Source: Verrucomicrobiia bacterium
GTDB lineage: Bacteria; Verrucomicrobiota; Verrucomicrobiia; Palsa-1439
Direction of reading: 5' to 3'
NCBI GenBank assembly: GCA_035515475.1
Contig: DATJBF010000005.1
Location: 41,420-105,419 of the forward strand
DNA: 64,000 nucleotides
Position numbers and translations under genes: made by a program. The notes under the pieces were generated by a model. It searched no databases. It worked only from the letters and a program-made list of their open reading frames with translations, and had not been told where the DNA came from. Of this stretch, positions 1 through 64,000 are shown piece by piece (positions within the stretch are counted from its first letter, which is position 1; every line of letters starts with the position of its first letter).

Positions 1-622
1 GGTGCGGCGTAGCGATGGTCACCAAACGTCGCACACCATGATCCGTGGGCTTGTTCAAGAGGTAGTAGTGCGACAGCAGTCCGCCCAGCGAGTGGGCAAC
101 AAGGATAACGTTTGGGCTGTCAGCGCCAGCGCTGGCACGATAGGCCACGCGAATTGCCGCAATGCGTTCGTCCAGCGTTTGCCGCCCGTCGGCGGGCGCA
201 TTCTGCGTGGTTCCTTTATACGGATTTGGAAGCGGCCAGCCGTCTCGATCCGCTGCCCAGGCGTTCCAGCGAATCGTGTCGAAGGATTGCCGGTCGCGCG
301 TGCTCACTCCCGGCCTGTCGCCGTAGTTGAAGGTGTGGAGAAATGCGTACTGGGTGGCACGTTGTGCGGATGTGTCGATAGGCAACGTGTTCGGAGCTTG
401 ATATGCGCCGAAGCTCGTATGCAACGCGTCTATCGCATTCTGCCAACCGGAGTCGTTTGCGTTAATCCCATGGACAAACAGAATGGGTTCAGGACGGTAG
501 ACACGCGGATCTTGTTGGGGCGGCGGGAGCCTCCATTCAAGCACCTTGGAAGTCTGCGACAGAGCCGAGAACTGCATGCCGCAGAGAAAGCAGATGCCCA
601 AGGAGAAGATACGCTTCACCAT
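1..622 (-). CDS. alpha/beta hydrolase, lipase-like (partial; 3' end lies before window start)
   Basis: Manual minus-strand translation from ATG 622..620 gives MVKRIFSLGICFLCG... (signal-peptide-like) and a nucleophile elbow VILVAHSLGGLLSHYY (G-H-S-L-G). There is no stop in the window, so it is absent from the ORF track. The start overlaps the stop of the upstream TolB-like gene (ATGGTGA). Confidence 0.6.
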   Translation of the reverse strand, partial: MVKRIFSLGICFLCGMQFSALSQTSKVLEWRLPPPQQDPRVYRPEPILFVHGINANDSGWQNAIDALHTSFGAYQAPNTLPIDTSAQRATQYAFLHTFNYGDRPGVSTRDRQSFDTIRWNAWAADRDGWPLPNPYKGTTQNAPADGRQTLDERIAAIRVAYRASAGADSPNVILVAHSLGGLLSHYYLLNKPTDHGVRRLVTIATPH

Positions 623-1845
623 TTGCTTTCCCTTTGAATGTCGCTGGATGCGAGAATCCACATCTTTTCCATCGCCTCATCAGAAAGCTGAATTCCTCCA
701 CCCCAGCCGCTGCAAAGAAATCCGAGTTTGCCCCAATGAGGCATCACGATGTTTGCAGGTTGGCCATTCAACTTCGGCCAGTTCTGAACCTTTGGCGCTC
801 CATATCCGACCTTCTTGCCCGTGGATACGTCAACGATTCCTGCACTGACGGCAAAAATCCTCTTCCCGTCCGGGCTCCACGCCGGGTAGGTGCCAACGAT
901 TCCCTTGGTTTGCCAAGTTGGTTTGGCCTGTGGGTTGCCAATCTCACGTTTGTTCAAACCATCGAGATCCACCAGCCACAACGTTGCTCCTACCCAAGCG
1001 TCGCCAAAGCTGTTACGGCCAAGGTGAATCCACGGATTATGTACATATAGAACGCTCTTCCCATCAGGGGACACGCGGGGTTGAGTATCCACAGGACCAT
1101 CGGTTAAATAGGTGGGCTTCTCTCCATGCTCATCGCACTTAACTATTCTGGAGGAATTGGTTCCACGCCACGATTCGGCGAACACGATCCACCGACCGTC
1201 TGGCGTCCAGTTGGGGCTGTCAATTGCCTGCAGGCCGTTTTCTCTTTGCTCCGGCGTGATGATTCGTTTCAGTTCCCTACCGTCGAGATTGACCGTCCAA
1301 AGACCGGTGAGGTCACTACCTGCAAACGTGACCGACAAAGCTATCTTGCGAGTCTTCTCGTTCACGTCCATCCAGGTGGACTGCGCCTGGGTGTCAATCG
1401 GATACCGCACGTCATGCCACAACTCCTTGAGTTCGGTCTTTTCGCTGCCGTCCGGCTTCATCTTGCAGAGATAAATGCTGATGCCGTGGCCGACGTCCTC
1501 GGTCGTGCTGCCAGAAAGCGGATCGGGCACAAGGCGCTTCTTGCGGGTGAACCGCCCCACCTGTTTGAGAAAGTAGACTTCTTCTTCAGTATTGCTGAAT
1601 TGTGGCGGTTCGTTGGTCTTGGCCGACAGCCTCATCGCGGGTCCCCAATCGGCGCAGAGATACTCGATGTTCGCGAATTCTTGAGCGGATGCGGTGCTTA
1701 CGATAAGCGCGATGGCAAGAAGAGACCCCACGTGAAACGTGGCAAGCTTCGACAGGCTCAGGGTGACATTGTTAGGAGGGCTCGATTTCATCAATCTACT
1801 GCGATGGGAATTCGAAAGAAACGGCTGAGAATCAGGTCTGTTCAT
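616..1845 (-). CDS. TolB-like periplasmic WD40/PD40 beta-propeller protein
   Basis: 409-aa ORF with N-terminal signal/TM (probable start at MKSSPP, about 1791) and repeated PD40-like motifs (WTPDGRWIVF, SPDGKSVLYV, WSPDGKRIFAVS). Confidence 0.7.
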   Translation of the reverse strand: MNRPDSQPFLSNSHRSRLMKSSPPNNVTLSLSKLATFHVGSLLAIALIVSTASAQEFANIEYLCADWGPAMRLSAKTNEPPQFSNTEEEVYFLKQVGRFTRKKRLVPDPLSGSTTEDVGHGISIYLCKMKPDGSEKTELKELWHDVRYPIDTQAQSTWMDVNEKTRKIALSVTFAGSDLTGLWTVNLDGRELKRIITPEQRENGLQAIDSPNWTPDGRWIVFAESWRGTNSSRIVKCDEHGEKPTYLTDGPVDTQPRVSPDGKSVLYVHNPWIHLGRNSFGDAWVGATLWLVDLDGLNKREIGNPQAKPTWQTKGIVGTYPAWSPDGKRIFAVSAGIVDVSTGKKVGYGAPKVQNWPKLNGQPANIVMPHWGKLGFLCSGWGGGIQLSDEAMEKMWILASSDIQRESKW

Positions 1846-2087
1846 TATTCAGTGTCTCCCTCTCGGCTCATCCGAAGAAAAGAACCGCATCTCAACCCTT
1901 CCAACCAGCACGGATTCTTTCGCTTTCGGCCGAAAGTTCAAGACAAAGTGATCTCATGTGTGACCCGTTTCCATGCAAGCCGAGCGGGGGGCGTAGAACT
2001 CTGTCACGACGGATCGGCGCTTCCACGTACGGATACGTGGGGACGCCTGTGGAGGAGGCCTTGAGACTACGAACGGAGATTCACCGC

Positions 2088-4943
2088 CTATTTCCGGTCG
2101 ATCGCTTTCTGCAGGAACTGGCCGGTGTAGGACTGCGGGACCTGGCAGATCCGTTCGGGCGGACCTTCGGCGACGATGCGGCCACCCGCGTCGCCACCTT
2201 CAGGGCCGAGATCGATAATCCAGTCGGCACACTTGATGACGTCGAGGTTGTGTTCGATAACGAGCACGGTGTTGCCGGCATCGCGTAATTTGGTCAGCAC
2301 CTCGAGCAGTTTGGCGATGTCGGCAAAATGCAGACCCGTCGTCGGCTCGTCCAAGATGTACAGCGTCCGACCCGTGGCTTTCTTGGCCAGTTCGGTGGAA
2401 AGTTTCACGCGCTGCGCCTCGCCCCCGCTGAGCGTGGTCGCCTGCTGGCCGATCTTGAGATAGCCCAGCCCGACGTCCTGCAGCGTTTGCAGAATGTCGC
2501 GGACCTTCGGCACGGCGCGGAAGAACTCCTCGGCTTCATCAACAGTCATGTCGAGCACGTCGGCGATGTTGCGGCCTTTGTAGGTGATTTCGAGTGTTTC
2601 GCGGCTGTAGCGTTTCCCGCCGCATTGCTCGCACGTCACATACACATCGGGCAGGAAGTGCATTTCGATCTTGATGATCCCGTCACCCTGGCACGTTTCG
2701 CAACGGCCGCCTTTGACGTTGAAACTGAACCGGCCCGGGCCGTAGCCGCGGACGCGGGCGTTGGGCAATTGCGCAAACAGCGTGCGAATGTGGTTGAACA
2801 TTCCGGTGTACGTGGCGGGGTTCGAGCGGGGCGTGCGGCCAATGGGCGATTGATCGATGACGATCACCTTGTCGAGTTCTTCGACGCCAACGATCTCGTC
2901 GTGCGCGCCGGGCCGGTCCTTGGCGCGGTAGAATCTTCGGAACAACGCTTTCCGCAGAATCTCGTCCACCAGCGTGCTCTTCCCGGAGCCGCTCACTCCG
3001 GTGACGCAGATGAGCGTGCCGAACGGAAAACGGACGTCGATGTTCTTGAGGTTGTTCTCGCGTGCGCCGCGAACGGTGAGCCACCCGCGTTTCGGCGGGC
3101 GGCGGGTCTTCGGCACGGGAATCTGCAACTCGCCGCGGAGATACCGGCCGGTAAGTGATTTCGGGCTGTCCAGAATTGCCTGCAGCGGTCCCGCCGCCAC
3201 GAGGTGGCCGCCGTGCAACCCCGCGCCGGGGCCGAGATCGACGACGAAATCCGCGGCGCGAATGGTGTCTTCGTCGTGCTCGACGACGATGACGGTATTG
3301 CCGAGATCGCGCAACCCCTTGAGGGTGTCGAGCAAGCGATGATTGTCGCGCTGGTGGAGACCGATGCTCGGTTCGTCGAGGACATAGAGCACGCCGACGA
3401 GCCCCGCGCCGACCTGTGTGGCCAGGCGAATCCGCTGGGCTTCGCCGCCTGAGAGCGTGTCGCTCTGGCGATCGAGCGTCAGGTAGGAGAGCCCGACGTT
3501 CTTGAGAAAGGTGAGCCGCGAGCGAACCTCCTTGATGATCTCGCCGGCAACTTCCTGTTCGAACTGCGTCAGTTCCAGCGAGGCCAGGAACCCGAGCGTC
3601 TCGTCGATGCTCATGCGGGTGAGATCGATGATCGACTTGCCGGCGACCGTGACCGCCAGGCTCTCGGGACGCAGGCGCGCGCCCTTGCAGTCCGGGCACT
3701 GCATGGCCACCATGAATTGTTGCAGCCGTGCCTTGGTAAACTCGCTGTCCGTCTCGTCGTAGAGTCGTTCGAGGTTGGGGATGACGCCTTCGAACGGCTT
3801 TTCCATTTTGCGCCACGCGCCCTTCCGCCAATAAGTGAACTGGATCTTTTCGTCGCCCGAGCCGTACAACAATCCCTTCTGGGCGTTCTCGGGCAGGTCC
3901 TTGAAGGGGACTTCGATGTCGATGCCATAATGCTTGGCCAGACCGCGCAGCAACATCCGGTAATAGATCAGCAGACGCCGCCCGCCGCGACGCCACGCTG
4001 CGATCGCGCCGTTGGCGACCGATTTGTTCCGGTCGGGCACAATCAGATCGGGATCGAAAAACGGTTTCGTGCCCAGGCCGTGGCAGGTCCGGCATGCGCC
4101 GTCGGGCGAGTTGAACGAGAAATGTCGCGGCGTGAACTCGCCGTAGCTGATGCCGCATTCCGGGCAGGCGTTCTGACTGCTGAACAGACGTTCCGACCAC
4201 GGCGCGGTGACCGGCGTGGTCGCGGTGCGGTACAACGCCAGCAGCAGGCCCGAACCCCACTTGAGCGTCGTTTCGACCGAATCGGCGAGCCGCGCCCGGG
4301 TTCGAGGGAAGGCAGTCAACCTGTCGACGACCAGTTCGATGTCGTGGTTGCGGCGTTTGTCGAGCTTGACTCCGTCGGACAGGTCGAGAATCTCACCGTC
4401 GACGCGCGCCCGCACGAACCCCTCGCGTTTGATGCGGGCAACCACGTCGCGGAATTCTCCCTTCCGCTTGCGCACCAGGGGCGCCAGCAGCATGAGTTGC
4501 GTGCCGTCGCCAAGGTCCAGGATCTGGTCGACGATCTGGCTGGTGGTCTGGGTGGTGATGGGACGCCCACAGCGGTAGCAATGCGGTTTGCCGATGTTGG
4601 CGAAGAGCAGGCGCAGGTACTCGTAAATCTCGGTGGTGGTCGCGATGGTCGAACGCGGGTTGCTGCCGCCAAACCGTTGTTCGATGGCAATCGCCGGGGA
4701 GAGCCCCTCGATGTAGTCGACGTCGGGCTTCTGCAGGTGCTCCAGGAATTGTCGCGCGTAAGCCGACAAGCTCTCGACGTACTTCCGCTGGCCCTCGGCA
4801 TAGATGGTATCGAATGCGAGACTCGATTTGCCCGAGCCGCTCAATCCCGTGACGACGATGAGCTTCTCACGCGGGAGGTTGAGATGGATGTTCTTGAGGT
4901 TGTGCTCCCGGGCGCCGGCAATAATGATGGAGTCTTTGGGCAT
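2088..4943 (-). CDS. uvrA: excinuclease ABC subunit A (UvrA)
   Basis: Two ABC ATPase modules ([35 protein letters not shown]; second Walker [11 protein letters not shown]), zinc-finger cysteines, about 950 aa. True start is probably [19 protein letters not shown] at 4943; the ORF-track start at 5087 is an upstream extension. Confidence 0.95.
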
Positions 4944-5110
4944 CGCGTTCGCCGCCAAATCCCGAATGATTTCAAAGTTCCCATTATAACCATGGTCTTT
5001 CCTTATCCCAGCGAAATTCGCCGGAAAGCGCTGGCATATCACCTGCTCAAAGGAATTGGCGTGGCAATAGCCACGAGAAAGCAACAACCTAACAGGGAAC
5101 CAAGGGACTC

Positions 5111-5434
5111 ATGGAAGCGACCGCAACGGAATTCGAACAAGGCGCTATCAAGCATGGCGACAAGCAGTTGGAGCAATTGCACAAGCAGATGGAAGCGCTG
5201 TACCAGAATCTGCGCACGGTTCGCCATGCCGTCAATAACAACGTCGCCGTGATTATGGCGATGGCCGAGTTGACCCAACGCAATCCGGCCCAATGCCAGA
5301 AACTCAGCCAACTCTGCCTCGACAAGGCACCGCAGATCGCCGCGGCCATCGGAGGGTTCACGGAACTCTTTGAGGGCGCCGTCAGTTTGCAGGAAGAACT
5401 GGACAGTCACACACCCGTCAGCCCGCGATCGTAG
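5111..5434 (+). CDS. hypothetical small protein (107 aa)
   Basis: Non-overlapped ORF in the intergenic space between uvrA and the histidine kinase, with good coding-like composition. No recognisable family. Confidence 0.3.
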   Translation: MEATATEFEQGAIKHGDKQLEQLHKQMEALYQNLRTVRHAVNNNVAVIMAMAELTQRNPAQCQKLSQLCLDKAPQIAAAIGGFTELFEGAVSLQEELDSHTPVSPRS

Positions 5435-5453
5435 GTGAATCACTGCGGTTCCG

Positions 5454-7094
5454 ATGTTGGCGCCCCCTCATGAATCGGGGCGTTCGCGCCGGCATCGGCC
5501 GCCCGTTCAACCAGAGACGACGGTGAGCGCCGACGATACATCTGAGGGATTGACCTTTGAGCAGGTTCGCCATCTCGAAAACGTGAATCGGCTCAAAGCC
5601 GAGTTTCTCGCCAACTGCAGCCACGAACTCCGCACACCGATTCACGCCATCATTGGCTATGCCGAACTGCTGCTCGACAGCGTCTACGGGCCGATGACCG
5701 ACGAGCAGGAACAAACGGTCCGGTTCATCCACGAAAGTGCGCAAGACCTGCTGGACCTCGTCAACAACCTGCTCGACCTCTCCCGCATTGAAAGTGGCCG
5801 CGCCGACCTGGTCCTCCACTCGTTTGACCTGCGCGATCTCATCAGCGAGTTGATCGGCCAGCTCAAACCGATCGCCGATGGCAAGCACGTCGAGCTCACC
5901 TCCTCGGTTCTCGTGAATCAACCCCTCATTCGGACCGACCGGGGCAAGCTCAAGCAGATCCTCATCAACCTCGTCGGCAACGCGATCAAGTTCACCGACC
6001 GCGGTGGGGTGACCATTGCCGTCTCCGTGGTGTCGCAACCTGGTGCCGGCGGCCGCGCCAACCCGCGATTTGCCATCGACGTGCGGGACACCGGCGTCGG
6101 CATTCCGCCCGACCAACTCGACCGCGTCTTCGAGAAGTTCTACCAAGTGGACGGTTCCGCGCACCGGGCGCACGAGGGCACCGGCCTTGGCCTGTATATC
6201 ACCAAGCAACTGGTCGATATGCTGGGAGGCGACATCGCAATCCAGAGCACGCCGGGCCAAGGGACCACCGCGACGGTATCTCTTCCCCAAAATTATGAGG
6301 AGATCGAAGGGATCCACCGGTTGCGGTCGCACATTGCCGCGGCGGGTAACACGGCGCGCGGCCCGGACGGCGACGGTCAACGCGTCGTCCTGGTGGTCAG
6401 TGAACGCCCCGACATCGCGCGCATTCTCGCCGACGGTCTGGGTTCCCACGAGTACGACGTTCGGACGGCGGGCGACGCCGAAAGAGCAGTGACGCTCGCG
6501 TGCAAGCTGCAGCCGCTGGTGATCCTGCTCGACGCGCAGGATTCCTCCTCGGATTTGTGGTCGACGTTTCAGGAATTGAAGATCAAACCGGAAACGAAGA
6601 ACATCCCGACCATCTTTCTTTCCAACAGCAGCGCCCACGGACTGGGCATGCCGTTGGCCGTCGCCGCACCACTCAGCCCGCGCGACGTTTTGCGCAGCGT
6701 CCGCGCCGCCACGTCCGCCGGCAAGAAGAACATCCTCATCGTCGACGACGAAGAAAGCTTCCGCGACGTGCTCAAGTGTGCGCTCAAGGATGAGGGCTAT
6801 CACCTCGCCGAGGCGACCACGGGCACGGAGGCCATCGCCAAGCTTGAAGAAGGCAAGCCCGATTTGTTGCTGTTGGATCTGAATCTCCCCGAACTCGATG
6901 GGTGGGGCGTGATCCGCTACATCACGCAGCAGGAGAAACTCAAGGACATGCAAGTCCTGGTCATCACGGGCGTGATGCTGGACGAACACGAGTCCGCCAC
7001 AATTCAGACGCACCAGTACGCGTTCATCAACAAGGAAGATTTCAAAGTCAACCGGGTGGTGAAGACGGTCGCCAGCCTGTTGGACATGAGGTGA
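5454..7094 (+). CDS. hybrid sensor histidine kinase/response regulator
   Basis: HisKA H-box FLANCSHELRTPIHAIIGYAELL, HATPase_c N/G boxes (NLVGNAIKFT, DTGVGIP, GTGLGLYI), then a degenerate and a canonical receiver (ILIVDDEESF...LLLLDLNLPELDGW). No TM or sensor domain. Confidence 0.85.
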   Translation: MLAPPHESGRSRRHRPPVQPETTVSADDTSEGLTFEQVRHLENVNRLKAEFLANCSHELRTPIHAIIGYAELLLDSVYGPMTDEQEQTVRFIHESAQDLLDLVNNLLDLSRIESGRADLVLHSFDLRDLISELIGQLKPIADGKHVELTSSVLVNQPLIRTDRGKLKQILINLVGNAIKFTDRGGVTIAVSVVSQPGAGGRANPRFAIDVRDTGVGIPPDQLDRVFEKFYQVDGSAHRAHEGTGLGLYITKQLVDMLGGDIAIQSTPGQGTTATVSLPQNYEEIEGIHRLRSHIAAAGNTARGPDGDGQRVVLVVSERPDIARILADGLGSHEYDVRTAGDAERAVTLACKLQPLVILLDAQDSSSDLWSTFQELKIKPETKNIPTIFLSNSSAHGLGMPLAVAAPLSPRDVLRSVRAATSAGKKNILIVDDEESFRDVLKCALKDEGYHLAEATTGTEAIAKLEEGKPDLLLLDLNLPELDGWGVIRYITQQEKLKDMQVLVITGVMLDEHESATIQTHQYAFINKEDFKVNRVVKTVASLLDMR

Positions 7095-7097
7095 TTC

Positions 7098-7844
7098 ATG
7101 CCACACCTGTTATTGATCGAGGACAATCAACACATCCAGCGAATCTTCCGCGAACGGTTGCAGCGCGAGGGGTTTCAAGTGGCCACGGCTGACGACGGCG
7201 AACAGGGTCTGCAGCGGGCCCGGGACCTTCGGCCCGACATTATTCTGCTCGACATCATGTTGCCGAAAATGGATGGGCTCGAGGTCTTGAAACATTTGCG
7301 GGAGGACGCCGCCCTGGCCAACATCCCCGTCTTCATGCTCTCCAACCGCAGCACGAGCAACGACATCCAGCACGCCCGCACGCTGGGGGCCCGCCGGTTC
7401 TTCGCCAAGGGCACCTCCGCGCTCCACGACGTCATGTGGCACATTCGTCACGAATGCGATTTCAAAAAGGTGCTGGTATGTGCCCCCAACGCCGAGGCTG
7501 CTGCGCCGATCGTTGGCGCGCTCGAACATCCCCAGGTGCTGTGCTCCGTGGTAACCGTGTTTGCCGACGCCATTGGCACCGCCTCGCGCGGGTCGCCCGA
7601 CCTAGTCGTTCTCGATGCCCGTCCACCGGCGGCGAACGCGTGTACGGCCCTGCAACAACTCAAGTCCAGTGCAGCGACGAAATCCCTGACTGTCGTCGCT
7701 GTGGGCGTGGACGAACCAGCGACCCACCGGGCCGATGCGTTGGTGGACGGCGCGCGCCTCGCCACCGACCTGCGCCCCATCGTGATGAAATCCCTCGGCG
7801 TGGAGCCGGCGGAGGTACCGGCGTTGGCCGCCGTGTCCGGTTAG
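7098..7844 (+). CDS. response regulator (CheY-like receiver plus C-terminal domain of unknown function)
   Basis: LLLIEDNQHIQRIF...DIILLDIMLPKMDGLEVLKHLRE receiver motifs. The start overlaps the kinase stop by 4 nt, suggesting an operon. Confidence 0.8.
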   Translation: MPHLLLIEDNQHIQRIFRERLQREGFQVATADDGEQGLQRARDLRPDIILLDIMLPKMDGLEVLKHLREDAALANIPVFMLSNRSTSNDIQHARTLGARRFFAKGTSALHDVMWHIRHECDFKKVLVCAPNAEAAAPIVGALEHPQVLCSVVTVFADAIGTASRGSPDLVVLDARPPAANACTALQQLKSSAATKSLTVVAVGVDEPATHRADALVDGARLATDLRPIVMKSLGVEPAEVPALAAVSG

Positions 7845-7846
7845 CC

Positions 7847-9679
7847 TCAACGCGGCGCCGCGTCCGCTTCCAATTCCTCGAGGCGCTCCTCGATCGTCAC
7901 CGCCGTCGATTGCACGCGGCACAGGTGCGCGTACAAGCCGTCCTGGGCCATCAACTCCTCGTGGGTGCCGCGCTCGATGATCCGGCCCGACCGCACCACG
8001 ATGATCTGATCGGCGTTGCGCACGGTCGAGAGCCGGTGGGCGATCACGAAACTCGTGCGATGCGCCATGAGTCGCTCGAGCGCTTCCTGGATCAGTTTCT
8101 CCGTTGCCGTGTCCACGCTCGCAGTCGCTTCGTCGAGAATGAGTATCGGCGGATCTTTCAGCAGCGCCCGGGCAATGCTCACCCGCTGTTTCTCGCCCAC
8201 GCTGAGTTTCACCCCGCGCTCGCCGACGCGGGAGTCGTACCTCTCGGGCAAGCGCATGATGAACTCGTGGCAGTTGCCCGCCCGGGCCGCCTCGATCATC
8301 TCCGCCTCCGAGGCTCCGAGTCGTCCGTAGAGAATGTTTTCGCGAATGGTGCCGTTGAACAAAAACGCTTCCTGCGACACGATGCCGATCTGGTCGCGCA
8401 GCGATTTGAGCGTCACCTCACGAACGTCGTGGCCGTCGATCAGGATTTGTCCGCCCGTCACGTCGTAAAACCGCGGGAGCAGATTCACAATCGTCGTCTT
8501 GCCGGCCCCGGTTGGTCCGACCAGCGCGATGGTCTCGCCCGGGCGGGCGTGGATCGTGACCTCCTGCAACACCGGCAGGGCCGCGCGGTATTGGAAGCTC
8601 ACGCCGCGATATTCGACGGCGCCGCGCGCGCGGCCGCTGAATTCCGCCGCTCCGCCTGTCTCGGCCACCTCGATCGGCGCGTCGAGGATGTCGAACACGC
8701 GTTCGCCCGCGGCCCGTCCCGCCTGGAACATCTGGTTCAGCCCGTGCAGCGAGCGCACCGGCTGATACAGCATTCCGAGATAGGCGAGGAAGCCGACGAG
8801 TTTGCCGAGGCTGAGTTGATCGGCAATGACCGCCCGGCCACCGAGCCAAAACACGATGACGTAGCCGAGCCACGCGCTGAATTCCATCGCCGGCGAGTAC
8901 ATCGACCAGGCCCCCATCACCCGCAGGGTCGAGCGCCGCAGGGTCTGGGCCCGCGACTGGAACCGGCCGAGTTCGTGCGGTTCGCGTCCGAAGCCCTTGA
9001 TCTGGCGGATGCCCTGCAGGTTGTCGTGCAGCAGGGCGTTCAGCGCCGAAGTCGCCTGGCGCACTGCGCGGTAACGCTTGTGCGCGGTCATCGTGTAAAT
9101 CAGCGCGCCGGCGGTCAGCAGGGGAATCGGGAGCAGCGACCAAAACGTCAGCCGCGCGTCGAAGTTGATCATCATGAACACAACGCCCACCAACCCCAGC
9201 AGAGCGGTCGTGCCCTGTTCGATACCGTCGATCAGCACTCGCTCGACGGCGTTCACGTCGTCGATGACGCGGGTCATCAAATCGCCCGTGGCCCGTTGGT
9301 CGTAGTAGTTGACCGACAAGCGCTGCAGTTTGTCGTAGAGATCGCAACGCATGTCGAAAATCACGCGTTGTTCGAACCGGTTGTTGAGCTGGATCCGGAG
9401 AAAGTTGAACAGATCGCGCAGGAAACACGCGAGCAGCAGCAGTCCGGCCATCACGAGCACGAGATCCATCCGCCGATGGGCAATGACATTGTCGATCATC
9501 ACCTGCGTCAGCTTGGGAAACGCCAGGCCGGCGACCGTGGAAATGACCGCACAAACGACTGTGCCGACGCCAAACCATGGGTAACGCCGCAGGTACGCCG
9601 ACACGCGCACGAAGATTTCGCGGGCGCTGCGCCGCCGCGCCACCATCGTCTCGTCGTTCACGGTGTCGTGGTGAACCAT
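7847..9679 (-). CDS. ABC transporter permease/ATP-binding protein (MsbA-like exporter)
   Basis: Six-TM N-terminal domain plus C-terminal NBD with Walker A GPTGAGKTT, signature LSVGEKQRVSIARAL and Walker B ILILDEATASVD. The ORF-track start at 9778 is probably an extension; likely start is MVHHD/MVARRR near 9679-9646. Confidence 0.9.
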   Translation of the reverse strand: MVHHDTVNDETMVARRRSAREIFVRVSAYLRRYPWFGVGTVVCAVISTVAGLAFPKLTQVMIDNVIAHRRMDLVLVMAGLLLLACFLRDLFNFLRIQLNNRFEQRVIFDMRCDLYDKLQRLSVNYYDQRATGDLMTRVIDDVNAVERVLIDGIEQGTTALLGLVGVVFMMINFDARLTFWSLLPIPLLTAGALIYTMTAHKRYRAVRQATSALNALLHDNLQGIRQIKGFGREPHELGRFQSRAQTLRRSTLRVMGAWSMYSPAMEFSAWLGYVIVFWLGGRAVIADQLSLGKLVGFLAYLGMLYQPVRSLHGLNQMFQAGRAAGERVFDILDAPIEVAETGGAAEFSGRARGAVEYRGVSFQYRAALPVLQEVTIHARPGETIALVGPTGAGKTTIVNLLPRFYDVTGGQILIDGHDVREVTLKSLRDQIGIVSQEAFLFNGTIRENILYGRLGASEAEMIEAARAGNCHEFIMRLPERYDSRVGERGVKLSVGEKQRVSIARALLKDPPILILDEATASVDTATEKLIQEALERLMAHRTSFVIAHRLSTVRNADQIIVVRSGRIIERGTHEELMAQDGLYAHLCRVQSTAVTIEERLEELEADAAPR

Positions 9680-9770
9680 GCGAAACCATAGGCTGGGCGG
9701 CGCCCGGATGCACGTCCAAAAAATATCTTGCAATGATAAGGTGCTTTGGTAAAGGCTTGCGTCAGGTGAG

Positions 9771-10550
9771 GTGGCCATGCGATTTGGTGGAACTCAATCG
9801 ACGGGTCGGTTTCGGATTGTCTCGTGGGCGGTGGCCGGGTACGTGACTGTCGCGTCCGCACAGGCGGGCTGGCTCGATTTCCTGAAGCAAGGAGCAGGGT
9901 CTACCAACTCCAGCGCTGCGTCCCCCACGGTACATCTCTCGGCGGACGAGATTGCCAGCGGACTGAAGGACGCACTGGCCAAGGGTGCTGAGACGGCCAT
10001 TGGCAATCTGAGCAAGACGGACGGTTTCCTGAAGAACCTTGAGGTGAGGATTCCGCTGCCCGATTCGCTGGTGGAGATCGAGAAGGGCTTGCGGCTCGTG
10101 GGCCAGCAGAAGTACGCCGACGAGTTTGTCGCCGCGCTGAATCACGCCGCCGAGACGGCGGTGACCGAGGCCGGACCGATTTTCAGCGAGGGGATCCGGC
10201 AGATGACCGTGGCGGATGCGGAGCAGATCCTCAACGGAGGGGACGACGCGGCCACACAGTATTTTCGGAAAGTGGGCGAGTCCCGCATCCAGGAGAAGAT
10301 GTTGCCGGTTGTGAAAGCCGCCACTGAAAAAACCGGGGTGACGGCCGCCTACAAGAATTTCATCGGCAAGGCGGGCTTCGCGGTCGTGCTTTCAAACAAG
10401 AAGGACTTGGACATCGATGCCTACGTTACGCAGAAGGCCACGGACGGGCTGTTCAAGATGATCGCTGTTGAGGAGAAGGAGATTCGGAAGAATCCGATGG
10501 CGCGCACCACGGATTTGTTGAAGAAAGTGTTTGGCTCAGCCGTCAAGTGA
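9771..10550 (+). CDS. secreted hypothetical protein (DUF4197-like by recollection)
   Basis: 259 aa, N-terminal signal peptide (FRIVSWAVAGYVTVASAQA), no TM. Confidence 0.5.
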   Translation: MAMRFGGTQSTGRFRIVSWAVAGYVTVASAQAGWLDFLKQGAGSTNSSAASPTVHLSADEIASGLKDALAKGAETAIGNLSKTDGFLKNLEVRIPLPDSLVEIEKGLRLVGQQKYADEFVAALNHAAETAVTEAGPIFSEGIRQMTVADAEQILNGGDDAATQYFRKVGESRIQEKMLPVVKAATEKTGVTAAYKNFIGKAGFAVVLSNKKDLDIDAYVTQKATDGLFKMIAVEEKEIRKNPMARTTDLLKKVFGSAVK

Positions 10551-10616
10551 GTTTGCCGTGGGCGCAGGTGCGTTCGCGGAGTTGTTGTTCTAAACCAGCA
10601 TTCAATCGGAGGCGAC

Positions 10617-11414
10617 ATGCATCGAATCAAATTGTATATCGCAGCAACGTTCGTGGTCACAGGACTACTGGCGGGCGTCGTTACCGGCCGGGCCGACGGC
10701 GTGCCCGCCGCTTCAGCGCCGCCCGACAGCGACGTGGTCAAGGATTGGCATGGGAGCATCGCGTTGGGTTTGTCGGTCACGCAGGGCAACAGCAAGACGC
10801 TCACGGGCAACGGGGCGTTTGACCTGGCGAAATTTTGGAAGATGGACGAGTGGCGGCTTGGTGCCGACGGCCAGTACGGAGTGAACAACTTCGGGTCGAG
10901 AACCAACGAGGTGACCAACGCCGAGAACATTCACGGATTCGCGGACTACAAACACTTGTTTACCGAGCGATGGTACGGCAGCGGACGCGTCGACGCCTGG
11001 CACGACGATGTGGCCGATTTGCAGAACCGGGAAGTCGTCGGTCCGGCCGTCGGTTACTTTTTCATCAAGAGCGATGCCTCCCGCCTCCACGGCGAAGTCG
11101 GCGCCGACTACGAACACCAGCGTCAGGGAGGCGACGACAGCAACTTCTTCACTCTCCATCTCAATGAGCGCGCCGAGCACAACTGGGGCAAACAGGCGAA
11201 AGTCTGGGAAGAAGTCACCTACCTGCCCAAGGTGGATGACTTCAGCACCTATCTGCTCATCAGCGAACTGGGCGCGGAAGCATCCATGACCGCTCAATTC
11301 AACCTGCGCATCGTGTTCCAGGATCGCTATAACAGCGACCCGGCCCCAGGCCGGGTCCCCAACGATCTGGCGATTTTGGCGTCACTGGTTTATAAGTTCG
11401 GACCGGCAGAATAG
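10617..11414 (+). CDS. DUF481 (YdiY-like) outer-membrane beta-barrel protein
   Basis: Signal peptide; WHGSIALGLSVTQGNSKTLTGNGAFDLAKFWKMDEWRLGADGQY pattern and alternating-hydrophobic strands typical of DUF481; C-terminal aromatic-rich end (LVYKF...). Confidence 0.6.
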   Translation: MHRIKLYIAATFVVTGLLAGVVTGRADGVPAASAPPDSDVVKDWHGSIALGLSVTQGNSKTLTGNGAFDLAKFWKMDEWRLGADGQYGVNNFGSRTNEVTNAENIHGFADYKHLFTERWYGSGRVDAWHDDVADLQNREVVGPAVGYFFIKSDASRLHGEVGADYEHQRQGGDDSNFFTLHLNERAEHNWGKQAKVWEEVTYLPKVDDFSTYLLISELGAEASMTAQFNLRIVFQDRYNSDPAPGRVPNDLAILASLVYKFGPAE

Positions 11415-11443
11415 AAACCATCGGAATAAGTTAGGAGGCCACG

Positions 11444-11872
11444 ATGAGAATCATTCGATTGCTCGCCGTCATCACCTTGTGCACCGGATTGCTGAGCGCT
11501 TGCAGCAAGCAGGAACGCGCGCCCGCGGCACGGTCCGCTCCGCCGTCCGCCGTCGAAGCGCCCCAGACCGCCCCCGAAGTCCAGAAGCAGGCTGAAGCGG
11601 CCAAACCGGCAGCGGAACAAGCCGCCCAATCGGCCGCGTCGACTGCGGACAGCATGATCGACAAGGCCAAAGCGCTCGTTGCCAGCAGCAAGTACTCAGA
11701 AGCGATGGATGTGTTGAACAAACTGTCCGCGATGAAGCTCACGCCCGAGCAGCAGGAGATGGTGAACGACCTGATGGCCCAGGTGAAGCAGGCGATGGCC
11801 GGCACCGCGGCTACGGAGGCAACCCAGAAAGCCAAGAACGCGGTTGGCGGCATGCTGGGCGGCAGCCAGTAG
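11444..11872 (+). CDS. Ala/Gln-rich lipoprotein, hypothetical
   Basis: Signal peptide with lipobox-like LLSAC; low-complexity A/Q/E-rich body; RBS AGGAGG upstream. Confidence 0.5.
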
Positions 11873-11919
11873 ACTGGTCTCAAACCCCGCAACCCGATTC
11901 ACCCGAGAGGAGAAACGCC

Positions 11920-12366
11920 ATGGGAATGATCAAGGAATTCAAAGAGTTTGCCATGCGGGGCAATGTCGTCGACATGGCCGTCGGCATCATCATCGGCGGC
12001 GCGTTCGGCAAGATCGTAACGTCGATGGTCAACGACGTGCTGATGCCGCCCATCGGGGTGCTGTTGGGTGGTGTCGATTTCGCCAGCCTGGCGATCAAAG
12101 TCAAAGACGCCACGGTGGACGCCGCCGGCAAAACGACGCCGGCCGTGATCATCAGCTACGGGAAGTTCATCAACACAGTGCTCGACTTCGTCATTGTCGC
12201 GTTTTGCATATTCATCGTGATCAAGGCCATGAACGCGATGAAACACAGGCTGGAGCACGCGCCGGCGGCGCCTTCCGCGCCGACGACGAAGGAATGTCCC
12301 CGGTGTTTCTCGACCATCCCGATCAGGGCCACCCGTTGCCCGCAGTGTACGTCGGATATCAAGTGA
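11920..12366 (+). CDS. mscL: large-conductance mechanosensitive channel MscL with C-terminal zinc-ribbon extension
   Basis: [31 protein letters not shown]...MPPIG is near-identical to E. coli MscL TM1. Two TM helices; extra C-terminal CPRC-x12-CPQC. Confidence 0.9.
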
Positions 12367-12523
12367 GCCGGTTGCAGCCGCGCTTTCGCGAGGCGCGGTG
12401 GTGGCAGTTCGGTGTGAACGGCCGGCGGTGGGTTTGCCGCCCCGGCCCGCCGGCTTGACCGCTGCCCGTGTTCGCCGCTAGTATGCGTCGCGGGCCACGA
12501 GCCGTCTGTCCCGGAAAGCATTC

Positions 12524-14491
12524 ATGTCGCAGACTGACATCACTTCGCTGCAAAGGGAAGGCCGCAAGTTCAAGCCGCCGGCCGCATTCGTCCGGCAAGC
12601 CCACATCCGATCGCTGGCCGAGTACCGCAGGCTATACCGGGAATCCCTGCGTACCCCCCGGAAGTTCTGGGCGCGCATGGCGAAGGAACTCCATTGGTTC
12701 AAGCCGTGGAAGAAGCTGCTCGAATGGCGTGAGCCGTTCGCCAAATGGTTCGTCGGCGGCCAGATCAATCTCAGTTACAACTGCCTCGACCGGCACCTCG
12801 CAGGGCCGCGGCGCAACAAAGCCGCCCTCATTTGGGAAGGCGAACCTGCCGGCTTCGGCAATCCCGGCGAGACCCGCGTGCTCACCTACACCGATCTGCA
12901 TCGCGAGACGTGTCGATTCGCCAACGTGCTGAAGCGGAACGGCATTGTCAAAGGCGACCGCATCATCATTTACATGCCGATGGTTCCCGAAGCGGCCATC
13001 GCCATGCTCGCGTGCGCCCGCATCGGCGCGACGCACTCGGTCGTGTTCGGCGGGTTCAGCGCCCAGGCGCTCATCGATCGCATCCATGATTGTCAGGCGA
13101 ACATGGTCATCACCGCCGACGGCGGGTTTCGGCGCGGGCAGATCGTTCACTTGAAGAAGAACGTGGACGAAGCACTCGAGCAATGCCCGAGCGTCCGGCG
13201 CGTCATTGTATTGCGGCGCACCCACAACGAGATTCACATCCAGGAAGGCCGCGACGTGTGGTGGCACCGTGAACTGGAGTACGTCGGTGCCGATTGTCCG
13301 GCGGAAAGACTCGATAGCGAACATCCGTTGTTCATTCTCTACACCAGCGGCAGCACGGGCAAACCGAAAGGCGTGTTGCACACCACGGCCGGCTACCTGC
13401 TCGGCGTGTATCTGACGACGAAATACGTGTTCGACCTGAAGGAAGACGACACGTACTGGTGCACCGCCGACATCGGCTGGGTTACGGGCCACAGTTATAC
13501 GGTGTACGGCGCGCTCGCCAACGGCGCGACCACCGTCCTGTACGAAGGCGCGCCCAACTGGCCCGAGCCGGACCGGTTCTGGCGCCTCGTTGACAAATAC
13601 AAAGTCACCATTTTCTACACGGCGCCGACCGCCATCCGGGCGTTCATGCGCTGGGGCGACGAATGGCCGCGCAAACACGACCTCCGTTCGCTGCGCCTGC
13701 TCGGCACCGTCGGCGAACCGATTAATCCCGAGGCGTGGATGTGGTATCACAACGTCATCGGCCGGAAACGCTGCCCGATCGTGGACACGTGGTGGCAGAC
13801 CGAAACGGGCGCGATCATGATTACGCCGCTGCCCGGCGCGACGCCGACCAAGCCCGGCAGCGGCACGTTACCCTTCTTTGGGGTCGACGCGGCGGTCGTC
13901 AACCGGGAAGGCAAGGAACTCCCACCCAACGTCGGCGGCTACCTCGTCATCCGGCGTCCGTGGCCGTCGATGCTGCGCACGATCTACGGCGACCCGGAAC
14001 GGTTCAAACACCAGTATTGGAGCGAGATCCCGCACGTGTATTTCACCGGCGACGGCAGCCGCCGCGATCCGGACGGCTATTTCTGGATCGTGGGTCGCAT
14101 CGACGACGTGCTCAACGTTGCCGGCCATCGCATCGGCACCGCGGAGGTCGAAAGCGCGCTCGTCTCCCACCCGAAAGTCGCCGAAGCCGCCGTGGTGGGC
14201 CGGTCCGACAGCTTGAAGGGCCAGGCGCTGGTCGCGTTCGTCACCCCGCGCAGCGGCGTGCAAGTCACGCCCGAATTGAAGGACGAACTACGCGACCACG
14301 TCGCCAAGCAGATCGGGTCGCTCGCCAAGCCCGACGACATCCGGTTCACCGACGCGTTGCCCAAGACGCGCTCGGGTAAAATCATGCGGCGACTGTTGAA
14401 AGAGATCGCTGCGGGTGGCGACGTCAAGGGCGACACCACCACGCTGGAAGATTTCTCCGTCATCGCCAAGCTGCGGGCGGAGGAAGAATAA
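12524..14491 (+). CDS. acs: acetyl-CoA synthetase (acetate--CoA ligase)
   Basis: 655 aa; AMP-binding motif [19 protein letters not shown], catalytic-Lys region [13 protein letters not shown]; full-length match to Acs architecture. Confidence 0.95.
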
Positions 14492-14577
14492 TCCCTTCAA
14501 CTCTCGCGCCGGGGTTTGCCGCCGGCAGCCGTTGGCTTCCGACGGCGCCGACGGGGGCCGTGGCGCGTTCTGCCGGG

Positions 14578-15357
14578 TCACTTGTTCTGCTCGTGGCTGG
14601 GGAGGGCTTTCTCGAGCGAGTTGAAGAATCCCTTGGTCGATTTCTCGAGTTCTTGAGAAGCGCCCTCCAACGCTTTGCCGGTCGAATCGGTCACGCCACT
14701 GAGGTTCTTCTTCAAGTCGTTGACGTTGACGCCGATATCGGGCAGACGCACCTGGCTCATCATGGTCATGAGCACCAAGCGGGTGATGTCGGTGGAATCC
14801 GTGATGTCTTTGTACGTGGCGTCGACGTTCAACGGGATGGTGCGCTCGGAAAGTTTGCCTTTGCTGTAATCCTCGATGGTTACCGTACCGATATGAATCC
14901 GCAGTTGGTCCACGCGATACGACGTCTTCTTGCCGGTCTCGGTCTTGGCGGAGTCGGATCCCGTGCCGCTGGAGGATGAGGTGACGCCTTTCAATCGTTG
15001 CACGTTGGATTCGCCCTTGGCGTTTTTGACGACGACAATCTGTTTGAGGTTCACCAGCATGTCGTTGATGTGCGGCGCGCCGGCCAGCATCGAGCCGAGC
15101 CGGTAATCCATGCGGAACTCCGGGAGATCGACGAACATCTTCTCTTCGAAGTCGGGCGGGTTCATCAATTTCAAGTTGCGTACGTCGAGCTTGCCATTGA
15201 GCAGGCCGACGTTGACGGAGCCGATTTCCAAGGGGAACCCCGTCAGTTTTTTGGTGCCCACCTCGACGGACAAGCGGGCGATGACGTTGCGCCCGAGGAT
15301 CAACACGACCGCCAGTACCAACAACCCGATGCCGAGCCACCGAAGGAATTTTTTCAT
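14578..15357 (-). CDS. hypothetical membrane-anchored protein
   Basis: 259 aa, N-terminal TM (LGIGLLVLAVVLILG), Ser/Thr/Lys-rich soluble domain; family not recognised. Confidence 0.5.
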   Translation of the reverse strand: MKKFLRWLGIGLLVLAVVLILGRNVIARLSVEVGTKKLTGFPLEIGSVNVGLLNGKLDVRNLKLMNPPDFEEKMFVDLPEFRMDYRLGSMLAGAPHINDMLVNLKQIVVVKNAKGESNVQRLKGVTSSSSGTGSDSAKTETGKKTSYRVDQLRIHIGTVTIEDYSKGKLSERTIPLNVDATYKDITDSTDITRLVLMTMMSQVRLPDIGVNVNDLKKNLSGVTDSTGKALEGASQELEKSTKGFFNSLEKALPSHEQNK

Positions 15358-15433
15358 GTTTTGCTTTTAGCCTCCATCCTCTGCACAATCAACCCGGAAG
15401 GCGTTTGGGTCAAATCGGGGCCACGAGATACCC

Positions 15434-16303
15434 ATGATTCGATTGGGGGCACACATGTCGATTGCCGGCGGGGTCGATCGCGCGTTGGAGCGCGGGGCGT
15501 CGATCGGCTGCGACACCATCCAGGTTTTTCTGAAGAGTAACCGGCAGTGGCGGGGAAAGAAGTTGACGGCGGCGGAAACGCAGCGGTTTCACGTACAGCA
15601 GCAGGCGACGAAGATCGCGCCGGTGTTCGCGCATGCGTGCTATCTCATCAATCTCGCGGCGGCAGCGGGACTCACGCGGCGCCGGTCCATCGCGGCGATG
15701 ATTGACGAGATCCAGCGGGCGACACAACTCGGCGTGCCGTTTATCGTGATGCACCCCGGCGCGCACCTGGGCGCGGGCGAGCGGCTGGGGTTGCGCCGCG
15801 TCGCGCGCAGCTTGGATGAGGTGTTCCGGGCGACGCGGAACAGCCCGGTGAAAATCGCGCTCGAGACGACGGCAGGGCAGGGGAGCAATCTCGGTTATCG
15901 GTTCGAGCATCTCGCGGAGATCATGGGGTCGGTCGCCGCCCCGGAGCGTGTGGCCGTCTGCATCGACACGTGTCATTTGTTGGCGGCGGGTTACGACATT
16001 CGCACGCCACAGGGTTATCGAGAAACGATGCGGAAGTTCGACCGGGTCGTCGGTTCGAACCACGTAGTCGGGGTCCACCTCAACGACTCGAAGGCGCCGC
16101 TCGGTTCGCGGGTTGACCGGCACGCGCACATCGGCCAAGGGCACATCGGGTTGTCGGGATTCCGCAGCGTGCTCGGCGACGGGCGCTGGCGCGGGTTGCC
16201 GATGGTACTCGAAACGCCGAAGAGCGACGATTTGCACGAAGACGTGGAAAACCTGCGGGTCCTGCGCCGGCTGTCTCGACAAAAAAGTCTCCCCCGTGGC
16301 TAG
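15434..16303 (+). CDS. nfo: endonuclease IV (deoxyribonuclease IV, AP endonuclease family 2)
   Basis: GAHMSIAGG, ETTAGQGSNLGYRFEHL, CIDTCHLLAAGYD and VHLNDSKAPLGSRVDRH motifs align with E. coli Nfo along the full length. Confidence 0.9.
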   Translation: MIRLGAHMSIAGGVDRALERGASIGCDTIQVFLKSNRQWRGKKLTAAETQRFHVQQQATKIAPVFAHACYLINLAAAAGLTRRRSIAAMIDEIQRATQLGVPFIVMHPGAHLGAGERLGLRRVARSLDEVFRATRNSPVKIALETTAGQGSNLGYRFEHLAEIMGSVAAPERVAVCIDTCHLLAAGYDIRTPQGYRETMRKFDRVVGSNHVVGVHLNDSKAPLGSRVDRHAHIGQGHIGLSGFRSVLGDGRWRGLPMVLETPKSDDLHEDVENLRVLRRLSRQKSLPRG

Positions 16304-16313
16304 GCGGGGGAGA
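16281..16313 (-). terminator. putative rho-independent terminator for htrA (hairpin plus U-tract on minus strand)
   Basis: Inverted repeat TCTCCCCCG-N8-CGGGGGAGA at 16288..16313, preceded on the plus strand by AAAAAAG (a T-run on the minus strand). It lies in the last codons of convergent nfo, just downstream of the htrA stop (16340). Confidence 0.45.
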
Positions 16314-16339
16314 CCCTTCGCGCGTGGAGGACGCCAATG

Positions 16340-17835
16340 TTACTTGGTGCCCTTCAGCACGACGAAAGTGGACGTGCCATCGCGTTGAACGTACAGTAAC
16401 CCGCCTTTGTCGCGGTCGATCTTGGCGATGGCGGCCCGGAAATCTTCAGCGGAACGAACGGGCGCGCGGTCGATCTCGGTAATCACGTCGCCGCGTTGCA
16501 ACCCCTTGTCCTGGGCAACGCTGCCGTCAGCAACGTCGGTGACGACGACGCCCGCGGTGCTGCCGATATTGAGGCGGTCCGCGAGCTCCTTCGTCAAGGA
16601 CTGGACCGTCAGACCGAACGCGCTTTCGGCCTTCGGTTTGCCGGTCTGCTGGTGGGACGCCAACTGGAGACGGTCCGGCATCTCGCCGGTTTGCAGCGCG
16701 ACCTGGATTTTCTTCCCGCCGCGCCAGACGTCGAGGACGACCTTCTGGCCGATTTGTTTGCGGAGAATCTGCTGCTGCAGTTCCTTCGGCGTCTTCACCG
16801 CCACGCCATCCACTGCGACGACGATGTCGGCCGGCTTCAGATCGCTGCTGGCGGCGGGCGTGTCGGCGTGGATTTCCTGCACGACGACGCCGTCCTTCAC
16901 GCCGTTGGCGAATTCGGCGAGTTCCTTGTTGTCGGACAGGGACTGGATGCCGATGCCGATCCACGGCCGGACGATCTTGCCCTTCTCGATCAGCTGGTCG
17001 GCAATCTCCCGGGCCATGTTGATGGGGATGGCGAACCCGATGCCACGATTCAGTCCGCGAATGGCCGTGTTGATGCCGATGACGCGGCCTTCGATGTCGC
17101 AAAGCGGTCCGCCCGAATTGCCGGGGTTGATGGACGCGTCGGTCTGGATGTAATCCTCGTAGGCGCTGCCGCTCTGGCTCCAGAGCGCGGACCGCCCTTT
17201 GGCGCTGACGAAACCGACGGTGAAACTGTAATCGAGTTCGTAGGGGGCGCCGATCGCGATGGCCCACTGGCCCACTTTGACTTCATCGCTGTTGCCGAGC
17301 TTGGCCGCCGTCAAATCCTTCGCGTCGATCTTGACCACGGCGATGTCGGTCCGGTCGTCCGCGCCGACGACTTTGCCGGAATACTCCGTGCCGTCTTCGA
17401 GATGCACGGTAATCGTGTCGGCGCCATCAACCACGTGCTGGTTGGTGAGAATATAGCCATCGCGACGAAAGATGATTCCCGAGCCCTGAGCGTCGATGTC
17501 GCGCGGATGCCCCGGCGGCAGTTGCCGGAAGAAAAACTCGAACGGTGTGCCCTTAAACTGCTGACCGTTGTCGTCGCCGTTATCGTCCTGTGATTCGACC
17601 GATACGCCAATCTTGCGCTCGGTCTTGATGACGACGACTGCAGGGCTGGCCTGATCGGCGACTCTCTCGAAAGCGCTTTCCAGGCGCCGGGCCAATTCGA
17701 GGTCGCTGTTCGATGCTTGAGACCGTGCCGTCGCCGCCGACAAGCAGACGGGAGAGAATGCCGTCAAACAGAAGGCCAGCCCGATGGTCCACCACCGGGC
17801 TGTTCGGAGACCGCCACGCGAAATTGACTTGTCCA
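16340..17835 (-). CDS. Do/HtrA-family periplasmic serine protease with PDZ domains
   Basis: Trypsin-like core with GNSGGPL and catalytic His/Asp context, followed by PDZ domains. Signal peptide after probable start MDKSISRGG (about 17835); the ORF-track start at 17968 is an extension. Confidence 0.9.
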
Positions 17836-18098
17836 TAAAATTCAACCCATTGACCCGGCTCGTACGGGTCCGTTCAAGATTGCCGACGCGACTGACCTGG
17901 GGCGCCATGCCACAGCGAATATGGACGAAAACGCGCGACTCGGCAAGTGCTGAGGAAGCGGTGGCCATACGTCCGTCTGTGGCGGCGCTTTGCGAGCGGC
18001 GAGGGTCGTCGGCGGCGTGGACGACCGGGACAGGCCCACCTCAAGCCTGCGTTGACAAGGCGGGCGATTCCGATAACCTTGGTTCGCGGGTCAATTCC

Positions 18099-19037
18099 AT
18101 GATTGCCACGGCTGAGACCACCGAACTTCAGGAACGCGTGCGCGAGCTGAAAACGCAGCGCAACGCCGTCGTCCTCGCGCACAACTACCAGGTGCCCGAG
18201 TTGCAGGACGTCGCCGATTTCGTTGGGGATTCGCTCGGCCTGTCGTTCAAGGCGAAGGAAACCGACGCCGCCGTGATCCTGTTCTGCGGTGTGCATTTCA
18301 TGGCCGAGACGGCAAAGATCGTCAACCCGAAGAAGACCGTGTTGCTGCCCGATCTCGAAGCGGGCTGTTCGCTGGCCGATTCCTGCGACGCGCGGTCGTT
18401 GGCCAGATGGAAGGAAGCGCATCCCGACGTCGTCATCGTCGCCTACATCAACTGCACCGCCGCCGTCAAAGCGCTCGTGGACATCATCTGCACGTCGAGC
18501 AACGCCGTCAAAGTGGTCGACTCGATCCCGGCCGACAAGAAGATCCTGTTCGTGCCCGACCAGAACCTCGGTCAATGGGTCGGGGCGCAGACGGGCCGGC
18601 AAATGATTTTGTGGCCGGGCGCGTGTTCGACTCACGTGCTGTTCACGCACAAAGCTCTCTTCCGGTTGAAACAGGAGTATTCCGACGCGAAGATCGTGGC
18701 GCATCCCGAGTGTCTGCCGGCAGTCCGCCTGATGGCCGACGAAGTGTGTTCGACCGAGAAAATGGTCGGCTATTGTCGGAACTCGGTCGCGCACGAGTTC
18801 ATCATTGCGACCGAGTCGGGCATGTTGCACCGGCTGAAGAAGGAATTGCCCGACAAAGTGTTCATTCCCGGTCCGACCGACACCTGCCACTGCAACGAGT
18901 GCAGTTTCATGAAAAAGAACACGCTGGAAAAAGCGGTGGCCGCGTTGGAGAATCTCGGGCCCGAGGTCACCCTCGACGAAGACACCCGCCGCCGCGCCCT
19001 CGTACCAATCGAACGAATGCTGGCGTTGGGAAAATAG
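18099..19037 (+). CDS. nadA: quinolinate synthase NadA
   Basis: VVLAHNYQVPELQDVADFVGDS, ILFCGVHFMAET and cysteine ligands for the [4Fe-4S] cluster. Probable start MIATAETTE at 18099 (313 aa); the ORF-track start at 17784 is an extension. Confidence 0.9.
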   Translation: MIATAETTELQERVRELKTQRNAVVLAHNYQVPELQDVADFVGDSLGLSFKAKETDAAVILFCGVHFMAETAKIVNPKKTVLLPDLEAGCSLADSCDARSLARWKEAHPDVVIVAYINCTAAVKALVDIICTSSNAVKVVDSIPADKKILFVPDQNLGQWVGAQTGRQMILWPGACSTHVLFTHKALFRLKQEYSDAKIVAHPECLPAVRLMADEVCSTEKMVGYCRNSVAHEFIIATESGMLHRLKKELPDKVFIPGPTDTCHCNECSFMKKNTLEKAVAALENLGPEVTLDEDTRRRALVPIERMLALGK

Positions 19038-19207
19038 CTGTCGGTGTTCGGCGATCGGCTTTCCGCCCGGAGATGTCATCCGAAGAACTGGACGATTCAG
19101 TCTGAAGCAGCTACAGTCTTAGCCTCGGGCAGAACCCACGACAACCGGCCGACGTCGTACGGCGTGGGCGGTGGACATTTTATGATGATCGGAAGGAGAA
19201 TCCGCAA

Positions 19208-19660
19208 ATGATAACCAGAAGAGACGTAGTGATCGCAGTTGTTGCCGCCTGTGCGACGCTGGCCGCCGTGGCCTTGGCCCAGTCGTCCGGCAAGACGGTG
19301 ATGAAATCGACGGTGTTCGACTGGAACGGCGTCAAGGCCGAGCCGACGAAGGTGGGGGCGCGGCGGCAATTCTTCGAGGCGCCCACCGCCACGCTCGACC
19401 AACTGTCGTGTCATGTCACCACGCTGAATCCGGGTGAGATGCCGCACGCGGGGCATCAGCATCCGGCGGAGGAATTGATCATCGTCAAGGAAGGGATGAT
19501 CGAAGCGGTACAGAACAGCGTGACGAATCGCGTCGGGCCGGGTTCGATCGTGTTCGAAGCATCGAACGAGTATCACAGCCTGCGGAATGTGGGGCAGACG
19601 CAGGCGAGTTACTACGTGATCAAATGGTTCTCTCCCGGGATGTTGAAGGACAAGAAGTAG
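19208..19660 (+). CDS. secreted cupin-domain protein
   Basis: Signal peptide; cupin motifs (HQHPAEELIIVKEG...VGPGSIVFEASNEYHSLRNVG). Confidence 0.6.
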   Translation: MITRRDVVIAVVAACATLAAVALAQSSGKTVMKSTVFDWNGVKAEPTKVGARRQFFEAPTATLDQLSCHVTTLNPGEMPHAGHQHPAEELIIVKEGMIEAVQNSVTNRVGPGSIVFEASNEYHSLRNVGQTQASYYVIKWFSPGMLKDKK

Positions 19661-19784
19661 GAATCGAACCTGTCGTTCAGGCGTAGGTTCGGCCGAAGCT
19701 CACGCTTCGGCTACAGGGCGCAAACAACTTCCAGCGCACCATTCGCAGGTCGCGCTGCGGCTAGGGTTTCTGAGCCGCCCGATG

Positions 19785-20264
19785 TTACGGGCTGATTTTC
19801 AGGCGTTCGAGATCTTCTTCGCCTTCCATGAGGACGCCCTGTTCCTTGTACGTTTTGAGCATGAAATGCGTGGCGGTGCCGGTGACGCCATCGATGGTGG
19901 CGAGTTTTTCGGCGACAAACTGGGCGACCTCGCGCAGAGAATGGCCCTCGGCAAAGATCAACAGGTCGTACGCCCCGCTCATGAGAAACAGCGAGGTGAC
20001 CTCGTCGAACTTGGCGATGCGCGTGGCGATGCGGTCGAACCCGCCTTCGCGTTCGGGCTGGATCTTCACTTCGATGGCGGCCTTGACGAGGTTGGTGTCG
20101 ATCTTGTCGTCGTTGATGACGGCTTTGTAGCCCAGGATGATCTTGTCGTCTTCGTACTGCTTGATGCGGCGTTCGACTTCGTCAGCGGGCAGGTCCAGCA
20201 TTTTCGCCAGATCGACGGGTGTTCGCAACGCGTGTTCTTCGAGGAGTTTGAGGAGCGGATCCAT
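19785..20264 (-). CDS. Lrp/AsnC-family transcriptional regulator
   Basis: N-terminal HTH (DPLLKLLEEHALRTPVDLAKMLDLPADEVERRIKQY) plus C-terminal RAM domain; probable start MDPLLK at 20264. Confidence 0.85.
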   Translation of the reverse strand: MDPLLKLLEEHALRTPVDLAKMLDLPADEVERRIKQYEDDKIILGYKAVINDDKIDTNLVKAAIEVKIQPEREGGFDRIATRIAKFDEVTSLFLMSGAYDLLIFAEGHSLREVAQFVAEKLATIDGVTGTATHFMLKTYKEQGVLMEGEEDLERLKISP

Positions 20265-20378
20265 GGGGACAGTGTAGGGTTCGCGGTTCAAAGTTCAAGG
20301 TTTATCCCCGGCCACGGGTCCCAAGTTCGCCGTTGCCGTCGGCCGATGGCGTGTGCTAGAGTGCGCGGGTCAGCCGGT

Positions 20379-20455
20379 CGGGACGTAGCGCAGTCTGGTA
20401 GCGCACTTGCATGGGGTGCAAGGGGTCGCGAGTTCGAATCTCGCCGTCCCGACCA
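20379..20455 (+). tRNA. tRNA-Pro (anticodon GGG)
   Basis: Cloverleaf folded by hand: acceptor CGGGACG/CGTCCCG, D-arm GCGC-AGTCTGGTA-GCGC, anticodon stem CTTGC/GCAAG with loop ATGGGGT (anticodon GGG), T-arm GCGAG-TTCGAATC-CTCGC, discriminator A, encoded CCA. Confidence 0.85.
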
Positions 20456-20470
20456 TCTACCGTCTTCGGC

Positions 20471-21265
20471 TCAGATCGTCAGGTACGCGGCAAAGAGCTC
20501 GCCGAACAGCACGCTGATCTCCATGACATAGAGCAATCCCGTTGCGGGCTGATTGGCTTTCCGTTGCACGCAGTCGAGGACCATGAATCCCAGCACCAGC
20601 GGCAAGGCGAGCCCCCACAGCAGCCGCATCAGGAAGAAGAACAGGTTGCCATGGATCGACCACAGCGACGGGATGAACGTGCGGGCGAGATTGGGGTCGT
20701 AATCTCTCAGGAGCACCACGGTGGCCAGCACGACCAGGCAGCGCAAGCCAACGGCTCCCAAAACGATCTGTGTGAACCGGAGCAGGTGCTCGAACGAGAG
20801 CCGGCGCATCAGGAGATACCAGTGGCCGAGGATCATGCCCACCGTCGCGGCCCCCAGCAGCAGGGCGCCGGACAATACGCTCGCGTCGAAAAACCCCGGT
20901 GCGGTGGTCACGATGCCCCGGGCGGCCAAGGTTTGTTCCGCCAATGGCAGTAATCCAAAGATGAAACCGACAAAGCCCGACGTAATGAGGAGCACGCGGC
21001 CAAGGTCCGGCCTGCTGAGCCGGAACGCTCCGTAAGCCGCCGTGGCACCGATGACCGTCAGGCCGAGGAACCGCACGGCCATCCAGTCCGACTGCAGGGA
21101 GATTTTCGCCAGCAGAAGTGCCGCGGCAGTCACCACCGCACTGAGCAGGCTGGTGAACGTGAAGAAGCTCGAACGGATTTCGCGGGGCGGTACCAGACAG
21201 AGCATCAGCAAGGTACCGATGCTCAGTTCGGTCAGGACAATGGAAAGGACCTGAATCAGTTTCAT
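20471..21265 (-). CDS. polytopic inner-membrane protein, hypothetical
   Basis: 264 aa with about 8 predicted TM helices; no recognisable motifs. Confidence 0.5.
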   Translation of the reverse strand: MKLIQVLSIVLTELSIGTLLMLCLVPPREIRSSFFTFTSLLSAVVTAAALLLAKISLQSDWMAVRFLGLTVIGATAAYGAFRLSRPDLGRVLLITSGFVGFIFGLLPLAEQTLAARGIVTTAPGFFDASVLSGALLLGAATVGMILGHWYLLMRRLSFEHLLRFTQIVLGAVGLRCLVVLATVVLLRDYDPNLARTFIPSLWSIHGNLFFFLMRLLWGLALPLVLGFMVLDCVQRKANQPATGLLYVMEISVLFGELFAAYLTI

Positions 21266-21338
21266 TCGTCAAGCAGCCTTGGTTGGCGCGGCGCTGGATA
21301 TCGTCCCCGGTGTCCCGTGGCCCACTGCACAGCGCACA

Positions 21339-22709
21339 CTACTGGCCCACGACGACGACCGAGTTCGAGCTACCGTAGCCGTCGGGCACCAGTGAGGGAT
21401 TCTCCGGGTCGGCCATCCATTTGCCGTCCACGATCAGTTTGTACACGTAGCGGCCTGCCGGGAGTCGCACAGTCGCGGCCCATTCGCCGTTCGGTTTCTT
21501 GTGCATGGGCGTCTCCGTCGGGCTCCAATTGTTGAAGTCACCGGCTACCGCCACGGTATTCGCTGTGGGAGCGGTCAGCGTGAACTCGATGTTCCAGAGC
21601 TTCGGCGGTGGTGGCGGCGGTGGTGGCGGCGGCGTTGCCGGTGGCGTCGGTTTTGGAGGTTTCACGACTGCCGTCGTCGTGGGTGTCGGTTTCGAAACCG
21701 TCGTCTTCTTTTGTGGTCGCGTGGCGGCCGGCTTGTGGAGGAACCAATACGCCAGGGCCAGTACGCCGATGGCCGCCAAGATGCCCACGATGAGATTGAT
21801 GATCAGCGGCACCGGGGACTTTCTCGGCGGCGGAGGAAGCGGTTCTGGCGGTTTCGGTTCCGGATGCAGGTCGACGCCCAGCCGCTTGGCGGTGGCCTCG
21901 GTCTTGGCCTCCTTGAGGTCCTCCAGCAGCGCGTCGTAATCGCGGTAGCGGAGGAGAATGCTCTTGTTAAGCATTTTGTCCACGACTTCTTCCGTCTTGC
22001 GGGTGACGTCCGCGCCGAAATCGCGGAGCAGCGGAGGTTTCTCGTTGAGCCGTTTCTCGGCAAGTTCCTCGGGCGTGTCGGCTTCAAAAGGTGGGTGGCC
22101 CGTCAGCATCTGGAACAACGTGGCCCCGAGGCTGTACACGTCGCTGCGGAAATCTTCCGCGCGTCGTCCGACCCGCTCGGGGGAGATATAGTACGGCGAA
22201 CCCCAGATGCCTTCGCCGGGCGCGACCTCGACGTTGGCCAGTTTGGCCAGCCCGAAGTCGAGGATCTTGGCTCCGGTGTCGTTGGTAACGAAGATATTCG
22301 CCGGCTTGATGTCGCCGTGGATCATTTGGTTCTTGTAGGCGGCGCGCAGCCCCTCGACAACGTCGGTCGCCAGGTCGAGGGCGCGCTCCTCGTTCATCGG
22401 CCCGTCCTTTTCGATGATCTCGCGCACGGTGCGGCCCTTGAGCAACTCCATCACGATGTAGTACTGCGCCGATTCCTCGCCGACGAAATAGATCTGGACG
22501 ATGTGGGGGTGGCTGATGGCGGCTGCACTGCGGGCTTCTTCCAGGAAATCGTTGAGGAACTTCGGATCGCGCGCCAGGTTTTCGCGCAGGACCTTGATGG
22601 CCACTTCACGATTGAGCGTCGGATCGAACGCGCGGAAAACTGTGCCCATGCCTCCGTGCGCGATTTCCTCGAGCAAGTTGAAATGACCCAGCTTTGACGA
22701 AAGCGCCAT
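21339..22709 (-). CDS. Ser/Thr protein kinase with Pro-rich linker, TM segment and C-terminal CBM48/AMPK-beta glycogen-binding-like domain
   Basis: Hanks kinase motifs (VAIK, HGDIKPANIFV, DFGLAKL, GSPYYISPE). PPPPPPPPPP linker and TM (LIINLIVGILAAIGVLALAYWFL). C-terminal FTLTAPTANTVAVAGDFNNWSPTE...YVYKLIVDGKWMADPENP resembles AMPK1_CBM. Confidence 0.85.
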   Translation of the reverse strand: MALSSKLGHFNLLEEIAHGGMGTVFRAFDPTLNREVAIKVLRENLARDPKFLNDFLEEARSAAAISHPHIVQIYFVGEESAQYYIVMELLKGRTVREIIEKDGPMNEERALDLATDVVEGLRAAYKNQMIHGDIKPANIFVTNDTGAKILDFGLAKLANVEVAPGEGIWGSPYYISPERVGRRAEDFRSDVYSLGATLFQMLTGHPPFEADTPEELAEKRLNEKPPLLRDFGADVTRKTEEVVDKMLNKSILLRYRDYDALLEDLKEAKTEATAKRLGVDLHPEPKPPEPLPPPPRKSPVPLIINLIVGILAAIGVLALAYWFLHKPAATRPQKKTTVSKPTPTTTAVVKPPKPTPPATPPPPPPPPPPKLWNIEFTLTAPTANTVAVAGDFNNWSPTETPMHKKPNGEWAATVRLPAGRYVYKLIVDGKWMADPENPSLVPDGYGSSNSVVVVGQ

Positions 22710-22726
22710 GAACCTTACGCATTCTA

Positions 22727-23530
22727 GTGATTCTTATCTCGGGCGCAAGCTTTGTTGTCAGTTTCCGGCAGGGCCGATTTTCGGGCCTCCGGCAGGGGTC
22801 CAGCCCCGCCTTGCGGTCCGTCGGGGTTTCCGAATACAATGGCGCTGTGGACGAGGTCGCCCATAACCTCGATCGCGTTCGGGGACGAATGCGAGCCGCG
22901 GCGGCGCGCGCGGGGCGCCGATCCGAGGACGTGACCTTGGTCGCCGTCAGCAAGACGGTGGAGCCCGAGCGGCTCGAGGCCGCACTGGCGGCGGGCCAGA
23001 TGTTGTTTGGCGAAAGCCGGCTGCAGGAGGCCAAGGCCAAGATCCCATTGGTATCGGGCCGCGCGCACTGGCACATGGTGGGCCACCTGCAGTCGAACAA
23101 GGCCCGCGACGCCGTGGCGTTGTTTGAGTTGATTCATTCCGTCGATAGCGTGAGACTGGCGGTTGAATTGAACAAATGGGCCGAGCGCGCCGGCAAGACA
23201 CAGGTGATCCTGCTCGAAGTAAACGCGTCGGGCGAGGCCAGCAAGTTCGGGTTGGAGCCCGAAGACGTCGAGGCCGCGCTGCGCGAGATCAACCGACTGC
23301 CGCGTTTGGAGGTGCAGGGACTGATGACCATCGCGCCCTTGAGGGACAACGTCGACGAAGTCCGGCCCTGCTTTCGCCGGCTGCGCGAACTCCGCGATCG
23401 CGCCGGGCTGCGGGAGTTGTCGATGGGCATGACCCACGACTTCGAGGTCGCGATCGAGGAAGGGGCCACGATGGTACGGATCGGCACGGCGGTTTTTGGA
23501 GAACGACAACGACATGAGCCTACAGAATAA
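22727..23530 (+). CDS. yggS: YggS-family pyridoxal-phosphate homeostasis protein
   Basis: Aligns with E. coli YggS ([12 protein letters not shown]..., [44 protein letters not shown]). True start probably GTG near 22847 (about 228 aa). Confidence 0.85.
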
Positions 23531-24332
23531 GACCATCGCGTTCATCGGTGCGGGCAACATGGGCGAAGCGCTGATTCGTGGGCTGCTGTCGGCAAAAACT
23601 GTCCAGCCGTCCCAAGTGATTGCCACGGACGTGCGCCCCGAGCGGCGTGAATTCCTGGCCCGGACGTTCGGCGTCCGGACCGGCCACGACAACGCCGACG
23701 CGGCCCGGGCCGCCGACATCATCCTGCTCGGCGTCAAACCCCAGCAGATGAGCGAGGCGTTGGCCGGCGTCAAGTCCGTTATGGCCAGGTCCAAGTTGTG
23801 TATCAGTATCGCCGCCGGTGTTACCACCGCCCGCATCGAACGCGAACTGGGAGGCCAGGCGCGCGTCATCCGCGTGATGCCAAACACGCCGGCGCTGGTG
23901 GGCGCCGGGGCGGCGGCGTTGGCGAAGGGAGCGCACGCGACCGACGCGGACGTGCGAACAGCCGAGACGATTCTGGGCGCGGTGGGCATCACGGTCCGTG
24001 TTGAAGAGAACCTCCTCGATGCCGTGACAGCGCTCAGCGGCAGCGGGCCCGCGTATGTTTTCCGCGTGACGGAAGCAATGATCGACGGGGGTATCGCCGC
24101 CGGGCTTGATGAAACCCTGGCGAGAAAACTGGCGATCCAGACGGTCTGGGGCGCAGCGAAGTTGATGGCCGACAGCGGCCGGGCGCCGGAGGAGTTGCGT
24201 CGACAGGTCACTTCACCCGGTGGTACGACGGAGGCGGCGCTGAGAGTGATGAACGATCGCCGGCTGGCGGAAACTTTCGCCGAGGCGATCAAGGCGGCGG
24301 AAAATCGCTCGCGGGAACTTTCTGGCGCTTGA
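23514..24332 (+). CDS. proC: pyrroline-5-carboxylate reductase
   Basis: N-terminal Rossmann [18 protein letters not shown] and ProC C-terminal dimerisation domain ([13 protein letters not shown]); 17-nt overlap with yggS. Confidence 0.9.
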
Positions 24333-24468
24333 CCGGGCGCTCCCGTGACCGTTCGTGTCCGCCGATGAGAAAATGATGCGCCAACCGCCTCCCTAGGGTC
24401 CACCACCCGGGTGTTGCACCCGGATCAAGCGAGTCGGTTGGCGCGAGGCTGTTTCCATTGTGTTCCAC

Positions 24469-25833
24469 CTAATAGACGAACGTCTCGAGTTCGTACCGGG
24501 CGACGTAGGGACGTCCCCGTTGCGGGTCGAATCGCAGTGCGGCACGGATCGCCTGCTCCTGCTCGCGCATTTCTTGGGGCGTAAGCGGCTCGACGCCCAA
24601 GGCGCGGGACTCCTCATCGTAACGGCTACCGCAGTAAATCACCAGGGGCGAAAAATAAATGTAATCGCCCGTCGACAACGAAAGCTCGTTCAGTACCTCC
24701 GCGGTTTGCTGCCGGTGCGCCGCATCGAACGCCCGGCCACCCGCGCCCAGAAGCACGATCACGCCGACGGCGATGCGTGCTTCCTTGAGCGCGTGAACGC
24801 AGCGCTGCATCCGCTCGGCAGTCGCCGGTTTGCAGAGCCAGCGGAGCAGATCGTTGCTGCCGGTTTCCAGCCCGATGTACACCCGGCGCAGTCCGTGTTC
24901 GCGCAGCCGGTGGAACTCGGGCGCCGTGTGGGACTTGCCCGTGAACACGTCGAGGAACGAACTCACCCCGTCGAAGCGCGTCTTGCTGCCGTACCACCAG
25001 TGCACGGGAACGGAATTCTGTTCGGCCGGGGGGAACTCAAAGTGTTCGTGCAGCACGCCGAAGAACTCGCGGAGCGTGTCTTCGGGCAGCGCCAGCGCGT
25101 TGGCTTGGCCCAGCAGAATCGAGCGTCGGGCCCGCAATCCCTCGCCGTGGAACGCCACGGCGTCACGCACGTGCTGGCGGAATTGCTCGGTCGTCTTGCA
25201 GTCGTAAAACACACCCCGATACAACTCGCAGAAGAGACAGCCGCCATACGCGCAGCCTTCCGTGGCCTGCAGCACGAGCGCGTTGTATTGGTCGGGGGGC
25301 AGAATGGCGACCCGCCCGTACATTTGATTGAACCGCTGGGCATCGGCCCGGGCCGCTTCGACGCCGAACTTCGTGGCGCGCTCCAAGAGCGGCGTGAGCG
25401 TTTCGACGGCCTGATGAACGGACGGTTTCCCAAACTCAATCGCGAGCGCGCCATCGTTCAGCCGTGCCAGAACCTTCACGGCCTGCGACTGGGCTTGGTC
25501 AACAACCGCGTCGGCGCTATCGGCGAGCAGTCCGCGCTCCACGCCGCCGCCCTCGTCTTTCGGGCGTTTCCGCGTGACGAGCACCCGATGAGACAGGCCG
25601 CGACGGTGATACACGTTCGGCTCGGCGACCTTCAACAGCCGGCCATCGAGGTCATAGTGCAACGCGTGTTCGGGCTGGTCGAAGTACAGCGACAATTCCG
25701 CAGGCGAGAGCGCCACGTAAACATGTCCGCCACCCGACAACCGCACTTGGATTCCCGCCGTCAGTCCGGGCACCTCGCCGAGCGTCCGGTTGCGCTGGTA
25801 GCGCAGAACCGATTGTGCGGCGGTCGCCGTCAC
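24469..25833 (-). CDS. radical-SAM-like protein with non-canonical CX4CX2C motif and about 230-aa N-terminal domain of unknown function
   Basis: CAYGGCLFC cluster motif followed by aromatic residue, then GLETGSNDLL and C-terminal half-barrel resembling Elp3/B12-type radical SAM. Probable GTG start at 25833 overlapping the stop of the upstream AhbD-like gene (GTGA). Confidence 0.5.
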   Translation of the reverse strand: MTATAAQSVLRYQRNRTLGEVPGLTAGIQVRLSGGGHVYVALSPAELSLYFDQPEHALHYDLDGRLLKVAEPNVYHRRGLSHRVLVTRKRPKDEGGGVERGLLADSADAVVDQAQSQAVKVLARLNDGALAIEFGKPSVHQAVETLTPLLERATKFGVEAARADAQRFNQMYGRVAILPPDQYNALVLQATEGCAYGGCLFCELYRGVFYDCKTTEQFRQHVRDAVAFHGEGLRARRSILLGQANALALPEDTLREFFGVLHEHFEFPPAEQNSVPVHWWYGSKTRFDGVSSFLDVFTGKSHTAPEFHRLREHGLRRVYIGLETGSNDLLRWLCKPATAERMQRCVHALKEARIAVGVIVLLGAGGRAFDAAHRQQTAEVLNELSLSTGDYIYFSPLVIYCGSRYDEESRALGVEPLTPQEMREQEQAIRAALRFDPQRGRPYVARYELETFVY

Positions 25834-27035
25834 GTCCGTAAGGCCTCGCTGTAGGCCGGCTCGACCGGGGCCGGGCTGATTTCCTCGTCGGTCAGGTAAC
25901 ACGCAGGATCGGACGCCCACGGGTCGCCGTGCACCTGGAGAGCGCGCACGCGGAAGCTGCCCCCGCAGATGTCCTTGAACCGGCACTCGCGGCAGCGGCC
26001 CTTGAGAAGCGGGAGCCGGTTGCGGAGTTGGGCGAGCAGCGGAATCGAATTATCGCTCCACGTCGCGCTGAACGGGCGTTCCTTCACGTTGCCCAGCGTC
26101 GCGCTTTGCCAGAACTGGTCGGGATGAATGTTGCCCTGGGTGTCGATGTTGGCGATGCCGATGCCCGAGGAGTTGGCGCCCCCCCCGTTCCACTTCATCC
26201 ATTCATGGACCTGCTTCGCGCGGGCCGGGTTGACGGTCTGGAGCTTCAAATAGACGTACGCGTTGTCGGCATGATTGTCGACCGTGAGGATCTCCTTGCG
26301 CATGCCGCGTTCGTGAAACACGCGGGTCCGCGCCAGAATGATCTCCATCGCCCGGCGGATCTCGGTGGGCGTCAGTTCGTCCGCCCGATTTCCGCGGCCC
26401 GTGTACACGAGGTGATAAAAACAGGCGCGCTGGATTCCTTCGGCTTCGATGAAATTGAAAATGTCGTGCAGATCCATGCAGTTGCGGCGGGTGAGCGTGA
26501 GGCGGAGGCCGACTTTCTGTCCGACCAGTTGGCAGGCGCGGATGCCGCGTACCGCGGCGTCGAACGCGCCTTTCTTTCCGCGGAACAGGTCGTTGGTCTC
26601 GCCGATGCCATCGAGGGAGATGCCGACGTAGGCAAGTCGGATCGCTTTGAGCTGCGCTGCGATGGCCTCGTCGATGAGCGTGCCGTTGGTCGACAGTGTG
26701 ACGCGCAGGCCCCTGGCCGCCGCGTAAGCCATCAACTCCATCAGGTCGGGCCGCGTCAGCGGTTCCCCACCCGAGAACAGGACGGCGGGGATGCCGAATC
26801 CGGCCAGATCATCGAGCACGGCTTTGGCGTGGGCGTTGGTCAGTTCGCCGGGATACTTCTGGGCGTAGCTGTCCGAGTAACAGTGCACACACCGGAGGTT
26901 GCAGGTGCGGGTAACGTTCCAGACGACGATGGGTTTACGTTCAGCGGCGGTCTTGGGGGCGTCGGGACCGTGGCCATAACGGAGGTGATCCGCCGGTTGT
27001 TCTGCTCCACAATAGAGCTTGGTGATATTGACCAT
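25830..27035 (-). CDS. radical SAM/SPASM enzyme, AhbD/NirJ-like (putative heme synthase of the siroheme-dependent pathway)
   Basis: KPIVVWNVTRTCNLRCVHCY canonical CX3CX2C, GGEPL, and C-terminal SPASM cysteines (CRECRFKDICGG...DPACY). Fused AhbA/B and hemA are present elsewhere in the window. Confidence 0.75.
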   Translation of the reverse strand: MVNITKLYCGAEQPADHLRYGHGPDAPKTAAERKPIVVWNVTRTCNLRCVHCYSDSYAQKYPGELTNAHAKAVLDDLAGFGIPAVLFSGGEPLTRPDLMELMAYAAARGLRVTLSTNGTLIDEAIAAQLKAIRLAYVGISLDGIGETNDLFRGKKGAFDAAVRGIRACQLVGQKVGLRLTLTRRNCMDLHDIFNFIEAEGIQRACFYHLVYTGRGNRADELTPTEIRRAMEIILARTRVFHERGMRKEILTVDNHADNAYVYLKLQTVNPARAKQVHEWMKWNGGGANSSGIGIANIDTQGNIHPDQFWQSATLGNVKERPFSATWSDNSIPLLAQLRNRLPLLKGRCRECRFKDICGGSFRVRALQVHGDPWASDPACYLTDEEISPAPVEPAYSEALRT

Positions 27036-27556
27036 TGTTCACCTCATTCAGTGCGAACCCGTAAACTGCGGCAACAGCGTTAGCACCGGCTATGCCCCGT
27101 CAAAATCGGACTCGGGGAATACTTGCGCAACTCATTGATTGGAGGAAGGATGAAAAGGGTTTTCTGGTAGGACGCCGTGTAGACTGGCCACTGGCGAGCC
27201 CGCCAAGTTGTCAGTGCCCGGTATGAGCCGGGACAATTTGTCGGTCGGTCCCACGGGGCCCACGGCCCTGTGCAACCGTCCTTGACGGAGCGCGGTTGGA
27301 CCCTCTATACAGGCTTCAGAATCCGATGTCGACAGGAGGCTCCTCCTGATGCGCCGGGCAGGTCTGTTCGGGACGGCGCCGCGTCGATTACGAATGCGGC
27401 GGTGCGTGGCTCATCAACCGGGAGCACAGGCCGAGTTTGGGGGAGATGGTCATCCAGTGAGACAACTATGGTTCAAGAAATTCCGTCCAACAATTAAGCG
27501 GAACACCGGTTGGGCGGCCACTGAGACATGACGTCGATATCCCGCAGGGTGACATT

Positions 27557-28264
27557 ATGCCGAAACTGGACACCGAACTGCATGTGAAGATGTTTCGGGC
27601 CGGGAAACGGCGACGAAGCCTCACTTCACGGATCCGGAAAGCGATCAAGGTGTTACTCGGCAAGGACGACGTGTACGGACTCGAATGGGGTGACCCGGAC
27701 GTGTTCCCTCCCTTGCGGCACGTTCGAGATCATTTCGTCATGCCGTATCTCGCGCCTGACAAAACGGTTGTGGAGATAGGTCCTGGTGGCGGGCGGTGGA
27801 CGCGCTATATGCTCTGCGCCAAACAGATTTATGCGGTTGATTACCATCAAGAAATCCTGAACGAACTCAAATCGAACTTCGACGCTGCGAACATCGCCTG
27901 CGTCAAGAACCACGGGGACGATTTTCCGAACATACCAGATGGGTCGGTTGACTTCTTGTTTTCTTTTGGAACGTTCGTGCACCTCGACGTCGATCTCATT
28001 GATCGCTATCTTCGAAACATGAAACCGTTGCTGAAGCCCGGGAGTCAGGTCGTCATTCAGTATTCGGACAAGACCAAGCCTCGGGGCCGGAGCAACGAAG
28101 GGTTTTCGGAGAATGACCCCGATAACATGCGAAAGCTTGTCCTGTCTCACGGCTATTCGATCCACGAAGAAGATTTGGAAACGCTGGCGCACAGTTCGAT
28201 TGTTCGGTTTGGGCCTCCCAAGGTCGGCACGGGCCCGGAGGCGACGGCGAGAGCCGGTAAGTAA
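27557..28264 (+). CDS. class I SAM-dependent methyltransferase
   Basis: Motif I VVEIGPGGGRWTRYM, motif post-I AVDYH, Rossmann-like pattern; 235 aa. Confidence 0.7.
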   Translation: MPKLDTELHVKMFRAGKRRRSLTSRIRKAIKVLLGKDDVYGLEWGDPDVFPPLRHVRDHFVMPYLAPDKTVVEIGPGGGRWTRYMLCAKQIYAVDYHQEILNELKSNFDAANIACVKNHGDDFPNIPDGSVDFLFSFGTFVHLDVDLIDRYLRNMKPLLKPGSQVVIQYSDKTKPRGRSNEGFSENDPDNMRKLVLSHGYSIHEEDLETLAHSSIVRFGPPKVGTGPEATARAGK

Positions 28265-28692
28265 CCCGCCTCAGTTCTCTTTCGCAGGCTCGCGGCGCTC
28301 ATGCCGCATCGGTTATTCCGGGCTTGGTGGCTGGCTAAGCGTCTGCTCTCCGGTGGGATGCCAACGGCGGTGATTCTGATCGTGATTCTGCGGGAACACC
28401 GGACAAGTTCGGGAGGGGCGCGAATCGGTCGACGCGGGAGGGTGTTGGCTGGGCATTGGTTGCCGGCAGCGCTCCCTAAGCATTCCACTGCGCTGCCGGC
28501 CCCAAGCTTGAGCCCGCCTGACCGTCTATCGCGACCCACGATGCCGGGGAGGGAGACGCCCCGGCGAAATTGCCTGGCCACACCGCAAAAGAACAAACGG
28601 GGTGAAACGTGAAAGCTGACCGGACTCAGCAAAACCGTTTCGCTAGGGTGGAATCTAGCACTTCGACGGGGAAGGAGCTACGCTTGGCTTGT

Positions 28693-29577
28693 CTACTTCT
28701 TAACCCGGATTGACAAGCCCCGACGGGCGCGGAACTCCGATGGCGAGCAGCCAACCTGGCGACGAAAAGCCCGGTTGAAATACGGAATGGAATCGAACCC
28801 GGCCTCGAACGCGACTTCGCTGACCCGCAGATGGCGGTTCAGCAACAGCTTCTTGGCCGCCTCGATGCGCAACTGCGTTCGGTACTCGGTGAAGGTCAAC
28901 CCGGTCTGTCTCTTGAACAGCTTGCAGAAGTGGCAGGGACTGATGTGCAAACGATCGGCCAATTCGCGCACGGTCGTGGCGCGGTCGCCCTGTTCGGCGA
29001 AATAGGCCTCGATCTTCTGCAGCAGCGGCGACCGTTGGCCGGCTTCTTCCAGCAACAGACGCTGGCCGCACTCGGCGAGATACTGCGCGAACATCTCCAA
29101 CAGCGTTTCGACGGCGTGCAATTTCTTGGTGTCCAGCGACGGGCTTGCGTGCCAACTGGCCTGCAGGGCGTTGACCCGAGATTGCAGTCCCCATTTCTTG
29201 AGTTGGCCCGTCAGCCGCCGCAACTGCACGGCGTCCAGCGTCCCGAGGGAGAAAGGCCCGGCCAGCAGATTCCCCACGTGACGGCCCCCGATCACGACCG
29301 GCGTTACCAGCTTGATCAGCCCGGCGGGACATTGGCAATGCGCGGCCCGGCCCGTGCCCGCGGCCTTGCGCTCGGCGGTCAAGAGTCTTTGCTGGCACAA
29401 CTCCCCGCTGCCCGGGCCCATGCAGCCGTCGATACAGAACAGTGACGAGAGCGGCGTGCCGGGTTTTCCGCTGCCGCTGGCCGGCAACAACGTCAACGGC
29501 AGCCCGGTCGCGCAGCTAAACGCGACCTGTTGCCGCCGGACCGCGTCCGACTTCACGAGTTGCTGCCAGATATCCAT
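28693..29577 (-). CDS. AraC-family transcriptional regulator with Cys-rich N-terminal sensor domain
   Basis: C-terminal dual HTH (VRELADRLHISPCHFCKLFKRQTGLTFTEYRTQLRIEAAKKLLLNRHLRVSEVAFEAGFDSIPYFNRAFRRQVGCSPSEFR). N-terminal domain carries C-x3-C and C-x-C pairs (CIDGCMGPGSGELC, HCQCPAGL). Confidence 0.8.
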   Translation of the reverse strand: MDIWQQLVKSDAVRRQQVAFSCATGLPLTLLPASGSGKPGTPLSSLFCIDGCMGPGSGELCQQRLLTAERKAAGTGRAAHCQCPAGLIKLVTPVVIGGRHVGNLLAGPFSLGTLDAVQLRRLTGQLKKWGLQSRVNALQASWHASPSLDTKKLHAVETLLEMFAQYLAECGQRLLLEEAGQRSPLLQKIEAYFAEQGDRATTVRELADRLHISPCHFCKLFKRQTGLTFTEYRTQLRIEAAKKLLLNRHLRVSEVAFEAGFDSIPYFNRAFRRQVGCSPSEFRARRGLSIRVKK

Positions 29578-30813
29578 TCAGATTCCCCCGAACAGATGGG
29601 CCGGTTCGTGCATCCGTTTCGGCTCGTACACGCAAAACGGCTCTTCGGCCATGTAATCGCCTGCGGCGTGAAATGCCCGAGCCCGACAGCCGAGGCAGAT
29701 TCTCTTGAACTCGCACAGACCACACTTGCCTTCGAGTTGGTCGACGTCGCGCAAGCGGGCGAACACTTCCGAATCGTTCCAAATGTCGCGAAGGTTTTTC
29801 CGCTTCACGTTGCCCGCGCTGACCGGCAGATAGCCGCAGGGGAACACCTCGCCGGTATGCGACACGAAACAGACGGCACTGCCCGCCAAACAACCCTTGG
29901 TCATCGCCGCCATGGCCCCGGAAGAAGAGGGAGGATGGGGTATGGTTGATGGTTGATGGTTGCCGGTGGAGGCAGGCGATCGTTCCGCTCGCCTCTGGAA
30001 CGAGGCTCCGGCGCGCCCGTCGGTCTTCGCCCGTTGCCCGTCGTTCCTCTCCCTACGTTCTTCCGCGAGGCGCTGCCGCATCACGCGGAAGTAGTGCGGT
30101 GCGCAGGTGGCCTTGAGATGGACCTCACCCAGTTTGGTCTTGTCGTACATCCAATTCAACACGCGCTCGTATTGCTCGGCGGGAAGCATGTTCGATTGCG
30201 CGATTTGCACGCCACACCCGACCGGCACGAGCATGAACAGGTGCAACGCGTCGGCGCCCAGTTCCAATGCCAGCGAATAGAGTTGCTCGATCTGGTGAAC
30301 GTTGTGGTTGGTAATGGTGCAATTGATCTGCATGCTCATCCCGAGCCGACGCAGGTTGCGGAACCCGCGCAACGCGGCGGCGAGCGAGCCGGATTGACGG
30401 CGGAACTCGTCATGCGTCGTTTCGTCGGCGCCGTCGATGCTGATGGCCACGCGGCGGATACCACAGTCCACAATGGCGTGGGCCAGATGCTCGTCGATGA
30501 GCGTGCCGTTGGTAGCAAGCGCCACAGGCAGGCCGGCGTCACGCGCGCAAGCCGCGATCTGAAAGATGTCGGGTCGGAACAGCGGTTCGCCACCAGAAAG
30601 TACGAGGATCGGCTTGGCGAACTCGGCGAGGTGACGAACGAACTGGAACGCCTCGACCGTCGTCAGATCGTTCTTCATCAGGTCCTTGCTGACGTCGAGG
30701 CGCCGACAGTGAATACATTCGAGGTTGCAGCCAGCGGTGGTCTCCCAGAAGAGGAGCCTCAACTCATGATTGTCCAGTCCCGCGCCCATTGCCGCACAAT
30801 GGGGGTTTAGCAC
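29578..30813 (-). CDS. radical SAM/SPASM enzyme, AhbC-like (putative Fe-coproporphyrin III synthase)
   Basis: LLFWETTAGCNLECIHC CX3CX2C motif, GGEPL, and C-terminal SPASM cysteines (CFVSHTGEVFPCGY...CGLCEFKRICLGCRARAF). Low-complexity linker before the SPASM domain. Confidence 0.7.
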   Translation of the reverse strand: MLNPHCAAMGAGLDNHELRLLFWETTAGCNLECIHCRRLDVSKDLMKNDLTTVEAFQFVRHLAEFAKPILVLSGGEPLFRPDIFQIAACARDAGLPVALATNGTLIDEHLAHAIVDCGIRRVAISIDGADETTHDEFRRQSGSLAAALRGFRNLRRLGMSMQINCTITNHNVHQIEQLYSLALELGADALHLFMLVPVGCGVQIAQSNMLPAEQYERVLNWMYDKTKLGEVHLKATCAPHYFRVMRQRLAEERRERNDGQRAKTDGRAGASFQRRAERSPASTGNHQPSTIPHPPSSSGAMAAMTKGCLAGSAVCFVSHTGEVFPCGYLPVSAGNVKRKNLRDIWNDSEVFARLRDVDQLEGKCGLCEFKRICLGCRARAFHAAGDYMAEEPFCVYEPKRMHEPAHLFGGI

Positions 30814-31303
30814 TGTCGATGCCAGAGAGGGTGCCAGTTTGACAATAACTTGTCGTACAACGGCTTTCGAGGGCTGGTTCGTGGTCGCTAGAACGCCACA
30901 AAGCTGACAATTTGGCGGCGTGTGGGGGACGCCTCGACAACTTGTCTCGGTCGTCGATGGTGGGTATACGATGCTGGATGCTGGACGGTGGTGACAGGGT
31001 CTGCGACCGATGACGCTGGAACTTCAATCAGGTTTCGGTCGTCTCCCGTCGCCGATCCTCTCATCGCCGATTTCTTATCTTCTCCCCTTGCGCTTGCGAG
31101 GTTCGGGCGTAAGTTCTAGCGAGAGAGCCGAGCGGACACCTCTCAGCACTCAATGGGAAAGGCCTTCGGGCTTACCTCGACAAAGATCGGGGATTTAGGA
31201 ATCGGGGAGTGCGACACTCGGCTCTCTTTTTTTGTGAGTTTCGGACATTGCTCGAGCCGGTGCCGTGAGCGACCGGGACTCGATCATCTTGGAGGCCGAC
31301 CGC

Positions 31304-33322
31304 CTAGAACCGCACGGTGCAGCTGGCGCTGGCGAGGTGGGCGATGTAGTTGTCGACGCCGCCGCTACTGCGGTCGTCGTAGGCATAGTATCCGTAGCGG
31401 AGGCGGGCGATGATATGATTGGAAATCCGGTGGGTGAGACCGACGAGCAGCCCGTGGCGTTGGTAGTCCAATCCCAACGGGAGACCGGCGGCTGAGTTGT
31501 CGGTGAAATTGTCCGAGCGGGAGTAGGTGTACTCGACGTTCACGTCGGTCTTCTTGTCGAGCGCGTAGCCGGCGGTGCCCATGATGGTGTACACGTTGCC
31601 GACGTAATCAACCACGGCCGGGTTTCCATTGGCGAACGACGAGGTGCGCGTGTCGTCAAGCGAGAAGAGGCCGGTCACGTACAGGCGCGCGATCGGCGTG
31701 ACCGTGGCGCTGACGCTGTAGATATTGGCGTCGAAATTGCCCGAGGTCAGTTCGCCACCCGGCGCCAGCATGGGAACGGAGTCGGTGGTGGTCTTGATGT
31801 CGGTGGCCAGCTTCTGGTAGCGGAACGCCACGTTGAAGTAGCGGCAAGGGCGCAGCGTCAACTTGGCGGTTACCTCGTCCTCGATAAAGTTCTGTCCCGT
31901 AATGAACGCGGGATAGCCCGCGATCGTGTCGAGAGTGTGGTCGTAGTCGTTGTCGTAGATGCTGTGGCGGTACCGGCCGGCGAGGGTGACCCGGGGAAGC
32001 GGCGCGGTGTTGAAGCCGACGGTGTAATCCTGGCGCCAGATGTCGGTATCGGTCTTGCGGGCGAAATCCAGCGCGGCGTCTTGGGTCTCGCGTTCTTCGA
32101 GGTCGATCGACTGTTCGTTCCACCGTCCTTCGGCGTAGAGCGTGGTGAACGGAATCTTGGTGTAGCGCAGCCCGACGGTCTCTTCGAGGCTGCGCTTGTT
32201 GTTGCTGCTATGAATGAGCGCTTCGGGGCTGTTGGTCGCGCCGCCGCCCGCGAGCTGGGTCAGGAACGCGTCGGTGAATCCATGGGTGTCCGTCTTCTCG
32301 GCCTCGGCTCCGGCGGCGATGGTCAAGCCGGCGAACGGGCCGAACATGGTGTTGAAGTTGACGACGTGGGAGTCCACATCGACGGCAATCACACTCGTGA
32401 CCCAATCCCGGTCAAACGGAGCACTGAACGGCTCGGTGTTGATGGACAGGCCGCCGCCACCGTTGAGGCTGGTGAACAAATACCCGAGCGACCAATACAC
32501 CTTGTCGTTTACATGCTGGTCCATGCGGAACGCATTGGAGAACTCGTCGTGATGGTAGTGCTCGGTGACGGTGACGGTCTGGCCGGCGGCGGAGACCAGG
32601 TTGGTGGAGGCATCGTGCCGTTGGTCGACGTTGCGAGGATGTTCGTAACGGAATTGATCGGCCAGATGCAGGCTGTTGATGTCGTGTTCCACGTCGGCCT
32701 TGATGATGTCGACCGTCTCATTGACGTGCTCGTAGGACGGGAAGATGTTACGGGTGGTGATGCCCTGGGTGGTGGCGCCCCATTCCAACAACGATTCTTG
32801 GCCCTGGCGGATCTGTCGCTCCACACCCAAGGTAAGCTTCGGCAGGTTCGGCAGCGTCAGCCCCACCTCGGCGAAGGCGTCGCCGTGGCGGACAAACAGA
32901 TCCTGCGCGGTCCCGAACGCAGGTGGAACCAGACCCCGGAAAAACCCACCGGCGCTGTCGTAATACGACTGGAATTCGGTGAAACCTCCGCGGACGAAAC
33001 CCACGTCGGGGTTCACGATTTCCAGCCGCAACTTGTAGTCTTCGTCGTCGAAGAGTGCCCGGCCTTGGACATTCAACTGCCAATTCTTGTTGAGCTTCTG
33101 ACTATAGGTCGCGTCTTCGATCCCGCCCGACCAGCCGTTCTTGATCCACCAGTCCTGACGGAACTTGTTCGCGTCGCCCTTCACGGTAACGTACTGGCCC
33201 CCGGATGTGACGCTCACTTCGGGAGGCGACGTCGAGTTGGTTTCCGCCGTCGTGGCCGGGGGAGACACGAGCGCGAGCGCGGGAAGGCCGATCATGAACA
33301 TTATCAGGATCGATCGTTTCAT
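31304..33322 (-). CDS. large outer-membrane beta-barrel protein (MtrB/PioB-like porin of a porin-cytochrome conduit)
   Basis: Signal peptide (MKRSILIMFMIGLPALALVS), about 670 aa of alternating amphipathic beta-strand pattern rich in Y/G/T/N, and terminal residue Phe (…CTVRF). Immediately downstream of two multiheme cytochrome genes in the same orientation. Confidence 0.6.
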   Translation of the reverse strand: MKRSILIMFMIGLPALALVSPPATTAETNSTSPPEVSVTSGGQYVTVKGDANKFRQDWWIKNGWSGGIEDATYSQKLNKNWQLNVQGRALFDDEDYKLRLEIVNPDVGFVRGGFTEFQSYYDSAGGFFRGLVPPAFGTAQDLFVRHGDAFAEVGLTLPNLPKLTLGVERQIRQGQESLLEWGATTQGITTRNIFPSYEHVNETVDIIKADVEHDINSLHLADQFRYEHPRNVDQRHDASTNLVSAAGQTVTVTEHYHHDEFSNAFRMDQHVNDKVYWSLGYLFTSLNGGGGLSINTEPFSAPFDRDWVTSVIAVDVDSHVVNFNTMFGPFAGLTIAAGAEAEKTDTHGFTDAFLTQLAGGGATNSPEALIHSSNNKRSLEETVGLRYTKIPFTTLYAEGRWNEQSIDLEERETQDAALDFARKTDTDIWRQDYTVGFNTAPLPRVTLAGRYRHSIYDNDYDHTLDTIAGYPAFITGQNFIEDEVTAKLTLRPCRYFNVAFRYQKLATDIKTTTDSVPMLAPGGELTSGNFDANIYSVSATVTPIARLYVTGLFSLDDTRTSSFANGNPAVVDYVGNVYTIMGTAGYALDKKTDVNVEYTYSRSDNFTDNSAAGLPLGLDYQRHGLLVGLTHRISNHIIARLRYGYYAYDDRSSGGVDNYIAHLASASCTVRF

Positions 33323-33332
33323 GAGCGCATCC

Positions 33333-34199
33333 CTAGTACCGCAAGTGGGAGTTGACATCCGAACCATGCACCGCGGTGTGACAGCCGGCGCTGAAACAGG
33401 TGCCGCGGCTCAGGAACGGCGTGTGATCGAACTGGCCGATGATGGTCATGCCCCCCGAGCCGGGCAGCGCGACCTGGGCGTGGCATTTCAGGCACAGATT
33501 ATTGTCCTGCTCGGTAAGCAATTTGTCGTTGATGGAGCCGTGCACGTTGTGGCAGGTGGTGCAGCCCTCGCGCAGTGCTTCGTGTTCGAACACGTGCGGC
33601 CGGGCCTGCTCGCGGTGGCATCGGGCGCAGGTCTCATTGGCGCGGGTGAGAAACGTGCCTTTGGCCTGCATGATGTTTTCGCCGTGCGGATCGTGGCAAT
33701 CGGTGCAACTCATTCGGCCTTCTTTGACCGGATGATGGTGGGGAAGGCTGAACTCCGCGTTCTTGTCGAGATGGCATTGAAAACACATGTCGGGGCCCTT
33801 GCCGGAGATGATAAATCGATCCTTGGGCGTGCCGCCGCCGGCATCAACGTGCAGGCTGCCCGGCCCGTGGCAGGATTCGCAGCCCTGGCCCTCGACCCGC
33901 TCCCCCTCGCCGGGAATCTGGATGCGGGCATGCGCGGTGAGTTTGAAGTTCTGGACTTCCTTCTCGTGGCAGAGCGCGCATTGGTCCATGCCGACGTACT
34001 TCGCCCCGGGAATCATCGGCGGCGCCACGACAACCCGGTCCACCGTCGCACAAGAGATCAAGAGTCCGACGATGGCGATGCCGCCGATGATGCTTCCCAG
34101 GTACAGCTTCCTGGAAGTAGCCGTGCTCAAGGCCTGTCCTCGTTCAGCGGAGGTCCGCGCTCGGGAAATCGCCGGTAACACCGCCGTAGGGATTGCCAA
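33333..34199 (-). CDS. periplasmic octaheme c-type cytochrome (MtrA/OmaB-like)
   Basis: 7 CxxCH plus one CX4CH (CALCH, CESCH, CFQCH, CTDCH, CARCH, CTTCH, CLKCH, CFSAGCH) in about 260 aa; N-terminal signal/anchor. True start probably slightly downstream of 34199 (the ORF overlaps the upstream stop). Confidence 0.85.
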   Translation of the reverse strand: MAIPTAVLPAISRARTSAERGQALSTATSRKLYLGSIIGGIAIVGLLISCATVDRVVVAPPMIPGAKYVGMDQCALCHEKEVQNFKLTAHARIQIPGEGERVEGQGCESCHGPGSLHVDAGGGTPKDRFIISGKGPDMCFQCHLDKNAEFSLPHHHPVKEGRMSCTDCHDPHGENIMQAKGTFLTRANETCARCHREQARPHVFEHEALREGCTTCHNVHGSINDKLLTEQDNNLCLKCHAQVALPGSGGMTIIGQFDHTPFLSRGTCFSAGCHTAVHGSDVNSHLRY

Positions 34200-36732
34200 C
34201 GGTGGTCGTCCGCCTGTCGAACGTGTTCGTACTGAGCATCGTGTAGGTCCACTGCAGGAGGCGGACAGTGTAAGCGGTATTATGCACGCCGTGGCTCAAC
34301 TCGCGGGCGATCATCTGGTAGTTCCAGACGGCGGCATGCTGAGCGGTCGCCACAACCGTGTTGGTGGAGTACCCACTCCAGAACGGGTAACCGGCGCTAT
34401 GCTTGAGGGAGTTTGTCGCCGTCGAGCTGTCCACGCAATTCGTCATCTTGTCTTCCAGATTGGCCAGCAGGCCATCGACTTCCGTCTGCACGCCGCTGAC
34501 CGTGCCGTCACCGTTGTAGTCGGCCGCGCCGGGGAACCCGCTTCGGACAATCGAGACGTGATCGAAACCTTCGGCTTCCGTAACCGGATCCACGCCGGCG
34601 TGGCACTGGTTGCACGCGGCAATGTCATCTTCCCCCGTCAATCGGTCGCTCATGCTGAACGTGTGATCGCCGACCGTGTTCACGCCGGCGTTATACATGT
34701 GGCAATCGATGCACTTGGCCACACCGGAGTGCGCCGAGTTTTCGAGGGTGACGCTAGCCACCGGCACGAGATTGGTCACTCCGCCGGTGACCACCGTCGC
34801 CACCACATTGGTGACGGTGTCGAACCCGAGGAGGATGTCGGTTGCCGTGCTTTCGTGGGGTAAGCTACTCATGTAATACGGCTTGCCGCTGCTGACTTGG
34901 TACGGATTCGCGCGGGCGTTGTGGCATTGCATGCACAACGCGGAAGCGCCCTGACCAGTCAGGACGGCATTGGTGCCGGTCGAAGTATCAATGCTGTCGA
35001 GCGTGACCGTGTCATACACCCGGACCTGATGAGCATCCGCCGGGAACATCGCGACGTTGTGTGGATCGTGGCAGGCCTGGCAGGTGAGCCGGCCGGCTTC
35101 CAAGCGCGTGAGCGCCTTGCCCTTCAGGTAATCGACGAAGCTCGTCGGCGAATGGCACTTGGCGCACGAAGGGTTGGGGGCTTCGCCGATCGACACGGAA
35201 AGATATTCATCATCGGCGCCGTGCGGTCCCAATCTCCATTGCTTGGGCCGGTTATGGAAATGGCCATCCTGATGGCAAGTGGCGCACACGGCGACGTCCA
35301 GGTTGGCCGACTCGGCACCGGGGTGCTGGCTACCAGGGCCGTGGCAGCTTTCGCACTGGATGTTGGCCTTGTTCTGCAACGCCGCCGGCATCGCCGCATA
35401 GTTGCCGTACTGCAGCACGGTGGGGAACGTCCAGCCGACTTCCTGCTGGACCGCGTAAAAGTTTCCATTAGTTGCCGAAGGTGACTGGTTGTAGCCCACG
35501 GTATGGCAGGCCAGACAGCTGGCATTGTACGAGGAGCCCAGCAGCCCGTCGATGCCCCGCTGGGCCATCGTGGCGTGCAGCGTCTGGCTCCACGGCGTGT
35601 AGTAATCTTCCAATCCGACCAGCGGGCTGGTTCCGTGACACGACGCGCAGGTGGCGACCCCGACATACGTGGCTCCCCGCACGGTCACGAACGAAGAGTT
35701 TGTCTTCCCGCCGCCGCTCACTGTCAGTTGCAGGACATAATCACCTTCCGCGTCCGGTTCCAGGGACGGCGTGCGTGTCTTGGAGCCCACCAACACCGCG
35801 GTCGAACCGGTCGGCTTGGCCGTGATACTCCAACTGTAGGTCGAGGCGTTTGTTCCGTTGGGTGCCCCGGTCAAGTACTGTCGCTCGCCGAGCGGGATGG
35901 ACGGCTGTCCCGGTGAAACACTGGTCGAAATCACCGTGACGGTACCCGTCGCGGCATGCGCCGCATCCGAAACGATGACTTGAAGATGGTAGGTGGTCGC
36001 CGTTACCTGCTCTGAGGTGAAGTGGACGAGGTTCGAGTTCGTCGCCAGATCGTACGAGTTCTCCAGATCGACGGGATCCAGGACGTTGGTGACGCCGCCG
36101 CTCGTGACGTCCAGCAAATTAGTGAAGCTGGTGAGCGGCAGTGTGTTAAATGTCGGCGCATTTGTGGTCGTGGAACTGAACGTCGCGTTTGTCCGCACGT
36201 CGGTGTCGGTCAGGCTCCAGGCGTACGTGAGGGGCGGAGTGAATCCGTTGGTCGAGACCGCGTCCGCGTTGACGGCGACGTTCGTGTTAAATCCGACATC
36301 GTAAAGAGTCGTTTGCGGCGTGGTGGGCGCGGCGGCTGCGCTGATCGTAATCAGAACCGACTTCTGGCCGATGTTCCGGCGACCGAGCTTCGCTTTCACG
36401 CGCAGCACGGCTGTGCCCAGGAAATTGGTCGGGATCGCCACCGAGTCGCTCGTTACCGACATGACACCGGCGACGACTGAGTTTGTGAGGGCGGGGAAGA
36501 GCACCCGTAATTTCTTACCCGTGAGCCGGCCTTTGGTAACGAGAACACCCGGGCTCGTCACGGTCAGATTGAGTTGATACGTGAGCGTGCCGCCGGATGT
36601 CGGGCTCCCGCCGATCTGGAGCGTTCCCAGTTGGGCTGGTGGAGGTTTGGCCGCGCAAACGGGCTGCAAAACCGAAGTCACCAGCGCGCCGACCAACAAG
36701 CTGGTGCCAACAAACAAGGCGTGTCGAGACAT
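34144..36732 (-). CDS. large secreted/cell-surface 9-heme c-type cytochrome with N-terminal beta-rich (Ig-like) repeats
   Basis: Start MSRHALFVGTSLLVGALVTSVLQPVCA (signal) with GGAGGA RBS. About 380 aa of Thr/Ser/Val-rich strand-like repeats, then 9 CxxCH (CASCH, CLACH, CESCH, CATCH, CAKCH, CQACH, CMQCH, CIDCH, CNQCH). Confidence 0.85.
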   Translation of the reverse strand: MSRHALFVGTSLLVGALVTSVLQPVCAAKPPPAQLGTLQIGGSPTSGGTLTYQLNLTVTSPGVLVTKGRLTGKKLRVLFPALTNSVVAGVMSVTSDSVAIPTNFLGTAVLRVKAKLGRRNIGQKSVLITISAAAAPTTPQTTLYDVGFNTNVAVNADAVSTNGFTPPLTYAWSLTDTDVRTNATFSSTTTNAPTFNTLPLTSFTNLLDVTSGGVTNVLDPVDLENSYDLATNSNLVHFTSEQVTATTYHLQVIVSDAAHAATGTVTVISTSVSPGQPSIPLGERQYLTGAPNGTNASTYSWSITAKPTGSTAVLVGSKTRTPSLEPDAEGDYVLQLTVSGGGKTNSSFVTVRGATYVGVATCASCHGTSPLVGLEDYYTPWSQTLHATMAQRGIDGLLGSSYNASCLACHTVGYNQSPSATNGNFYAVQQEVGWTFPTVLQYGNYAAMPAALQNKANIQCESCHGPGSQHPGAESANLDVAVCATCHQDGHFHNRPKQWRLGPHGADDEYLSVSIGEAPNPSCAKCHSPTSFVDYLKGKALTRLEAGRLTCQACHDPHNVAMFPADAHQVRVYDTVTLDSIDTSTGTNAVLTGQGASALCMQCHNARANPYQVSSGKPYYMSSLPHESTATDILLGFDTVTNVVATVVTGGVTNLVPVASVTLENSAHSGVAKCIDCHMYNAGVNTVGDHTFSMSDRLTGEDDIAACNQCHAGVDPVTEAEGFDHVSIVRSGFPGAADYNGDGTVSGVQTEVDGLLANLEDKMTNCVDSSTATNSLKHSAGYPFWSGYSTNTVVATAQHAAVWNYQMIARELSHGVHNTAYTVRLLQWTYTMLSTNTFDRRTTTVGNPYGGVTGDFPSADLR

Positions 36733-36757
36733 GTCTTTTGTCCTCCAGCCAACCATC

Positions 36758-36777
36758 TTGGCAGGGCACGTGCCAGC
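36758..36777 (-). promoter_or_regulatory. candidate sigma-54 (-24/-12) promoter upstream of the 9-heme cytochrome gene
   Basis: Minus-strand sequence CTGGCAC-GTGCC-CTGCC matches TGGCAC-N5-TTGCW except for one position, about 25-45 nt upstream of ATG 36732. The adjacent gene encodes an NtrC-type sigma-54 activator. Confidence 0.35.
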
Positions 36778-37078
36778 CCGCCTCTCGGGCTCCACAAGGA
36801 CCTAGCCATCAAACGCTTAATAAGCCTTTAGCTCTTTCGTCGGTCGAGGTAAAGCTAATTCTAGCGCGACTTCGCTCGGTCGATTGCGTGATTCCGCGCG
36901 GACTCCGCGATGGGTGTCGTCGCGCCGGCGCCATTTCATGCGGGTTTCAGGGAAGGCGAGCGCCCGTGGCACAACCACTGCTGGGCCGAGACGCGCATGT
37001 TATCGGCCAAAGTACTCTGGTCTGTCGTCGCCTTGATTGGGCTCGCGGTTCTGGCTCTTTCGGCCATCGTGATTGTCA

Positions 37079-38476
37079 TCAGCACGTCGCCGCGCTAGGC
37101 TCGCCCGCCGCGTCCAGCAAACCGTACTTCACCAGCCGCCGTCGCAACGCGTCGCGTTCGATGCCCAACAATTCCGCCGCGCGGGTTTGGTTGCCGCCGG
37201 CGCGCTCCATCGCCTGCAGGACGAGTTCGCGTTCGACTTCGGCCAGCGCCACGCCCCGGCCGGGCAGTTCGACCACCCATTTCCCGTTCTTCTTCACGCC
37301 GGCCCGGATTTCAGGAGGGAGATGCTTGGGCTGAATGACGTCGTCGGATTCCAGGATGACCAACCGTTCGACGGCGTTGCGCAACTCGCGGACGTTCCCC
37401 GGCCAATCGTAACACCGCAGCGCGTCCCCGGCCTCGGGGGACAATTGTTTCGGCGACTTCTTGAATTCTTCGGCAAAGTGCTTGAGAAAATGTTCGGCCA
37501 ATTGGGGAATGTCCTCGCGTCGTTCTCGCAACGGCGGGATGTCGACCGAGATCACCTTCAGTCGATAGAGCAAGTCTTGGCGGAACTCACCACGCGCCAC
37601 GGTTTCGGTGAGGTTCTTGTTGGTGCAGGCGATGACGCGGACATCCACCGCGATGTCCTGCGTACCGCCGACCCGGCGAAATTGCCGGGTCTCGAGTACG
37701 CGCAGCAACTTGGCCTGCATCGCCGGTTTGAGGTCGCCGATTTCATCGAGCAGCAACGTGCCGCCGTCGGCCAACTCGAATAACCCTTTCCGGGACGTCT
37801 TCGCGTCGGTGAACGCGCCGCGCTCGTGGCCGAACAATTCGCTTTCGAACAGGTTTTCCGGCACGGCCGAGCAATTGATGTCGAGGAACGGATGTTCGGC
37901 GCGTCGGCCGCCGAAATGGATCGCCCGCGCGGCCAGTTCCTTGCCCGTCCCGTTCTCGCCTTCGATCAGCACCGTGGTCGCGTCGCTTTCGGCAATCTTG
38001 GCGAGCAACTCGCGCGCAGCACGCATCGGGGGGCTTTGGCCGACGAGATTCTCCAGACCAAACTTCCGCGCCTGTTGGCGTTGCAGGCGGGCGACTTCAC
38101 GGCGCAGCTTTAATTCCCCGCGCGCCTTGTCCAGCGCCACGCGGACCTCATCGAAGTCGAACGGCTTGCACAGATAATTGTGGGCGCCGAGCCGGACGCA
38201 TTCCACCGCGCGGGCGATGCCCGTATCGGCGGTCAACATGATGACGGCGATTTCCTTTCCGAGATTCTTGATTTCCTGCAGCACCTGGACGCCGTCCATG
38301 CCGGGCAGGCGCAGATCGAGCAGCACCAGATCGTACCCATCGTTGCGGATCAGGTTGAGTCCTTCCTCGCCGCTGGGGGAGGTCTCCACCTCGTAGCCTT
38401 CGCGCATCAGCTTTTGCTGAAGCGACCAGCGCACCAGCTTCTCATCGTCAATGACCAATACTTTGGCTCTAGCCAT
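37079..38476 (-). CDS. sigma-54-dependent response regulator (NtrC family)
   Basis: Receiver (KVLVIDDEKLVRWSL...LVLLDLRLPGMDG), AAA+ sigma-54 interaction domain (GENGTGKELAARAIH, ESELFGHERGAFT GAFTGA motif) and C-terminal Fis-type HTH. Confidence 0.9.
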   Translation of the reverse strand: MARAKVLVIDDEKLVRWSLQQKLMREGYEVETSPSGEEGLNLIRNDGYDLVLLDLRLPGMDGVQVLQEIKNLGKEIAVIMLTADTGIARAVECVRLGAHNYLCKPFDFDEVRVALDKARGELKLRREVARLQRQQARKFGLENLVGQSPPMRAARELLAKIAESDATTVLIEGENGTGKELAARAIHFGGRRAEHPFLDINCSAVPENLFESELFGHERGAFTDAKTSRKGLFELADGGTLLLDEIGDLKPAMQAKLLRVLETRQFRRVGGTQDIAVDVRVIACTNKNLTETVARGEFRQDLLYRLKVISVDIPPLRERREDIPQLAEHFLKHFAEEFKKSPKQLSPEAGDALRCYDWPGNVRELRNAVERLVILESDDVIQPKHLPPEIRAGVKKNGKWVVELPGRGVALAEVERELVLQAMERAGGNQTRAAELLGIERDALRRRLVKYGLLDAAGEPSAATC

Positions 38477-39983
38477 GGCTGAATACCTCCTCCCGTACGT
38501 CCGCTTCGGACGGAGCCCAGGCGGCAAATTCCAGGGTGAACGTGCTTCCCCGGCCGACGTCGCTGGTCACTTCAATCACGCCCCGGTGTTTTTCCACGAT
38601 GGTCCGGGTAATGGCCAATCCCAGTCCTGTGCCGCGGTGTTTCGTCGTGAAGAACGGCGAGAAAATCTTCCGCAGGTTCTCCGGCGCGATGCCGTTGCCC
38701 GTGTCGCAGATGCTGACGCGGACGGACCGATCGTGACCGGGCCGCAACACTTTGTTCAACGTTTCCGCGCGCACCGTCAACGTACCGCCGTCGGGCATCG
38801 CTTGAACGGCGTTCAGGAGGACGTTCAGGACCGCCTGTTGAACTTGGGAACTATCGGCGCAGATCGGTGGCAGGTCGGCCGGACACTGCTCGACAATTCG
38901 CACGTGCTGCTTCTGAGCGTCGGGCCGAATCAGCCCGAGCATGGGCTTGATGATATCGCTCACGGCGCAGGCCGCGATCTCCGGGTCGCGCTGGCGCGAG
39001 AAATCCAGCAACTCCCGCAAGGTGGCGTTCAAGCGCGCGATCTGCCGCCGGATTTCGGCGACAATCTCGCCCTGCTGTCCGTTGCCGCCGTTTTCCGACA
39101 GCACTTCCACTGCCGCGCCGATGCCGGCCAACGGATTGCGGATCTCGTGGGCGATGCCCGCGGCCAGTTCGCCAATCGAGGCGAGCTTGCCCGCTTGTTG
39201 GATCTGCTTCTCGTGCGACTCGTGCAATTCGCGTTTGGCGGCATCGAGGCTCTGCAGCATCCGGTTGAAACCGGTGGCGAGCTCGCCGATTTCATCTTTG
39301 GTCTGCGCGGCGACCCGAACGTTGAGGTCGCCGGCCTGGACCTTGCGCATTTGTTCCAAGACCTGACTGACGGGTTGAGTGACCAGCCGGACGATGAGCA
39401 GCCACAACACAACGCCGACCAGCACGAAGATCACCACGCCGTAGGCGATGAGCAGATTGCGGTTGCTGGCCACGCTGGCTTCGGCGGGCGCGAGGGACCG
39501 TTCCAGGACAATCGCGCCGTTGTATCGCTGCCGGGGATCGTGACATTTCTGGCAGCTGTCGACGTTGGTGACCGGGCGCATGGCGACGGCGAGACGTTCG
39601 CCGTTTTCGGTCCGCTCCCCCTGCAGCACACGGCCTTCGCCGAACAATTCCGGCGGCACGGTCATTACGGCGTGCTCGATCTCCTGGGTTTCGGTCGAGA
39701 ACGCCACCGTGCCGTCGACGCGGATCACGCGGCCCCGGCGGATTTCGTCGCTGGCCTGCATCCGCATGAGGAATCCCTGCAACTCCAGATGGCGATCGCT
39801 GAGCATCACGCCGTTGAGGTACTCGTGCACCATCGAGGCCGCGATGAGATTCTGCGCCTGGGTGCGCTCGTGCCACCATTCGCTTTGGACGCGAATCACG
39901 AAATACGTGTAGATCCCGATTACCATGGCAACCGTTACGCCGACGGCCACGAGAACTTTCGCCGTGAGATTACGTCGCAGCAT
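38469..39983 (-). CDS. sensor histidine kinase with periplasmic heme-c-binding (CxxCH) sensor domain
   Basis: Two TM segments flank a periplasmic domain of about 150 aa containing CQKCH. HAMP, HisKA (IAHEIRNPLAGI) and HATPase_c (DTGNGI, GTGLGL) follow. Overlaps the downstream regulator start by 8 nt. Confidence 0.85.
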   Translation of the reverse strand: MLRRNLTAKVLVAVGVTVAMVIGIYTYFVIRVQSEWWHERTQAQNLIAASMVHEYLNGVMLSDRHLELQGFLMRMQASDEIRRGRVIRVDGTVAFSTETQEIEHAVMTVPPELFGEGRVLQGERTENGERLAVAMRPVTNVDSCQKCHDPRQRYNGAIVLERSLAPAEASVASNRNLLIAYGVVIFVLVGVVLWLLIVRLVTQPVSQVLEQMRKVQAGDLNVRVAAQTKDEIGELATGFNRMLQSLDAAKRELHESHEKQIQQAGKLASIGELAAGIAHEIRNPLAGIGAAVEVLSENGGNGQQGEIVAEIRRQIARLNATLRELLDFSRQRDPEIAACAVSDIIKPMLGLIRPDAQKQHVRIVEQCPADLPPICADSSQVQQAVLNVLLNAVQAMPDGGTLTVRAETLNKVLRPGHDRSVRVSICDTGNGIAPENLRKIFSPFFTTKHRGTGLGLAITRTIVEKHRGVIEVTSDVGRGSTFTLEFAAWAPSEADVREEVFSHG

Positions 39984-41247
39984 GCCGGGCCTCCCGGGCC
40001 ACCCCGACGGATGTTGGCGAAACCGGCGCACCGGCCGCCGGGTGCTCAAACAGCGGCAGGTAGCGGGCGGCCAGGCCAAAAATGACCAGGCCAAACGAGA
40101 GCAGATTCAACGTGATCACGATCTCGATCCACGAGGGAAAATAATGCGAGCCGGTGGCGGGCAACAGGCCGATCCAGGCCACGTTGAGCCGGTTGAGAAT
40201 TACTCCGACGATCACCGGGATCGCGGCGGCAAACGCCCAGCGCCGGCGGCCCGACCACCGGGTCTTCAGCAGCACGAACAACGGCAGCGTCAGCAGCACC
40301 ATCTCCACCGTGAACGTGAATCCTTGGAGCGGATAGGCGAACACGTCCACCCACGCGTTCCGCGCCGTGAGATCGGCAATGCGCAGGAACAAATACAACA
40401 TCAGGAACGGGGTCATGCTCTTCGCCAGCACCGTCAGCACCTTCGGATCCAGTGGCCGCCGGAACATCCAAAACGACAACGCCGAAACGAAAATCGCCAT
40501 CGCGAAACCGGAGACCAATGCGCTGATGAAGAAAAACACGGGAATGAACGGCGAATACCACAACGGCAGCAGCTTCTCGGGCACGATCAGAAACAACGAG
40601 CCGAGCGACGATTGATGCACGGTCGACAGCACCACGCCGCAGATCACAGCAGGAACGGTCACGGCGTGGACGAAATGCTCCAGGCGATGCCAGCCGAGCT
40701 TCTGGAGAACAATCGGCGCAAACTCCACGGTCAACACGCACGTGTACAGGATCACGCACCACGAGACCTCGAAGAGCACGGACCGATGCTGCCAGCTCAC
40801 AATGGGCATCCAGATTTTGTAGTAGCGTCCGAGATCGACGATCAAGGCTCCCGACGCCGACAGCGTGTAGCAGAGATAAGCGGCCAGGACGATGGGACGC
40901 AGGATCGGGTAGAAGGTCCGAATGCGAAACACGTACGCCATGCACGCGGTCAGAAACCCGCCGGCGGCAAAGGCGATTCCGCACAGAACCATCGCCTTCC
41001 ACAAGCCCCACGGAAAAGCGTTTGTGAGGTTCGTGACGGCTCCCAACCCGAGCGTGTAGCGCGTCGCAAACGCATATCCGCCGAGACCCCACAGCGCAAT
41101 CAGGAACGCCCACCCGACGACGGCGGCGGAGAACGATCGCGGACGTTGCCGGCCTTCGAGGAACCAGCACGCGACCACCGCCAGACCCGCCATGACCAGC
41201 GCGGCGAAAATGCGAAACAGAATGAGCAGGAAATCCATTTCAGCCAT
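39970..41247 (-). CDS. NrfD/PsrC-family integral membrane quinol-interacting subunit
   Basis: 425 aa, about 10 TM helices, NrfD-like size and hydropathy; follows an NrfC-like Fe-S protein with an 8-nt overlap. Confidence 0.7.
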   Translation of the reverse strand: MAEMDFLLILFRIFAALVMAGLAVVACWFLEGRQRPRSFSAAVVGWAFLIALWGLGGYAFATRYTLGLGAVTNLTNAFPWGLWKAMVLCGIAFAAGGFLTACMAYVFRIRTFYPILRPIVLAAYLCYTLSASGALIVDLGRYYKIWMPIVSWQHRSVLFEVSWCVILYTCVLTVEFAPIVLQKLGWHRLEHFVHAVTVPAVICGVVLSTVHQSSLGSLFLIVPEKLLPLWYSPFIPVFFFISALVSGFAMAIFVSALSFWMFRRPLDPKVLTVLAKSMTPFLMLYLFLRIADLTARNAWVDVFAYPLQGFTFTVEMVLLTLPLFVLLKTRWSGRRRWAFAAAIPVIVGVILNRLNVAWIGLLPATGSHYFPSWIEIVITLNLLSFGLVIFGLAARYLPLFEHPAAGAPVSPTSVGVAREARHAAT

Positions 41248-42145
41248 GCGTTTCCTTCCGGCTGCGCAGACGGGACACGGCGCTGAGGATCAATCCCAGC
41301 CCGATCACAATGTAGGGAACCTTTGCCAGCCAGTTCCAGGTCAAGGCGGGCAGGGGCGTCGTCGGCAGGCCCGTGGGCAGACCGAGTTGCTCCACGGGGA
41401 TATCCGACAGGTACAACCACGAGGTTCCTCCCACCACGCGGTCGCCAAATAACGTGACGTACCGTTTGGGTTGCGCGGCGACGCGGGCCCGGGCTTCCTG
41501 CAAGATGTCCCGGTGTTTTCCATACTTCAACGCGCCCGTCGGACAGGCGGCCACGCAGGCGGGCAAAAGCCCGGCGGCCGTTCGGTCGTCACAGAAATCG
41601 CACTTGTTCACGCGAGGAGTCAACGCGTTGTCCCACTCGTATTTCGGCACGTTGAACGGGCACGCCAGAAGACAGTAGCGGCAACCGATGCATCGGTCGT
41701 CCCGCCAGACAACGGAACCGCGAGCCGTCTTCTCCAGCGCGGCGACGGGACAGACCGAAACGCAGGCGGGCTCCAGACAATGCATGCATTGCCGTTTCAC
41801 GGGGACCTGACGCATCGATCCCTCGGACGTGGGAACGTCGCGGAAATCCACAAACGTCCGCGATTTGAACGTCAGCTTGCCGTCGCCGGGCCCGTACCCG
41901 AACGTTGCGGGCGCCAACCCCGGATAGCCCTGCCGCACCAAGCAAGCGTTCTCGCAAGCCCGGCATCCAATGCACCGCGTGAGATCGACCAGCACCGCGC
42001 CGTCCCGGCTCGCGTCGTGGGACCCGCTTTCGGCTGACGACGCGGTCGCACCGGCCGCCAGCAGCGACAGCCCGGCCATGCCCCGGCGACAAAACGTGCG
42101 CCGCGAGATGCGCTGGGCAAACAGATGATGGCGTGGCTCCGTCAT
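41240..42145 (-). CDS. Tat-exported 4x[4Fe-4S] ferredoxin subunit (NrfC/PsrB/HybA-like)
   Basis: Twin-arginine signal (RRTFCRRGMAGLSLLAAGATA) and four Cys clusters (CIGCRACENAC, CMHCLEPACVSVCP, CIGCRYCLLACP, CDFC...CVAACP). Confidence 0.85.
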   Translation of the reverse strand: MTEPRHHLFAQRISRRTFCRRGMAGLSLLAAGATASSAESGSHDASRDGAVLVDLTRCIGCRACENACLVRQGYPGLAPATFGYGPGDGKLTFKSRTFVDFRDVPTSEGSMRQVPVKRQCMHCLEPACVSVCPVAALEKTARGSVVWRDDRCIGCRYCLLACPFNVPKYEWDNALTPRVNKCDFCDDRTAAGLLPACVAACPTGALKYGKHRDILQEARARVAAQPKRYVTLFGDRVVGGTSWLYLSDIPVEQLGLPTGLPTTPLPALTWNWLAKVPYIVIGLGLILSAVSRLRSRKETHG

Positions 42146-43152
42146 GGTTCCTTCGCGTCGGGAGGTTGGTTGTGCGCGGACGGATCCCGCGCCGGACCCG
42201 AATCACGGTCCTGTTTGCGGGCCCGGAAATGGGGCACGGCATACCCGCAGAATACTCCCAAGAGAAACGCCAGGGCGATCAACGGGACAAACACACGTTG
42301 GTTTGCCTGCAAGTCGGCGCGCAGCTTGGCAGCCTGTTCCTCCAGGGAGCCAACCTTGTTCTCCAAGGCCTCGGGGTTGGCCGCTTTGAGCCGGGCCACT
42401 TCCTGTTCGAGCGTAGCCGTCTCATGGCTTTGGTGGACCATTTCCCGATGGCATCGGATGCAGGTCTCCGCGCCGACCGTGAAGGTGTGGCCGCGGACGC
42501 CCGTTCCGCGGATTTTCGGCGTGCCCGTCGCCAACTCAGGCATGTGGCAGGTAATACAGTGCAGTCCTTGGGAGTGATGCGTCGCGTGGGTGAAATCCTT
42601 GAGTTGTTCGGCGTGACAGGTGCCGCACATCTGGTCGGGATCGTCTTTGCGCAACGCCATGCTATGCATTTTATGACAATCAAAACAGCGGACGTTTTTC
42701 TGGCCGTGGGCGCTGACGCGCCATTCCCCATAGGTGATGCTGTGGCACGCCTGGCAGACGTCCGAGGTCACCGGCAACGCCATCTTCTCCTTGTCGGGAT
42801 GATCGTCCTTCGCCGGGCCGTGACAGGATTCACAACTCACGCCGTCGTGAGAGAATTGCCCGGTTTTCCGGTCGTACTGGCTGGTGTGGCAGACGAGGCA
42901 TTCCCACTTGTTTCCCTGCTGCTCGCGGATCGCCAGGAACTCGGGATTGACCGCCCGTGCGTGGGCCGAGGCCGCCCAATCCTTGGTGTCCTGTTCGTGG
43001 CAGAGCGCGCACCGGTCAGACGCTTTCTCCTCGTCCGCCCACGTCGTCATTACGCCCCAAATGACCAATGCCGAAATCCCAATGACCAGATACCGGCAAA
43101 ATCCGAATGGCAGAAACAGGGGCGCGCGACGTGTTTTTTTGGTGATCGTCAT
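42142..43152 (-). CDS. membrane-anchored octaheme c-type cytochrome
   Basis: 8 CxxCH (CALCH, CLVCH, CESCH, CQACH, CFDCH, CGTCH, CITCH, CIRCH) with N-terminal signal anchor and C-terminal TM (PLIALAFLLGVFCGYAV). Confidence 0.85.
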   Translation of the reverse strand: MTITKKTRRAPLFLPFGFCRYLVIGISALVIWGVMTTWADEEKASDRCALCHEQDTKDWAASAHARAVNPEFLAIREQQGNKWECLVCHTSQYDRKTGQFSHDGVSCESCHGPAKDDHPDKEKMALPVTSDVCQACHSITYGEWRVSAHGQKNVRCFDCHKMHSMALRKDDPDQMCGTCHAEQLKDFTHATHHSQGLHCITCHMPELATGTPKIRGTGVRGHTFTVGAETCIRCHREMVHQSHETATLEQEVARLKAANPEALENKVGSLEEQAAKLRADLQANQRVFVPLIALAFLLGVFCGYAVPHFRARKQDRDSGPARDPSAHNQPPDAKEP

Positions 43153-45248
43153 TTGGTTGTTCCTTGGTCCTTCGGTGCTTGGTCATTGGTCGTTTCCGCC
43201 AATCCCTGCGGTTCATCCCGCCGTTTCTTCCCGATGAGCCACGACGGATTCATCGGGTATTCCTTCGGGTCGAAAATGACCCAGTAGAAGTGCCACACCA
43301 GGATCGCCAGCGTTGCCAGTAGCGCCTCGTAGAAGTGGATCACCTGGGCCACGTCGTGCCACACTTTTGGCAGGAGCCGCAACACCGTGTTGGTGAAAAT
43401 CAACATCGCGCCGGTGATGATCATGACCACCGAACCCCAGACCAGCGCCCAGTACTCCGCTTTCTCGACATAGTTCCAGCGCCGGTGCGGCGGTGGCGTC
43501 TTGCGCAAGCCGAGGTTGTACGCCAGTTGGGCGACGGCGTCCCGCAGATCATGCGGCACCATCCACAACGCCCACAAGTAGCTGCGGCCCCGGCGGGTAC
43601 CGACCAGTGTGAACAAATGGGCCACGAACAATACCGCGAAGGTCCAACCGCAGACGCGGTGGATCATCCCGCGGACGTAGGCCCCCGTTTCTCCGAACGC
43701 TCGGAACGGCCAGCTCCACACCGCGTCGGGGAATTTGTGCGCGAACCCGGTATAGGCCAACAGGACGAACAGTACCAGCAGCAACCAATGTTGGGCGCGG
43801 GCCAGCCGGGTCAATCGCAGTTCCGCGTGCGCATCGGCGTTTACCGCACGGATATGGGCGCGAGTTTTCCGCAGATAGTCGAGCGAATTAAACGCCACCA
43901 TCCCGCCGATGGTCACAACGATCAGCACGATGTAGAGCCGCGAAATGAAATTCACGAGGAACGGTTTGCCCTCCGCCGCGCCGGGCGGGGCATGAATTTT
44001 GAAGAACTCCGCGCTTAACCGCGTGCCGATGCCCGGATGACACTTGCCACACGTTTGCGGCAGATTCTTCGGATTGATGGTGGAAAGCGGGTCGCTGGCG
44101 GGGAGGATGTCGTGCACGCCGTGGCAGGAAGCGCAATTGGCCGCGGTGAGATCGCCGCCCTGCAATGCCAAACCGTGAAAGCTTTGGATGTAGGTCGTGA
44201 ACACGTTCGGGGGCAAGCGGTACTGCGTGATGATCCGCTGCGCCGCGTGACACTGCCCGCAGGTCTCGGGAATATTGGCCGGGGAAACCCGGGACGTCGC
44301 CAGTTTGACGGCCTGGATGGTGTGCTCGCCGTGGCAATCGGTGCACACGGGCGCATCGCGCACGCCCCGCTTGACCGCCTGGCCGTGAACGCTGCGCAAA
44401 TAGGTCTCTTCGACGTTCTCATGGCATTTCCCGCAGGTGTTGGGCACGTTCTGCCAGTACAACTTCGACTGCGGGTTGGTCGATTTGTGCAGGTCGTGCG
44501 AGCCATGGCAATCCGTGCAGACCGCTGCGTTCAGTTCGTGTTTCTTCAACAGCGCGATGCCGTGGACGCTCTCTTCGTAGCTCACGATCGGGCTGCGCTG
44601 GCGCAAATGAAATTTCTCCATCTCCGCCGTGTTGCCGTGGCATCGGCCACAGGTGTTGGGGATGTTGGTTCGATACACGGGCGAGGCGGGGTCGCGGTAA
44701 TTCAGCAACTCGTGGGGATTGCCGTGGCAATCCCGGCACGACGCCGCTTCCGAAACGCCCTTGTGAACGGCCTGGCCGTGATCGCTGTTCAGATAGATCT
44801 GCGTCTCCACCCGATGGCACTGGCCGCAACTGACGGGCTTGAGATGTTCCGCGTGCGGCACGTCCGTGATATCGGTATGGCAACTCGTGCACAGGTTTTT
44901 CCCGTGAATCGAGCGCGAGAATTTCTCTTCATCGATGAACAGCGAGACCACCTTACCTGCGGCGTTCGTTTCGACGAGCGTCTGATCAGAATGGCAGAGG
45001 AAACAGTCGGAATTTTCAATGGCCCGAGCGCTGGCGGCAACCGATAGAGCAGCGATGAGGAAGGCGCATCCCTGCGCCCTGATCCTCTTCGCCGACCAGC
45101 GGGGGCGAGGAGATGCTTGGGGCGCGTTCTCTCTCCCCGGGACGCACGGGAGCGGGTTCGCCGCCAACGTTAACTCATGCCGTCGCATAACTGTGCAGTC
45201 CACTGAGCAGGTAGTTGACGCCGAAGTAGGTGAAGATGACCGAGGCAA
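43149..45248 (-). CDS. CbcL-like fusion: 11-heme c-type cytochrome plus C-terminal diheme cytochrome b (HydC/FdnI-type) membrane domain
   Basis: 11 CxxCH in the N-terminal 420 aa. The C-terminal 250 aa has 4-5 TM helices with conserved His pairs (HWLLLVLFVLLAYTGFAHKF, HRVCGWTFAVLFVAHLF, HDVAQVIHFYEALLATLAILVWHFYW). The true start is probably a non-ATG codon downstream of 45175, since the ORF-track 5' end overlaps the ccsA-like gene. Confidence 0.8.
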   Translation of the reverse strand: MPRSSSPTSASTTCSVDCTVMRRHELTLAANPLPCVPGRENAPQASPRPRWSAKRIRAQGCAFLIAALSVAASARAIENSDCFLCHSDQTLVETNAAGKVVSLFIDEEKFSRSIHGKNLCTSCHTDITDVPHAEHLKPVSCGQCHRVETQIYLNSDHGQAVHKGVSEAASCRDCHGNPHELLNYRDPASPVYRTNIPNTCGRCHGNTAEMEKFHLRQRSPIVSYEESVHGIALLKKHELNAAVCTDCHGSHDLHKSTNPQSKLYWQNVPNTCGKCHENVEETYLRSVHGQAVKRGVRDAPVCTDCHGEHTIQAVKLATSRVSPANIPETCGQCHAAQRIITQYRLPPNVFTTYIQSFHGLALQGGDLTAANCASCHGVHDILPASDPLSTINPKNLPQTCGKCHPGIGTRLSAEFFKIHAPPGAAEGKPFLVNFISRLYIVLIVVTIGGMVAFNSLDYLRKTRAHIRAVNADAHAELRLTRLARAQHWLLLVLFVLLAYTGFAHKFPDAVWSWPFRAFGETGAYVRGMIHRVCGWTFAVLFVAHLFTLVGTRRGRSYLWALWMVPHDLRDAVAQLAYNLGLRKTPPPHRRWNYVEKAEYWALVWGSVVMIITGAMLIFTNTVLRLLPKVWHDVAQVIHFYEALLATLAILVWHFYWVIFDPKEYPMNPSWLIGKKRRDEPQGLAETTNDQAPKDQGTTK

Positions 45249-46017
45249 ACCCGATGACCGAGATCCACGCCGCGCGCTGGCCTTTCCAGCCGCGCATGAA
45301 CCGGCAGTGCAAGAACACGGCGTAGATCAACCACGTGATCAGCGACCAGGTTTCCTTCGGGTCCCAACTCCAGTAGGTGCCCCACGCGGAATTCGCCCAC
45401 ACCGCGCCGCTGATGATGCCGACCGTCAGGAACAGGAACCCGAACGAAATCGTCTTGGCCGTGGCCGCGTCGAACGCATCCACGTAGTCAATGGTGGCAC
45501 GGGCTTCCGTGCCTGTGCGTCCACGGACCGGTACGCCCGTGCCACCTCGGATTCGGACCGCCACGAGATATCCGACGCTCGCCGCAAACGCGACCGCGAA
45601 CGCACCGTAGCCGAGGAAGCAGGTGAACACGTGCACCGTCAGCCAGTTCGACCGCAAGGCGGGCATCAACGGCTTGATCGTCGAATCCTGATACGTGCTC
45701 GCATACGCCAGCGTCAGCACCGCCAGCAACGCCGTCGCCGCTCCCAACGCGGGAATCTCGCGGCGGACCCGCAACGCCAGGTAGACGACCACGACCGCCC
45801 ACGCGAACAACACGAGCGATTCGAACATGTTGCTGAACGGCGCCCGGCCCGCGCTGATCCAACGCAGGACGAGATAAACCGTCTGCGCGATCAGCCCGGC
45901 CGACAGCAGCCCGGTCGCCGCGGTCGCAAAGCGGCGTTTACTGGAAAACAGGTTCGCCGCCGCAAGCAGCAGCGCCGTCAGATAGCCAGCCAGGCTGAGA
46001 TTGAATGCGAACGTCAT
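45175..46017 (-). CDS. CcsA/ResC-family cytochrome c assembly protein (HemX-like, downstream of hemA)
   Basis: WWD-type motif WGTYWSWDPKETWSL with conserved His residues in TM helices. Probable start MTFAFNLSLAGYL; the ORF-track start at 46146 is an extension overlapping hemA. Confidence 0.75.
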   Translation of the reverse strand: MTFAFNLSLAGYLTALLLAAANLFSSKRRFATAATGLLSAGLIAQTVYLVLRWISAGRAPFSNMFESLVLFAWAVVVVYLALRVRREIPALGAATALLAVLTLAYASTYQDSTIKPLMPALRSNWLTVHVFTCFLGYGAFAVAFAASVGYLVAVRIRGGTGVPVRGRTGTEARATIDYVDAFDAATAKTISFGFLFLTVGIISGAVWANSAWGTYWSWDPKETWSLITWLIYAVFLHCRFMRGWKGQRAAWISVIGFASVIFTYFGVNYLLSGLHSYATA

Positions 46018-47101
46018 GGTCGTCCTTTCCGTCGCCTGGAGGGCGAGCCTCCCGGCGAGCCGTCGTCCCCTGCGGTTCGGCAGGAGCCTCACCCTCCACG
46101 TGCAGTTTGGGGAGCAACGCGGCGGTGTGTTTGTCGATGATGGCACGGCACAGCGCCAACTCCTGTTCGCGATGGTGCACGTTGTGGCGCACGATCGCTT
46201 CCAAATCGTCGATGTTGTAAAGGTAAACGTTGTCGATCCGCTGCGCGTCGGGATCGATGTCGCGCGGCACGGCGATGTCGATCAGGAACAGCGGACGGTT
46301 GCGCCGCGTCTGCATCAGCTTCTCCACGTCGGCCCGATGCAGAATCGTCTGGGGACAACCCGTCGAGCTGACCACGATGTCCACGTCGGCCATTCGCTGG
46401 AGACAGTCGTCGAACCGGATCGCCTGACCGTTGAATTCCGTCGCCAGGGCTTGCGCGCGGTCGAACGAGCGGTTGGAGACGAGGATCGATGGGGCGCCCT
46501 TCTTGGCGAGGTGGCGCACGCAGGCTTCGCCCATCTTGCCGGCGCCGATGATCATCACCGTGTGCTTCGACAAATCGTGACGGAAAATCTTCTCGGCCAA
46601 CTCCACCGCCACGCTCCCGACCGACGTGGCGCCGCGGCCAATCGCCGTGCGGGTGCGGATTTCCTTCACCGCTTGAAACGCTTTCTGGAACACGCGGTTA
46701 AGCGTCGCGCCGGTCAACCGCGCGGCATGGGCCGATTCATACGCGTGCTTGACCTGGCCCGTGATTTCGGTCTCGCCAAGCACCATCGAGTCGAGCCCGC
46801 TGGCGACCGAGAACAGGTGGGCGATGGCGTCGGCGCCATCGCGCAGATAGAGATGCTCCCGCACGTCGCAAACGTACTTCGAGAGCAACTGAAACAGCGA
46901 TTTCACGTTGCCGTTGACGGCCGGCGCGACGCCGTAGATTTCGACGCGATTGCAGGTCGAGAGCAGCACGACTTCGTCGAGGCCGCCGACGACCCTGAGC
47001 CGGCAACCGTGGCAGCCGAGCTGCGATGGTGCGATGGCGAGTTGCTCGCGCAATTCGACCGGCGCGGTCTTGTAGCTCAGCCCGGCGACAAAGAGGGTCA
47101 T
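45938..47101 (-). CDS. hemA: glutamyl-tRNA reductase
   Basis: MTLFVAGLSYKTAPVELREQL, catalytic LSTCNRVEIYGV, NADPH-binding IIGAGKMGE; GGAGGA RBS. The C-terminus may be shorter than the ORF-track end. Confidence 0.9.
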   Translation of the reverse strand: MTLFVAGLSYKTAPVELREQLAIAPSQLGCHGCRLRVVGGLDEVVLLSTCNRVEIYGVAPAVNGNVKSLFQLLSKYVCDVREHLYLRDGADAIAHLFSVASGLDSMVLGETEITGQVKHAYESAHAARLTGATLNRVFQKAFQAVKEIRTRTAIGRGATSVGSVAVELAEKIFRHDLSKHTVMIIGAGKMGEACVRHLAKKGAPSILVSNRSFDRAQALATEFNGQAIRFDDCLQRMADVDIVVSSTGCPQTILHRADVEKLMQTRRNRPLFLIDIAVPRDIDPDAQRIDNVYLYNIDDLEAIVRHNVHHREQELALCRAIIDKHTAALLPKLHVEGEAPAEPQGTTARREARPPGDGKDDHDVRIQSQPGWLSDGAAACGGEPVFQ

Positions 47102-47115
47102 GGGCCCCGTCCTCC

Positions 47116-47250
47116 CAAATCCGAAATCCGAAATCCGAAGCCGAGCCGCAGGCGAGACCTGCGCAGCAAATCCGAAACAATTTCCAAACTCAAATTTGGG
47201 AAATTCGGATTTGGCTCGTATTTCGAGATTCGAATTTCGGATTTCATTTG
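47116..47250. repeat. AT-rich array of direct and inverted AAATCCGAA/TTCGGATTT motifs between resB stop and hemA start
   Basis: aaatccgaaatccgaaatccgaag (three or more direct copies), aaatccgaaacaatttcc...gggaaattcggattt (imperfect 18-20-bp inverted repeat), ttcgaatttcggattt. Local GC is far below the flanks. Confidence 0.7.
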
Positions 47251-48446
47251 TGCAGCCATGGATTCAGGTAGAACACGATGAACAAGCCGGCGATCATCAG
47301 GCTGAATCCCGCATAAACGACGGGCACGCCGGGATCTTTCACGACCTGCAACGACGTGTAGCTGAGGTCGTTGGGGTCGTAGCCCGATTGATAGAACGTG
47401 TAGCCTTTGTACGAGAACGGGCTATTGACCTCGACCTGGCGCTCACCCACGACCGTTCCTCCATCGATCACATCCACCGTGCTGCGAAATGACTTGATTG
47501 GCCCGCGGGGCATCGGCTCGCGCGGTGTTGCCCCGTCGTCCTGATAGACCATCTGCAGGGGACTCGAGGCGGTCGTCTGCCCGCCGGGACCGTGCATCGT
47601 GAAATCGGGGAACTTCGCGAACAACCAGCGGTGGTTGGAATACGATGGCCCGGCGACGGCTACAAGGATCGCGGGGTTGCGCGGTTCGTTGGACCGGCTC
47701 GTCACCTCTTTCGTGTTCGTATCGATCACGAAATCGGGGACGTATTTCAGGATCGTGATCTTGAATTCGCCGAGCGTCTGTTCGACGCCAAGCTTGATCG
47801 GCAGGCTCGCCTGAAGCTTCTTTTCAGGCCACGCCACCAGCAACGCGGGGCCGCAATCGGTGTGCGACAACGCGCCGTTCTCCGATCCGTCGCCGGACTT
47901 CTTCTGGTCATACGTTTCGATCTCGAACTTTGTCAGGTGAATCGCAAACGGGAGCGGCTTGACGCCGCGGTCGTCCACAAACTGCGCGGCGGTCTGGCCT
48001 TCGCGGAATTCGAGGTAACCCTTCTGTCCCCACACGCCGCGGATCACGCCGCCCGCCAGAATCATCAGGATGCTCAGGTGCGTGAGCATCGAGCCGAATG
48101 CCCGGCCGCGCGCATAGCCCGTTGTCCGTCGGACGGTGGCGAAGCGCCGCGTGCTGCATACGGCGACGGTCGACGACAGCACGCACAGCAACGCGATAAA
48201 CCACCACGAGGAGAACGTGTGTGTCAGCCCGGCCTTGCCGAGCCAGTCCATGCGTGCCGTTGCTTCGGGGTGCCTCGCAAGGTAACGCGCGACGTCCGCG
48301 CCTTGCGGCAACAGCGTACCGAGAACGCAGGCAGCGGCGATGATAACGACGACGCCAACCGCGAATTTCACGGAGGAGAGCTGGTCGAAGATGCGCGAGG
48401 TCAGCGATTTCCTGGATGTAACCTGTGTGGAATGACCTTGCCCCAT
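47244..48446 (-). CDS. ResB/Ccs1-family cytochrome c biogenesis protein (System II)
   Basis: N-terminal TM (FAVGVVVIIAAACVLGTLLPQ), large periplasmic domain, C-terminal TM; size and topology match ResB. Probable start MGQGHST at about 48446. Confidence 0.65.
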   Translation of the reverse strand: MGQGHSTQVTSRKSLTSRIFDQLSSVKFAVGVVVIIAAACVLGTLLPQGADVARYLARHPEATARMDWLGKAGLTHTFSSWWFIALLCVLSSTVAVCSTRRFATVRRTTGYARGRAFGSMLTHLSILMILAGGVIRGVWGQKGYLEFREGQTAAQFVDDRGVKPLPFAIHLTKFEIETYDQKKSGDGSENGALSHTDCGPALLVAWPEKKLQASLPIKLGVEQTLGEFKITILKYVPDFVIDTNTKEVTSRSNEPRNPAILVAVAGPSYSNHRWLFAKFPDFTMHGPGGQTTASSPLQMVYQDDGATPREPMPRGPIKSFRSTVDVIDGGTVVGERQVEVNSPFSYKGYTFYQSGYDPNDLSYTSLQVVKDPGVPVVYAGFSLMIAGLFIVFYLNPWLHK

Positions 48447-48727
48447 GGCCACCTTTCGTGTGACGGGCGGTGGCTTAGCAGTGGCCTTGCCAGTGGATGC
48501 CGCAGGTTGGGGCGACGGTCTGTAAGCGCTTGGCCTACAGTCGATTGCCGTGCGCGAAATCGCGCAGGCGACGAATCGGCTGCGCCGATCGTCGACCGAC
48601 AGATTGGCGGCGGGCTCCCGTTTCATGACAGCTTGTCATCAGTCGCCAAGCCAAGAGGCGATAGGGGGACGCGCTGCGTTGCAACCGAATCTTTGACTCG
48701 GCTCCGCTATTCGTCGCGGTGTCAACC

Positions 48728-49381
48728 CTACGGAGGTGTCGTGCGTGTGAGGTAGCTCCTTCGCGATTCCCTCACTTGGAAGCCGATCCGTTTCTTCGGC
48801 GGCGGTTCTGGCAGCGCAGGTAGGTCGATGATGTCCATGACGCGTTGGAGGATGGTGACGATGGCCGCTTCGTGCACATCGAGCCGGTCCTTGAGTTCCT
48901 TTTCCAGCGCGGCGAGTTTGCGGGCTTGTTCGCGGGTCGCGGTCAGCGTGGCGCGCATCTTCACGAAGGCGCGTACGACAAACACGCTCATGTCGACGGC
49001 ACGTGGACTGTTGAGGACGTTTGCTGCCATAATGGCGCCGTGCTCCGTGAAGGCAAAGGGGAGATAGCGGCGGCCGCCCCTGCGTTTTGAGGTCACAATC
49101 TGTGACCTCAAAGCTCCTTCGGAACCGGTCACAAATTGTGATCGGTTCGATGCGGTCACAAATTGTGACCGCATGGCTTCAAAGTCCTCAGCGTTCAATT
49201 GGAACATGAAATCCGATGGAAATTTCCTCGAGTTGCGTTTGACTGCCTGATTCAAAGCCTTTGTTGTCACGCCGTAAACCGCTGCCAAGTCGGCATCGAG
49301 CATGACCTTCTGACCGCGAATCTCGTAAATCAGCCGGTCAAGATATTCCACCCGAATTACTGAGGGCTTCTCCTGAGCCAT
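48728..49381 (-). CDS. ORF6N-domain protein (phage/mobile-element-associated DNA-binding family) with internal triplicated RSQ(F/I)VT repeat
   Basis: IRGQKVMLDADLAAVYGVTTKALNQAVKRNSRKFPSDFMFQL ... RRYLPFAFTEHGAIMAANVLNS is the ORF6N signature. The canonical LRSQIVTS segment is preceded by two extra RSQFVT copies. Confidence 0.7.
   Translation of the reverse strand: MAQEKPSVIRVEYLDRLIYEIRGQKVMLDADLAAVYGVTTKALNQAVKRNSRKFPSDFMFQLNAEDFEAMRSQFVTASNRSQFVTGSEGALRSQIVTSKRRGGRRYLPFAFTEHGAIMAANVLNSPRAVDMSVFVVRAFVKMRATLTATREQARKLAALEKELKDRLDVHEAAIVTILQRVMDIIDLPALPEPPPKKRIGFQVRESRRSYLTRTTPP
49091..49170. repeat. three in-frame copies of a 17-bp perfect/near-perfect palindrome GGTCACAA(A/T)TTGTGACC with extended compensated arms, inside the ORF6N coding sequence
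   Basis: Copies at 49091-49107 (ggtcacaatctgtgacc, arms extend to ttgaggtcaca/tgtgacctcaa), 49127-49143 (ggtcacaaattgtgatc) and 49154-49170 (ggtcacaaattgtgacc, arms tgcggtcacaa/ttgtgaccgca). Spacings of 36 and 27 bp keep the reading frame. Confidence 0.8.
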
Positions 49382-49582
49382 CGCCGGGTAGTATGCCAAT
49401 GCGAGTCAGTGGCGGCAAGTCTCTCGTGACAGGTGTCAGCAACCGGACGAGGAACGCTCACGGCGCGCTCAGCGAGCACGCCCTACCAACGACCGTCAGG
49501 CGGAAACACTCGCGCCACTGCAAAAAAACGCCGGCCCGGTTGGTGACCGCGCCCGGCGTCGGCAGACAGGTCTCGGGAAAAC

Positions 49583-50176
49583 CTAGTGTTTGACCTTGGG
49601 ATCGGGATGCGCGATCAGCGCGAACGCCTGCTCGTAATCGAACCCGACTTTCTTGCCGTCCTTCGTCGTGTAGCGGTCGGGCTTCCAGGTTGGGTTCTGG
49701 CTGTTGTGGCACATCTCGCAGCTCTTCGACGCCGGATAAACCAGACCGCCCTCGATGGCTTTCGCGCGGTCTTCCATCGTGCTCTTCGCCATGTATTTCT
49801 TTCCGGGACCGTGACAGGATTCGCAGGTCACGCCATCTTCGGGTTTGATTTTTTCCGTCGCGACGCTCTCGGTGAAATTGTAGGCAGTCGAATGGCACCG
49901 GAGGCATTTGCCGCTGGTCTGGGGATTGTCAACGCCGACTTTGGCGCCCGCCGCTTTGGCCTCGGGCGTCCCGAGCAACTCGAACGCCTTGGCGTGTGGA
50001 CTAGCCTGCCACTTGGCCAGGGCGTTGCCGCTGTCTTCCGACTTGTGACAGAGGCCGCAGGTTCTGGCGCCGACGTAACTGGCGGCGTCGCGGTCAGCCG
50101 CGCTGCTGCTGAGTGAGATTAGCATTCCGGCTGCGAGAGTCACGCAAAGGGTCGATATCGGTGTCCGGTTCTTCAT
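49583..50176 (-). CDS. periplasmic tetraheme c-type cytochrome
   Basis: 197 aa from MKNRTPISTLCVTLAAGMLISLSSSAA (signal) with CGLCH, CLRCH, CESCH, CEMCH. The 533-aa ORF-track entry is an artefactual 5' extension. Confidence 0.8.
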   Translation of the reverse strand: MKNRTPISTLCVTLAAGMLISLSSSAADRDAASYVGARTCGLCHKSEDSGNALAKWQASPHAKAFELLGTPEAKAAGAKVGVDNPQTSGKCLRCHSTAYNFTESVATEKIKPEDGVTCESCHGPGKKYMAKSTMEDRAKAIEGGLVYPASKSCEMCHNSQNPTWKPDRYTTKDGKKVGFDYEQAFALIAHPDPKVKH

Positions 50177-50289
50177 CGTCAAGGCTCCTTGAATGACTGG
50201 TTCGTGTTCTGACCGGCTACTCCTCTGCCGGGCGATCATACCGACATCCCAGATTTTTTCCACACAAAAATGTTCGTCGTCAAACGTCC

Positions 50290-51486
50290 TTACCGTTCGC
50301 TCGCTGTGCGCGATTTCGCACCGACCGTCCCCGGATTTGGCGCGGCCTCGTCGGTTGGCGGCAGACGATGCGGCACGCCGTAGATGTCGAAGTGGTACCG
50401 GACGCCGACGATGCGGACGTTGGTTTCCGAAAGATGGCCGACAACACCGAACGCCACGGCCAAGACGACCGCCACGATGCCCACCGTCACCGCGATGGGG
50501 CGTTTCTTCGGATGCCGTTCCCGGCTGCGGTCCAGGAACGGCCAGAACAACAGCAGCAGCGGTGGGATCATCGAGACGAACAAACCGAGCGTCTTCGGGA
50601 AATACTTCAGCAACTGATACGTCGACAGGAAATACCATTCGGGTTTGATGCCTTCGGGCGTCACAAACGGATCGGCTTTCTCTCCCAACTCGACCGGCCA
50701 CAGCATGATCAGCGTCACGAGCACGCCGATGAGCACGCAGAACACCACGCCTTCCTTCAGCACGTGCTCCGGGAAAAAAGGGACCGCGTGCTTTTTGTCG
50801 ATGGGTTTCTCTTCGCCGACGCGTTCCATCGTGGCCAGCCCTTGTACGCGCATCAGGAACAGGTGTGTGGCGATGAGCATCGTCAGCACCCACGGCAGCA
50901 CCACCACGTGCAACACGTAGAACCGGGCCAGCGTCTCGCCGGTCACGCCTTCGCCGCCGCGCAACAGCAGTTGAATGTAGTTGCCGACCAGCGGGATTGC
51001 CCCCGTGATCTCGGTGCCAACAGTCGTCGCCCAGTAGCTGAGTTGGTTCCACGGCAGCAGATAACCCGTGAACCCGAAGGTGACGGTGCAACCAAGGATG
51101 AACACGCCCAGTACCCAGGTCAGTTCCCGCGGCTTCTTGTAGGCGCCCATGAAAAACGTCCGCATCATGTGGATCAGCACGCACAGGATCATCAGCGTCG
51201 CGCCCCAGGCGTGCAGCCCGCGAATCAGCCAGCCGAAATGCGCCTTGGTCATGATGAACCGCACGCTCTCGAACGCCGTGTTGGTCGTCGGCCGATAATA
51301 GATCATCAGCAGGATGCCCGTGACGACCTGGTTGACGAACAGGAACAGCGACAAACTGCCGAACGTGTGCCAGAAACCCGTGGCCTGCGGCAGCGGCTTG
51401 TGCAGTTGGTCGTCGGCGAACTTCTCGGCCACGCCGATGTCGAAGCGCTGCGCCAGCCAGTCGTGGATTCGCGGAGGCAATTTCAC
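50290..51486 (-). CDS. cytochrome b of a Rieske/cytb (bc1/b6f-type) complex, with fused subunit-IV-like C-terminus
   Basis: FGSLSLFLFVNQVVTGILLMIYYRPT, conserved heme-ligand His pairs (HFGWLIRGLHAWGATLMI...VLHVVVLPW), PEWY-like region (PEWYFL), 398 aa. Confidence 0.9.
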   Translation of the reverse strand: MKLPPRIHDWLAQRFDIGVAEKFADDQLHKPLPQATGFWHTFGSLSLFLFVNQVVTGILLMIYYRPTTNTAFESVRFIMTKAHFGWLIRGLHAWGATLMILCVLIHMMRTFFMGAYKKPRELTWVLGVFILGCTVTFGFTGYLLPWNQLSYWATTVGTEITGAIPLVGNYIQLLLRGGEGVTGETLARFYVLHVVVLPWVLTMLIATHLFLMRVQGLATMERVGEEKPIDKKHAVPFFPEHVLKEGVVFCVLIGVLVTLIMLWPVELGEKADPFVTPEGIKPEWYFLSTYQLLKYFPKTLGLFVSMIPPLLLLFWPFLDRSRERHPKKRPIAVTVGIVAVVLAVAFGVVGHLSETNVRIVGVRYHFDIYGVPHRLPPTDEAAPNPGTVGAKSRTASER

Positions 51487-51920
51487 GCCGGTTTCACCAT
51501 GACTTCGCCGTTGATCACCACCACGCCCTGCTCGGGCAACGGCCGCGGCGGCGGACCCGCCACGGGGCGTCCATCAAGGTCGAAGAATCCCCCATGACAC
51601 GGGCAGGCGATCTCCCGTCGCTGCGGATCCCAGCCGACGACGCAGCCGAGGTGCGTGCAAATGGCCGAGAACGCGCGAAACCCTTGCGGAGTATGGACGA
51701 CGATGACGGGGTGGCCGCTTACCGCCACGATTTTCGCCTGCCACTCGGGAAAATCGGCGGCCTGGCCGGCCGACACCGTCTGGGTACTGGGACCCCGGCG
51801 CTGGGCCGGCCACACGTAGCTGAGCACCGGCGCGACGAACCCGACGGCCCACGCGACCAGACCGCCGGTCAACACCCAGTCCAGAAACGACCGGCGTGAG
51901 ATTCTCTTTTCGTCACTCAT
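51483..51920 (-). CDS. Rieske [2Fe-2S] iron-sulfur subunit
   Basis: Tat-like RRSFLDW, TM anchor, and boxes CTHLGC ... CPCHGG; 4-nt overlap with cyt b. Confidence 0.9.
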   Translation of the reverse strand: MSDEKRISRRSFLDWVLTGGLVAWAVGFVAPVLSYVWPAQRRGPSTQTVSAGQAADFPEWQAKIVAVSGHPVIVVHTPQGFRAFSAICTHLGCVVGWDPQRREIACPCHGGFFDLDGRPVAGPPPRPLPEQGVVVINGEVMVKPA

Positions 51921-53136
51921 CCTTGTCCCTATGTTCGATTTGCCGGCGTTTGGCCCAGAACAACACCGCCATCAAGAGCAGGAACACCCAGATCGGCACC
52001 AGCGCGCCGCGTTTCCAGCGTTCGAACCGCTCCAGGCCCGCGACGTCCGCCAGCGTCTGGTGAACGATTTCCTGGGCTTGGCCAGCCACGGGCTGCAGTT
52101 CTTTGACCGACAACGTGTGTTGGAGCGCCTCGAGTTGCGTTACCTGCGTCTTGGCTTCCTGCAACAGCAACTGATCGTCCTCGGTCGCCAGCCCGCGCAC
52201 GGTGGCGTCGTGAACGGCCGCGTCGGCCCGTTCGTAGCCGGCCTGTTCTTTGCGAATCAGCCCCGCCACCGCGTCGCGCACCGCCAGTTGCTTGGGATCG
52301 TTGGCGTGACATTGGATACAGGCCTTGGCGAATAATTCCACCGACGCCTTCTGGATGGCATGGTGGCCGTGGCAACTGATGCATTCGTTGAACAATCCGA
52401 CGGACACAAGTTCGGCGTGGGGACTCTTGTCGAACAACTCGCGCTGGCGAACGTGACATTTCCCGCAGACCTCGCCCACTTCCTTCGTTCCCGGCGGCGT
52501 CGCCCCGTGGCTGCCGTGGCAGGTAACGCAGGTCGGGGCGCTCAGGTCGCCTTTCTCGAACAGCATGTACGCGTGGTAACTGGATTTGTATTGGGTGATG
52601 ATGTCGGTCGGCAGCTTGTATCCTTCCATCAACCTCGCGTTGCCGTGACAGTGGCCACAGGTGTCGGGAATGTTCGTCGGATACACGTGGGCGTCGGGCG
52701 ATTTCACTTTGAGGATATCGTGGACGCCGTGGCAGTCGACGCAGACGGCGACGTTCTGGTCGTTGTGCCCGAACAGTTGCTCGCCGTGCTTGCTGGTCTT
52801 GTAGCGGTCGAGTTGATCCGTGGGCAGGCCGTAGGGATTCATCTTCCGCACGTCGCTGTGGCAACTGGCGCACAACTCGGCGATCGCCTGCTTGGTGTCG
52901 GGCCGCTTGAAATTGTTCGTCGCGTGCGCGGTCTCGTCGGTCGCGTTCGGGTCGCCGCCGTGACAATCCACACACGTCAGCCCGGCCTGCGCATGGGCGC
53001 TGGGGGCGAACAACGTCTTCTCCTTGACGTGGCACTTGAGACAGGAGATCTCGGCAGCCGACGCCGGGACGGCGACGGCCAGGGACACCAGTGCCCAGCC
53101 GATTACATCGAGGTGCCGTTGTGGCAATCGCTGCAT
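51913..53136 (-). CDS. 9-heme c-type cytochrome subunit with C-terminal TM anchor (cytochrome c component of the Rieske/cytb complex)
   Basis: Signal MQRLPQRHLDVIGWALVSLAVAVPASA; CLKCH, CVDCH, CASCH, CVDCH, CGHCH, CVTCH, CGKCH, CISCH, CIQCH; C-terminal TM ALVPIWVFLLLMAVLFW; 8-nt overlap with Rieske. Confidence 0.85.
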   Translation of the reverse strand: MQRLPQRHLDVIGWALVSLAVAVPASAAEISCLKCHVKEKTLFAPSAHAQAGLTCVDCHGGDPNATDETAHATNNFKRPDTKQAIAELCASCHSDVRKMNPYGLPTDQLDRYKTSKHGEQLFGHNDQNVAVCVDCHGVHDILKVKSPDAHVYPTNIPDTCGHCHGNARLMEGYKLPTDIITQYKSSYHAYMLFEKGDLSAPTCVTCHGSHGATPPGTKEVGEVCGKCHVRQRELFDKSPHAELVSVGLFNECISCHGHHAIQKASVELFAKACIQCHANDPKQLAVRDAVAGLIRKEQAGYERADAAVHDATVRGLATEDDQLLLQEAKTQVTQLEALQHTLSVKELQPVAGQAQEIVHQTLADVAGLERFERWKRGALVPIWVFLLLMAVLFWAKRRQIEHRDKDE

Positions 53137-54689
53137 CTCTGGCCTTTCCAGGCGTCGCCCAGATCTTCGGACGGATGCTGAAACTCGAAACCTTGGGCGC
53201 TCAACGTTTTCAAGTCCGTTCCCGGTCCTTGCGCGATGATTGTATGACAACTATTGCAGTCTGCCGAGATCGTTTTGCGTTCGGCTTGTGGTGAGCCTGC
53301 CGAACCCGCTTGTGGTGAGCCTGTCGAATCCACCTGTGGTGAGCCTGTCGAATCCACGGCGGCGTGCTCGCCGTCGTGACAGCGGAAACAGCCGGGCCAT
53401 TGGAAGTGGCCGATGTTGTTCGGATACACTTTCCAGGAGGATCTCATCTCGGGGAAGAAATTTTCGCGATAGATCTTCTGCACCTCGATGATGGCGCGGT
53501 GGATGGTCGCGGGGTCGGACGAGGCATATTTCTTGGAGAGTGAGTCGGCAATCTTTTGCAGGGCTTCCGGCGTCGTCTGGTAGTCGGCGGCGAGTGCGTC
53601 GACCGCATTTTTCTTGATCGAGGGCAATGCCGGATCGATCCGCCCCAGCGACAGCGCAATGTCCACCGCCTCGTCGGGCGAGAGGAAGATATGCGTGGGC
53701 CGGTTGTGGCAATCGATGCAATCCATCCGCCGGATCGCCGCGCTGGTGATCTGGTCCGGTTTCAGTTTGCTGTCCTTCGCCTCGTAAACGGTCACGTGAC
53801 CCTGGCGGTCGGTGATCCGCACCCAGGGAATCACCTGGCGCGCTTCATCGGTGGCGATGTACTCGACTTTGTTGGCCACGTTCATATGCCAGTGGATGCC
53901 GCCGACGGGGCCGTGGGTCGGGTCGCCGCCGCCGACCTTGAGCAACATCTGGATCGTCCACGGGCTGTTCTTTTCGTCGTACTTGAAATGCGTGCGCACC
54001 TTCTCGATCGCACCGTAGAACTTCTGCGGCCAATGGCATTGCTCGCAGGTCTCCTGGGCCGGCCGCAGGTTCTTGACCGGGGTCGGAATCGGGCGCGGAT
54101 ATTTGTCGAACAACGTGGCGTAGACCTGGTAGCTCCCCGATAATTTCGATTTCACAAACCAGGTCGCGCCCGGGCCGATGTGGCACTGCACGCATTCGAC
54201 CCGCGCGTGCGACGAGTTGTGGTAGGCCGTGAACTCCGGTTTCATCACTGCGTGACAGGTCTGCCCGCAGAACTGGACGGACTCGGTGAACTCATACGTC
54301 CGATAACTGCCGAGGGCCGTGAACAGCAGGAACACGAACGTGACCACCACCACGATGATGAAGGCCCGGCGCTGGCGCGGGATGTTGAGATCGATGCGCG
54401 GGAGACGCGGGATTTGGCCCGGCAAGACCCGCCGCCGCTGGCGCCGTTCCAAAAGCACGCCGATCAGAATGAGCAGCAAACCCGCGAACAAAAATCCCGG
54501 CGCAATCAGATACGTCAGGATACCCATGTACGGATTGCTGAACCCCGCGAAGAAATCGATGGCAATGAGACACACGACCGCGAAGAAACTGCAGGCGGCG
54601 AGAATGATGCCGGACAGACTGATCCAATTCTGAATCAGCGGCGGAACCTTGCCTGCTCCCGGATTCGGTTGCGTGCTCTCCTCGGGCAT
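53103..54689 (-). CDS. ImcH-like inner-membrane 7-heme c-type cytochrome (NapC/NirT-family quinol dehydrogenase)
   Basis: 2-3 N-terminal TM helices, then NapC/NirT-like heme 1 (FCGQTCH, CVQCH), CEQCH, CIDCH, CFRCH, CNSCH, CSDCH. 528 aa matches the ImcH description (7 hemes, NapC/NirT homology, N-terminal TMs). Confidence 0.75.
   Translation of the reverse strand: MPEESTQPNPGAGKVPPLIQNWISLSGIILAACSFFAVVCLIAIDFFAGFSNPYMGILTYLIAPGFLFAGLLLILIGVLLERRQRRRVLPGQIPRLPRIDLNIPRQRRAFIIVVVVTFVFLLFTALGSYRTYEFTESVQFCGQTCHAVMKPEFTAYHNSSHARVECVQCHIGPGATWFVKSKLSGSYQVYATLFDKYPRPIPTPVKNLRPAQETCEQCHWPQKFYGAIEKVRTHFKYDEKNSPWTIQMLLKVGGGDPTHGPVGGIHWHMNVANKVEYIATDEARQVIPWVRITDRQGHVTVYEAKDSKLKPDQITSAAIRRMDCIDCHNRPTHIFLSPDEAVDIALSLGRIDPALPSIKKNAVDALAADYQTTPEALQKIADSLSKKYASSDPATIHRAIIEVQKIYRENFFPEMRSSWKVYPNNIGHFQWPGCFRCHDGEHAAVDSTGSPQVDSTGSPQAGSAGSPQAERKTISADCNSCHTIIAQGPGTDLKTLSAQGFEFQHPSEDLGDAWKGQRCSDCHNGTSM
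53286..53357. repeat. 24-bp tandem direct repeat x3 inside the ImcH-like coding sequence (encodes VDSTGSPQ x3)
   Basis: ttgtggtgagcctgccgaacccgc / ttgtggtgagcctgtcgaatccac / ctgtggtgagcctgtcgaatccac; in frame, located between hemes 5 and 6. Confidence 0.85.
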
Positions 54690-54901
54690 GTTGCGCCGGC
54701 GATTATTAGCGTTGTCGCGCGGGTTGCGTCAAGCGTTCCATCGACTGATGAAGGTAGGGACGCGCTCCGGCGCGTCCACGGGTCATTGGGACGCGGTGCC
54801 CCGCGTCCGTGGCCGCGCCGCAGCGCAGCCCTACCAAGGCTGTTCCTTGATGCCTCCCCAATCTCGACTCGACAAACTGTCCGTGATAAAAGGCGCCCAA
54901 G

Positions 54902-55939
54902 ATGAAATCCGCTGGCGACACGGTAGAAGTCGCATTGCTGAATCAAATCCAGACCGAGGTTCCGGTCGCGGAACATCCGTTTGCCGAACTCGGTCGCAAG
55001 ATCGGCGCGACCGAAGAACAGGTGATTCAGCGGCTGGAATCGCTCAAATCGGCCGGCATCATCCGCCAGATCAGCGCCATTTTCGACACGCGCAGCCTAG
55101 GCTACGCGTCCAGCCTCGTGGGGGCGCGCGTCGACCCGGCGCGCGTGGACGAGGCCGCCGCCGTCATCAGCCAACATCCCGGCGTCAGCCACAATTATCT
55201 CCGGAACCACACGTTCAATCTCTGGTACACCATCGCCGTCTCGCCGTTGAGTAAGCTGGGATTGGAGAAAACCGTCGAGATTCTGCACCGCGAATCCGGC
55301 GCCGAATCGACCCGGCTGTTGCCTACGCTCAAGCTCTACAAGATCGGAGTGAAATTCGACGTCGGCGGAGACGAATCGCGTCCCGACGATCAGGACGCGC
55401 CGCCGTACACCGAAACCAACCGCGCCGCCGACACGGCGCTCACGCCGGCCGAGATCGAGTTTGTTCGCGTCATGCAGCGGGATTTGCTGCTGAAACCGAC
55501 GCCGTTCGTCGATTACGCGCGCGAACTCGGTATCTCGTTTGCCGAATTGCAGGCGATGCACCGGCGGTTCCTCGACACCGGCAAAATGCGGCGGTTCGCC
55601 GCGGTGCTGCACCATCGCCAAGCCGGGTTTAAGGCCAACGCCATGGGCGTCTGGGCCGTGCCCGGTGCTGACGCGGAAGTGGACAGGGTGGGGGAGACGA
55701 TGGCCGGTTTCCGGGTTGTCAGTCATTGTTACAAGCGTCCGATTTATCCCGACTGGCCGTACAACATTTTCACGATGGTCCACGGCAAGACTCGGGAGGC
55801 ATGCGAGCAAACGTTGCGTGCCATCGCCGAAAAGACCGGCATACGAGATCGCTCCGCTCTTTACAGCGCCAAGGAATACAAGAAGGTCCGCGTCCGGTAT
55901 TTCACGACCGAAGAAGAAACGTGGGAACGACAACACTGA
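54902..55939 (+). CDS. fused siroheme decarboxylase AhbA/AhbB (NirD/NirL-like, two tandem Lrp/AsnC-type modules)
   Basis: 345 aa made of two roughly 160-aa AsnC-like halves, each with an HTH and an HNYLRNHTFNLWYT-type motif (second half VVSHCYKRPIYPDWPYNIFTMVHG), as in NirDL/AhbAB fusions. Confidence 0.75.
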   Translation: MKSAGDTVEVALLNQIQTEVPVAEHPFAELGRKIGATEEQVIQRLESLKSAGIIRQISAIFDTRSLGYASSLVGARVDPARVDEAAAVISQHPGVSHNYLRNHTFNLWYTIAVSPLSKLGLEKTVEILHRESGAESTRLLPTLKLYKIGVKFDVGGDESRPDDQDAPPYTETNRAADTALTPAEIEFVRVMQRDLLLKPTPFVDYARELGISFAELQAMHRRFLDTGKMRRFAAVLHHRQAGFKANAMGVWAVPGADAEVDRVGETMAGFRVVSHCYKRPIYPDWPYNIFTMVHGKTREACEQTLRAIAEKTGIRDRSALYSAKEYKKVRVRYFTTEEETWERQH

Positions 55940-56083
55940 GTAGAACACGCTCCTCACGATTTGTCATTTTGAGCGAAGCGAAGAATCTCTCTTTTTTTCG
56001 CGATCTCTCAAACGACTGAGACCCTTCGCTGCGCTCAGGGTGACACCCCATCGTCGTTCCCGGAGCGGTTGCCCTAGAAGAGT

Positions 56084-56461
56084 TTGTGTTACAATACCGA
56101 CCGGAGAATCATCATGGCGCGCAAACAATCAACCGCATCCCGGAAGAGTTTCACCACACAACCCACCCGCCCCGCCGCTCTCGTGGATTACCAATCCGAC
56201 GCCATCGTCAGCCGCGAAGTGCTGAAGAAGAAAACCGGTTCGGTCACGCTGTTCGCGTTCGACGCCGGGCAGGGGCTGAGCGAGCACACCGCGCCGTTCG
56301 ACGCGTTGGTACAGGTGCTGGACGGCGAAGCCGAGATCACCATCGCCGGCAAACGTCACCGGGTGTCAGCGGGCGAATTGATCCTGATGCCCGCGAACCG
56401 TCCCCACGCCCTGAAAGCCGTCCACCGCTTCAAAATGATGCTTGTTATGATCCGGTCGTGA
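56084..56461 (+). CDS. small cupin-domain protein
   Basis: 125 aa; conserved cupin beta-strands (TLFAFDAGQGLSEHTAPFDALVQVLDGEAEITIAGKRHRVSAGELILMPANRPHAL). Confidence 0.7.
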   Translation: MCYNTDRRIIMARKQSTASRKSFTTQPTRPAALVDYQSDAIVSREVLKKKTGSVTLFAFDAGQGLSEHTAPFDALVQVLDGEAEITIAGKRHRVSAGELILMPANRPHALKAVHRFKMMLVMIRS

Positions 56462-56493
56462 GAGCTTTGCTCACGGATTGTAGATCCAACGAT

Positions 56494-58011
56494 TCATTGG
56501 TCGCGGTTGTTGCCTGTTTCAGACTCTCTCCTGATTCGGACCAGAATCTGATCTGTGCCGCTCACGGGGACATCGTCTGATATCAGGTTGACCGCCAGCT
56601 TTGAATCGACAGCGTCGCCCAGGCCCTCGCGCAGTATGACAACAGTCGCTTTTCCAGAACTGCTGCCCTGCGGAATCGTCAGGGGATTGGGCATCACAAA
56701 AACGTTTCGCCCCGGAACGAGGTCGCCCTGTTCGGGTAGTGCCAGCACTACGGACAGATCTCGTGGCGCAACACTATTCAACTTCACTGCAAGATCGATT
56801 GCCCGAGTGCGTTCATTCGATCTGAGAACCACATCCTTCGCCGGCGGCTCCTGAAAGGATACGGAAAGACCTTTCGTTTCCTCCGGGTTGTGCCTGCCGG
56901 TTAACCGAGAATCAGGTCGCGCACCCGAATTGCCCGGCAGGCATCTGGATCTGGTTGGGGCGTCAACGATGCTTTCGAGCACTTTATTGGGGAGATACTC
57001 GAACGTGTTTTTGTTGAACGCAATGAGCGCGTCAAAGGCTCGCCGTCTGTCGTACGGGACAAAGTCGTCCTTCAAGTTCCCAGCGCGCGCCGACTGGATC
57101 TCAGCCATCAGGACGTCAGTCCCCGAATCAAAACTGAAGTCGGCGAACGACACCGTTTTCCGCAGGCCGGAATTCAGTGCTCGATAATGAATCCGGTGAT
57201 TGCGAGGATCGTAGACCACCTGATACTGTGAATTGCTCTGTCGTACGTCGTCCAGAATGTTGAAGCCGTAGTCCACGAGCGAATCACCCGACACATTCAA
57301 GCGGTCGGTTTTCTCGGCCACGTGGAGAAACCTGCAACAGGAACTGGTCACGCGGTAGGGAGCCCGTTTCTCCACCGGCAGTCGCTTCTGCTCCGTCAGA
57401 TAAGCCAACAGATGCTCGTAGGTATCGTTTGTCAGGACAGCATAGGGCAACGCATCGCCCGTGTAGGTTTTGCAGTGGCTATCGACGTACTCAACAACCA
57501 TCGACGCACCAGAGCTGTCGCATAACAAAAAGTGGCTGTCGCCAATACTTCGGCTGGAAATGCGTATGTGCTTCATGCTCTCCAGCACGTCATGGAGCGT
57601 CGCCGAGTTGTCCAATTGGTACTGAATCCATCCGTTCTCGTCGATGGGGAGGCGGTCGTCGGGTTTCGGAAACCTGGTCTCATCCAAACCGAGCGAAAGG
57701 ACGACCAGGCCGGCTTCGTTCATCCCGTCATGGGGCCAGTCCCGCCCCACCAGATTGAAGGTGATACTGCCGTATTTCGACACCCACCGAGCAGGCTTCT
57801 CGGCATAGAGGAGAAACCGCTCGCGCTCGACATTCCGCTTGTTCACGTAGATGTGTCCGGCTCCGAACTGAAAATCAAAGCTAAAGCACACGACGTGACC
57901 ATTCGTTCCGACCATGGAGAATGCCGTGCAAGCAAATGTGCTCTGTCGAGCTGAGGCGATCAGGACAGCGAAGCCCAATAATTTAGCGAAGGTTCTCATC
58001 CTGGTCCGCAT
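56494..58011 (-). CDS. Ntn-hydrolase of the choloylglycine hydrolase/penicillin V acylase (linear amide C-N hydrolase) family with C-terminal extension
   Basis: Signal peptide ending ...QSTFA followed by nucleophile Cys (CTAFSMVG) and conserved MNEAGL motif; about 170-aa extra C-terminal domain; GC lower than background. Confidence 0.7.
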   Translation of the reverse strand: MRTRMRTFAKLLGFAVLIASARQSTFACTAFSMVGTNGHVVCFSFDFQFGAGHIYVNKRNVERERFLLYAEKPARWVSKYGSITFNLVGRDWPHDGMNEAGLVVLSLGLDETRFPKPDDRLPIDENGWIQYQLDNSATLHDVLESMKHIRISSRSIGDSHFLLCDSSGASMVVEYVDSHCKTYTGDALPYAVLTNDTYEHLLAYLTEQKRLPVEKRAPYRVTSSCCRFLHVAEKTDRLNVSGDSLVDYGFNILDDVRQSNSQYQVVYDPRNHRIHYRALNSGLRKTVSFADFSFDSGTDVLMAEIQSARAGNLKDDFVPYDRRRAFDALIAFNKNTFEYLPNKVLESIVDAPTRSRCLPGNSGARPDSRLTGRHNPEETKGLSVSFQEPPAKDVVLRSNERTRAIDLAVKLNSVAPRDLSVVLALPEQGDLVPGRNVFVMPNPLTIPQGSSSGKATVVILREGLGDAVDSKLAVNLISDDVPVSGTDQILVRIRRESETGNNRDQ

Positions 58012-58171
58012 CACCAAATCGTCTTGTCCCATCGCGCCCATTGCAGCATAAAGACGAACCAGCGGCTGGAACGGATACTGGCAAAGTGCGCGGACATGGG
58101 CAAGGGAATTGGAGTTGTCAGCGGTCAGCTATCAGCTTTCGGCGGTCAGCCACCAACGATCGAGTCCGGCC

Positions 58172-58313
58172 GGCGAAGCCGAGATCACCATCGCCGGCAA
58201 ACGGCACCGCGTTCCGACGGGAGAGCTGATCGTGATGCCCGCGAACCGTCCCCACGCCCTGAAAGCCGTCCACCGCTTCAAAATGATGCTCATCATGTTC
58301 CGGTCGTGAGGAG
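58172..58313 (+). pseudogene. 5'-truncated paralogous copy of the cupin gene 3' end
   Basis: 142 bp about 90% identical to 56322..56463. It encodes EAEITIAGKRHRVPTGELIVMPANRPHALKAVHRFKMMLIMFRS versus EAEITIAGKRHRVSAGELILMPANRPHALKAVHRFKMMLVMIRS. Upstream sequence is unrelated, and similarity ends exactly at the stop codon. Confidence 0.6.
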
Positions 58314-58439
58314 ACGGTAGTCCACGAAAACCTTCGGGGTGGACACTGGGTTGCCGGCTAACAGAAGATTGTGTCAAACGCGAGTTCGCGCTGTAACGCG
58401 GGTGGTTCGCGGATGCGTAAGCGAGACCCTAAAGCTGCG

Positions 58440-60200
58440 TTACCGGCCCCAAGGCAGATTGGTCCTCCACGCATCAGTTTTTCTCAAGGATGCGCGCCTA
58501 CTGATTACGCGTTGCCAATCGCTGTTGTCTTGTTTCGAGGCGTAGATGATGTCCACTGCGTTCGGTGCGTCCACTGATTCAACTTGGGCCATCGTGACCG
58601 CCTGCTTCTGGCCTTGAGCCGTTTCGGCGATTACTTTGGCCGCAAATGGTTGTATCGTCATACCTACATCGGCAGGGAGCACGGGGAGACCGAGTTCCTT
58701 TGACAGAGACGCTGCCAGTACAATCCTTTTGCTTTTTAGCTCGTACCCCATCTCAGATATAAGTATCCCACTCGGCGAGAGTTCTTTCGCTAAGTAACCA
58801 ACCCCCAATATGCCGAGGTGATTTCCATATCGACATTCCCGAGGCGGAAGATCCGCGGGGATCTTCCCGAGGATTCTACGGAAATACAGAAGCGCATCTA
58901 ACTCGCTTTCTGTTGTGCCACCAACGTTGCATAGGGCGACAAGTCGGGCGGGATGGTCTCGCTTGACCACACTCCTGTAAGCATCGAGAACCCCTTCGTC
59001 TAGCGCCGTATCAGAAGTATACAGCAGAGCCCCCTTCTGTCTCCCGCTGCGCCGCACAAAGAAAAGGCCAAACCCCATGTTCCTGCCAATGCAGTCACGA
59101 TGAACAGTGGGCAACGCTGTCACGACAATGCCGTTTGAAAGTGGCCACTTGTCACCAGGACGCACAATCTTCAGCTCAAGATAATCCGAACTTGCACCCA
59201 AGTTGATCACTCCCGATAGATAGGTGTAGGCAGACAAGCTCAGGGTCAGTCGTACTCGCCTCTGTCCGTCTCCACGCCCAGGCTCGGCCCGTAAAGTGAA
59301 AGCGGAGCGGGAATGTGAAGTGCGCGGACCGACGTGGCGCTGCTCATAAACGGCGGTTAGCAGGTTAGGGCAGTCGGCCAAGTGGTCCGGATGCGCATGA
59401 GTAATGATGATTTCTTGGATCATATCCAATGATAGATCTGACTTCAGGAATGTTCTTGTGAAGTCGAAACCTGGATCGACAACTACGCCCTCTGTGCCCG
59501 TCCAGAGAAACAGGCCTCCTCCGTAATCCGATTCCACATTGAATATTGGGGAGAATGAATTGAACCGCTTCAGATGGAAAAGGGTCGGAGCTGTCGGCCT
59601 AATCTCCTTGGGGGTCGGCTTGTTTGCACTGAGTAGTTGATTCTCCTCTTCGTTTCTTGCCTCTACAATGCCAAGCCCCAATTCGGTCAATACCTCAAAA
59701 CCGTATGTGTCTCCTCGGTACACCTTCAGCGCATCACGCCAAAATGGGGGCGGCTGTAGATTTTCGAAGTCGGACGGCCGCAACTGGCAGTGTCTGCAAC
59801 CGTTCTGTCCAAGAGCGTAATACACGTTAGCAGCCAATGGATTGTCAAAACGGGTATCCAGTAGGCTGGCGACTTTCAGGCTGACGGCACGGCATGTACT
59901 AATCGACTCTCGGAACTCGCGCACCAAAGCGAGAAAGGTAGATTCTTCCCCCTTTTCCCCGGCTTCGATCAATGCAGTGAGTTTGAGCAGAGGAACAACG
60001 GCAGCCCCAAGGGGTGGCAGATGTACTGGATGCTTCGCACTCGACCCGGTGTGTAGTTGAAGGCAAGTGTTATATGCCCATTCGAAACGATCATCGGCCT
60101 TGGTCACGCCGTCAACGAAGGCATGGTACTGCTCACGTGAGACGAGTCCTTGCTTGTGCAGATGTTCGATTGTCTCCAAGTACTGCTGTGCGGTTAACAT
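58440..60200 (-). CDS. metallo-beta-lactamase-fold hydrolase with about 250-aa N-terminal domain of unknown function
   Basis: MBL motifs (GGGLFLWTGTEGVVVDPG, IIITHAHPDHLADCP HxHxDH, later His/Asp ligands). Probable start MLTAQQYLETIEHL at about 60200, giving a 58-bp spacer to the upstream gene; GC about 50%. Confidence 0.7.
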   Translation of the reverse strand: MLTAQQYLETIEHLHKQGLVSREQYHAFVDGVTKADDRFEWAYNTCLQLHTGSSAKHPVHLPPLGAAVVPLLKLTALIEAGEKGEESTFLALVREFRESISTCRAVSLKVASLLDTRFDNPLAANVYYALGQNGCRHCQLRPSDFENLQPPPFWRDALKVYRGDTYGFEVLTELGLGIVEARNEEENQLLSANKPTPKEIRPTAPTLFHLKRFNSFSPIFNVESDYGGGLFLWTGTEGVVVDPGFDFTRTFLKSDLSLDMIQEIIITHAHPDHLADCPNLLTAVYEQRHVGPRTSHSRSAFTLRAEPGRGDGQRRVRLTLSLSAYTYLSGVINLGASSDYLELKIVRPGDKWPLSNGIVVTALPTVHRDCIGRNMGFGLFFVRRSGRQKGALLYTSDTALDEGVLDAYRSVVKRDHPARLVALCNVGGTTESELDALLYFRRILGKIPADLPPRECRYGNHLGILGVGYLAKELSPSGILISEMGYELKSKRIVLAASLSKELGLPVLPADVGMTIQPFAAKVIAETAQGQKQAVTMAQVESVDAPNAVDIIYASKQDNSDWQRVISRRASLRKTDAWRTNLPWGR

Positions 60201-60258
60201 ACCGCATATATACCGGACTAAGGCACACTCCAGTAAATCGCACGGGCTATCTTCCACC

Positions 60259-62907
60259 TTACGGTCCCTCGATATCTTGAAGTTCAAAATAGACACGACA
60301 AAGCTCTTCGTGGATCTGTTCCAATGGACATATCTTGCTGTAGTGGAGGATGCCTTCCTCGCTAGCGTTTGCGCGTTCCAGCGCCAAATCGCCTTGAACA
60401 TACTGTAGGAACCGAGACACGATTTCCGTGAGTTCCGATTTCGTTGGATCAGGGACGCGCGGATAGCACACCGGGTCAGAAAAAGGAGCAGGGACAAAAC
60501 ACATGAAGTACATTAGTTCCACATAACTGATACGGCTGCTCAGTTCTGTCAGATAGAAAGTCCCGCGGTGCCTAATCGATATCGCTGCCTGGCTTCCTTC
60601 TGTCAACTCGTCGCTTTCCGGCGTTACCTGCGTGAGTCGCGCGGCATTGAGATGCGCAATGGCCGTCCTGATGTCTGTCTTAATGTAACCGAGCCCGAAC
60701 AGATAATCATAAACTTCTGAAACGGACGTGCGCCGCACCTTCCTAAGAATCTCTAGGATCCTAATGGATAGCAACGTGGTCGCGTACCCTTGTACGCCTG
60801 GGACGTGAAACAAATTGACCAAGCTTTGAGGCAGCCGTTGCGGACTCTCCCGGGACAGGAAGAGAGCACGGAAAAGCATATGTTCCGCGATGAAGTTGTG
60901 GCGGAAGGTCTTCGATCGCCAAACTAAACTCTCTGGTGTTCGCTTCATCATGTCCACATAGGGGGAAGATATCAAGTGCGAGAACAATTCAAGGCCAGCA
61001 CGGATGTTGGTGCCTGTGAATCCATCAATGAGGCTGGCTAGGGTAGTTACGGGTCGTTTGCTCTTGGAAGTGCCTACCGGCAGTGAGAGCAGCGAGCGAA
61101 GCTTTGCGAAAGTGGGCATGTATTTCCGACCTCCGCACTCTGCTTGGATGACGTCAATCCTCTTTTCGACTATGCTGCGCAAACTAACCTTCTTCAGCCA
61201 CGTCCGGCTGAACGTATTGTATTCACCATTATCCTGTATGAACAGGGACCTCTCAGGATGTAGACCAATCTTGTCCGCAAAGAGGTCGAACGACGAAGGC
61301 CGACAGGCAACGACGAATTTCAGTCTCTCGTATTGCGTTGCAAACGCACGATGCAGGGCCTCAAGTAGAAGACGCTCGGAATTCCGACTCGCAAGCCGGT
61401 CGATGTTATCAAGGCAGAGAACGAGCCTGCCGTATTTCTCAATACATGCATCAACGAAGCTTCTAACAAAAGTCACCACTTCCGAGTCGAGCATGGCATG
61501 TCGTCGACTGAGGTAGCGACTAAGGTAGACGGACTTCCAGTCCTGCAACCCTTCACGAATGAGATCACCATCCAAATAGGGTACTGCGGGCTCGGTGGAC
61601 GGAAAGGCGCGTTCAGCTATCCAGTCAGCCACGTATCGAATTGGTTTGCCCGGCTGATCTGAGTTGATTTGCAGCCACACGTGGCGAAACCATTCCCAAG
61701 GTCTCTCTCGGAGGCACTGCTCACAGGCGTCAAACGCCATTCTCTCGTTCTCGCAGACACGCCGACTAATCGACTCGGCTAGCTTCAACAATCCAGGCTC
61801 TCCGAGCCTCAACATTATCTCGCGGCGCAACTCATTAGAGACCACATCCTCAAACAGAATGTTTCGCTGCTGTTCAAAATACCACATGGCGCTTCGGAAG
61901 TATCCATGTGGATTCAGATCGCAATATTTCTGAGAAAGTTCTGTCGGCAGTGGACCGGTGTAATGAGCGTCGATATACAACCGAAGGTTTCTCAGTATCC
62001 TTGAGTGTAAGTTGCTGCTGTCTTCGATATAGCCATAGCGCAGAAAATCGACGATGATGTATGGGATATGGCGTTTTCTGAAAGGATCATAGCTACGGCA
62101 GTAGTAATGGAGAAACGAACTCTTCCCGCAACCCCTGCGACCGACTACAAGGTATGTCATCCTAGCATCGTCGGCGTTTAACTCCTTATCGAACACGTTA
62201 ATACTGTCCAGATACCGGTGCGCTGGATCGACGACTCTGTCTGCCTCATCCTCAAAGTTTTCAAGGTAAGCGGGCTCATACGGAACATGCGCGGCTTCAA
62301 ACTTCTTGGTGTTCTCGAGCAGTGCGGCCGTAGGCAACTTGTTTGCAGTGAGAACCAGAATCTGGTCGATATCCCTTCTGACGACCCCATGGTCATACAA
62401 TTCGCAGATTTGTGTTCGCGGGGCTTTTGCAAAGCGAGTTATGTCCAGCAGTTCCTCAACGAGTCTACGGAAGTTAACTTCACTCGATACGACGTACTGA
62501 AGAGTTGTTAGACGGAAACGACTCGACCTCTTGAGCCCGAGATTCCAATCTTCCTTCGCAGATGAAATCAGAAGTACCTTGCGAACGTTACTACCCGACG
62601 ACTCGATTGCACCAGCCCACTCATCGGCGGAATCAATCTGTGCAATCGGACACCCCTGCACCAGCAAGAGGTCGTAGGTCCCTAGCGACAACGTCCGTTC
62701 AAACTGGCCGAGATGTCGCAACCATGTGAGAAAAATATCCCCTGTGTTCATTTCGGCTTGCTGCTTTGCGACAACAGCCGTTTGGACGTCGCGGGTACCA
62801 AGCCATTGGAATCGGAGGGCGGTCATTTGCAGCGCCTCATGTTCAAGGCCTGCTACGAGTATCCTCTTTGTTAAGGTGGGACGATCAGGGTCAGTCTTCA
62901 CACTCAT
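60259..62907 (-). CDS. large P-loop NTPase (882 aa) with N-terminal Rossmann/receiver-like domain and long helical insert; STAND/KAP-like, family unassigned
   Basis: Walker A LVVGRRGCGKSSFL. Candidate Walker B LVLCLDNIDRL lies about 220 aa downstream (alternative NILFEDVV). N-terminal about 200 aa have beta-alpha-beta pattern (RILVAG, DLLLVQG, KVLLISSAKED) without receiver Asp pocket. Low GC (about 48-50%). Confidence 0.7.
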   Translation of the reverse strand: MSVKTDPDRPTLTKRILVAGLEHEALQMTALRFQWLGTRDVQTAVVAKQQAEMNTGDIFLTWLRHLGQFERTLSLGTYDLLLVQGCPIAQIDSADEWAGAIESSGSNVRKVLLISSAKEDWNLGLKRSSRFRLTTLQYVVSSEVNFRRLVEELLDITRFAKAPRTQICELYDHGVVRRDIDQILVLTANKLPTAALLENTKKFEAAHVPYEPAYLENFEDEADRVVDPAHRYLDSINVFDKELNADDARMTYLVVGRRGCGKSSFLHYYCRSYDPFRKRHIPYIIVDFLRYGYIEDSSNLHSRILRNLRLYIDAHYTGPLPTELSQKYCDLNPHGYFRSAMWYFEQQRNILFEDVVSNELRREIMLRLGEPGLLKLAESISRRVCENERMAFDACEQCLRERPWEWFRHVWLQINSDQPGKPIRYVADWIAERAFPSTEPAVPYLDGDLIREGLQDWKSVYLSRYLSRRHAMLDSEVVTFVRSFVDACIEKYGRLVLCLDNIDRLASRNSERLLLEALHRAFATQYERLKFVVACRPSSFDLFADKIGLHPERSLFIQDNGEYNTFSRTWLKKVSLRSIVEKRIDVIQAECGGRKYMPTFAKLRSLLSLPVGTSKSKRPVTTLASLIDGFTGTNIRAGLELFSHLISSPYVDMMKRTPESLVWRSKTFRHNFIAEHMLFRALFLSRESPQRLPQSLVNLFHVPGVQGYATTLLSIRILEILRKVRRTSVSEVYDYLFGLGYIKTDIRTAIAHLNAARLTQVTPESDELTEGSQAAISIRHRGTFYLTELSSRISYVELMYFMCFVPAPFSDPVCYPRVPDPTKSELTEIVSRFLQYVQGDLALERANASEEGILHYSKICPLEQIHEELCRVYFELQDIEGP

Positions 62908-63207
62908 TTCGCCTCCAAGGCGCTACTTCAACGCCGCATTTAGCTTCGCCCTCTGTAACAGACAGGAGATTGCTTCTCCTCACCTCTGCCAAGTTGCTGA
63001 AGGGAGCATCCGACAGTGCTTCTCGTGAAATGAAACGAGGTCATAGAATGTTGCAGATAAAGTCAAAGTCAAGCTTTAACAGCTGCGAGCTCACAGTCAA
63101 AGCGATTCCGTCTTGCTAGGGTTTCAGAATTCACCGACGGCACTGGCGCCATTCTCGCTGGCGATGCGGGTGGGGAATGTGATACAACATCGGGGCGACG
63201 GGGAAGA

Positions 63208-64000
63208 ATGATGAGCGGGAAGAGAAGGTTGTTTACCACTACTGGTGTCGCTGCAATCGCGGCATTCATGATCCTCGCTGCCCCTTGCGTGGGGCAACAG
63301 TCGCCCGAGAAACAGGCTGCCGCACCGTCGGCGTCAAAGCGCGTCCGCGAGCCGGCGGTCGCCGGGCTGTTCTACCCGAAAGATCCAGCCACGCTGTCGC
63401 ACATGCTCGATGCGTTGCTGGCGAACGCGACGCCCCACACAATCGACGGCGAACTCCGCGCGTTGGTTTGCCCGCATGCCGGGTATCCGTACTCGGGGCC
63501 GGTCGCGGCGACGGCGTACCGGCTGTTGTCGGGTCACAATTTCCAGACCGTCGTGCTCCTGGCGGTGAGCCATTACGCCGGTTTTGCCGGGGCGTCGGTC
63601 GCCAACGCCGATGTGTACCGCACACCGCTCGGGGACGTGCCGGTCTCACCGAAAGCCCGGGAACTGGCGAAGACCAGTCCGTTCATGCTCGAACCGCGCT
63701 GCTTCGTGCAGCGACCGTCTTGGTTCTCACAAGCGTCGCACGCCGTGCCGCCCGATGGCGCGGACACGCCGGAGACGTGGGAACATTCCGGCGAGGTACA
63801 GGTGCCATTTCTCCAAAAGACGCTGAAGAATTTCGAGCTTGTGCCGGTCGTCACCGGCGAGGCCGACCCCGAACTGATGGCGCGCGCGCTTGCCCCGCTG
63901 GTGGACGACAAGACGTTGGTCGTGGCGAGCACGGACCTGAGCCATTACCACCCGTACGACGAGGCACGCGCCAGGGACAAGGTCACCACCGATGCGATCG
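63208..64000 (+). CDS. MEMO1-family protein (AmmeMemoRadiSam system protein B-like), partial, continues past window end
   Basis: ATG 63208 then signal-like N-terminus and GLFYPKDPATLSHMLDALL...LVCPHAGYPYSGPVAATAYRLL...VVLLAVSHY...VVASTDLSHYHPYDEA motifs typical of MEMO1/AmmeMemoRadiSam B. No stop in the window, so it is absent from the ORF track. Confidence 0.75.
   Translation, partial: MMSGKRRLFTTTGVAAIAAFMILAAPCVGQQSPEKQAAAPSASKRVREPAVAGLFYPKDPATLSHMLDALLANATPHTIDGELRALVCPHAGYPYSGPVAATAYRLLSGHNFQTVVLLAVSHYAGFAGASVANADVYRTPLGDVPVSPKARELAKTSPFMLEPRCFVQRPSWFSQASHAVPPDGADTPETWEHSGEVQVPFLQKTLKNFELVPVVTGEADPELMARALAPLVDDKTLVVASTDLSHYHPYDEARARDKVTTDAI

Follow-up and report, generated by a model that had tools for sequence, protein, structure and literature searches.

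At variable and defence-island hotspots, a conserved pair of core genes brackets cargo that differs, and in genomic islands at the 3′ ends of tRNA and tmRNA genes a direct repeat of the target's 3′ end brackets the insert, with the target gene reconstituted. In Escherichia coli K-12, one published account (PMC13626634, which cites Hill et al. 1989) describes the cryptic prophage e14 (and likewise phage 21) as lying in the 3′ end of icd and supplying it with a slightly different tail, the original tail persisting at the far end of the element as the C-terminal pseudogene icdC; by the same account, recombination between the two tails is expected to give a chimeric, functional gene. For T6SS effector–immunity modules of Vibrio cholerae, and orphan 3′ ends at Rhs loci, 'displacement' arrays arising by homology-facilitated illegitimate recombination (HFIR) have been proposed (PMC5361080). 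In these arrays the homologous anchor is a conserved gene lying upstream, the new module brings its own 3′ end, and the old 3′ end is moved downstream and retained as an orphan (PMC5361080).

Here we describe a locus of a known type of layout, a real and ordinary scar of horizontal gene gain in a peat Verrucomicrobia genome. The window, meaning the whole stretch of DNA analysed, is 64 kb long. In our judgement the best explanation of the scar, and a reasonably probable one, is that 1.85 kb of DNA carrying a CBAH gene and a replacement tail recombined into a resident cupin gene via cupin homology, displacing the resident tail. The features of the locus are as follows.

56114..56461, plus strand: intact cupin gene, 115 aa (Pfam Cupin_2, PF07883, E=1.3e-10, model positions 3–69 of 70)
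56324..56463, plus strand: repeat copy 1, the last 45 codons of the intact cupin gene (codons 71–115), its stop codon and 2 nt
56494..58011, minus strand: predicted Ntn-hydrolase of the CBAH/penicillin-V-acylase family, cargo 1 (Pfam CBAH, PF02275, E=1e-10)
58012..58171, no strand: non-coding DNA upstream of the CBAH gene, ending at the junction 58171/58172
58172..58311, plus strand: repeat copy 2, codons 71–115 and stop codon, 5′-truncated (from alignment to copy 1)
58321..58387, plus strand: putative remainder of the native spacer that follows the cupin gene, adjoining copy 2 (from collinear local alignment to relatives)
58440..60257, minus strand: 605-aa metallo-beta-lactamase-fold (MBL-fold) protein, cargo 2a (Pfam Lactamase_B and Lactamase_B_2)
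60259..62826, minus strand: P-loop protein of ~855 aa, cargo 2b (motif GRRGCGKS; weak AAA_16 and ATPase_2 matches)
63152..64000, plus strand: conserved right flank, ~55 nt and then the Memo/AMMECR1 gene, which starts at 63210 (from blastn; Pfam Memo and AMMECR1 in the gene call of assembly L081)

A repeat search of the window returned a direct repeat of 143 nt (56320–56462 and 58168–58310) at 90% identity and with a start-to-start spacing of 1848 nt, which is the longest repeat within the 64 kb. When the cupin gene was compared with the window by blastn, the second copy was recovered at 89.4% over 142 nt (E=3e-50). A first-pass annotation of this DNA had reported a direct repeat of about 90% identity, and self-comparison of the window bears this out with two copies only; the intervals it gave, 56322–56463 and 58172–58313, capture the repeat itself but are 2 nt out of register, the correct pairing being 56324 with 58172, at codon 71 of the cupin gene. 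Copy 1 had been taken as the 3′ end of an intact cupin gene, as the Cupin_2 match confirms. Copy 2 had been described as lacking the cupin 5′ half, with identity ending at the stop codon, and here too blastn, tblastn and alignment agree: nothing like cupin nt 1–206 lies upstream of copy 2 by either search, and identity runs 1 base past the stop codon (TGAG, then GAGCT versus GAGAC). Before their common start, copy 2 reads CCGGCC followed by GGC and copy 1 reads CTGGAC followed by GGC; at the joint 58171/58172, where HFIR would call for microhomology, the two copies thus agree at 4 of the 6 preceding nt. Tandem integrations at att sites would leave a third cupin copy near the Memo gene; none was found there or elsewhere in the window by blastn at word size 7 or by tblastn. 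A second repeat family, D5, is also spaced at 1848 nt, and because it consists of the two ABC modules of UvrA the shared spacing is a coincidence without a link to the cupin repeat.

Two tracts are identical between the copies, one of 32 nt that opens the repeat and is kept in all orthologues, and one of 58 nt that is the longest exact run; homology between the copies reaches beyond these tracts on both sides. The insertion point is flanked by a homologous segment, a 140-nt cupin tail on either side of the insert that is 90% identical and includes the 58-nt exact tract.

Comparison with relatives placed this junction in a wider context. Homology of relatives to the window ends at the cupin stop codon and restarts ~55 nt before the Memo gene, and by blastn the right flank resumes at 63141–63157 with 82–83% identity to L086, L087, L090 and L181. 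In L090–L092 the site is empty, an uninterrupted cupin gene being followed after ~440 nt by the Memo/AMMECR1 gene, which supports the earlier proposal that the repeat marks a recombination or insertion junction, and L086, L087/L088 and L181 each hold other minus-strand cargo in the interval. Cupin and Memo/AMMECR1 genes bracket different cargo in five lineages, including NTPase-plus-hydrolase pairs, and the interval between them is a recurrent variable-cargo hotspot, at which a single cargo protein has a match, and a weak one, to a known defence family (mad8, E=3e-8). No second cupin piece was found in L086, L087/L088, L090–L092, L097, L181 or the other flanked homologous loci. The only fetched homologous locus with a second cupin match within reach is L103, in which both genes are full-length, and the arrangement seen here combined with an intact second cupin gene, the case that the first-pass annotation had named as telling against truncation, was not found in the loci examined. 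Relatives identified through the neighbouring NirDL-like gene (L001–L012, 66–74% identical) have no cupin gene beside it and therefore say nothing on the junction. The relatives compared include no close sister strain, above 90% nucleotide identity, that would show the locus just before the event.

Between the copies, as had been noted from the letters alone, lies a lower-GC CBAH gene on the opposite strand (supported by the Pfam match and a GC content of 55.4%, versus about 60–65% in flanking native genes). Its open reading frame extends up to 58041, with the start probably at 58011 or 57999, and alignment with 10 homologues revealed a hydrophobic leader followed by Cys38-Thr39, invariant in all 11 proteins. 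The existing 473-aa gene call (start 57915) misses the catalytic Cys, and the start is best moved upstream to take in both leader and Cys; so extended, the protein is predicted to be an intact, secreted Ntn-hydrolase. Its nearest homologue is only 50% identical, and its 55% GC stands against about 61–63% for the genome around it; both fit foreign cargo. None of the CBAH homologues at 46–51% identity with readable context lies beside a cupin gene, and their contexts are unrelated, leading us to reject a conserved cupin–CBAH gene pair.

Beyond copy 2, a search with the MBL-fold protein (gene GC 53.1%) turned up only 11 homologues, of which the closest is 35% identical across 90% or more of the query, and a PDB sequence search gave no match. 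The co-oriented P-loop reading frame (GC 51.2%) is open up to 62907, and its product shares 34% identity across 700 aa with the neighbour of the MBL homologue in L176. PADLOC gave no convincing match to the cargo genes of the window. The P-loop and MBL-fold pair at the hotspot is rare and conserved, and may deserve its own study. The junction divides two modules that were acquired separately, CBAH (55% GC) and the MBL-fold and P-loop genes (51–53% GC). The first-pass annotation had set this junction at the edge of a low-GC island; the junction stands, but it lies inside the island.

Across codons 71–115 the two copies differ at 14 nucleotides, distributed over 7 codons with synonymous and 5 with non-synonymous changes (copy 1 to copy 2: S85P, A86T, L91V, V111I and I113F), with dS=0.34, dN=0.05 and omega=0.15, inside the range of orthologue pairs (0.03–0.22). 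By our own binomial estimate, five or fewer non-synonymous differences among 14 have p~0.002 if all divergence was neutral and p~0.06 if one lineage was neutral. The low omega and this estimate therefore suggest that most of the divergence arose while both tails were in working genes, in line with the earlier claim, made from the mostly synonymous differences, that both copies were once under purifying selection. The central 58-nt tract has no differences at all, although among orthologues the 54 nt scored there show 3–6 (rough p~0.006), and the 33 nt adjoining it have 10. Divergence typical of orthologues, yet with an identical 58-nt tract, suggests that two cupin alleles paired through their homology. 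In copy 1, codons 81–91 are most like the L180/L178 alleles (30/33), and codons 110–111 (CTT GTT) have a match in none of the seven close relatives examined; the distinctive end of this copy is CTTGTTATGATC, and the divergent patch of copy 2 is GTTCCGACGGGAGAGCTGATCGTG. Since neither the copy-2 patch (best 26/33) nor the CTT GTT of copy 1 is matched by an allele in any of 87 homologous loci, we only infer that these are of foreign origin.

The word 'duplicated', used of the second copy in the first-pass annotation, implies another origin for this pattern: duplication of the tail in situ when the CBAH gene was inserted, for example through a long staggered break, template switching or tandem duplication with replacement, with copy 2 decaying since. 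Several sites fit such a history. The His104 codon (CAC), which lies inside the 58-nt tract, is common to both copies and absent from all seven close relatives examined, GCG94 is likewise shared by both and otherwise present in L180 and L181 only, copy 2 has ~8 lineage-specific changes versus 3–4 in copy 1 when polarised with L180, and P85 and F113 of copy 2 occur in none of 87 homologues. However, omega=0.15 is too low if one member was neutral throughout, and although dS=0.34 is as great as the distance to other lineages, the central 58 nt do not differ at all. Changes in copy 2 are also clustered, 5–6 of ~7 falling in 33 of 138 nt (p~0.01, our own binomial estimate), and T86 and V91 are present in functional homologues. 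The second copy thus stands, and duplication in situ probably does not, as the copies resemble two alleles and copy 2 seems to keep the native spacer; we consider this origin unlikely.

The spacer evidence comes from 58321–58387, which is collinear with the sequence immediately following the cupin stop in two relatives, L097 (z=4.6, 0/200 shuffles) and L090 (z=3.4, 3/200 shuffles). As a control, the 130 nt after copy 1 gave nothing above shuffles when compared with the spacers of relatives. The apparent homology is short (~70 nt) and only moderately significant, and because likeness to the native spacer follows copy 2 and not copy 1, it is copy 2 that appears to be the resident tail, moved from its place. 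On its other side, 58012–58171 has no likeness to the intergenic DNA of any relative or to cupin nt 1–206, and 58171/58172 is the sole junction without a homologous counterpart.

Recombination through cupin homology, the reading we prefer, would have begun from an ancestor in which a lone cupin gene preceded its native spacer and, at some distance, the Memo/AMMECR1 gene, at a place where lineages gain and swap cargo. The donor would have been a related lineage with a CBAH gene just downstream of its own cupin gene, and the incoming DNA would have paired with the resident cupin gene via the homologous 3′ end. The recipient would thereby have gained 1848 bp, consisting of a cupin tail, 32 nt, the CBAH gene and ~160 nt upstream of CBAH. 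The cupin frame would have been rebuilt with copy 1, a replacement 3′ end carried at least partly by the insert, and the resident tail (copy 2) and native spacer would have been pushed 1.85 kb downstream, no longer translated within a gene. Two routes could have led there: (i) one reciprocal crossover of the Campbell type, by which a circular molecule recombined inside the 58-nt identical tract; (ii) HFIR, with one homologous crossover within the cupin gene or upstream of it and one illegitimate joint at 58171/58172, to which later gene conversion of the central tract would be added. To account for the identity of the central tract, a further event has to be assumed, conversion or heteroduplex repair. 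We infer how the donor locus was arranged, which way the exchange went, and that host homologous recombination rather than an integrase carried it out. No donor with CBAH directly downstream of a cupin gene was found, a weak test given nearest CBAH homologues at 46–51% identity. The cupin protein has thousands of homologues, the closest at 84–97% identity over the aligned part; the identical protein occurs on at least five contigs, its 90%-identity cluster is one sequence, and neither an uninterrupted ancestral allele nor an excision chimera was found in the protein database. Such a chimera could arise through the 58-nt exact tract, which would allow the CBAH segment to loop out and leave a chimeric cupin gene.

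An integrase would enter if the locus were instead what is left of a site-specific integrative element like e14 or phage 21, one that targeted the cupin 3′ end, whose attP supplied the replacement tail and whose integrase was lost or acted in trans. The 32 identical nt that open the repeat would serve as a possible core, the boundary coincides exactly with the stop codon, and the rebuilt cupin gene (56114–56461) and truncated tail (58172–58309) occupy opposite ends of the insert. Yet no recombinase or integrase was found between the repeats, where CBAH is the one gene-sized reading frame with a family match, or in the rest of the island, which holds the MBL-fold and P-loop genes only, and there is no room for one in the insert, because the CBAH reading frame fills all but ~190 nt of its 1848 bp. 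Homology beyond both sides of the identical tracts is not required by an integrase, and the 32-nt stretch is in any case kept in every orthologue. In four other lineages the cargo sits at the hotspot without a cupin-tail repeat, and the only fetched locus with a second cupin match, L103, has two full-length genes. Taken together, an integrative element also appears improbable.

Copy 2 might alternatively have been kept for a function, either as a 66-aa half-cupin (58109–58309) or as a promoter, leader or terminator between the MBL operon and CBAH. Its frame is still open, one gene caller lists a 66-aa gene over it (in L082), and the segment lies upstream of CBAH on the transcribed strand. However, it covers only the second half of the cupin model (positions 27–66 of 70; 28.7 bits against a cut-off of 27.2), its TTG start has a GGAG abutting it and lacks normal ribosome-binding spacing, and at conserved positions it carries residues unseen in the family. 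The exact 66-aa product is not on record for any gene in the collection, and no promoter-like or terminator-like site was found in 58042–58440, where counts were not above those in shuffles. Retention for function is therefore very unlikely in our view; we interpret copy 2 as a relic that probably no longer forms a working gene, best annotated as a pseudogene fragment.

A further reading makes the cupin 3′ end a dedicated docking site for integrase-less cassettes moved in trans by a recombinase encoded elsewhere, and the hotspot a locus that captures cassettes at the end of a protein-coding gene, with the relic an old attachment site left between successive captures, CBAH first and then the MBL-fold and P-loop genes; we give this equally little credence. 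An assembly artefact, a chimeric or collapsed contig joining two strains' versions, is barely credible: the source is a metagenome-assembled genome in which two alleles of one gene tail lie close together, but three separate assemblies (L081, L082 and L083) give the same 7.4-kb structure with 0 mismatches over 55900–63299 or to the contig end, two short contigs cross the cupin–CBAH junction, the structure is collinear and gene-complete, and the longest shared exact run of 58 nt would be too short for collapse if, as ENA contig names starting 'k141' suggest, the word size was 141.

If recombination through cupin homology is correct, the scar is a rare case in which the stacking of foreign genes at one hotspot of an uncultured Verrucomicrobia lineage from peat can be followed at single-base level, with a conserved small gene, the cupin, as the homology handle for gene gain. 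It would also date two separate acquisitions relative to each other.

Set beside known systems, the locus resembles defence hotspots in that a conserved pair, cupin and Memo/AMMECR1, brackets differing cargo; it differs in having the one weak match, to mad8, as its link to defence, and the CBAH and PMT_2 cargo genes are not defence-like. As in tRNA and tmRNA islands, a repeat of the target's 3′ end brackets the insert and the cupin gene is reconstituted, whereas here the target is protein-coding, the repeat is 10% diverged with mosaic identity, and there is no tyrosine recombinase; the window's single tRNA gene lies 36 kb away. The layout is the same as that of icd and icdC, an intact gene and a displaced C-terminal pseudogene bracketing an insert. 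In contrast, e14 is a prophage of 15 kb that encodes its own integrase and excises on SOS induction, whereas the cupin insert is 1.85 kb with one hydrolase gene and no recombinase, at a hotspot whose other cargo has no such repeat. The T6SS arrays of V. cholerae and those at Rhs loci involve toxin C-termini and immunity genes with orphans kept by selection, whereas the event at the cupin locus seemingly happened once and displaced a piece without evident use, yet the locus shows the same anchor, the same new tail and the same displaced orphan tail.

The 3' end of the cupin gene is present twice in the window, once as the end of an intact gene (copy 1) and once as a relic (copy 2). The source organism is recorded as an uncultured Verrucomicrobiae/Verrucomicrobiia bacterium, and GC content across the region drops in steps.

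Features around the cupin-tail repeat
Upstream of the cupin region: multihaem-cytochrome/bc-type operon and a NirDL/AhbAB-like gene (GC of the NirDL-like gene 60–65%)
56114–56461: intact cupin gene encoding a 115-aa Cupin_2 protein, its end being copy 1 (GC 60–65%)
Between the copies, minus strand: Ntn-hydrolase gene of the CBAH family (GC 55%)
From 58172: copy 2, cupin codons 71–115 plus the stop codon
58440–62826, minus strand, after copy 2: 605-aa metallo-beta-lactamase (MBL)-fold gene (GC 53%), then a co-oriented ~855-aa P-loop gene (GC 51%)
63210 (start), beyond the P-loop gene: Memo/AMMECR1 gene (GC 60–65%)

A repeat search of the window returned the pair as 56320–56462 and 58168–58310 (143 nt, 90% identity, spacing 1848 nt), the sole long direct repeat present; blastn with the cupin gene (E=3e-50) detected no third tail copy in the window down to word size 7. 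The repeat described in the first-pass annotation is thus real, although its register was off by 2 nt, the correct pairing being 56324 with 58172 (cupin codon 71). Its other structural claims held: identity ends at the stop codon, the alignment stopping one base beyond; nothing upstream of copy 2 resembles the missing cupin 5' half; and the intervening Ntn-hydrolase gene is of lower GC and on the opposite strand. Repeat family D5 (2980–3069 and 4828–4917, 74% identity) shares the 1848-nt spacing by coincidence: its copies, both inside one 999-aa UvrA gene, correspond to the two ABC ATPase modules of that gene. Short repeat families D2, D3, D6, D7, D11, D12 and D16 (42800–54700) occur among the multihaem cytochrome genes and, judged by sequence, are probably repeated CxxCH haem-binding motifs, from GTGGCA...GCA on the plus strand.

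Relatives with cupin orthologues at 84–96% protein identity keep the gene neighbourhood, but each lineage has different DNA separating the cupin gene from the Memo gene (L-numbers denote loci or contigs holding homologues of window genes).

Content of the cupin–Memo interval
L090–L092: empty, spacer of ~440 nt
L086, 2161–3558: one 465-aa gene with no Pfam or PADLOC match
L087/L088 (L087 10666–15733): 1174-aa KaiC-like ATPase, with a weak PADLOC match to mad8 (E=3e-8), and an HD-CE protein
L181, 10703–12640: PMT_2 glycosyltransferase and a 160-aa gene
Window: CBAH gene, cupin relic, MBL-fold gene and P-loop gene

All cargo, in every lineage compared, lies on the minus strand. Nucleotide homology between the window and its relatives is lost at the cupin stop codon and returns ~55 nt before the Memo gene which, together with the differing cargo, identifies the interval as a recurrent variable hotspot. 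No second cupin piece was found in any relative examined, including the intact second gene that the first-pass annotation had set against its own reading. The closest relative by context, L180, has a NirDL-like gene followed by a single cupin gene with native spacer directly 3'. The more distant relative L103 carries two full-length cupin paralogues ~3 kb apart (10001–10327 and 13166–13474; 68% and 73% identity to the query).

The 5' side of the cupin gene also varies. When close relatives are compared, its first ~22 codons (56114–56180) exist in two versions unrelated to each other, MARK... and MKD...; homology to relatives starts 10–12 nt before the ATG (56102) or as late as codon 21, and the upstream gene is NirDL-like, a nucleotidyltransferase or DUF6448 depending on the relative; variable DNA therefore borders the cupin gene on both sides. 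Between the NirDL-like and cupin genes lies an 85-nt palindromic REP/MITE-like element (55962–56046; arms GTCATTTTGAGCGAAGCGAAG / CTTCGCTGCGCTCAGGGTGAC; RNA fold −39.1 kcal/mol, z=−5.4), the single match to its arm pattern in the window. L178/L179 have related copies 3' of the cupin gene, and L087 and L181 have them at other positions, so the element moves within the cupin neighbourhood.

Flanking DNA distinguishes the two copies. Within 130 nt 3' of copy 2, ~70 nt (58321–58387) are collinear with the sequence that immediately follows the cupin stop codon in the relatives L097 (z=4.6, 0 of 200 shuffles as high) and L090 (z=3.4, 3 of 200). Neither the 130 nt after copy 1 nor the 130 nt before copy 2 gave any match above shuffles. 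Copy 2 is therefore still joined to the native downstream flank, and copy 1 to the gene's native 5' half. By these sequence comparisons, 56324 to 58171 (1848 bp) behaves as an insert.

The copies differ at 14 positions, with seven synonymous and five non-synonymous codons (dS=0.34, dN=0.05, omega=0.15). Orthologue pairs over the same segment span dS 0.21–0.69 and omega 0.03–0.22, indicating that most of the divergence arose under purifying selection, as had been proposed from the sequence alone. This argues against duplication in situ followed by simple decay of copy 2. P85 and F113 of copy 2, found in 0 of 87 homologues, fit some decay after displacement, and T86 and V91 are present in working homologues.

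The 14 differences are distributed very unevenly. The opening 32 nt are free of them; codons 81–91 (33 nt) hold ten, the 58 nt after that none, and the final 12 coding nt four. Over 54 scored nt of the 58-nt tract, orthologues differ from copy 1 at 3–6 sites, giving a roughly estimated chance probability of about 0.006 for zero differences; both copies also share CAC (His104) here, seen in 0 of 7 close relatives. In the 33-nt patch, copy 1 matches L180 and L178 at 30/33, while copy 2 resembles none of 87 alleles (best 26/33). At the 3' end the roles switch: copy 2 carries CTC ATC, the consensus, and copy 1 carries CTT GTT (0 of 7 close relatives). This reciprocal pattern, albeit from small numbers (Fisher p 0.02–0.05), would be the expected trace if two diverged alleles had crossed over once within the central tract.

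We consider a homology-anchored insertion probable, though well short of certain. We infer both the direction of exchange and a donor from a related lineage, with the CBAH gene just 3' of its own cupin gene; a segment of this donor DNA would have paired with the 3' end of the resident cupin gene. The exchange may have involved a circular molecule and one reciprocal (Campbell-type) crossover, or a linear fragment entering by homology-facilitated illegitimate recombination, with 58171|58172 as the sole non-homologous joint and later conversion of the central tract. Either route would have rebuilt the cupin gene with copy 1 and shifted the resident tail and spacer downstream. No recombinase gene would fit in the insert and the rest of the island contains none, making host homologous recombination the simplest agent. 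It is highly improbable that the cupin tail serves as a true docking site for cassettes mobilised in trans, because no such repeats surround the cargo of four other lineages. An assembly artefact is very unlikely, since three independent assemblies are identical here (0 mismatches) and the longest exact run common to both copies is 58 nt, against a word size of 141 suggested by ENA contig names starting 'k141'.

The CBAH gene is intact. Its closest homologue has only 50% identity. Alignment with ten homologues reveals a hydrophobic leader followed by an invariant Cys38-Thr, Cys38 being the family's N-terminal nucleophile and predicted catalytic residue. The automatic call (473 aa, start 57915) drops the signal-peptide-like leader and Cys38 (57916–58011), so the true start is probably 58011 or 57999. 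No CBAH homologue with readable context lies near a cupin gene. For the MBL-fold protein, a search of 5.8 billion clustered proteins found only 11 homologues; where 90% or more of its length is covered, identity reaches at most 35%. A PDB sequence search with it gave no match. A homologue adjoins an ~850-aa protein in three unrelated contexts, making the pair a conserved, mobile two-gene module; it sits between housekeeping genes in unrelated genomes, with counterparts in L176 (5464–9815) and L177, and each protein is about one third identical to its counterpart (34% over 700 aa for the L176 partner and the window P-loop protein). PADLOC returned no convincing match to the pair, which could be a mobile system, defence-like or of another kind, not yet described.

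The first-pass interpretation of a recombination or insertion junction was, with these refinements, essentially right: this is a real, well-supported insertion scar. The order cupin, CBAH gene, relic reproduces the icd ... e14 ... icdC layout of E. coli K-12, where the prophage brings a replacement tail and the original remains as a pseudogene (PMC13626634). An integrase and a recurrent att repeat define that class; both were sought here and neither was found, making this an e14-like outcome rather than a class member. A closer mechanistic match is the homology-anchored displacement that has been proposed (PMC5361080) for V. cholerae T6SS effector–immunity modules and for Rhs loci with orphan 3' ends.
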